Positions 1-27,343 of a stretch of 27,343 bases of DNA are shown in pieces. Every line of letters begins with the position of its first letter. Positions within the stretch are counted from its first letter, which is position 1. The stretch comes from a virus. Its lineage: Duplodnaviria > Heunggongvirae > Uroviricota > Caudoviricetes. The notes below the pieces were generated by a model. The model did no database searches. It had not been told where the DNA came from and was given only the letters and a program-made list of their open reading frames with translations. Where the stretch lies: the IMG/VR virus record IMGVR_UViG_2734482779_000006, positions 1 through 27,343 of that record, one strand, 5' to 3'. The position numbers were made by a program, and so were the translations under genes.

Positions 1-675
1 ATGATTATACATCATATCGCTAATAAACATTTAAATAATGCCGTTTACTGCAAAGGTGGCAGTGATGGCGGCTCTAAAGCCCAGGCACGCGCAACTGAAA
101 AGGGCATCGAACTGCAGCGTGAAATGTGGCAGACGAACATGCAAAACCTTGCACCGTTCACGCCACTCGCTCAGCAGTACGTATCAGAGTTGCAGAATCT
201 TTCCTCTCTTCAGGGGCAAGGTCAGGCGCTTAACCAGTATTACAACTCCCAGCAGTATAAAGACCTTGCAGGGCAGGCGCGTTACCAGAGTCTGGCAGCA
301 GCAGAGGCAACGGGTGGATTAGGCTCTACAGCAACAGGAAACCAGTTAGCAGCAATCGCACCTACACTCGGTCAAAACTGGCTGTCAGGTCAGATGAACA
401 ACTACAACAATCTGGCAAACATTGGCCTTGGTGCTCTTACAGGTCAGGCAAACGCTGGGCAGAACTACGCTAACAACGTCAGCCAATTGTATCAACAGCA
501 GGCGGCAGCATCTGCGGCGAATGCTAACCGACCATCAGGACTGCAATCAGCCTTGGGAGGTGCCATGAGCGGTGCGGCATCAGGGGCGATGATTGGCTCT
601 GTGGTGCCAGGAATAGGTACGGCTGTTGGCGCTATTGGTGGCGGCATTATCGGTGGTCTTGGATCATTGTTTTAA
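1..675 (+). CDS. Gly/Gln-rich virion protein, probable P22 gp7-like ejection (E) protein; may be 5'-partial at the window edge
   Basis: ORF begins at window position 1; low-complexity Q/N/G-rich sequence with Gly-rich C-terminus; first of three consecutive same-strand genes upstream of sieA-mnt-arc-ant-tailspike, which is the P22 late-operon order 7-20-16; size 224 aa is close to P22 gp7. Confidence 0.5.
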   Translation: MIIHHIANKHLNNAVYCKGGSDGGSKAQARATEKGIELQREMWQTNMQNLAPFTPLAQQYVSELQNLSSLQGQGQALNQYYNSQQYKDLAGQARYQSLAAAEATGGLGSTATGNQLAAIAPTLGQNWLSGQMNNYNNLANIGLGALTGQANAGQNYANNVSQLYQQQAAASAANANRPSGLQSALGGAMSGAASGAMIGSVVPGIGTAVGAIGGGIIGGLGSLF

Positions 676-684
676 GGTGGGAAT

Positions 685-2016
685 ATGGCTACTTGGCAAC
701 AAGGAATCAACTCAGGCGGCTTTCTTGCTGGTATCGGTGGGCAAAACTCAAATGCGCCAAAGGCAAGTGATGTAAGTGAGGCGTTGGCCTATATTCGCCA
801 GAACAACGAAATGGAGCGTTCAGGTCGCAATAACATCGGCCTTCAGGCGTTGCAGGGACTTGGTAGTGTCGCTCAAACATATCAAGCTGCAAAGCAACAG
901 GAAGCGGATGCTGCATTCCAAAAAGAATATGCGGCAGCCATCCAGTCCGGTGATCGACAGCAGGTTCGAGATCTGATGACCAAATATCCTGGTCAATTAG
1001 AGAAGATTCAGTCTGGTATGAAGTGGGCAGACGAAGACCAGCGTGATGAAATTGGCAATCTAGCGGCAGGCGGTCAAATTGCCTCCATGATGGGTGGTGA
1101 TGCATTTAGCAAGTGGATTGGAAACAATGCAACCAGATTGTCTAATCAGGGGGTAGACCCACAACAACTCCTCAGCATGTATCAAAAAGACCCACAAGCA
1201 ACATCACAACTTATCGGACAATATGGTCAGTTTGCATTAGGCCATGAAAAGTATTGGGATTTGCAGGACAAGATGGTTGGTCGCCAACTTGAGAAAGGGC
1301 GATTGGATGAAAGCATCCGTCAGGCTGATATGGAGAATGCGAGAGGATGGGCAAATATCCAGAACGCTCAACTAGACAGGGCTCAGCGGGCACAAATGCA
1401 TAATGATAACGTCGCCCTGAAGTTGCAGGAATTAGGGATGAAACAACAGGAAAGCGGAAAGATTGACCCAAAACTTGTTCGAGATCTGAATAGTGATATT
1501 AATGGGTTCTCAAAGAATTATTCTGCAATGCGCAGTGCTTCTGACAACCTACAAGCCCTTGGGAAGCGCAACACTCCAGCCGCGCAGTTGGGAATGATTT
1601 TCAACTATATGAAATCGCTGGATCCGCAATCTGTGGTACGCGAAGGTGAGCAAGTGCAGGTAAAACGCACTGATGGAATATTCGGCACACTTGGTAACTA
1701 TGTTAGCCAATTATCTAACGGCAAGATGCTGAATAATGAGCAAGTCCAAGACTTAATCAACACCTCAAAACTGATGGCAAATACTGAAGGCGAAAAGTTT
1801 AACCAGCAAATGGATGATTATCTTTCAACTTATGGAGATTCTCTCCCCAGCGGACTAACTAAGCAATTGCAATCCAGAAAAGCCAAGCTGTATGAAGATA
1901 TTCAGCAGCCTGCGCAACAACAGAGCAATAACCAACAACCGACAAATACCCAACAGCAGCAGAGTCAATCCGGATCATATACCTCAAAATCAGGCATTCA
2001 ATTTACGGTGGAATGA
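685..2016 (+). CDS. probable P22 gp20-like ejection protein
   Basis: 443-aa ORF with RBS AAGGTGGG upstream of ATG 685; synteny position between gp7-like and gp16-like genes; Q-rich C-terminus. Confidence 0.5.
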
Positions 2017-3854
2017 TGAAAGTAACTGCAAACGGAAAGACATTTACCTTCCCTGATGGTACGAGCACGGAAGATATTGGCACCGCCATTGATGAGTATT
2101 TTGCTGGTCAGGCTGTTCAGCAACAAACAGTTAATCAGGCCAATAATGAACCAGCGCGTGAAGAACCATCATTGATGCAACAAGCTGGCGATTGGCTCAC
2201 TGGTGGTCAAAGTGCAGGGCAAATTGCAGAACAGGCTGGTCGTGGTCTGGTAAACATACCATTTGACGTATTGCAGGGTGGCGCAAGTCTGATTAATGCA
2301 ATCAGTCAGGGGCTTGGTGGGCCAAAAGTTTTGGATGATGTTTATCGTCCAGTAGACAGACCGACAGACCCCTACGCTCAAGTTGGAGAAACAATTGGCG
2401 GGTATTTAGTTCCAGGAGTTGGAACGGCAGGAAGCATGGCTATTGGATCACTGGCAGAGGCCGCAAATCAGAAAGGCGATTTCGCACAAAATGCAGCTAA
2501 AAATGCCGGAGTTAACCTTGCCGCTCAGGGTGTTCTTTCCGCAGCAGCAAAGGGAATAGGGCGTGGAATAACGGCTATAAAAGGTGATATTGCGCCAGAA
2601 GTGGCGAAGAAAATTGCCACATCAGAATCGATGGGCGTGACACCAATGACATCTGATGTTATCACGCCGAAAAATGCTTTCACTCGTGGCCTTACTCAGG
2701 ATGCCGAGGGGGCTTTGCTCGGGACAGGCTCAAAGCGAGCTGAGCAATATGCAACGCGTAGTAAGCTGGTAAGTAATTATTTTGACCGTTTTGGTGAGTA
2801 CAACCCTGATGATGTGGTGAAATCTCTGACCACCACGTTAAGGGGGCGGAAGGATGCTGCTGGCGCTGTTATCAATGACGTCACCAATAAAATGGGTAAT
2901 GCCGCAGTTGATACTACAAATACCATGAATGCTCTGAATACAGCGATCGCAAGACAGGAACGGCTTGGGACTTCTGCCAATCAAAGCCTGCTTACATCCT
3001 TGCGTAACCTACGTGAAGAATTAGCAAACCCTGCAACTGATTTGGATGTTACGTTTGATCTCTTGCGCCAGCACAGAACAGCATTTAGATCTAATGTTCA
3101 GGGAGATGCCATGGTCTTCCCCAACCAGGCAAAAGCAGCTACCAATATGGTAGAGAATGCAATGTCAAAAGACCTTCGTAACGCAGTTGCTAAAAACCTC
3201 GGTGCTTCAGACGCAGCAAAATACCTTAAAGCAAATTCCGATTATGCAAACGTTTATAATAAGGTGCTTAATAAAAACATTGCTAACAAGCTCAACAAGG
3301 CAAGCAGTGAAGCCAGTCCTGAACTTATAAATACTGTTGTATTAAGCAGAAAACCATCTGACGTGAAACGAATCTGGAGCGCATTGGATGATAAAGGGAA
3401 AGATGCTATGCGTGCAGCTTACGTCAGCAAAATAGCGGAAAAGGCCGGTGACTCTCCAGCCAAGTTCATCACGGAAGTTAATAAGCTGAAATCTCAGTCA
3501 GGCGGTGAAATTTACAACACTATTTTTTCTGGAAAGCACATGAAAGAACTTGATGCTCTTCATGAAGTTCTACAGCAAACAGCAAGATCAGACACCGCAA
3601 ATGTAGTAACTCAGACGGGGCAATCGCAAGCCAACAGGATAAGGACGATTGGCGCAACTACGACTCTTGGCGTATCAATGGGGCTTGAGGCTGGTTTCGG
3701 TGCAATGATGCGCTTGTATGAATCCAAAGCAGCAAGGAATGCGCTCTTACGTCTGGCAAACACTAAAGCTGGAACGCCAGCTTATGAAAGAGCGCTAAAT
3801 CAGGCGGCTACTGCCGTGCGCCCGCTCTTAGTTAACGAAGCTACCCGGCAGTAG
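2013..3854 (+). CDS. probable P22 gp16-like ejection protein
   Basis: 613-aa ORF; start ATG overlaps upstream stop (ATGA at 2013-2016), indicating translational coupling; size and position match P22 gp16 (about 609 aa). Confidence 0.5.
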
Positions 3855-3876
3855 CACTGTAAGCCAAGGACGGCAT

Positions 3877-4371
3877 TTATTTTATAGTTTTTATGAATTC
3901 TTTATTAAATCCCTTCGCTTCTCCTGGGTATCTTCCGAAGACAATTTTTATAAAAACAGAAAAAATAAAGATAGCAACGCTTAACAACAATTGCAGTATC
4001 ATTGGAACCCAAAGAACTACAGGCTCTATATTCATGAAACCAAATATTCTTCCGGCGATCATGGCGAAGTACCACACTGTTATCAGCAAACTTAGTGGCA
4101 TATGAATTACTGATATTACCAATCCAAGAGCATCAGTAATTCTGTTTTCAAATTTTTCAGGGGAAAACTTTTCTTTAAGGTAATTCAGTGCGCAGGCCTC
4201 ATTCTCTGGATTTTCAGCATTTTTCCCTATAGCAATAGAAATCTCAGATATCCTTGATTCAATTCTTTTACGTTTAATAAAACTAGAAAAAAAGAACCAC
4301 GCAATCTGCAACCCTATCCCCAGAAATAGAGTTGCGGCAACTAGCACAGCGTAACTCATAGAATCAGACAC
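3877..4371 (-). CDS. small inner-membrane protein, SieA-like superinfection-exclusion candidate
   Basis: Several hydrophobic helices; sits immediately after the gp16-like gene on the opposite strand, where P22 carries sieA; start uncertain (in-frame GTG at 4371 with AGGAGG 5 nt upstream, or ATG at 4359). Confidence 0.4.
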
Positions 4372-4435
4372 ACCAACCTCCTTAGTTTTGTGCAGGATAC
4401 CAGATGATAATGTGTAGTTGGAGTAGCGCGGTTGT

Positions 4436-4526
4436 AATGCAAGCATTTTGTTTTGGTTTTATGCTTGCTTGTATGTGTGTACAGTGTATATAATGCAAGC
4501 ATATATCACAACAAGGTGCTTGCATT
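4436..4526. promoter_or_regulatory. divergent promoter/operator region with four copies of the palindromic motif TGCAAGCA/TGCTTGCA
   Basis: Motif at 4438-4445, 4462-4468, 4494-4501 and 4517-4524; sigma70-like -35 TTGCTT (4465-4470) and -10 TATAAT (4489-4494) overlap copies 2 and 3; copy 4 overlaps the RBS AAGGTG of the 4527 gene. Confidence 0.5.
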
Positions 4527-5519
4527 ATGACAGAAAAGAAAAGTAGTGAAGGGAAAGCTAAGGGCGGGATCGCTCGCGCAAAGTCGCTGACTAAAGAGCA
4601 GCGTTCTGAAATAGCAAAGAAAGCAGCGGCTGCAAGATGGAAGGATAAACCATTAATTGCCACGCATAAGGGATCGTTCCAGCATGAATTCGGGATTGAT
4701 GTTGAGTGCTATGTGTTAAATGATGATAACAAAACTGCCGTTATTAGCCAGAGAGGCATGGGAGAAGCGATTGGTCTTGGCGAAGGTGGCAGCAGGTTGC
4801 CAAAGTTTATTCAGGGGAAAACTATTTCTCAGTATATTGGGCATGAATTAAGGGCAAAACTTGAAAATCCTCTTATTTTTCAATACAAACAGGCGGGCAC
4901 GAACACTCCAGCTAATCCTGTAATACATGGCTACGATGTAACAATATTAATTGATTTATGTCGAGCAATCTCTAATGCTAAAGCTGAAGGTAAGTTGCTT
5001 TCCAGTCAGGAAGGGATTGCTAAGCAAGCCAGAATCATTATTGATGCATCAGCCAAGGCGGGCATTCAGGGGCTTGTTTATGCTTTGGCAGGGTATGACA
5101 GAACAAAAGAAGAGGTAATTCAAGCATATAAGCGATATGTTGCTGAAGAGGCTCGTGAGTATGAAAGAGAGTTCACCCCTGAACTTTATGAGCATTGGTA
5201 TCGTTTGTATGGTATAGACAAACCAGTTAGAGGGCGACCATGGGCGTTTAAATATCTTACGATAGATCACATTTATTACCCATTAGCCAGAAGTGAAGGA
5301 AAGGTATTTAATTTAGCAAAAACTTCAAAAGAAGAGAAAGGCAGCAAAAACGATAAAATACACCAGTTTTTATCAGAGGTTGGAGTTAAGGCTCTTAGAA
5401 CCCAAATAGGTAAGGTTACTGGTATTGCAATGGTTTCTGATACTCGAGAAGAGTATGAGAAATACATAGATGAAAAGGTTATTGGACAAAGAACCATAGA
5501 CTTAAAAGATAAAGAATAA
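4527..5519 (+). CDS. hypothetical phage accessory protein with a basic K/A/R-rich N-terminal segment
   Basis: 330-aa ORF with good RBS and a downstream intrinsic terminator; N-terminus KGGIARAKSLTKEQRSEIAKKAAAARW suggests nucleic-acid binding; located between sieA-like and mnt. Confidence 0.6.
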   Translation: MTEKKSSEGKAKGGIARAKSLTKEQRSEIAKKAAAARWKDKPLIATHKGSFQHEFGIDVECYVLNDDNKTAVISQRGMGEAIGLGEGGSRLPKFIQGKTISQYIGHELRAKLENPLIFQYKQAGTNTPANPVIHGYDVTILIDLCRAISNAKAEGKLLSSQEGIAKQARIIIDASAKAGIQGLVYALAGYDRTKEEVIQAYKRYVAEEAREYEREFTPELYEHWYRLYGIDKPVRGRPWAFKYLTIDHIYYPLARSEGKVFNLAKTSKEEKGSKNDKIHQFLSEVGVKALRTQIGKVTGIAMVSDTREEYEKYIDEKVIGQRTIDLKDKE

Positions 5520-5520
5520 G

Positions 5521-5548
5521 AAAAACCCACCGTCAGGTGGGTTTTTTG
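5521..5548. terminator. bidirectional intrinsic terminator
   Basis: Stem ACCCACC/GGTGGGT with loop GTCA, flanked by an A-run upstream and a T-run downstream; lies between convergent genes ending at 5519 and 5533. Confidence 0.6.
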
Positions 5549-5784
5549 TTTTCTTGCATGTTCCTCAGCGTCTCAAGCAGCGCCTCTTTGAATTTGTCAG
5601 CTTCTTGCTGAGCAAATGACTCAACTGACTTTGGCGACCTATCTTCATCAATCGCGGCCTGCAAAATCATGACGATCTCGGAGTTAACAGAGCGACCATT
5701 TTTTGATGCTCTGACAGCAAGAGCCTCACGTAAAGATTCAGGGATTCTTACCGTAGTTGGAGAAATTGACACACCCTTTGCCAT
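5533..5784 (-). CDS. mnt: Mnt-like ribbon-helix-helix repressor
   Basis: 83 aa, the same length as P22 Mnt; conserved RHH core (RIPESLREALAVRASKNGRSVNSEIV against P22 FRMPMEVREKLKFRAEANGRSMNSELL); divergent from arc as in P22 immI. Confidence 0.8.
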   Translation of the reverse strand: MAKGVSISPTTVRIPESLREALAVRASKNGRSVNSEIVMILQAAIDEDRSPKSVESFAQQEADKFKEALLETLRNMQENKKPT

Positions 5785-5898
5785 ATCACACCTTTGGTAT
5801 TCAATTTGATATCAAAGTGTATGCAAAAAAATTTTGACTAGATATACTCACTTTGCTATCTTTTGTATTCGAAAAGAGTTGTTTGTGTGGAGGGTAAC
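5785..5898. promoter_or_regulatory. divergent mnt/arc promoter-operator region
   Basis: Perfect 12-bp palindrome TTTGATATCAAA at 5805-5816 next to the mnt start; -35 TTGACT at 5834-5839 with candidate -10 TATCTT at 5857-5862 facing arc. Confidence 0.45.
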
Positions 5899-6051
5899 AT
5901 GGAGAAAGAAATAAGTAAGATTTTGGTAAGGATGCCGCAGTCGTTAAAGGATGCTATCGGTAGCAGGGCAAAGGAAGAGTGCAGGTCGTTTAACTCAGAG
6001 GTTATCAAGCGCCTGATAGACAGCCTGAAGAGAGAGGGGGTGGCGATATGA
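5899..6051 (+). CDS. arc: Arc-like ribbon-helix-helix repressor
   Basis: 50 aa from ATG 5899 (GGAGGG RBS); RMPQSLKDAIGSRAKEECRSFNSEVIKRLIDSLKREG aligns with P22 Arc RWPREVLDLVRKVAEENGRSVNSEIYQRVMESFKKEG. Confidence 0.75.
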   Translation: MEKEISKILVRMPQSLKDAIGSRAKEECRSFNSEVIKRLIDSLKREGVAI

Positions 6052-6230
6052 ATAAAGAAGATGGCTTTAAGTGCTCCTTCTGCGGAAAGCCTCAGCATGA
6101 ATGTGCAATGTTGATTCGCGCTAAAGCAGAGATATTTATCTGTAGTGGTTGTGTATCTCTTTGCGTTGAAGCGATGGGGAAAGAGTTAAATTCTAGAAAA
6201 ACAATGTTAGATGTGAACATAAAACAGTGA
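6048..6230 (+). CDS. small zinc-ribbon protein resembling the ClpX N-terminal zinc-binding domain
   Basis: 60 aa; CSFCGKPQHE...IFICSGCVSLC matches the ClpX motif CSFCGKSQHE...YICDECVDLC (C4 zinc site); start ATG overlaps the arc stop (ATGA at 6048-6051). Confidence 0.6.
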   Translation: MNKEDGFKCSFCGKPQHECAMLIRAKAEIFICSGCVSLCVEAMGKELNSRKTMLDVNIKQ

Positions 6231-6292
6231 AGCCCCAACTGCGGTAACAGTCAGGGCTTCGGTTGTCGGTAAATCCGTGGAGAAAAACCAAC

Positions 6293-7195
6293 ATGAATAG
6301 TATAGCAATTTTAGAAGCAGTAAACACCTCTTACGTACCTTTCAATGGTCAGCAGATTATCACCGCCATGGCTGCCGGAGTTGCATATGTTGCGATGAAG
6401 CCAATCGTTGAAAACCTCGGAATGAGCTGGGGTACTCAGCAACAAAAACTTATGAAACAACTAGATAAGTTCAACTGTATTCATATGAATATGGTTGCTG
6501 CTGATGGAAAGCTTCGTAAGTTACTCTGCCTTCCTTTGAAGAAGTTAAATGGGTGGCTGTTCAGCATTAACCCTGAGAAAGTTCGTGCTGACATCCGCGA
6601 TAAACTTATTCAGTACCAGGAAGAATGCTTTACTGTGCTGCATGACTACTGGACGAAGGGAAAGGCAGAAAATGCACGTAAGAAAACATCTGTTGATGAC
6701 AGGACTCCGCTTCGTGATGCTGTAAATATGCTAGTCAGCAAAAAGCATCTAATGTACCCAGAAGCTTATGCAATGATTCATCAGCGTTTCAATGTGGAAA
6801 GTATTGAAGAGCTTGATGCATCTCAGATACCGCAAGCCGTAGAGTACATCCACAGGGTAGTGCTTGAAGGTGAGTTCATTGGCAAACAAGAGAAGAAGAC
6901 CAACGAGCTTTCTGCAAAAGAAGCAAACAGTCTTGTATGGTTATGGGATTATGCCAACCGCTCACAGGCATTATTCCGCGAACTGTATCCGGCATTAAAA
7001 CAAATTCAATCGAACTATTCCGGCAGATGCTACGACTACGGTCATGAATTCTCGTATGTTCTCGGAATGGCGAGAGACGTTTTAATAAACCACACACGAG
7101 ATGTTGATATTAATGAGCCAGACGGACCAACGAATCTTTCCGCATGGATGAGACTTAAGAATAAAGAATTGCCTCCTTCAGTACATAACTACTGA
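6293..7195 (+). CDS. ant: Ant antirepressor
   Basis: N-terminus [22 protein letters not shown] matches the P22 Ant N-terminus as recalled; the true start is ATG 6293 rather than the TTG at 6263; followed by an intrinsic terminator. Confidence 0.85.
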
Positions 7196-7214
7196 CAGAT
7201 AACCAACGCAACGA

Positions 7215-7238
7215 CCCAGCTTCGGCTGGGTTTTTTTA
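7215..7238 (+). terminator. rho-independent terminator after ant
   Basis: Hairpin CCCAGC-TTCG-GCTGGG followed by TTTTTTT. Confidence 0.7.
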
Positions 7239-7305
7239 TGCCCAAAATTCACCGTAGCTACGCTGCGGCGATTCCTTGTATCTGGAGCAAATTAAATGAC
7301 AGACA

Positions 7306-7794
7306 TTATCTAAAACAAGCAAACTCGCCATGATATTTTTCCCTGAATGCAATAGACATCAATTCGGCCAGCTCAATATCATCGGTATACCCAAGGCAAA
7401 TAGACTTACCTTTTAGTTTGAACATAACTTTATATGTGTTTTTCCCTTTAAGAAGATGAACTCCTTTTATACCTGTATTGGATGATGAAACGCTGTTGGT
7501 TTTATTCTGACCTCTGGTTACTTCTCTTAGGTTTGAAATTCTATTGTCATTTTTAACCCCGTTAATATGGTCAATTAACCCTTTAGGCCAGCATCCTTTC
7601 ATATAAAACCAAGCAAGTCGGTGGCAAAGATACGATTTTCCATTAATCCGTATTGATAAGTAGTCGGCCTGTGAGTTCGTCTTAAATCCAGCAACCTTTC
7701 CGATACTGGAGCTACCAGAAGCTATCTTCCAAGTGAAGACGCCTGTTTCTGGGTTGTAGTTGAGTGAAGAGGTTAATTCTTTATGAGTAATCAT
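7306..7794 (-). CDS. HNH homing-type endonuclease (HNH_3/AP2-like)
   Basis: Motifs CHRLAW...GLIDHINGVKNDNRISNLR typical of phage HNH endonucleases; ATG at 7794 has better RBS spacing (AAGGA plus 6 nt) than the ATG at 7800. Confidence 0.75.
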   Translation of the reverse strand: MITHKELTSSLNYNPETGVFTWKIASGSSSIGKVAGFKTNSQADYLSIRINGKSYLCHRLAWFYMKGCWPKGLIDHINGVKNDNRISNLREVTRGQNKTNSVSSSNTGIKGVHLLKGKNTYKVMFKLKGKSICLGYTDDIELAELMSIAFREKYHGEFACFR

Positions 7795-7820
7795 ATTCAT
7801 TCCTTAAATAGAGATTCACT

Positions 7821-9953
7821 ATGTCAAATATTGTGCCAAATGTTATAATTTCAATGCCAAGTCAACTATTTACGTTAGCCAGAAAATTCCAAGCCGCAAG
7901 CAATGGCAAGATATTCATTGGTAAGATAGATTCCGATCCTACGCTCCCACAGAATCAAGTGCAGGTTTATGTGGAGAATGAAGACGGTTCTCACGTTCCT
8001 GTTTCGCAACCAATCATCATTAACGCTGCTGGTTATCCTGTATATAACGGACAGATTGCCAAATTCGTTACCGTGCAAGGCCATTCTATGGCTGTTTATG
8101 ATGCGTATGGTGCACAGCAGTTTTACTACCCAAACATTCTGAAATATAACCCTGACCAATTAGAGTTGAGATTAATTGGACCGGATGGTTTTAAATACAT
8201 AGGGAGATGCAAAAATATTAATGATTTACGTCTAATAGAACCAACAATTGAAAGTCAATTAATAAATGTTATTGAGCATAGTGATGGTGTTGGTATCGGT
8301 GGCGGTTTTTTTGAGTATGATTCAACAGATAATACTTCAGAAGATGATGATGGAATGATAATTGTCACGCCTGGTGGAAAGCGTTGGAAAAGGATATGCA
8401 ATAAAGTGTATGCTGATTATTACGGAATTGTTCCAGATGGAGTAACGGATTATCATGATAAATTGAACAAAGCACTGCAAGCGGCAAAAATGGCAACGGT
8501 GAAAGAGCTTATTCTTTCTGAAGGTACTTACGGGATTAACTCTGCACTGAAAGTACCATCTCACGTTAGATTGCGTGGGGTGGGGAAATTTAAGACCGTT
8601 ATTCTAGCACTACCAACAATGCCGATAATTGAAAACTGTATTCAGAACGAGCTTTATGAATACAGGGTATTCAGGACAAACTACGATACTTCTATCCACA
8701 TAGAAGACTTATGTGTAGATGCTAACAATCGAGCAAGAAATCCGTCAGAAACATGGATGGATGCCACACAGGGGACTACTATTTTATTTTCTACTGTTAG
8801 CCACAGTTCCATCAAAAACGTTTACTGTAAGCGTGGTTTGCAGCATGGTATAGATATTTGTGCCGGGTATTATTTCGATGATGGAAATATTGATAATAAT
8901 GCAGTTGGCGGTAGCTATGACATTGTTGTTGAAGACACTTTTGTTCAAAACAGTCAACTTGACGATCTCATTACAACGCATAATAGCAGTGATATTGTAA
9001 TTAACCGCTGCCGAGTATGGAACGATGACCCATCTCAAGTATGGAATGATAACCAACACGGAATTGAAATTGATGAAGGAAGTTATAACGTCACAGTAAT
9101 GGATTGTTATGCTGAAAATGTTATCACTGGGTTTCAACAAAAAGGTCACTCCACTACAATGCCTGCTAGAAGTGTCCGATTCATTCGTTGTTATGCAAAA
9201 GATTGTGTTTACAGTTTCCAAATTGAACATCGAAACTCACAAACAATACCTTCTGGGCAACATCAACAAGCGCGTAATTCAGTGATTGAGGATTGTACGT
9301 CTGATAACGCAAATAATATTAAATATCAGGCTCTTCACGCTCGCGCGCTTCTTGTTTTAGGTTTTTTTGGTGTTTATGTGCGAAATCTGAGAGTTATAGG
9401 AGGGTCAGGAAATATATATTTAACTGGTGGTGCTAAATATATAAATATCGATGGTGTTCAGTGGACTGGAGGGTATGATGGAGCATCAAGCACCACACAG
9501 GAAGGGTTGATACATATAGAAACTAACGCAGCAGTTGATGATTATTGCATTCGTGATTTTATATGTGAAGATACGGTTACCGTGCCACTTATAAGAGACC
9601 TTACTGACACCACTGTTCAGCGAGAAATATCAAATGTTCGTGGGTATGGCGGGGATAATTCAATCCCAATGATCGCTATTGCGCCGCAGTCTGGTGATAA
9701 TATATCTAATATATCTAATGCGGGTACGTGGGCCTGCGCCATTAGAGATATGGCTAGAGAGGTAGGACAAGGTGATTACGCTCAAAGTGTATCCTTCCAG
9801 AATGGTTTCATTTTTATTTCAGGTAATGGCACCCCAAATGGGGTTATATCTGGCAAACCTGGTGCCGTGTATGTTAACACGGCGAGTGGATTTCAGTATC
9901 TTTGCACGGCTATAGGCAAAAATAACTGGGTTCCAATTACAACCGGAGTTTGA
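7821..9953 (+). CDS. tailspike protein with P22-type N-terminal head-binding domain
   Basis: First ~110 aa ([49 protein letters not shown]...[15 protein letters not shown]...LKYNPDQ) closely parallel the P22 gp9 N-terminus; the remainder is a long divergent receptor-binding region; 710 aa. Confidence 0.9.
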
Positions 9954-10012
9954 TGGTTAAAAATATCACACGCAAAGCTTTGCATCGGTTTGCAAGGTTT
10001 TGCGCCAATTCC

Positions 10013-11170
10013 CTATGATACATTCCCATCAAGCCAGTCCGCCCACCATTGCATCATTTCTCTGCGCTTATCCAGATACTGAGCATGGTTGTAAATCCCG
10101 CGTACAGATCCGCCGTTGGCATGTGCCAGTTGCACTTCAATAGCATCAGCAGGCCATTCGTGCTCGTTCATAATTGTGCTGAATTCATGCCTGAATCCGT
10201 GACCGCTTTCCAGACCTTCATAGCCGATTTGTTTGATCACAAGCAATACCGCGTTCTCGCAGATTGGCTTCTTCTTATCGTTGCGACCGGCAAAAACAAA
10301 CTCTGATACTGGTTTAGTGATTGAGCTTAGCGTAGTGAGAAGTTCAATCACCTGGTCTGACATAGGAACCACATGAATTTTGCGTCCTTTCATCACACTG
10401 GCGTCGATGGTGATAATCCTGTTTTCAAAATCGACGTTCTTCCATTGCATGGAACGAAGCTCTTTAGTTCTTAGGGCTGTATAGCGTAAAACCTTGGTGG
10501 CAATGAGCGATACGATACTTCCTGAAAATGTTGCCAGTGCTTTGTTGAATGCCGGGATCTGGTCTGCAGGAAGAAACGGGAAGTTCTTCTTGCGGTATCC
10601 CTTCATGGCGTCAGCAAGGTCAGGTGCCGGGTTATATTTAGCCCTTCCGGTGACAATAGCGTAACGGAAAACCTCGCCGCATCTTCTGCGTGCTTTGTTG
10701 GCTCGCTCCATTGCCCCGCGATCTTCAAATCTGCGGATTACTTCCAACAGTTGCATCGGCTCAATATCCTGAATTTCAAGGCCGCCGATGATGGGTAAAA
10801 TGTCGTCATCAAACATTTTTGCAAGTTCATTTGCATAGCCTACTGACCAGACTTGCTTCTTGTGCTCGTACCATTCCTTGTAAATGGCGCTAAAGGAGTT
10901 GTTGTTAGACGAAGCCTTTTTCGCCTTTACCGGATCGATGCCAACCGAGATGTCTTTCCTCGCGGTCCATGCTTTATCCCTTGCCTCCTGCAAAGTCATA
11001 AGCGGATATTTTCCGACGGTCAGGATTTTCTCCTTACCGTCAATCTTGTAGCGAAGCTGCCATACCTTTTTCCCGGATACAGGGACATAAAGGTACAGTC
11101 CATTACCATCGAGAAGGCGGTATGGTTTTTCTTTCGGCTTTGCTGCTTCAATCTGCTTAACGGTGAGCAT
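10013..11170 (-). CDS. intS: IntS-type tyrosine integrase (P4-like, argW-specific)
   Basis: 385 aa from MLTVKQIEAAKPKEKPYRLLDGNGLYLYV (integrase N-terminal arm-binding type); catalytic motifs GHGFRHEFST and LAHANGGSVRGIYNHAQY; the 16-bp argW-derived att core lies about 160 bp upstream. Confidence 0.9.
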   Translation of the reverse strand: MLTVKQIEAAKPKEKPYRLLDGNGLYLYVPVSGKKVWQLRYKIDGKEKILTVGKYPLMTLQEARDKAWTARKDISVGIDPVKAKKASSNNNSFSAIYKEWYEHKKQVWSVGYANELAKMFDDDILPIIGGLEIQDIEPMQLLEVIRRFEDRGAMERANKARRRCGEVFRYAIVTGRAKYNPAPDLADAMKGYRKKNFPFLPADQIPAFNKALATFSGSIVSLIATKVLRYTALRTKELRSMQWKNVDFENRIITIDASVMKGRKIHVVPMSDQVIELLTTLSSITKPVSEFVFAGRNDKKKPICENAVLLVIKQIGYEGLESGHGFRHEFSTIMNEHEWPADAIEVQLAHANGGSVRGIYNHAQYLDKRREMMQWWADWLDGNVS

Positions 11171-11330
11171 GGGTAAAAATCCGGTGGGTAAAATTATTTT
11201 ATCCACTTTTTACCCGTCATGTAGTGCGGCTGTCAACGATCTGACGCGAACCATGACGAACTGTAAATCTACGGAAGGCTTGATATTCAGGGGATTTTGC
11301 GGACTGGTACGGATGGGAGCGAACTGATAA

Positions 11331-11346
11331 ATGGTGTCCCCTGCAG
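11331..11346. repeat. att core direct repeat ATGGTGTCCCCTGCAG, identical to the argW 3' end at 23971-23986
   Basis: Exact 16-bp match to the tRNA acceptor/T-arm 3' end; positioned upstream of the intS start in the same way that argW sits upstream of the second integrase. Confidence 0.65.
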
Positions 11347-11568
11347 AAATCATCTTAATTATTATCGTATTGATTTATATGTTATTTATTTTGGCTGTCT
11401 TGTTTTTGTACCCGTTTTGTACCCGTTTTATTCTATTCCCAATTTAAACTTCGATTCTGAAAAGGTGAGTGGGGGAGGTTATCATTTTATGTATCATTGT
11501 TGTAGACACAGAATAATTACTCGCCTATCCTCACTGTATACACACCATAGATACAGGAGTTAACCCAC

Positions 11569-11817
11569 ATGCGCACACAGGTTGTATTGCAAAAATGGGG
11601 TAACAGCATTGCCCTTCGACTAACGGGAAACCTTAAAACCGTTCCGGGTTTTTCAGTGGGTGATATCGTCAACGTTGAAATTAGTGAAAAAGGGCTTTTT
11701 GTAGAAAAGCCTGCACGCCGTCGCCTGAGTGAAGCCGAACTACTCGCCGGGATAACGCCAGTTACAGCGCACGCTGACGAAATTGCCACCCCATTCAATG
11801 AGGAGGTTGATTACTGA
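11569..11817 (+). CDS. MazE/ChpS-family antitoxin (AbrB/SpoVT fold)
   Basis: 82 aa; KWGNSIALRL motif and acidic C-terminus typical of MazE/ChpBI; stop overlaps the toxin start. Confidence 0.8.
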   Translation: MRTQVVLQKWGNSIALRLTGNLKTVPGFSVGDIVNVEISEKGLFVEKPARRRLSEAELLAGITPVTAHADEIATPFNEEVDY

Positions 11818-12161
11818 TGTTTGTACCTAAGCGTGGTGATATTTGCTGGCTGGATTTTGAGCCGCAGAAAGGAAAAGAGATCGGAAAGTATCGCCCGGCA
11901 CTCATACTGTCCCATGAGCAATATAACCGACTCACCGGGTTTGTCATATGCTGCCCCATAAGTACGAGCATACGAAATGCTCCCACAGAAGTTCCGGTAA
12001 CAAATCTGGACGCCCCCAGCGTGGTAGCAACCACACTCATTCAAACCCTTGACTGGCGTCAGCGGAAAGCGCGCTTAATCACAGAGGCAGAAGATGGGGT
12101 ATTTAATGATGTGCTTGAAAGAGTCATTACTCTGATTGGTGGAGAGCATCTGCTTAAGTAA
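11817..12161 (+). CDS. MazF/PemK-family endoribonuclease toxin
   Basis: 114 aa; PKRGDICWLDFEPQKGKEIGKYRPALIL matches the MazF/ChpBK N-terminal signature; start overlaps the antitoxin stop by 1 nt. Confidence 0.85.
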   Translation: MFVPKRGDICWLDFEPQKGKEIGKYRPALILSHEQYNRLTGFVICCPISTSIRNAPTEVPVTNLDAPSVVATTLIQTLDWRQRKARLITEAEDGVFNDVLERVITLIGGEHLLK

Positions 12162-12204
12162 AAGGAGGGCTGAGAAGCCCTCAACGTTACCGGAAATTTC
12201 CTTG

Positions 12205-13476
12205 CTATTCTTTCCAGTCAATCCCATCCAGTAAGCACCCTGCCTCATATTGCCCCACCACCCAGTCAAGGTTACAGGACTCATAGAACGAGAGGCGATT
12301 ATACTGAGGCTCGTTTTTTACCAGGCCACGAACGGAACCACGCTGCCAGTACAGACACAGATTGGCAAGAGGTGTGATCAATACAGCATTGTCCGGGAAA
12401 AATGGAACGGTTACAGCCGGGAGATTCCCCAGAACGGGATTTTTAATGATTTCCTCGTTAAGCAAAATTTCCTGATTCATCTGCGATGGATCAAGACGGT
12501 TTATCAAAGGCCATTGTTTACGGACCAGCGTATTGTGACTGCATACGGCCACAATGCCTTCCTGCCACTGTTCATCAATCATGGATTGCCAGGCATCCAG
12601 AACGAGCGCATCTATCGTATGGTGTGTACCGCGTGTATTACTTTTCGGTGATGAAACAGAAAGGCCGCTGATAACCCTTCCCGCCGCTTCATTTCGAAAC
12701 TTCTGCAACCAGCCCACGCCACAATCGTCACGCCCCGGATATGTTTTAGGGTCAGATTTGGCGGCATAATGTGTGCCGTTAAAACCAATCTGAATTAAAT
12801 CCAGCCATTTCCGGCGTTCAAAAGCGGCCCGCGCACTTCCTTCAAGGCCGTTTGCGGATGCGTGAGCATCGGCATTGTCGTAGTTCAACGCAAAATCAAA
12901 ATTAACCTGCTCGCAGCGGTAGCCCCTTGAAACCAGTGAATGCGCCTGTAGTGGCGAACGGCGCTCGTGAGGTGGCGATGTACGTGCCAACGACCCCGAA
13001 GCGTCTACCAGCACAACCCGACCTGATATATCCGTAACAGGCACGGGAGTTATTTCAGCAAGGAAATTTGCCTGCCATCCACTGGCAAGCGTTGCACTCT
13101 GGCGAGGAACGGGTTCAACTTCTGACGAATAGCGCGCAGTGTCACCGGAAAAGTGCAAATCCTTCGGATGCTTTCCGGTTATCGACTCGATAGCGCAATT
13201 GAAAACCATCTGAGACTGTTGATTTCGTTGTGATACAACAGAATCAGCAGTGCAATTATAACGCTCAATGCCGTCGTTATTACCCCCACCGCTTGCAGTA
13301 TGCAGGGTGTGAAGCTCAAGCTCACGCTCCAGTTTTTGATATTCATTGTCCAGCGCGCGACGCGTCTCATCGCTTATGCTTGCTGTGTTTGCTTTCAGGC
13401 GATTCCGGGACATTAATCCCCTGAGTCGGCTCACTATATCAGCGCCGTGCAAATGTGGAGTATTCAGACCGCCCAT
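12205..13476 (-). CDS. candidate P2-family major capsid protein (gpN-like)
   Basis: 423 aa from the ATG overlapping the upstream stop (TAATG at 13474-13478); segments NFDF...GFNG...GWLQKFRNEA...GNLPAVTVPFFPDNAVLITPLANL...NYxSxNLDWVVGQYEAGCL resemble my recollection of P2-family capsid proteins; sits in a late-type operon downstream of an Ogr/Delta gene; needs confirmation. Confidence 0.45.
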   Translation of the reverse strand: MGGLNTPHLHGADIVSRLRGLMSRNRLKANTASISDETRRALDNEYQKLERELELHTLHTASGGGNNDGIERYNCTADSVVSQRNQQSQMVFNCAIESITGKHPKDLHFSGDTARYSSEVEPVPRQSATLASGWQANFLAEITPVPVTDISGRVVLVDASGSLARTSPPHERRSPLQAHSLVSRGYRCEQVNFDFALNYDNADAHASANGLEGSARAAFERRKWLDLIQIGFNGTHYAAKSDPKTYPGRDDCGVGWLQKFRNEAAGRVISGLSVSSPKSNTRGTHHTIDALVLDAWQSMIDEQWQEGIVAVCSHNTLVRKQWPLINRLDPSQMNQEILLNEEIIKNPVLGNLPAVTVPFFPDNAVLITPLANLCLYWQRGSVRGLVKNEPQYNRLSFYESCNLDWVVGQYEAGCLLDGIDWKE

Positions 13477-14186
13477 TACTGCCACCCCCGGCAGAGTTCT
13501 CTGCCCTCCGCAAGGTCGCGCATTTTTTCTGGATTCTGTCGCGCCGCGCTCCATTGTACAGGTGAAGGGGCGCTCCTGATTGCGCAGCTTACTGAATCCG
13601 GGAGTTTCTCCGGGCAATAACGCAGCGGGCTGGAGGTGTCGCTTTCGGTATCGTTAATCCGGCCGCGAATCATCCCGACACTTTCAGCAGTATCTGCCGC
13701 TTTCAGTGTTTCGCATATTTTCTTTTCTGCGTTATACAGCGGCTGGCCAAGCAGCTCACATAAACCACGAATCAATAACAGAACAGGGGTCAGCTCGTTA
13801 ATCAGTTCGGGAAGTGCTTTTGCAAATATCTCTGCCCGCAACTTATTATCAATACTTTCGTAAGCACAACCAGCCTCTGCCGCGTTATAACGACACTCCA
13901 GTAGCCTGATGCGCGCCTCATCATGCAGCACCCGCAGACGCTCAAGATTTTCTCGCGCCACACCCGCCTGAATGGATAATTTCGCGGAGGCTTCCGTTTT
14001 TACTCCCAGCGCAGACAGGATTGAGTTCTGCCAGTCACGATCGAGAGACTCCAGTTCCCCTTTCGTCTGTTCGATAGTCGCTTCCAGATTGGTGACTAAT
14101 GATTCCTGTTCACTGAGCTTTGCCCTGGCTGTATCAAACTGTGCTTTACATACCTGATGTTCGGCGCTTGCCTGAGTTATATCCAT
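13476..14186 (-). CDS. coiled-coil protein, candidate capsid scaffolding or size-determination protein (gpO/Sid-like)
   Basis: 236 aa, strongly helical and heptad-like N-terminal half; translationally coupled to the capsid-like gene; size close to P4 Sid (244 aa as recalled). Confidence 0.4.
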   Translation of the reverse strand: MDITQASAEHQVCKAQFDTARAKLSEQESLVTNLEATIEQTKGELESLDRDWQNSILSALGVKTEASAKLSIQAGVARENLERLRVLHDEARIRLLECRYNAAEAGCAYESIDNKLRAEIFAKALPELINELTPVLLLIRGLCELLGQPLYNAEKKICETLKAADTAESVGMIRGRINDTESDTSSPLRYCPEKLPDSVSCAIRSAPSPVQWSAARQNPEKMRDLAEGRELCRGWQ

Positions 14187-14350
14187 TATTTGCTCCTGTA
14201 ATACATTTTTTACTTACGCCGATTTTTTCCATATTGCGTAATACATTCCAGCCGATTTTGTTCTCGTAATACGCTCACAATACTGTTGTATTACGCTTTC
14301 TTATATCGCGGGTGTTAAATCCCGACATAAACAATCAGGGAGGCAACACG

Positions 14351-14584
14351 ATGAAAAAACAAAAGAAAATGCGATGCGTATTACGCTGTATTCGTATTCC
14401 GCTCGAAATCGACCATAAAATAAATCAGATATGTAAGGACAGAGAGATGAACTACTCCCAGTGCGTCAGGATGTTTATCAGTCAGGGAATTAAGGCTGGG
14501 GAAAAGCATGAAGAAGACCGCAACGGGCGCAATGTCGCGGGGGATGTGTGGGCCTGGGCAAATGACCAGAACCACACGACATAA
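14351..14584 (+). CDS. small ribbon-helix-helix (CopG/Arc-like) DNA-binding protein
   Basis: 77 aa from ATG 14351 (GGGAGG RBS); RCIRIPLEIDHKINQICKDREMNYSQCVRMFISQG fits a beta-strand then helix-helix RHH pattern; divergent from the scaffold/capsid operon. Confidence 0.5.
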   Translation: MKKQKKMRCVLRCIRIPLEIDHKINQICKDREMNYSQCVRMFISQGIKAGEKHEEDRNGRNVAGDVWAWANDQNHTT

Positions 14585-14634
14585 TACAGAAATAACGCAG
14601 CCGGTCACACTCGCTGGCTGTGTTATACAAATCA

Positions 14635-14817
14635 CTATGAAGTTTTCGACTTCCTGCGCTTAGTGATGCGTACAAACGACTCAAGCGTACAAAAACAGGC
14701 CCCGCACTCAATATTATTGCACTGGTAATACGTTTTGTAGATGTTTTGTTCGTGTTCTTCCAACGAACGACCACGGGTGCGGGCTGAAGCGCCACAGGCC
14801 GGGCAAGGGAAAGACAT
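14635..14817 (-). CDS. Ogr/Delta-family zinc-finger late transcription activator
   Basis: CPACGASARTR...YYQCNNIECGACF is the C-x2-C...C-x4-C Ogr/Delta zinc finger; AGGAG RBS 6 nt upstream of ATG 14817. Confidence 0.8.
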   Translation of the reverse strand: MSFPCPACGASARTRGRSLEEHEQNIYKTYYQCNNIECGACFCTLESFVRITKRRKSKTS

Positions 14818-15387
14818 ATCACGCTCCTCTTACTGGTGTGAAATTTAACCTATTATATCTTCCGCCGCCTCCTCTGGCTGTATCAAATAAATCCGCAACG
14901 GTCGCTGCGTATTACGCGCAGGCACACCGTTCCCATACTCACTCCTCACATTCCCCGTATCAGTTCTCTCTTGCAGTAAGAACGGCTCTGGCTGGCGATA
15001 AAACTAACCCGGTCGGGCATTCCCACAGTCTTTAGCGAAAGATGTAATTTACCCCCTGAAACGCGGGCTGTTCCCCCGTCACCTGCGCGCGAAAAACTCA
15101 CCGTTTTTTGTGCACGCACGAAATCGCCCTCCGGGCGCGCCCGTACTGGGCCGGATGGGCAAAAAGTTACTCTAAAAAATTGTGCAAATTTGTGCACTTT
15201 TGTGCAAACGGGAAGAGGCTGTTTAAAGGCGGTTTTTTGCGTTTTTTTGGTAGCTGTAACGTGATGCGTATTACGTTTTTATTCGCTTCTATGTGAAGAG
15301 ATAACAATGATTTCATTCAATTTATTGTGTTGCACTTTTGTTGCTGGTCTTGCCAGTGTTTTTTTGCCTCTACCTCAAAATCCGGTA

Positions 15388-15690
15388 GGGGGTGCGCAAA
15401 CGGGTTACAAAGGTTACAGCCCCCTAAAACACATATTAACACCATGATTTTAAATGAAATTGTTTGTAACCTTTTTGAGGTTACAGAAGGTTACACGAGG
15501 TTACACCAATTAAAAACATATTAATTATCAATTAGTTATAAGCGTGCTCTGTAACCATGCGTAACCTCTGCATAAAGGTTACATGTAACCCTGTTGTAAC
15601 CCATTTTGTAACCTTTTAAAGGTGTTATAATATATTGATATATAATATATTTTTCTGTTTGTAACCTTTGTAACCCGTTTGCGCACCCCC
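15388..15690. repeat. 30-bp perfect inverted repeat (15388-15417 and 15661-15690) flanking an array of about 14 GGTTAC/GTAACC hexamer iterons
   Basis: Left arm GGGGGTGCGCAAACGGGTTACAAAGGTTAC is the exact reverse complement of the right arm; hexamers between the arms often fall at 10-11 bp phasing; AT-rich core TATAATATATTGATATATAATATA at about 15626-15650. Confidence 0.7.
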
Positions 15691-15940
15691 CCCCGGACTT
15701 TAGCGCGCGCCTTTAAAATGTTAATTAAACTAACTTACTATGTGTCACTCTCATTAACTTTCTGTGACTAAAATGTGTCTCGTCACTGTGGAACTCTTTC
15801 TGATAATCAGGGGGCAAAAAATTGATGGCGGCACCACTGCAATATGGCCACCATTGCATTGCTGTTACCGTTGGTTCTGGCCAACAAAAAAGGCCAGTGG
15901 AAAACTGACCTCTTTTGCTGTGAATGTAGTGTTCTGCGGG

Positions 15941-16942
15941 TTACTCTGCTGGCTCTTTTTCTTTGGCGATATTCGCATTAGCCACTGGATTAAACTTCAG
16001 GACATCAGACAAATAATCAGGCGCAAAATGTGCGTATATCATTGTTTGTTGAATATTTGCATGCCCTAAAACTCGCTGAAGAGCAATTATACTCCCTCCA
16101 TTCATCATAAAATGCGTAGCGAATGTATGCCGTAATACATGAACAGCTTGCCCCTTTGGCAGATCTGGCTTTACAGCGCGAAGCATTTTACGGTATTCAC
16201 CATAATCAACATCAAACAACCCCCCCGAATCTTTTGTTTTGATTTCGCGAACAACTTCATTTGAAATGGGAACAATGCGGACTTTACCGTTTTTGGTTTT
16301 GTTAAATATCACACGATTATCAATGATGTGTTCTGCTCGCAAGCTTTTTGCCTCTCCCCATCTGGCCCCCGTACTAAGGCACAGCAATGTAATTCGACGC
16401 GCATCACCATTAGAAAAATTCAACAAACGAATAATTTCTTCATGTGTCAGATATGTCATTTCTGAAATCTTTCGTTTCATAGCGGGAACAGAACGAACAG
16501 GATTTTTACTATGAAATTCTCCACTCTGGATCAACATGGTGAACATTCCAGCCAATTCCGCTTCATCTCGCTGAATTGTAGAAATTTTGACTCCTGCTCC
16601 CAATCTCTCGCTGCGATACATAGCCATAAACCGCGCATTTATTTGTTCTGCTCGCGGATCTCCCATTTCTTTAATTACTTTCTTTAGTCTTAATTTAACA
16701 TTGTCAGCGTATGGTTTGTTGCGTCCACCCAGTTTCCACCACAGCTCCAAGAGTTCAGAAATGCGCCTGTGATCAGCTGGCTTTTCAAGCCACTCTTTAT
16801 CATTCATATGGCTAAGAACATATCGCTCAAAAGCTAAGGCATCTGCTTTCTTTTTAAAAAGCCGCTGAATTCTGCGTCCATACCGCCCGTTTGGCCTGAT
16901 ATCTACCTTATAGGAGCCATCATCACGCTTTTTAACGGACAT
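15941..16942 (-). CDS. P2-type tyrosine integrase/recombinase
   Basis: 333 aa from ATG 16942 (AGGAGGG RBS 9 nt upstream, 3 nt after the primase stop); N-terminus MSVKKRDDGSYKVDIRPNGRYGRR is typical of P2-family integrases; catalytic HVLRHTFATHF and LGHANIQQTMIYAHF. Confidence 0.85.
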   Translation of the reverse strand: MSVKKRDDGSYKVDIRPNGRYGRRIQRLFKKKADALAFERYVLSHMNDKEWLEKPADHRRISELLELWWKLGGRNKPYADNVKLRLKKVIKEMGDPRAEQINARFMAMYRSERLGAGVKISTIQRDEAELAGMFTMLIQSGEFHSKNPVRSVPAMKRKISEMTYLTHEEIIRLLNFSNGDARRITLLCLSTGARWGEAKSLRAEHIIDNRVIFNKTKNGKVRIVPISNEVVREIKTKDSGGLFDVDYGEYRKMLRAVKPDLPKGQAVHVLRHTFATHFMMNGGSIIALQRVLGHANIQQTMIYAHFAPDYLSDVLKFNPVANANIAKEKEPAE

Positions 16943-16944
16943 AT

Positions 16945-19614
16945 TTAGCGTCCCTCCTTGTAGCTGAATATCCAGCATTTCAATACTTCATTTTCTTTAG
17001 CCTGGGCTACCCCCCTTCCGGTGTTCGCCTGTTTGACTACCTCGCTACGGACTGACTTGTACCCAATCAGTGGCCGAGAACGACCAGTCTTGAGAAGCTT
17101 TATCATTTCGGGATTGGTTTGGATCTTCACATGGTGAATAGCGGCAACCTGCTCCAGTTGCGGGATACTAACGGCAAGCCCATTCTGGGATCCCTTGCCA
17201 AAGTGGTTTACGCCGTATGCTGTTATGCCGTCCAGATAGTCGAACGCCTCCCAGAACGCTATTACTTCCGGCAAGTCATCCGTTACCGCTTTAGCTTGTT
17301 CCGCTGCCATTCGTTCCAGTTCCTGGCATGTGGCATTAAGCCATTCATCCGGGATATCAATAACGCATTTCAGCGCCCTGACCAGCGCAATAAGTTGCGC
17401 GTGATTTTTGGCAATACGCTGATGACGAATATTTTCGCAACCATAAAGGCGGGTTGTTTCAGGATCAGATAGTGCCATAAACGTCTCCATAATCGCCCGT
17501 TCCTGACTTACTGCCCGATGGATAAAACCTGATACCTGCTCAACGGGGTAAAGCTCCAGCCGTTTTGCTGCCAATCGGCTATCTGGTGAGTGGCGTTTTT
17601 TATCGGTGTATACGCGTACCAGACGCTCAATAATTGCCGATGAGGCGTTTACCGTGGCATTCTGCGCAATCACGATAGCCCCCTTAAAAACGGGGTCATA
17701 TGTGGCGTTATCATTGGTTTTAACGCCACGCACCCCAATACCGCCACCGTTATAGAGGCTTTTCAGGTTATCGAAATCAAACGCCCCCCTTTTTTGTGCG
17801 TTATCGCCCCTGTCCGCTTCAATCAGAACAACAGGTAATCCAGCAACCTGTCCAAAAGTTCGCTTCCAGCCTGATTCTGAGCCTTTGGTTGGATCAACAC
17901 CTTCATAGTTGTCACGGCCACACAAACGCCAGCAAAAATCAATTAACGTTGTTTTACCCGTACCTGGCTCTCCGGTAATCTCAAGAAAGGGGTAAGATGT
18001 GTTTTTCTGCCTGATTTGTTCGCTGAACAACGAACCCAACCAGAAAGCCAGGGTAATAATTCCCTTTTCACCAAACGCCAGCCAGAGATCTTCCACCCAG
18101 GATGTTGTAAATTCATCCGGTTTTTTATAGTTAATCTGCAATATTGGTTTTTTATTCAATGGTTTTGCGTTTACGCCATCAATTTCAAAATAATCCTCTT
18201 CATTGATTTCGTAGGTTTTACCATTACAAACCGCGATATCATTAAACAACCACGCACCAATCTCTTTGTTGTATCCGATAAAATCCTGACCGATAACACT
18301 TTTTATTGCGGGAAGGTCATTTTTTATTAATGCGTCAAGGTGCGCAGTTGTTCCGGTATAAATACCGCCTTTTGCTACGTGCAACAGACGTTTTTTAAAT
18401 TCAGATGCGGATGTTAATTGCCCTGATGTAAAGGTGTTTTTCACCGTAGCACCATCCGGGAATGTAATGCGGAAGTAATACCATGCTTCATCCGTATCAT
18501 TGTTTCGAATGTAATAAAGCGGCACTGGGTTACAGTTTGCGATTTCTTTTACAGCGCCGGATTCCTTGAGTGCAATTTTGCGCGCTTCATCTTCGTCAAC
18601 ATTTCGCTCATTAATGACACGCTCAACAGCCTTCATATGGCGCTCAATATCCAGCTTGAACCAGAACACACGGTTATCAAAGGGAAAATGAAATTCCTTT
18701 CGCTCACGAAAGGAAAACATTATTAGTGCCTTATCTCTCGGAGATTTCGCCAGCAATAAATCACCGTAATAACGGTATCTTTTCACATCATGGCCACGTA
18801 GCTTTCCGGCGATGTGTAAATCATTCCAGTCGCGTTTATTGTTGTTTTCACCCGGTAACGCCGCTGCCGTTCTCCAGCCGCCTTCGGCGCTGCGTTCTGC
18901 ATGTTTTTTTGCGTAACGCTCACCCGCACGCCCGTTATCCAGCGCCCACACAATAACCGGACGGGGATTATCTCCGCACAGCTTCGCCAGTTCTTCCAGC
19001 GCCTTATCAGGGTAGTTCACGGCAGACATGACAGAAACGGCCGCAATGCCATTCTGGTTAAGGCTGATGGCATCAAAGACACCCTCACAAATCCAGATTT
19101 CTTTGGCCTTGCTTAAATCTGCTCCCGGATAAGCCCACCACAGCCCCTTGTAGCTGCCGGAAAAATTCGCCTTGCGCGCGAAGCGTTCCGGTCGGTCTAT
19201 GATGCGCTCCCACCACACACCGTCAGCCAGCGTAAAACGCACGGTAGCAGCTTGTTCGCCGCTTTCCTTGTCCTGGTATCGCTCCTGAGTAAATGCGCCC
19301 TTCAGTGGCTCCACAGCAATATTGCGCGCCTCCTGAAGATAAGCTGCCGCCGCTGCGTATGGATCGTCTTTCGTGCTGATATAGCGATCTGACCATGATG
19401 AAAACACATCCGGGTAAAGTTCTTTGGTCAGCAGGTCTGTACCGCATTTATTTTCACGCCCGCAGTGTACGATGTACGGCCTTTCAAGGCTGGTAAACAG
19501 CTCCTTCTTTCCACATTGCGGACAAACACCATACCGAAGGTAGTTATTTTCTTCTTTGAAGTTGTAATCACGGATAAGACGGTTAATAATCTCTTTTCTG
19601 GTATCAGGCTTCAT
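16945..19614 (-). CDS. P4 alpha-like primase-helicase
   Basis: 889 aa; N-terminal zinc-binding CPQCGKK...HCGRENKC; Walker A GEPGTGKTT in the C-terminal helicase region; location and size typical of satellite-phage alpha proteins. Confidence 0.9.
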   Translation of the reverse strand: MKPDTRKEIINRLIRDYNFKEENNYLRYGVCPQCGKKELFTSLERPYIVHCGRENKCGTDLLTKELYPDVFSSWSDRYISTKDDPYAAAAAYLQEARNIAVEPLKGAFTQERYQDKESGEQAATVRFTLADGVWWERIIDRPERFARKANFSGSYKGLWWAYPGADLSKAKEIWICEGVFDAISLNQNGIAAVSVMSAVNYPDKALEELAKLCGDNPRPVIVWALDNGRAGERYAKKHAERSAEGGWRTAAALPGENNNKRDWNDLHIAGKLRGHDVKRYRYYGDLLLAKSPRDKALIMFSFRERKEFHFPFDNRVFWFKLDIERHMKAVERVINERNVDEDEARKIALKESGAVKEIANCNPVPLYYIRNNDTDEAWYYFRITFPDGATVKNTFTSGQLTSASEFKKRLLHVAKGGIYTGTTAHLDALIKNDLPAIKSVIGQDFIGYNKEIGAWLFNDIAVCNGKTYEINEEDYFEIDGVNAKPLNKKPILQINYKKPDEFTTSWVEDLWLAFGEKGIITLAFWLGSLFSEQIRQKNTSYPFLEITGEPGTGKTTLIDFCWRLCGRDNYEGVDPTKGSESGWKRTFGQVAGLPVVLIEADRGDNAQKRGAFDFDNLKSLYNGGGIGVRGVKTNDNATYDPVFKGAIVIAQNATVNASSAIIERLVRVYTDKKRHSPDSRLAAKRLELYPVEQVSGFIHRAVSQERAIMETFMALSDPETTRLYGCENIRHQRIAKNHAQLIALVRALKCVIDIPDEWLNATCQELERMAAEQAKAVTDDLPEVIAFWEAFDYLDGITAYGVNHFGKGSQNGLAVSIPQLEQVAAIHHVKIQTNPEMIKLLKTGRSRPLIGYKSVRSEVVKQANTGRGVAQAKENEVLKCWIFSYKEGR

Positions 19615-19660
19615 ATATAAATCCTCTCCCCCCCCCTGTAAAAATACAGGGGGTTATTCT
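19615..19660 (-). other. stem-loop plus G9 tract in the primase 5' leader
   Basis: On the minus strand CCCCCTGTA-TTTTT-ACAGGGGG hairpin followed by GGGGGGGGGAGAGGA and the ATG; no U-tract, so not a canonical terminator. Confidence 0.4.
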
Positions 19661-19966
19661 TTATAATTGTTTATTGCTTTCTGAAATCCCCACAAACCGT
19701 GCAGCATGTAGAGAGAAAGGGCGCTCAGAGTAATAAATATTGCCTTTTATTCTTTCCAGTTCGCGCAACAAAATGCGCAAAATCGCCTTCATTTGTGAAC
19801 CTGATACAATGTCAGCGCCAGGAGTATCTATTGCAATGTCAGAGAAATAAGATAATAAATCAAGTGTTAAAATAACATCACAAAGAGAGTTATTTGCATC
19901 ATCGGAGATAAATCCAACATATTTAGATAAAATATCATGAATAAACATATTCTGATTTTCAGACAT
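19661..19966 (-). CDS. hypothetical protein (satellite early region)
   Basis: 101-aa ORF directly upstream of the primase leader; no recognisable motif. Confidence 0.4.
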   Translation of the reverse strand: MSENQNMFIHDILSKYVGFISDDANNSLCDVILTLDLLSYFSDIAIDTPGADIVSGSQMKAILRILLRELERIKGNIYYSERPFSLHAARFVGISESNKQL

Positions 19967-20033
19967 AAAAGCTCCCCGACCCGTTAAGGCCGAAATATAA
20001 AATTAATTCAGTTATCAGTTGGCAATTCGGGAA

Positions 20034-20252
20034 TCAGGCAGAAAGCTGCGTAACCTTCAACGCCCTGAAATGTGTCATTCCCAGCTCTTCCAGCCCTTCG
20101 GCTGCGCGGCGTATGGCTTCGCCCGGCCCCGTTCCGTATACCGTTGCGTGTGCATGTTTGGTTAACCCGCGCTTATTAACGGCATAACCCAACACAAAGA
20201 AACGTTTTTCACCACTGCCATTATTTTTACGGGATATTGAACGGCTTTTCAT
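20034..20252 (-). CDS. hypothetical small protein
   Basis: 72-aa ORF at the end of a chain of overlapping small genes. Confidence 0.4.
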   Translation of the reverse strand: MKSRSISRKNNGSGEKRFFVLGYAVNKRGLTKHAHATVYGTGPGEAIRRAAEGLEELGMTHFRALKVTQLSA

Positions 20253-20437
20253 TTCTTCACCTTTACCACTGATGCTGTGAGTTCTTCTTCTGGCAATTGA
20301 TATTTCGGCGCAATTTCTTCCGTATACCTGATAGCGTCCCTTGCCGCTTTTCCTTTTGATTTATATTTACGTATCGTGTGGAAGTTTTCTTCCTCTCCTG
20401 TTACCACATTACGCAATTTAATATGGATCTCGTACAT
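20249..20437 (-). CDS. hypothetical small protein
   Basis: 62 aa from internal ATG (MYEIHIKL...); stop overlaps the next start (ATGA). Confidence 0.4.
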   Translation of the reverse strand: MYEIHIKLRNVVTGEEENFHTIRKYKSKGKAARDAIRYTEEIAPKYQLPEEELTASVVKVKK

Positions 20438-20439
20438 CG

Positions 20440-20622
20440 TTACCCCTCCATGATTTTTACTGCGCATTTGTGGGTTAATCGCCCCTGTTTGTCATTGCGG
20501 GAATATGCCATACGACAGGCATCACGCCATGCATCGTCATAAGTCGGGTATTCCCGGGCATGAATCATCTGGCGAACGTCGCCGTTCTGGCAGTTAATCA
20601 GGGTGATAAGGAGCTTAAACAT
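20440..20622 (-). CDS. hypothetical small protein
   Basis: 60 aa from ATG 20622 with GGGAGG RBS 7 nt upstream (MFKLLITLINCQNGDV...). Confidence 0.4.
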   Translation of the reverse strand: MFKLLITLINCQNGDVRQMIHAREYPTYDDAWRDACRMAYSRNDKQGRLTHKCAVKIMEG

Positions 20623-20788
20623 GGCACGCCTCCCGGACACGAATACGGGCAACAAAGACCAGACGGGATGCCGGAAGCAGGGCGCGCGCTTCGCGCTCAC
20701 TGGCAGCGGTAACGGTATGAAGGCGGATATTTTTACCGTGGCACTGCATAAAGCGCCAGATAAAATCAGGGCGTGTTGATATAGCCAT
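20615..20788 (-). CDS. hypothetical small protein
   Basis: 57 aa from ATG 20788 (GGGAG RBS); the longer 175-aa version upstream is low-complexity and unlikely to be coding. Confidence 0.3.
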   Translation of the reverse strand: MAISTRPDFIWRFMQCHGKNIRLHTVTAASEREARALLPASRLVFVARIRVREACHV

Positions 20789-21204
20789 ATGAAAGGCTCC
20801 CAATTCAAGTTTAAGAAGCCTCACTACAACGCTGTCAAACGTGGTGGCGAGACGTAACAGGGTTGACAGACTGGCAAATTGGGAAACCAGCGAGCATAAA
20901 GCTCCCCCATTACGCCCCGCCATAATACGGGAAAGGGTGGTATTACGGGCACAAAAAAACCGCATTACGGAATACAAGCGGCTACCCGCCAATTTATTCA
21001 GGCTGTCAAACCCGGCACCTGTTTTATGAGGTGCGGGCAAACGATACGCCATGACAAAAAAGCGAGTCAAGCAATATTGCAAATTATTTTGGCGCGATTG
21101 CGCTGAGTGATTGATTTTTAAGAGTAAAAAAGCCATAATCATTTCTGCCTATTATTTCTTATTGTTGGTTTCAGGTGCACTAAATGCACATCCTTGACTG
21201 GTTG

Positions 21205-21236
21205 GCTCGCTAGCTTTAGCGAGCTTCTTTTTTTTG
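21205..21236 (+). terminator. plus-strand intrinsic terminator inside the satellite leader region
   Basis: GCTCGCTA-GCTT-TAGCGAGC hairpin followed by TTCTTTTTTTTG; orientation is antisense to the satellite genes. Confidence 0.5.
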
Positions 21237-21697
21237 CTCTGCTGCCAGTACCCGGCCTCCTTCCCTCACATGTAGTAATGTGCCCGCTCCAGTCAGCTGG
21301 ATAATGCTGTATTCCCGGACATCCGGTTATGATGTTTAAAGCGTTTGTTTGTTTATGCCACGTGGAGAATATCCCCATGTCGCCATTACTTGTATTTATC
21401 ATAACAGTTTACCCAATCCGGTTAATGTAACCGGAATAACTCAATTTCATACACTGTAAATAAATGCTGATTTTGAACTTAGCTCCTTGGAATATATTTC
21501 TTACGTGTGATGTACAGGTGAAAATATCCCTCTGATAGTCCATTTTCTTTTATTGGGTCACATCTGTTTACTCCGGTTCCCTTAACAAGGGTAGAGCATC
21601 TTTTAAACCATGAATGCATCTTTGGTTAAGTGATGTTTCTTATTGAATGAAATGTTTAGGCGCATATCGCGCCATGCTGACTATAAAGTGAAAATAA

Positions 21698-21919
21698 TTA
21701 AGCCTGAAAACGTTGTTGTTTTCTTTCTTCTATCCAGTCGATAATTTCCTCTTCAACCCATGCAACCGCACGAGGGCCTATTTTTATTGGTTTGGGGAAT
21801 ATATCAGATTTTATATCTTCGTAAATTCGAGCTCTCGATCTCCCTGTGATTTCAATGACTCTGGGGAGTCTTATTAATTTTTGAATCCGCCTTTCGCTGG
21901 TCTGTGAGTATGCTGACAT
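21698..21919 (-). CDS. AlpA/Vis-family transcriptional regulator or excisionase
   Basis: IRLPRVIEITGRSRARIYEDIKSDIFPKPIKIGPRAVAWVEEEIIDWIEER follows the AlpA pattern RLPxVxxxTGxxRxTIY...FPxP...GxRxVxWxExEIxxW. Confidence 0.8.
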   Translation of the reverse strand: MSAYSQTSERRIQKLIRLPRVIEITGRSRARIYEDIKSDIFPKPIKIGPRAVAWVEEEIIDWIEERKQQRFQA

Positions 21920-22448
21920 ATTGGCCTCCTGTATATGCTGAACACTTTATGTTAGCTCACAGTGGGAGCATGTAAGATCTCGCGGTCGTCTGCGGGACGA
22001 GAAAAATCATAAACAACGAAAAGCGGATTTGTAAATCTGGTCGATTTTCAGACGGGGTTGACATGGACAGTTAGATTTGTTCCATGTGTGAAATATACAT
22101 TTTAGGACCACTTTAAGCCGCTTTAAACCGCCTGGAAGCGACAAAGAATAACAAGTTAGTGCCAGAAAGGTTTGCTGACTTACCCTTTCAGGCACCAGGA
22201 AAGCCCGTTCTGGGGGATGTAATGCTTGCGAACGCTGGAATAGTGGTTTCTGAAAACAAAAAAAGAATTGAAAATGTGATACATATCACAAAATGATATC
22301 GATAAAATAGTTTGATTTTTTTTGTTTTTATTAAAAGCACTGGTTAATTGTGAAAAATTAATTATAAATCAAATAGATATATCTGTTTTTTTAGGGTAAA
22401 AATCACTAGGTGCTTTTAGTGAGGTCTTATTCTATTGATTTTAAAAGA

Positions 22449-22482
22449 TAAAAAAATCGGCGTGTCCACATATTGTCCACGC
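22449..22482 (-). terminator. rho-independent terminator downstream of the satellite integrase
   Basis: On the minus strand GGCGTGGACA...TGTGGACACGCC hairpin followed by GATTTTTTT. Confidence 0.6.
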
Positions 22483-22530
22483 CTTGAGCTTAATTCAGCC
22501 GCTTGGGGTAGTTTAGTTTGTTGAGTTGAT

Positions 22531-23793
22531 TCAGTCTGTTTCGTTAGCCCATTTAAAATCATAGGGGGCAATATATGCCGTCTTGCAGGTGTCGAGATAA
22601 TCAGCCCACCATTGCAACATTCGGCGGCGTTCCTGCATATGTTCAGCTCTGTGAATGTATGCAGCCCGGACACTGCCTCTTTCCCTGTGACTCATCTGAA
22701 GCTCAACGGCTTCTCTTGTCCACCTGCCTGACTCTGTCAGCGCCGAACAGGCCATAGCTCTGAATCCGTGGCCACAAATATCTTTTTTTGTGTCGTATCC
22801 CATGTGGCGTAATGCCTTGTTAATGGTGTTTTCGCTCATTGGTTTTATCTGGTAATGGTCGCCGGGGAAAATAAACAATTCATCACCGGATATATTTCTT
22901 ATATCGTCAAGAAGCTGCATGGCCTGAGTGGGCAAAGGGATGGCGTGAGGGGTTCCCATTTTCGTTCCACGATATGAATATTTTACGCCTTCTATTTTTT
23001 CGCGTTCTGCTGGTATTACCCACATTGATTTATCAAAGTCAATTTCATTCCAACGAGCAAAACGCAATTCACTTGAGCGAATAAAAATTAATAAATTTAA
23101 TTTTAGTGCAAATTGCGTTAATAACCGTCCATTCATCTTGTGGTGGTAATCATTTATTTTGCCAAGTAATTCAGGTAATCGCTCAAGGGGAAGAGCGGGG
23201 CGATGTTTGGTTTTATTAGTTTCGATTGCACCGTTCAGTTCCTGCGCTGGATTGTATTTAATCATTCCATTCTGTACAGCGTAGCGCATAATGGCGTTCA
23301 TTCGCTGCTTGTTACGTGATGCTGTCTCAAGCACTCCTTTATCTTCCATTTTGCGTAAAGGAATCAGTAGATCCATGGTTGTGATCTCGTTAATTGGCCT
23401 TTTACCAAGAATGGGGAAGATGTGGTTTTCCAGGTCTTTTAAGACTTTTTGCGCGTGTAATTCGCTCCAGCCCTTTTTCCGGCTGTGCCATTCTCTGGCA
23501 ACGTCTTCAAAAAGCACTATTTGAGGTTTTGGTGTGTGCAGTGGGTCAATGCCTTTAGCCAGGCTCGCCAGATATTCATCACGAGCGTTCCTTGCCTGTG
23601 CAAGTGTTACGGCAGGATAAATGCCTAAAGCTCGGGTCGTTTCTTTACCGTTGATAACCTTGCGAAAGCGCCAGTATTTTGAGCCGTTGGGGTGAACATA
23701 GAGATACAGGCCTTTCCCGTCACGAAGTTTTTTAATTTTGTTGTTGTCCTTATCTGGTTTGGCGTTACGTACAGCTACATCAGTCAGTTTCAT
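22531..23793 (-). CDS. IntS-family tyrosine integrase of the P4-like satellite
   Basis: 420 aa from MKLTDVAVRNAKP (GGAGGA RBS); N-terminal arm-binding type; catalytic GHGFRAMACS and SVRAAYIHRAEH; C-terminal MLQWWADYLD parallels intS MMQWWADWLD; immediately downstream of argW. Confidence 0.9.
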   Translation of the reverse strand: MKLTDVAVRNAKPDKDNNKIKKLRDGKGLYLYVHPNGSKYWRFRKVINGKETTRALGIYPAVTLAQARNARDEYLASLAKGIDPLHTPKPQIVLFEDVAREWHSRKKGWSELHAQKVLKDLENHIFPILGKRPINEITTMDLLIPLRKMEDKGVLETASRNKQRMNAIMRYAVQNGMIKYNPAQELNGAIETNKTKHRPALPLERLPELLGKINDYHHKMNGRLLTQFALKLNLLIFIRSSELRFARWNEIDFDKSMWVIPAEREKIEGVKYSYRGTKMGTPHAIPLPTQAMQLLDDIRNISGDELFIFPGDHYQIKPMSENTINKALRHMGYDTKKDICGHGFRAMACSALTESGRWTREAVELQMSHRERGSVRAAYIHRAEHMQERRRMLQWWADYLDTCKTAYIAPYDFKWANETD

Positions 23794-23971
23794 TATGTTG
23801 ATCCTCCAGACGGGTACAAATAAAAATCGAACCAAGCGTACCCGTTTTTATACCCATTTTAATATGGGCTTCAGGCAAATTTAACGAGAGATAACGAGAC
23901 AATGGAAGAGATTTAACTCATTGAAAAACAATGGGTAATGGTTTTTTCTGAGAGATTGCGAGAAGTTGCGA

Positions 23972-24046
23972 TGGTGTCCCCTGCAGGAATCGAACCTGCA
24001 ATTAGCCCTTAGGAGGGGCTCGTTATATCCATTTAACTAAGAGGAC
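23972..24046 (-). tRNA. argW: tRNA-Arg (anticodon CCU)
   Basis: 75-nt sequence GTCCTCTTAGTTAAATGGATATAACGAGCCCCTCCTAAGGGCTAATTGCAGGTTCGATTCCTGCAGGGGACACCA on the minus strand; cloverleaf with CCU anticodon and encoded CCA end. Confidence 0.9.
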
Positions 24047-24121
24047 AATGCGGCATGAGTATACCCGCTAATGGAGTGCGGGGTAAGTACGCTGCCGCTC
24101 GATTGCTTAAACCCTCGCCAT

Positions 24122-25054
24122 TTATGCTGGGTTTTTATCATTTTTCTTAATGTTTTCCGCACGTTCTGCTTTTTGGCGTGCTTCTGCTTTACGCTTGTTG
24201 CTCATGTCGTTACGAATCTGTGCATGACTCATTAACGCGAAGATAAAGGTGCCGCCGCAGATGTTCCCCGCTAAAGTAGGTAGTGCGAAGGGCCAGATGA
24301 AATCGCTCCAGTGCAGCGTGCCGTTAAACACCAGATAGAGGATTTCAACAGAACCGACAACGATGTGGGTGGTGTCACCCAGTGCAATAAGCCAGGTCAT
24401 CAATATAATCACCACAATCTTTGCCGCACCCGCAGCAGGAAACATCCAAACCATAGTGGCGATCAGCCAGCCGGAAATGATCGCGTTGGCAAACATCTCG
24501 CTGGGGGTGTTCTTCATCACATCCATGCCGATTTTGACAAATGCATCGCGAGTTTCTTCATTGAAGATAGGCATATATTCAAATGCCCATGCAGCAATAC
24601 CTGTCCCGAGAATATTACCCAGCAGCACGACGCCCCATAATCGCATAAGTAAGCCGACGTTGCTCATTGTCGGTTTTTGCATGACGGGTAGTACCGCAGT
24701 CACGGTGTTTTCGGTAAATAATTGCTGGCGGGCCATTATGACGATAATAAAACCAAAGGTATAACCGAGATTCTCCAGTAAGAAGCTGCCCGGCACACCT
24801 TCCAGTTCGACATGAAATATCCCTTTTGCCAGTAACGAAGCGCCCATCGACAGACCCGCCGCAATGGCTGACCACAGTAGCGCCATTGCGTCGCGTTCCA
24901 GCTCTTTTTCACCATCCTGGCGGATATGCTCATGAATTGCCATCGCCCGGGAGGGGAGTCGGTCTTCATCTATTTCTATTTTTTTGCCGCGCTCTTTTTC
25001 TTCGCTCTCAACTTCAATTTCGTCGCTGTGTTGATCAATTTTGTCGTTGTCCAT
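24122..25054 (-). CDS. yfdC: inner-membrane protein YfdC (formate/nitrite transporter family)
   Basis: 310 aa, multiple transmembrane helices; position beside argW and mlaA matches the E. coli K-12 map. Confidence 0.8.
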   Translation of the reverse strand: MDNDKIDQHSDEIEVESEEKERGKKIEIDEDRLPSRAMAIHEHIRQDGEKELERDAMALLWSAIAAGLSMGASLLAKGIFHVELEGVPGSFLLENLGYTFGFIIVIMARQQLFTENTVTAVLPVMQKPTMSNVGLLMRLWGVVLLGNILGTGIAAWAFEYMPIFNEETRDAFVKIGMDVMKNTPSEMFANAIISGWLIATMVWMFPAAGAAKIVVIILMTWLIALGDTTHIVVGSVEILYLVFNGTLHWSDFIWPFALPTLAGNICGGTFIFALMSHAQIRNDMSNKRKAEARQKAERAENIKKNDKNPA

Positions 25055-25347
25055 GGTCTCTTCTCTTGAATTAGCACGTATAGCTAAAGCGTAGCGGCTT
25101 TTTTGCTCGCAACTGGCGGGAGTTACTCTGAAAATGTAGAAAAGGCTGCGTTTGCCTTTTTCTGTTTCTATAGAATCAAGTAGCCTACAGGGCGGCGATT
25201 ACCAGGCTATGATCAAATCAGCAAATCAGGGCGTCTGGACATCAGTTGACGTGCTGTTACAATCGCCCACACCTAAACAGGCGGATACGGTATCGTTCCG
25301 TCATGGATGGCAAACTGCATAAGCCATAAAAAAACAGGGAGACATTT

Positions 25348-26103
25348 ATGAAGCTTCGCCTGTCGGCGCTTGCTCTGGGAACTACGCTTCTGGTGGGGTG
25401 TGCGAGTTCCGGTACAGATCAGCAAGGGCGTTCTGACCCGTTAGAAGGGTTCAACCGCACCATGTACAACTTCAACTTCAACGTATTAGACCCGTATATT
25501 GTTCGACCGGTCGCTGTCGCCTGGCGTGATTATGTTCCGCAACCGGCGCGTAATGGTTTGAGCAACTTTACTGGCAACCTTGAAGAACCTGCGGTGATGG
25601 TTAACTACTTCTTGCAGGGCGACCCTTATCAGGGGATGGTCCACTTTACCCGCTTTTTCCTGAACACCATTTTGGGGATGGGCGGCTTTATTGATGTTGC
25701 AGGGATGGCGAACCCGAAACTGCAACGGACTGAACCTCACCGCTTCGGTAGTACGCTTGGTCATTATGGCGTGGGTTATGGGCCTTACGTTCAGTTACCG
25801 TTCTACGGTAGCTTCACGCTGCGTGATGACGGTGGTGATATGGCGGATGGTCTTTACCCGGTTCTTTCCTGGCTGACCTGGCCGATGTCTGTGGGTAAAT
25901 GGACGCTTGAAGGGATCGAAACCCGCGCTCAGCTGCTGGATTCCGATGGTCTGCTGCGTCAGTCGTCCGATCCTTATATTATGGTGCGCGAAGCGTACTT
26001 CCAGCGTCATGATTTCATCGCTAATGGCGGCGAACTCAAACCGCAGGAAAATCCGAACGCACAAGCGATTCAGGATGATTTAAAAGATATTGATTCTGAA
26101 TAA
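25348..26103 (+). CDS. mlaA: outer-membrane lipoprotein MlaA (VacJ)
   Basis: 251 aa with lipoprotein signal peptide and lipobox LLVGC; the full sequence matches my recollection of E. coli MlaA; followed by a terminator. Confidence 0.9.
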   Translation: MKLRLSALALGTTLLVGCASSGTDQQGRSDPLEGFNRTMYNFNFNVLDPYIVRPVAVAWRDYVPQPARNGLSNFTGNLEEPAVMVNYFLQGDPYQGMVHFTRFFLNTILGMGGFIDVAGMANPKLQRTEPHRFGSTLGHYGVGYGPYVQLPFYGSFTLRDDGGDMADGLYPVLSWLTWPMSVGKWTLEGIETRAQLLDSDGLLRQSSDPYIMVREAYFQRHDFIANGGELKPQENPNAQAIQDDLKDIDSE

Positions 26104-26112
26104 GAAACAAAT

Positions 26113-26145
26113 AAAAAAGGTGAGTCGCAAAACTCACCTTTTTTG
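26113..26145. terminator. bidirectional intrinsic terminator after mlaA
   Basis: A-run, GGTGAGT-CGCAAA-ACTCACC hairpin, T-run. Confidence 0.7.
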
Positions 26146-26284
26146 TTGTTATCCCTCAATTACCACAAGTAAAAGGAGATAAACCGACAATGACCCGGAC
26201 GTAATGATGTAAAAATACTGATGTTCGTCACTGACTATTTCCGATATTCAGGCGTTGAAAAATCAAAAAACTGGAAAAATAATT

Positions 26285-27343
26285 TTAAATATCATCAAAA
26301 TTAACACCTGGCGCAGATAGTTGATTAATTTCATTTTGATATTTCGCCTGGCGATTTTGAAGTCTTTTTTCAACGTTATCTTCGAGATCCTTAAAGTCTT
26401 TGTGTTTATTTTCAGGATGGTCAACGTCAACTTTGTTAGCGAATAAATTAGAAATTATTTCTTTTACATTGTCGCGTCTAAATTTTGCATCGTCCACTTG
26501 AAAATTATATCTTATTGCTCGACCTAAACGTTTAAAAACTTCGTTAGGTTCTCTCAGTCTTTCCCCGTTGAGCTCGTTTACAACCTGATGATCGGAACCT
26601 GTTGCAAATGATTCTGCCATGATAGCTTTACTGCTTTCAAACCACGCTGAAGCATTCCTGGCTTTTTCACTACAATATTGGGTGAGACTATCACCATTAA
26701 TACGAATTCCTCTTTGAATGTGGTAGTCGTCCTGATCGTAGTAACCGAGAGATAAGTAATCATTTCCGTTTTTATTTTTAATTACAATAGCGAGAGAGTC
26801 GCCTTTTTTATCTTTACCGTACCAGGTAAATAAGTCCGTTGGTTCGCTATTCCCGCTCTCATCAAACTCCGTTACCGTATGTCTGAGTTTGTGTGATATC
26901 TTATCGAAGATAAAACCAGGATCTCCATCATATATTTCTTTTAATGCGCTGAAGATCATTTCCTTGTTATTGATATCATGAGTCTTCTCAACTATGTTGT
27001 CATTAATGATAGTACGGACGAGTTCTTTGTCTTTATAGTTCGCAGGTAATTCTATTGGTTCTTGGTTGTCGATACCAATAGTAATATGGTCTGTATCATT
27101 GGAGCCAATATCAATATAAGTAACTGAGGAATTATTAATATTAAATCTATAAGGATCGTCGTTTACTCGTATGGCGTTTTTTATAAGCTCAAGTAGATGT
27201 TTAATACAGGTGCTTATTCCTTCCTTACCATTAAAAAGGTTTTTGAGCTCTTGTACTAATCCATTAACTTCATCATTGTTATTTTCATTAATGGATTCTG
27301 GGTAAGTTGCGCTGGTATTGTTGATTGAAATAGATGGTAGCAT
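26285..27343 (-). CDS. yfdF: uncharacterized protein YfdF
   Basis: 352-aa ORF starting at the last base of the window; size and position next to mlaA match K-12 yfdF; AT-rich, N/D/K-rich sequence. Confidence 0.6.
   Translation of the reverse strand: MLPSISINNTSATYPESINENNNDEVNGLVQELKNLFNGKEGISTCIKHLLELIKNAIRVNDDPYRFNINNSSVTYIDIGSNDTDHITIGIDNQEPIELPANYKDKELVRTIINDNIVEKTHDINNKEMIFSALKEIYDGDPGFIFDKISHKLRHTVTEFDESGNSEPTDLFTWYGKDKKGDSLAIVIKNKNGNDYLSLGYYDQDDYHIQRGIRINGDSLTQYCSEKARNASAWFESSKAIMAESFATGSDHQVVNELNGERLREPNEVFKRLGRAIRYNFQVDDAKFRRDNVKEIISNLFANKVDVDHPENKHKDFKDLEDNVEKRLQNRQAKYQNEINQLSAPGVNFDDI

Follow-up and report, generated by a model that had tools for sequence, protein, structure and literature searches.

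The 27,343-nucleotide stretch of viral DNA analysed here (the window) carries, directly upstream of a primase gene, a cassette of five ORFs in the same direction that tile positions 19661–20788; these ORFs and all other window features located below lie on the minus strand. ORF1 (20615–20788, 57 aa, Shine-Dalgarno sequence GGGAG) comes first among the operon's translated genes and is Icd/Kil-like. It is followed by ORF2 (20440–20622, 60 aa, GGGAGG), which encodes a small beta-beta-alpha-beta-beta protein; ORF3 (20249–20437, 62 aa from the ATG at 20437, GGAGGGG), a probable paralogue of ORF2; ORF4 (20034–20252, 72 aa), a conserved orphan with a variable basic N-terminal tail; and ORF5 (19661–19966, 101 aa, GGGGAG), which encodes a helical protein occurring as deeply divergent, recombining alleles. 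The preliminary description had credited these genes with decent ribosome-binding sites, and such sites are indeed present upstream of the ORFs. Its picture of ATGA start/stop overlaps applies to the ORF3/ORF4 junction, the sole true overlap of this kind in the cassette, and not to the others: ORF1 and ORF2 overlap by 8 nt (ATGTTTAA), ORF2 and ORF3 are separated by 2 nt (TAAcgATG), ORF4 and ORF5 by 67 nt, and ORF5 and the primase gene by 46 nt.

Non-conserved ORF boundaries had been named beforehand as grounds for doubting these genes; instead, the same ORFs recur in frame across 13 related loci (E. coli L001 and L002, Escherichia sp. L004, IMG/VR L006–L014 and Yersinia L110). Pairwise dN/dS values range from ~0 to 0.76, and RefSeq annotates a CDS for each of the five. 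The five minus-strand ORFs are genuine genes. One boundary had to be moved: ORF3, first read as 72 aa from a start at 20467, is a 62-aa protein, because the upstream start lacks a Shine-Dalgarno sequence and the conserved protein begins MYEI in all relatives, including the Yersinia element without ORF2. The RefSeq start is also that of the 62-aa form.

Upstream of ORF1 lies a compact set of regulatory features. A sigma-70-like sequence at 21041–21070 (TTGACT, 18 nt spacer, TATCGT) is a candidate operon promoter and an analogue of PLE; it matches the consensus at 9 of 12 positions, a level at which the region holds no more such sites than expected by chance. Its sequence is unchanged in nine distinct related loci, and it stops 6 nt ahead of the start of an IsrK/SeqA-like leader RNA (20953–21034; Rfam isrK start 21034), which ends in a 3′ hairpin and U-run. 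The match of this leader to Rfam RF01394 (isrK) scores 52.3 bits, barely over the gathering score of 50; the same family is found 5′ of C4 elsewhere, in P4 (60.8 bits) and in the Yersinia element (52.1 bits). The leader is followed by a C4/CI-like antisense (immunity) RNA at 20840–20927, a full-length match to RF01695 (70.5 bits, E = 4.5e-12, gathering score 45), with 74.9 bits at the equivalent P4 site.

The pairing elements expected of such an RNA can be assigned. The loop of C4 hairpin 2 (b′, 20875–20886) pairs with target boxes, and a single-stranded linker (a′, CUGUCAA) occupies 20863–20869. Downstream, the target region (20797–20838) contains box a2 (UUGACAG, 20832–20838) and box b2 (UGAAUUGGGAG, 20797–20807), the latter including the ORF1 Shine-Dalgarno sequence; loop and b2 form 11 contiguous base pairs that take in this sequence. 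Upstream, the IsrK-like RNA itself contains decoy boxes a1 (UUGACAG, 21003–21009) and b1 (UAAAUUGG, 20989–20996). Among 10 loci there are seven loop sequence types, every one of them with targets to match, and the loop co-varies with both the upstream (a1/b1) and the downstream (a2/b2) boxes. Overall, 98.4% of cells are paired, with double compensatory changes in 8 of the 16 pairs, while neither the paired fraction nor the covariation score was attained in any of 500 shuffled controls; slid controls were 27–56% paired. Cognate duplexes have energies of −11.4 to −12.9 kcal/mol against a non-cognate mean of −5.3, and every cognate duplex is stronger than any non-cognate one. A pattern search of viral contigs for further C4 types returned no contigs beyond the set already analysed. 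Together, these data suggest that the C4 antisense RNA controls the operon, through a pairing-based block of translation or through termination.

At its other end, the operon closes with a primase-helicase gene (16945–19614, 889 aa), the analogue of P4 alpha. The protein matches phrog_1139 (2.4e-301) and Toprim_2 (1.8e-12) and has the domain order of P4 alpha (zinc finger, Toprim, Walker A), with weak local similarity. A hairpin at 19632–19653, downstream of the ORF5 stop and ahead of the ribosome-binding site of the primase gene, keeps its structure despite sequence change between alleles (window CCCCCTGTATTTTTACAGGGGG, other alleles CCCCACTGCAAAAGGTGCAGTGGGG), and the ORF4/ORF5 and ORF5/primase intervals (67 and 46 nt, with hairpins) could be separately regulated. 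Searching genome contigs with the primase found two loci, and the cassette is absent from distant primase relatives. The satellite is integrated at tRNA-Arg(CCT) and has, like P4, an integrase and AlpA upstream and Ogr/Delta elsewhere in the element.

The preliminary description had found none of the small genes recognisable, which does not hold for ORF1: residues 9–51 match the Icd-like NCBIfam model NF033153 (E = 3.8e-15, 55.7 bits, cutoff 25). The ORF of the P4 Kil region matches the same model (7.8e-21) and aligns with ORF1 at 30% identity; Icd-like ORFs of other satellites were included in this alignment. ORF1 is 91–100% conserved in relatives, with dN/dS of 0.16–0.49. P1 Icd is a division inhibitor that binds FtsZ (PMC11897509). 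On the strength of this family membership, ORF1, an Icd/Kil homologue, is likely a cell-division inhibitor, FtsZ would be its target, and a role in host takeover is plausible. The RefSeq entry for this gene is a 175-aa Icd-like form (20615–21142) that spans both RNA genes, and we flag this overlying CDS as an annotation problem.

ORF2 to ORF5 matched no family in Pfam, NCBIfam, PHROG or PADLOC, and ORF2 to ORF4 are members of small uncharacterised families. The predicted ORF2 fold is a compact beta-beta-alpha-beta-beta domain (pLDDT 96), the structural neighbours of which are generic small alpha/beta folds only, with PurS, ClpS and RRM domains scoring about equally. ORF2 and ORF3 are probably paralogous, as judged from an alignment of residues 1–39 (hhalign E = 2.6e-4, probability 42%; BLASTP E = 0.003). 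We also considered a single beta-beta-alpha-beta fold shared by ORF1 to ORF4 as paralogues, and rejected it: only the ORF2/ORF3 pair found weak support, and comparisons of ORF4 with Icd, ORF4 with ORF3 and ORF3 with Icd gave nothing significant. ORF2 is missing from the Yersinia element, where a 7-codon stub preserves the overlap, and ORF3 is 52–100% conserved with Yersinia (52%) included (dN/dS 0.13–0.51). Where ORF1 and ORF2 meet, the RNA shows no better folding than shuffled sequence (z = 0.34), which gives no sign of a structure sequestering the ORF2 ribosome-binding site; the overlap alone therefore argues for translational coupling at this junction.

ORF4 is a lineage-restricted orphan, with only nine matches at E ≤ 1e-3 in an exhaustive phmmer search of 1.84 billion representatives. 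Its conservation is 92–100% among the E. coli relatives and falls to 67% in Yersinia, with dN/dS from ~0 to 0.21, and its AVNKRG motif is weakly similar to the first ORF after Icd in the E. coli satellite L108 (E = 0.008). For ORF3, ORF4 and ORF5 alike, sequence-profile searches of the PDB gave chance-level matches only.

ORF5 differs from its surroundings in the depth of its variation. Alleles share 29–40% protein identity with that of the window and no nucleotide similarity, in flanks that are 90–98% identical; dS is 1.1–2.6 for ORF5 against 0.2–0.4 for the primase gene, and synonymous sites are saturated. Clustered at 90% identity, the family falls into 88 groups, from E. coli, Salmonella and Yersinia, and has no Pfam match. 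The AF2 model of ORF5 is a four-helix protein with a pLDDT of just 60, and the middle of the protein is hypervariable. Judged by these comparisons, ORF5 is an allelic module that is old and has been moved by recombination. Positive selection on ORF5 was considered and dismissed, with pN ≤ pS in every region and synonymous sites saturated. ORF5 allele and C4 type show no linkage.

Taken together, these observations lead us to propose, with a probability of roughly 70%, that the cassette forms the promoter-proximal portion of a P4-family satellite's early (replication) operon, which is under immunity control. Transcription would start at the promoter-like site (21070–21041), and the majority of transcripts would end at the terminator of the IsrK/SeqA-like leader, with the C4/CI-like RNA carried on read-through RNA. 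The loop of hairpin 2 and the linker would then pair with a2/b2 over the ORF1 Shine-Dalgarno sequence, leaving ORF1 untranslated. Since ORF1 and ORF2 overlap by 8 nt, ORF2 and ORF3 lie 2 nt apart and ORF3 and ORF4 share an ATGA, a block of ORF1 would also silence ORF2 to ORF4 through loss of coupling, whereas ORF5 and the primase gene would be silenced by transcriptional polarity, as in P4. Boxes a1/b1 in the IsrK-like RNA may compete for the C4 RNA, and once the block is lifted, ORF1 to ORF5 and the primase would be produced together.

What the proteins made from this operon do is a separate matter, in which roles for ORF2 to ORF5 are inferred from position and pattern of variation, and we suggest that their targets may lie in the helper phage or the host. 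Our best guess for ORF5 is a specificity module for a variable external partner. A fuller version of this idea, which we advance tentatively, is that ORF5 stands for a new family of polymorphic proteins that determine specificity in those P4-like satellites that encode a capsid protein: a small helical protein with conserved ends that dock a constant partner and a middle that recognises a variable target, such as the repressors of P2-like helpers or a competing satellite, its ancient alleles being shuffled by recombination under frequency-dependent selection. ORF2 to ORF4 would be further new families of early effectors.

Several other readings were weighed against this one. That ORF2 to ORF4 are non-functional, being chance frames or translated spacers that merely pass ribosomes on from ORF1 towards the primase gene, would fit their lack of known domains, their few homologues and the dispensability of ORF2 in Yersinia, where the stub keeps the overlap; we regard it as very improbable, given that each of the three has its own Shine-Dalgarno sequence, that ORF2 has a confidently predicted compact fold, and that amino-acid sequence is conserved (dN/dS ~0 to 0.76), even in Yersinia for ORF3 and ORF4. 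Scarcely better placed is the suggestion that the small proteins serve anti-defence or competition between elements (for example as anti-CRISPR-like or anti-restriction factors) rather than takeover of helper or host: the fold match of ORF2 is generic, PADLOC, a library of defence and not anti-defence models, gave 0 matches, and a genomic link to defence systems was not seen. A role in helper derepression, with ORF2 (possibly together with ORF3 or ORF5) as an anti-repressor in the manner of P4 epsilon, P1 Ant and Gifsy-1 AnrP, is possible, if still doubtful. In P4, an anti-repressor is encoded by the gene overlapping the end of the Icd-like ORF, and ORF2 has an equal 8-nt overlap. The P1 immI region is arranged like those of Gifsy-1 and P4, with an anti-repressor gene after the first ORF. 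In Gifsy-1, the gene coupled to orf45 encodes the anti-repressor AnrP (PMC4825925). The recombining allelic depth and hypervariable middle of ORF5 are likewise what one would expect of a protein facing diverse helper repressors. Against this, sequence comparison shows no likeness to epsilon, the Yersinia relative has lost ORF2, the ORF2 fold is generic, and epsilon, unlike ORF5, is 96–99% conserved in 78 of 80 P4-like IMG/VR loci (70% in the other two).

The position of ORF5 directly 5′ of the primase gene, like that of cnr in P4, and its similar length (101 against 106 aa) raise a further reading, which we consider unlikely: that ORF5 is the functional counterpart of P4 Cnr, which regulates the primase/initiator negatively and thereby determines copy number, with the ORF5 alleles providing incompatibility-type specificity between co-resident satellites. 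In 90% of P4-like elements this interval holds a member of a cnr family (PMC8628076), which speaks for such an analogue. So does the possibility of several Icd-bearing elements sharing one host, as E. coli genomes carry them at up to six places per genome. However, the ORF5 profile reached an hhalign probability of 0.2% with Cnr, and a Pfam scan of 78 members of the ORF5 family for DUF5375 (Cnr) gave 0 matches. Furthermore, ORF5 groups assort independently of primase type, and the primase has neither a hypervariable patch nor residues that follow the four ORF5 allele groups more closely than common ancestry explains.

The window thus holds an operon of known type whose set of genes is uncharacterised. 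Its regulatory head is a clean natural example of a known mechanism, in which coordinated changes in one RNA loop and two targets have given seven immunity specificities, and the C4 loop types predict cross-repression between satellites. What is known of P4 is commonly carried over to every P4-like element, yet this lineage has no epsilon, Orf151 or Cnr, and one of the four small proteins found instead, ORF5, differs deeply between elements that are nearly identical otherwise. If it is true that ORF5 or ORF2 sets helper specificity or compatibility between satellites, this would explain how satellites choose their helpers and would make helper range predictable from sequence.

Among the closest known systems is the left (alpha) operon of the phage-plasmid P4, which is under CI RNA immunity and runs PLE, seqA, CI, seqC, kil/eta, epsilon, orf151, cnr, alpha; in it, isrK (8615–8692), C4 (8420–8507), an Icd-like ORF (8168–8584), epsilon (7888–8175), orf151, cnr and alpha follow one another. 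The window likewise has an IsrK/SeqA-like RNA, a C4/CI RNA, an Icd-like ORF, small genes and a primase-helicase in the same order, which bears out the earlier placement of the cassette at the position of kil, epsilon and related early genes of P4. P4 CI RNA pairs with seqA and seqC (PMC4825925), and both it and the window C4 have a loop complementary to boxes on either side. Epsilon overlaps the Icd-like ORF by 8 nt, as ORF2 does ORF1, a likeness of position only. The proposed comparison with P4 epsilon and Kil succeeded for ORF1, which shares NF033153 with the Kil-region ORF, and not for ORF2 to ORF5, which have no homology to epsilon. By BLASTP and hhalign, these four have no detectable relationship with epsilon, Orf151 or Cnr: ORF2 against epsilon gave E = 0.8, and the ORF5 profile reached probabilities of 1.5% with epsilon and 0.07% with Orf151. 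A short motif that epsilon has in common with the ORF5 consensus (REL...SG.H...IFS) was set aside as chance (E = 0.035, probability 1.5%), and a deeper epsilon profile added nothing, because the 80 IMG/VR loci are nearly all 96–99% identical. In place of epsilon, Orf151 and Cnr homologues, the window has four unrelated small proteins, the highly polymorphic ORF5 contrasting with a nearly invariant epsilon, and its element, unlike P4, has a P2-type capsid homologue at the place of Psu/Sid.

The immI region of P1 and P7 (c4 RNA, icd, ant1/ant2) has a C4 RNA of the same Rfam family with a′ and b′ elements, and its targets, like those in the window, form one pair upstream (a1, b1) and a second (a2, b2) where the ribosome-binding site of an icd-type ORF lies. 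The first ORF is Icd-like in P1 as in the window, but it is followed in P1 by a large anti-repressor, Ant, and in the window by a chain of small unrelated ORFs leading to the primase gene; P1 is a plasmid prophage, whereas the window element is a satellite. The isrK/orf45/anrP region of Salmonella Gifsy-1 resembles the window in having an isrK-family leader with its own terminator and a processed C4-like RNA downstream. There, the small orf45 is the first ORF past IsrK; its ribosome-binding site is sequestered, and expression of anrP, the gene behind it, depends on orf45 translation through coupling (PMC4825925). Unlike Gifsy-1, the window element has no AnrP homologue. Finally, the PICI-type E. 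coli satellites L108 and L109 have shorter primases, annotated as ‘DNA primase family’ proteins and followed by SSB and PerC, and their small ORFs are unrelated to those of the window, with the exception of the AVNKRG motif that L108 shares with ORF4. These 3–6 small ORFs are mostly overlapping or tightly packed, and both satellites share with the window a common plan of int, alpA/HTH, C4, an Icd-like gene, small ORFs and a primase.

The five small overlapping genes that the preliminary description had placed at 19661-20788, ahead of the primase, are all present and all on the minus strand, with small corrections to the ORF3 start and to the junctions. ORF1 (20615-20788, 57 aa) overlaps ORF2 (20440-20622, 60 aa) by 8 nt (ATGTTTAA), a 2-nt spacer separates ORF2 from ORF3 (20249-20437, 62 aa), ORF3 and ORF4 (20034-20252, 72 aa) share an ATGA overlap, and gaps of 67 nt and 46 nt precede, respectively, ORF5 (19661-19966, 101 aa) and the Toprim primase (16945-19614, minus strand, 889 aa) that directly follows the cassette. 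A purine-rich Shine-Dalgarno sequence precedes each of the five starts by 5-8 nt. RefSeq calls the same five CDS in an E. coli locus that is 97.9% identical, and we kept its 62-aa form of ORF3, setting aside the earlier start at 20467 (72 aa). The reading frames of ORF1-ORF4 are kept across relatives (dN/dS about 0 to 0.76), and the five-gene cassette is real.

ORF1 matches the Icd-like family NF033153 (E = 3.8e-15) and aligns with the P4 Kil-region ORF (30% identity) as well as with the Icd-like ORFs of other satellites; on these similarities we assign it to the Icd family. Icd of P1 binds FtsZ via a core made up of three strands plus one short helix, blocking Z-ring formation (PMC11897509).

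Ahead of ORF1, the minus strand carries a C4 antisense RNA (20840-20927; Rfam, full length, 70.5 bits) and an isrK-family RNA (20953-21034; Rfam, 52.3 bits, barely over the gathering score). A promoter-like TTGACT-18-TATCGT stops 6 nt short of the isrK start, and the 3' end of the IsrK-like RNA is a hairpin followed by a T-run. The loop of C4 hairpin 2 is complementary over 11 contiguous bases to UGAAUUGGGAG (20807-20797), a target box that includes the Shine-Dalgarno sequence of ORF1; the IsrK-like RNA also has a related box within it. Ten related loci contain seven C4 loop sequences, each with its matching complement in both boxes, and a second box pair (UUGACAG or UUAGCAG) follows the C4 linker (CUGUCAA or CUGCUAA) across loci. 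Between C4 and the downstream boxes, 98.4% of cells were paired, 8 of 16 pairs had changed on both sides, and on four of five measures, paired fraction and covariation score among them, not one of 500 shuffles came up to the real data; slid controls were 33-56% paired. For the upstream boxes, 98.2% were paired with double changes in 8 of 14 pairs, and all 500 shuffles again fell short in covariation score and in paired fraction. Energies of the cognate loop-target duplexes were -11.4 to -12.9 kcal/mol, against a mean of -5.3 and a best value of -8.3 kcal/mol for non-cognate ones. This comparative covariation is the decisive evidence for an RNA immunity module.

The pattern shows selection for C4 pairing with the ORF1 initiation region, and it establishes ATG 20788 as the real start of ORF1. 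By analogy with P4 and P1, such pairing would block translation or cause termination. In the 97.9%-identical E. coli locus, the RefSeq version of ORF1 is long; this 175-aa 'Icd-like' CDS of RefSeq-style annotation (20615-21142, minus strand) spans both RNA genes. It merely crosses them, with protein-gene behaviour limited to the last 57 codons, an annotation problem shared with the legacy 'cI protein' ORF of P4. Immunity modules in two other E. coli satellites look duplicated or rearranged: L108 has two C4 copies (4723-4811 and 5204-5291) and a 1.6-kb CDS annotated 'Icd-like', and L109 has several Icd-like ORFs (4483-5962).

ORF2-ORF4 had no match in Pfam, NCBIfam, PHROGs or PADLOC. ORF2 and ORF3 look like tandem paralogues, judging from an hhalign match over residues 1-39 (E = 2.6e-4, probability 42%) and a BLASTP value of 0.003. 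In a Yersinia enterocolitica relative (L110), ORF2 is a 7-codon stub (MFKLLIN*, 4426-4449) that keeps the overlap with the ORF1 stop, with ~90 non-coding nt separating it from ORF3; ORF3 (52% identity), ORF4 (67%) and ORF5 are retained. ORF4 is an orphan: phmmer, run exhaustively against 1.84 billion representatives, gave nine matches at E <= 1e-3. A short AVNKRG motif of ORF4 recurs in another E. coli satellite, in the ORF that comes first after its Icd-like one (E = 0.008); profile comparisons showed no significant similarity of ORF4 to Icd or to ORF3.

Of the new findings, the most interesting is how ORF5 is divided into alleles. In elements with 89-95% identical primase, the ORF5 protein is just 29-40% identical to the window allele, while ORF1, ORF3 and ORF4 mostly retain 92-100% protein identity (the exception is ORF3 of the IMG/VR locus L006, 60%). 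No nucleotide similarity is detectable between ORF5 alleles, flanked by sequence that is 90-98% identical; divergence sets in after codon 6 and ends at a hairpin (19632-19653) that lies past the ORF5 stop and ahead of the primase ribosome-binding site. The structure of this hairpin is kept with an allele-dependent sequence, and, since it is without a clear U-run, it may be a processing/stability element or an attenuator. Synonymous divergence in ORF5 is saturated (dS 1.1-2.6 versus 0.2-0.4 in the primase) and pN never exceeded pS, so that the ORF5 variants are old alleles swapped by recombination, not the product of recent acceleration. The C-terminal tails sort independently of the middle region, and the allele groups show no linkage to C4 type or to a patch of the primase.

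A profile search gathered the ORF5 family into 88 clusters at 90% identity, from E. coli, Salmonella and Yersinia, with no Pfam domain; in both of the divergent members looked up, the gene lies directly upstream of the same primase type. The predicted structure is a low-confidence 4-helix model (pLDDT 60) whose fold matches were uninformative. As candidate roles, ORF5 may be an anti-repressor specific to the helper, may regulate replication as Cnr does, or may serve in anti-defence or competition; comparison with Cnr, epsilon and Orf151 of P4 found no relation. Since no corresponding variability is seen in the primase, we lean toward an ORF5 target that is external and variable.

The cassette lies in a ~12.5-kb island adjoining tRNA-Arg(CCT) and yfdC, a non-canonical P4-family satellite. 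In minus-strand order, beginning at the tRNA, it comprises a P4-type integrase (22531-23835), AlpA (21698-21919; PF05930, 5.5e-17), the cassette, the primase, a second, XerC/D-like tyrosine recombinase (15941-16978, minus strand, 345 aa) overlapping the primase gene end by 34 nt, an Ogr/Delta zinc-finger gene, a 236-aa protein and neighbouring P2-family major-capsid homologue (12205-14186, minus strand), and, at the distal end, a MazE/MazF-type toxin-antitoxin pair (11569-12161, plus strand) in the position of a known P4 defence/cargo hotspot. The recombinase keeps its place after the primase in E. coli and Yersinia relatives. The capsid homologue matches TIGR01551 at 9e-40, under the curated cutoff, and with the 236-aa protein takes the place of Psu and Sid in P4, possibly marking a P4-like lineage whose own capsid protein serves to make or remodel capsids. 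L110 also has a capsid homologue, flanked by alpA on one side and the Icd-like gene on the other. The stretch 1-11206, in tandem with the satellite, is the right-hand end of a P22-like prophage, with gp7-like and gp20-like ejection proteins, an HNH endonuclease, the P22-type anti-repressor Ant (6263-7195, plus strand) and its sar antisense RNA (6226-6292, minus strand; Rfam 88 bits), a tailspike with P22 head-binding domain (7821-9953, plus strand) and a P4-type integrase (10013-11206, minus strand).

Among 5426 complete E. coli genomes, the full cassette was present in 66. It is absent from distant primase relatives of high-GC hosts (42-48% identity; L005 and L015-L020); in most of these, an Ogr/Delta gene occupies its position or lies close by. 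Two other E. coli satellites have the order int, HTH, C4, Icd-like ORF, 3-6 small ORFs and primase; their small ORFs, most of them overlapping or closely packed, differ from those of the window. A recent survey reports that most Enterobacter satellites have Icd-like genes (PMC13612085), and the interval upstream of alpha in P4-like elements holds a cnr family (90%) and an unknown 75-aa family (61%) (PMC8628076). ORF2-ORF5 are uncharacterised, lineage-restricted families. P4 itself has the same order as the window, with isrK (8615-8692), C4 (8420-8507) and then an Icd-like ORF whose C-terminal 48 residues match NF033153 at 7.8e-21; epsilon, 96-99% conserved in 78 of 80 loci and 70% in the remaining two, overlaps this ORF by 8 nt, and the CI RNA pairs with seqA and seqC (PMC4825925). 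The P4-like early-gene position proposed for the cassette is borne out; its Icd-like first gene and regulatory RNAs place it firmly within the P4/P1 immI operon type.

Follow-up and report, generated by a model that had tools for sequence, protein, structure and literature searches.

The window, by which we mean the whole stretch of 27,343 nucleotides that was analyzed, carries a satellite element integrated at tRNA-Arg, beside yfdC, and its left 11 kb is the end of a P22-like prophage. Over positions 20789-21697 it was 99.9% identical to the chromosome of E. coli HCP5S3_I2, the annotation of which is valid for the right part of the window only. The genes on the minus strand were found in the order int, alpA, the gap 20789-21697, an Icd-like gene, four small ORFs and a Toprim primase gene, and 3' of the primase lay a second tyrosine recombinase, an Ogr/Delta zinc finger and a P2-family capsid homologue. 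Of the P4-like core set (int, alpA, delta, alpha, sid, psu, epsilon/ash), the genes found in the element were int, alpA, an Ogr/Delta zinc finger and a Toprim primase; sid or psu was not recognised in it, and the capsid homologue (PF05125, 243 bits) stood in their place. On this gene content the element appears to be a P2-dependent, P4-like satellite. The first-pass annotation had described about 900 bp of non-coding DNA between alpA and the small genes, and no credible ORF was found in 20789-21697. The features of the gap and its neighbours are collected in Table 1.

Table 1. Features in and around the gap between alpA and the Icd-like gene, in order of position in the window
Feature	Position	Strand	Details
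Toprim primase	16945-19614	-	End of the controlled operon
Icd-like ORF, 57 aa	20615-20788	-	NF033153 and PHROG 1426/1743; just outside the gap
Downstream target of the C4 hairpin loop, AAUUGGGA	20798-20805	-	8-nt Watson-Crick complement of C4 44-51
Downstream target of the C4 3' segment, UUGACAG	20832-20838	-	Complement of C4 59-65; direct repeat of the upstream copy
C4/CI-type antisense (immunity) RNA	20840-20927	-	RF01695, 70.5 bits (gathering 45), E = 4.5e-12
IsrK/P4-SeqA-like 5' leader RNA	20953-21034	-	RF01394, 52.3 bits (gathering 50)
Predicted promoter of the leader/immunity/primase operon	21041-21070	-	TTGACT, 18 nt, TATCGT; promoter scan
Conserved divergent promoter-like block	21108-21139	+	TTGATT 21111-21116, 17 nt, CATAAT 21134-21139
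Predicted short RNA, about 89 nt	21146-21235	+	Fold; U-rich 5' part, hairpin, linker, terminator
Small hairpin GTGCA-CTAAA-TGCAC	21175-21189	+	In the minimum-free-energy and centroid folds
Invariant linker AUCCUUGACUGGUU	21190-21203	+	Between hairpin and terminator
Strong intrinsic terminator	21204-21235	+	Stem GGCTCGCTA/TAGCGAGCT 21204-21225, loop GCTT, tail TCTTTTTTTT to 21235
47-nt segment	21236-21282		Travels with the type 1 unit into two different right-hand contexts
Featureless spacer, specific to the element lineage	21283-21636		No detectable feature
alpA 3' flank	21637-21697	-	Hairpin GGCGC-N5-GCGCC at 21660-21674; flank also kept after alpA in L006 and L045 (79-82%)
alpA (AlpA/Vis family)	21698-21919	-	PF05930, 61.8 bits; upstream neighbour of the gap
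int	22531-23793	-	Adjoins alpA

The minus-strand transcript of the gap was analyzed from its predicted promoter onwards. The start of the operon transcript was placed at about 21034, 6-7 nt after the -10 hexamer and on position 1 of the IsrK model. P4 PLE shares this promoter-to-start geometry. The promoter segment was invariant in 13 type 1 variants (the variant types are described below), with the limit that it had partly been used as a search anchor. The promoter calls are consensus matches, and their number in the scan equalled the number expected from shuffles. The whole gap had been called a leader. This name is only partly accurate because the operon promoter lies inside the region: it fits 21034-20789, which is 246 of the 909 nt, and does not fit the rest. 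The IsrK-like RNA at the 5' end of the leader has its own intrinsic terminator (6-bp stem 20983-20958, U7 at 20959-20953), and two sites, UUGACAG at 21009-21003 and AAAUUGG at 20995-20989, lie within it upstream of C4. The c4-a1b1 model (RF03163) scored 36.9 bits on this part of the leader, below its gathering threshold of 46.7, but the target sites themselves were present.

A covariance search against the P4 CI family, proposed in the first-pass annotation, identified the C4-type RNA listed in Table 1, with a match that spanned the full RF01695 model (positions 1-87 of 87). On the same Rfam models P4's own CI scored 74.9 bits and its SeqA region 60.8 bits, so that the P4 immunity RNAs are what these models describe. 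The C4 fold consists of a closing stem and two hairpins, and compensatory changes were present in 10 of its 28 stem pairs among 11 homologues including P1 and P4. A hairpin loop of C4, UCCCAAUUU, is complementary to AAAUUGG in the leader RNA and to AAUUGGGA downstream, and the single-stranded 3' segment CUGUCAA is complementary to both copies of UUGACAG. Complementarity to leader sequences, which had been expected if the region encoded such a regulator, was thus found at four sites of 7-8 nt, two on either side of C4. The observed count of complementary 7-mers was five, where shuffles gave 0.75, and 0.9% of the shuffles reached it. The last site contains the GGGAG Shine-Dalgarno sequence of the Icd-like ORF. 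Loops and sites change together between elements: CUUGAUUG occurs with CAAUCAAG in the related element L003, and CUGCUAA occurs with UUAGCAG. Judged from these paired changes, related elements probably differ in immunity specificity.

We also compared the module with P1 and P4. The segment 20806-21015 showed 75.5% nucleotide identity to the P1 c4 region over 210 nt, and P4 was not detected by blastn; by sequence, the C4 module is closer to P1 immI (c4-icd) than to P4. The minus-strand unit is another member of the well-known P1 c4/P4 cI RNA immunity switch. A regulatory RNA like P4 CI had been proposed for this region and is indeed encoded here, but not at the terminator and hairpin that had served as cues; it lies about 280 nt away from them, on the opposite strand.

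The start of the operon's first gene was examined because RefSeq annotates a 175-aa 'Icd-like' CDS at 20615-21142, across this leader. The Icd domain (NF033153, 52.7 bits against a cut-off of 25) was restricted to residues 127-169 of the 175-aa frame, which is the segment of the 57-aa ORF that begins directly after the last C4 target site. The GGGAG sequence lies 8-10 nt upstream of ATG 20788, a layout as in P1 icd. Among 22 variants, substitutions in the 5' extension were spread evenly over the three codon positions (22/20/23), and the same was seen within C4 (8/8/7). Because the domain is confined to the C-terminal part and the substitutions are flat across codon positions, the RefSeq CDS is over-extended and the boundary at 20789, as first drawn, is right. 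The gene that really comes first in the operon is the 57-aa Icd-like ORF. In all variants the long frame over C4 is open, which we tentatively attribute to RNA-structure constraint, with the old 'cI protein' annotation of P4 as a parallel. On the minus strand alpA ends at 21698 and the next credible ORF begins at ATG 20788; ORFs inside 21036-21697 had no match in Pfam, NCBIfam or PHROGs.

In the P1 c4 and P4 cI systems the leader is transcribed, C4 is processed out of it, with RNase P among the enzymes involved, and pairs with downstream sites, and translation of the first ORF is blocked. A similar course may be proposed for the satellite. The sigma-70 promoter at 21070-21041 would start the 246-nt leader at about 21034, and the first 80 nt would form the IsrK/SeqA-like RNA with its terminator and its pair of target sites. 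The C4/CI RNA (20927-20840) would be present in transcripts that extend past this terminator, and by analogy with P1 and P4 it would be cut out of the leader and accumulate. Its loop UCCCAAUUU and the segment CUGUCAA would then pair with the downstream sites at 20805-20798 and 20838-20832, the ribosome-binding site of the Icd-like ORF would be masked, and translation would be blocked. Polarity or premature termination, an outcome likewise drawn from the analogy, would switch off the small genes and the primase, and with the primase operon silent the satellite would be quiescent and immune.

The plus strand of the gap was analyzed for terminators and other features. Under strict criteria (stem of at least 8, at least 5 GC pairs, at least 7 T in 9), four terminator sites were found on both strands of the 27-kb window, compared with 0.1 in Markov-shuffled windows. 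The strong plus-strand terminator reported earlier at 21205-21236 is one of them, although it lies one position to the left, and the same shift applies to the small hairpin reported at 21176-21190. The terminator has no U-tract on the minus strand and is therefore one-directional. It had been called antisense to every satellite gene, which is slightly overstated because the element contains a few small plus-strand ORFs. A minus-strand terminator was not called anywhere in 21036-21697. A plus-strand terminator-like hairpin was also seen inside the operon, at 19632-19653. The terminator at 21204-21235 does not belong to the C4 system but closes a separate divergent unit.

This divergent unit lies about 40 nt beyond the minus-strand promoter and consists of the promoter-like block, a body of about 58 nt and the terminator. 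In all 17 distinct variants with the promoter block, a strong plus-strand terminator followed the -10 hexamer by 76-95 nt; a minus-strand terminator was present at the unit in 0 of 17. The bodies that follow the conserved block belonged to three unrelated sequence types. Type 1 is that of the window, type 2 was found in L006, L014, L015 and L017, and type 3 was found in L043/L044, which were obtained independently through the Icd protein and have a C4 only 74% identical. Type 2 keeps the -35 and -10 hexamers though much of the 17-nt spacer between them differs. In type 1, 9% of the columns of the block were variable, compared with 27% in the inter-promoter spacer and 40% in the 47 nt after the terminator. 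The hairpin and linker together had 1 variable column of 29, and the linker AUCCUUGACUGGUU alone had 0 of 14; the linker was retained even in type 1b, where the middle of the unit is replaced. The T-run of the terminator varied from 6 to 9 across variants. Recombination joints fell at 21282 and directly on the predicted start site. A convergent capsid-like gene lies next to the unit in types 2 and 3; it lacks a terminator, and its stop codon directly adjoins the 3' end of the RNA. Promoter matches were at shuffle level, and the plus-strand promoter is therefore argued only from its conservation; alternatively, the 32-nt block could serve as a binding site for a protein. A small protein encoded in the unit was considered and rejected, with frames of 9-13 codons not common to the types and the length of the T-run variable. 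We also rejected a role of the RNA in mimicking or sponging the C4 target sites, since its UUGACUG is unchanged when C4 specificity changes.

The distribution of the unit was determined in 5426 complete E. coli genomes. Type 1 was present in 66 genomes and type 2 in 9, while type 3 was absent. The unit is single-copy and chromosomal and occurs in about 1.4% of them (about 75/5426); HCP5S3_I2, ETEC1732 and TOE17 are among the carrier strains. Beyond E. coli, with one genome per species, the promoter region was found in one other Escherichia only, and the other 8 matches were at the level of chance. Plasmids gave no matches to the unit, and phage records gave no match beyond the c4 part. With 21146-21235 (+) as query, Rfam returned no family at threshold; the nearest scores were those of mmgR/suhB (20.7 bits, gathering 41), GcvB (20, gathering 42) and the Trp leader (19.2, gathering 41). 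Our literature search found no paper describing a divergent RNA beside c4/cI in satellites. C4/CI-type immunity can therefore do without the unit, which about 75 of the 5426 E. coli genomes carry and P4 lacks.

The remainder of the gap, to the right of the terminator, was also characterized. The 47-nt segment closes with the palindrome CACAT-GTAGTA-ATGTG (21267-21282), and homology with other elements goes no further; L005 and L024 have CACGT...ACGTG at this place, a symmetric double change. The segment 21283-21636 was present in 20 of the 5426 complete E. coli genomes and was never annotated. It had no ORF family match in Pfam, NCBIfam or PHROGs, and its folding was not significant on either strand (z-scores -1.8 and -1.3). 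The same slot in related elements holds a hypothetical protein and a P2-type capsid homologue, or an HTH regulator and a hypothetical protein. A descent of the spacer from such cargo genes was rejected, as tblastx and blastn showed no similarity except in the alpA 3' flank. The segment is a spacer specific to the lineage, placed where relatives carry cargo genes. A replication origin in the gap was rejected as well: no iterons were found in 21237-21697, and a dense cluster of (A/G)GGTTACA iterons lies at 15377-15701 instead. The GGCGC-N5-GCGCC hairpin in the alpA flank is at best a weak terminator.

The reading we prefer, with a probability of roughly 0.6, is that 20789-21697 is the immunity-control region of the satellite, in which the minus-strand C4 switch stands back-to-back with a plus-strand cis-antisense or insulator RNA, followed by the lineage-specific spacer. 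The divergent promoter (21111-21139) would give rise to a transcript of about 89 nt, ended by the terminator at 21204-21235. No minus-strand terminator lies between alpA and the immunity promoter, and the short RNA would therefore be perfectly complementary to any read-through from the alpA side. We infer from this arrangement that the unit is a short antisense or insulator RNA facing alpA read-through. It would act in cis, either as an antisense RNA like lambda OOP or as an insulator by convergent transcription, and as an insulator it would uncouple the alpA/cargo transcripts from the immunity/replication operon. The terminator would prevent the short RNA from running antisense into alpA and int. 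Such a cis role explains why promoter and terminator are kept while the body can be replaced. A purely cis-antisense role does not require the invariant linker AUCCUUGACUGGUU, for which a trans-acting seed or an Hfq site fits better.

Since the invariance of the linker is less well explained by a cis role, a trans-acting sRNA was kept as the main rival, although we consider it rather unlikely. The RNA would probably be Hfq-dependent, its exchangeable body would set the mRNA target in the host, the helper phage or a competitor, and the linker segment AUCCUUGACUGG, which is invariant and anti-Shine-Dalgarno-like, would be the seed. The anatomy of the unit is that of a classic sRNA, with its own promoter, a U-rich 5' region, a small hairpin and a terminator with a long U tail. 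Its hairpin and linker are the most conserved part (1 of 29 columns against 40% just downstream), and the linker survives in type 1b despite the replaced middle. A pyrimidine-rich UCUU/CCUU motif was found in each of the three body types, and UUGUUGGU is common to types 1 and 2. However, duplex scans against the satellite and phage P2, which were crude, performed no better with this RNA than with a shuffled sRNA; there was no consistent complement within the element, complements of the linker occurred at chance frequency, and no Rfam family matched.

It is improbable that the unit produces no functional RNA at all. The terminator would then be a safety stop or a relic of a cargo module, and the 32-nt block would be an operator or architectural site for the minus-strand promoter. 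The shuffle-level frequency of promoter-like matches is consistent with this, as are the replacement of the body by unrelated sequence and the recombination joints at the predicted start and at 21282; the hairpin inside the operon suggests a general habit of blocking antisense transcription. However, without transcription there would be no reason for terminators of the same orientation and at the same distance in three unrelated bodies, as seen in 17 of 17 variants, or for the retention of the -35 and -10 hexamers in type 2 despite the differing spacer. Least credible by far is that the left part of the gap codes for protein as in RefSeq: the frame is open over 165-217 codons in every variant examined and PGAP calls the 175-aa CDS consistently, but domain homology is found only in the final 50 residues, no codon position is favoured by substitutions in the extension, two Rfam RNAs and a promoter occupy exactly that extension, a good Shine-Dalgarno sequence and ATG are present at 20788 as in P1 icd, and P4 'cI, AA 1-137' is the same historical mis-annotation.

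Beyond the control region as we read it, with its C4 switch and its short cis-acting RNA, a wider proposal is put forward tentatively, and we doubt it more than we believe it. A small family of P4-like satellites of Escherichia may keep the divergent promoter beside the C4 promoter as a slot for exchangeable regulator RNAs of 70-90 nt. The three bodies, each with its own terminator, would be occupants of this slot and would serve either as OOP-like gates against read-through or as trans-acting sRNAs that use AUCCUUGACUGG.

The analysis exposes a systematic annotation error, in that the RefSeq 175-aa protein is drawn across a promoter and two regulatory RNAs. It places a P1-type c4-icd switch ahead of a P4-type primase operon in a P2-dependent satellite. 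Loop/target pairs diversify between near-identical elements, and many immunity specificities are therefore implied. The divergent mini-transcript, if real, would be a second RNA layer in satellite immunity and a compact case of modular sRNA exchange. As one predicted candidate RNA beside a known switch, it is modestly novel.

The arrangement was compared with known systems. The immI region of P1/P7 has the order P51 promoters - a1/b1 - c4 RNA - a2/b2 - icd - ant. The satellite has an RNA of the same family, with target sites on both sides and an Icd-family ORF that starts about 10 nt after the last of them, and as in P1/P7 its c4 RNA would be processed from the leader of the genes that it controls. 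P1 also has a divergent promoter, PsimA, back-to-back with the c4 promoter; PsimA drives simABC, whereas the predicted divergent promoter of the satellite would drive a terminated non-coding unit of about 89 nt. Unlike P1, the satellite is without ant genes and without an evident C1 operator, its controlled operon ends in a primase gene as in P4, and its two site types are arranged along the transcript in a different order from the P1 annotation.

The order in P4 is PLE - seqA - CI RNA - seqC - kil ... alpha, and the immunity mechanism of P4 is summarised in PMC4825925. The satellite resembles P4 in being a P2-type satellite with a CI/C4 RNA and a SeqA/IsrK-like leader ahead of the primase operon, and with an AlpA/Vis-family gene upstream in the same orientation. 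For the AlpA of Pseudomonas, antitermination has been described (PMC7969949, PMC9371919). However, P4 vis ends about 35 nt before PLE and P4 has neither the divergent unit nor the spacer. The satellite further differs from P4 in that its first ORF is Icd-like, int adjoins alpA, and a P2-family capsid gene is found rather than a recognisable sid or psu. The Salmonella Gifsy-1 region IsrK - STnc1160 - orf45 - anrP is a further relative, for which IsrK has been equated with P4 SeqA and STnc1160 with CI (PMC4825925). The leader of the satellite matches the IsrK model, and Gifsy-1 IsrK likewise has its own Rho-independent terminator, which transcription must pass before the RNA and ORFs beyond it are made. 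The IsrK score of the satellite is just above gathering (52.3 against 50), and the downstream genes differ from those of Gifsy-1.

For the plus-strand unit, the closest parallels are lambda OOP and P22 sar. OOP is antisense to the 3' end of the cII mRNA. The unit has no sequence or Rfam relationship to OOP or sar, and its convergent partner in the window would, unlike theirs, be only an untranslated alpA read-through transcript. The form is alike, as OOP and sar are RNAs of 70-90 nt with their own promoter and an intrinsic terminator, running against a convergent gene at its end or its start. In the type 2 and type 3 relatives, the convergent capsid-like gene has its stop codon where the RNA ends.

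The C4 RNA, an antisense immunity RNA of the P1 c4/P4 cI type, was compared among near-related satellites, and the differences between them were almost confined to its hairpin loop, its 3' segment and the matching target sites. The loop comparison covered positions 20876-20884 of the window and six loci of related elements (L003, L014, L039, L040, L042, and L044). Among the close satellites the 3' segment read CUGUCAA, CUGCUAA, or CUCUCAA, and the loop and 3' segment variants occurred in differing combinations. The sequences of these combined variants thus imply many immunity specificities, which would arise through exchange of short C4 segments. In some elements, C4-plus-Icd-like modules were doubled in tandem (L007, 3001-3600; upstream of icd in L037, L038, L040, and L042).

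RefSeq/PGAP consistently annotated an 'Icd-like protein' CDS of 173-175 aa at 20615-21142 and at the equivalent places in L001-L006, and this CDS spans the C4 RNA, the IsrK-like leader and the promoter. The long frame was open for 165-217 codons in all variants, and only the final 57 codons of the annotated CDS looked coding.

The palindrome CACAT-GTAGTA-ATGTG was located at 21267-21282, exactly where homology to other elements stops. In L005 and L024 it read CACGT...ACGTG, which is a symmetric double change, and the palindrome may serve as a site of protein binding or of recombination. A motif, GGATATT(T/C)T..C, was present in three copies, one within the Icd-like ORF (20725-20743, +) and two in reverse orientation in the spacer (21356-21374 and 21517-21529). 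The gap that separates int from alpA (610 nt; 21920-22530) was very AT-rich, with a GC content of 23-31% around 22200-22500, and carried A/T-tract inverted repeats. The top promoter-like match of the scan, TTTACA-18-TATGAT (22035-22006), also lies in this gap, upstream of alpA.

Features elsewhere in the window
Feature	Coordinates	Strand	Details
Second strong terminator-like hairpin	19632-19653	+	CCCCCTGTAAAAATACAGGGGG then TTATTCTTTA; within operon
P2-family major capsid protein homologue, satellite-encoded	12205-13476	-	PF05125, 243 bits
236-aa ORF of unknown kind, preceding the capsid homologue	13476-14186	-	
MazE/MazF-type toxin-antitoxin pair	11569-12161	+	toxin, PF02452
sar RNA, full-length	6226-6292	-	RF00262, 88.4 bits

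On the mRNA strand, the second hairpin is directly 5' of the primase Shine-Dalgarno sequence (GGAGAGGA); it could be a block to antisense transcription, an mRNA stabiliser or a translational element.

No sid or psu gene was recognised in the satellite. In related elements, a gene pair comparable to the capsid homologue and its neighbouring ORF was placed instead between alpA and the C4 promoter. In L006 (3397-5335) the pair consisted of a P2-family capsid gene, annotated as such in RefSeq, and a hypothetical gene, while in L044 (2669-4629) it consisted of two unannotated ORFs of similar size.

A P22-like prophage end, with ejection proteins, tailspike and intS, makes up the left 11 kb (1-11350) and lies in tandem with the satellite at one tRNA-Arg locus. 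The sar RNA lies opposite the start of the Ant antirepressor ORF (6263-7195, +). The P22-like part was absent from HCP5S3_I2, the E. coli chromosome that best matched the region between alpA and the Icd-like ORF. The MazE/MazF-type pair adjoins the prophage junction at the satellite's far end, where cargo or defence genes of satellites are typically located.

Positions 15377-15701, downstream of both the primase and a second recombinase, were densely packed with (A/G)GGTTACA/TGTAACC repeats, of which there were at least 14, in both orientations. This region also had an AT-rich centre and an inverted repeat of 42 nt whose arms were 93% complementary. It is probably the satellite replication origin, a counterpart of the P4 ori/crr region with its TGTTCACC repeats.
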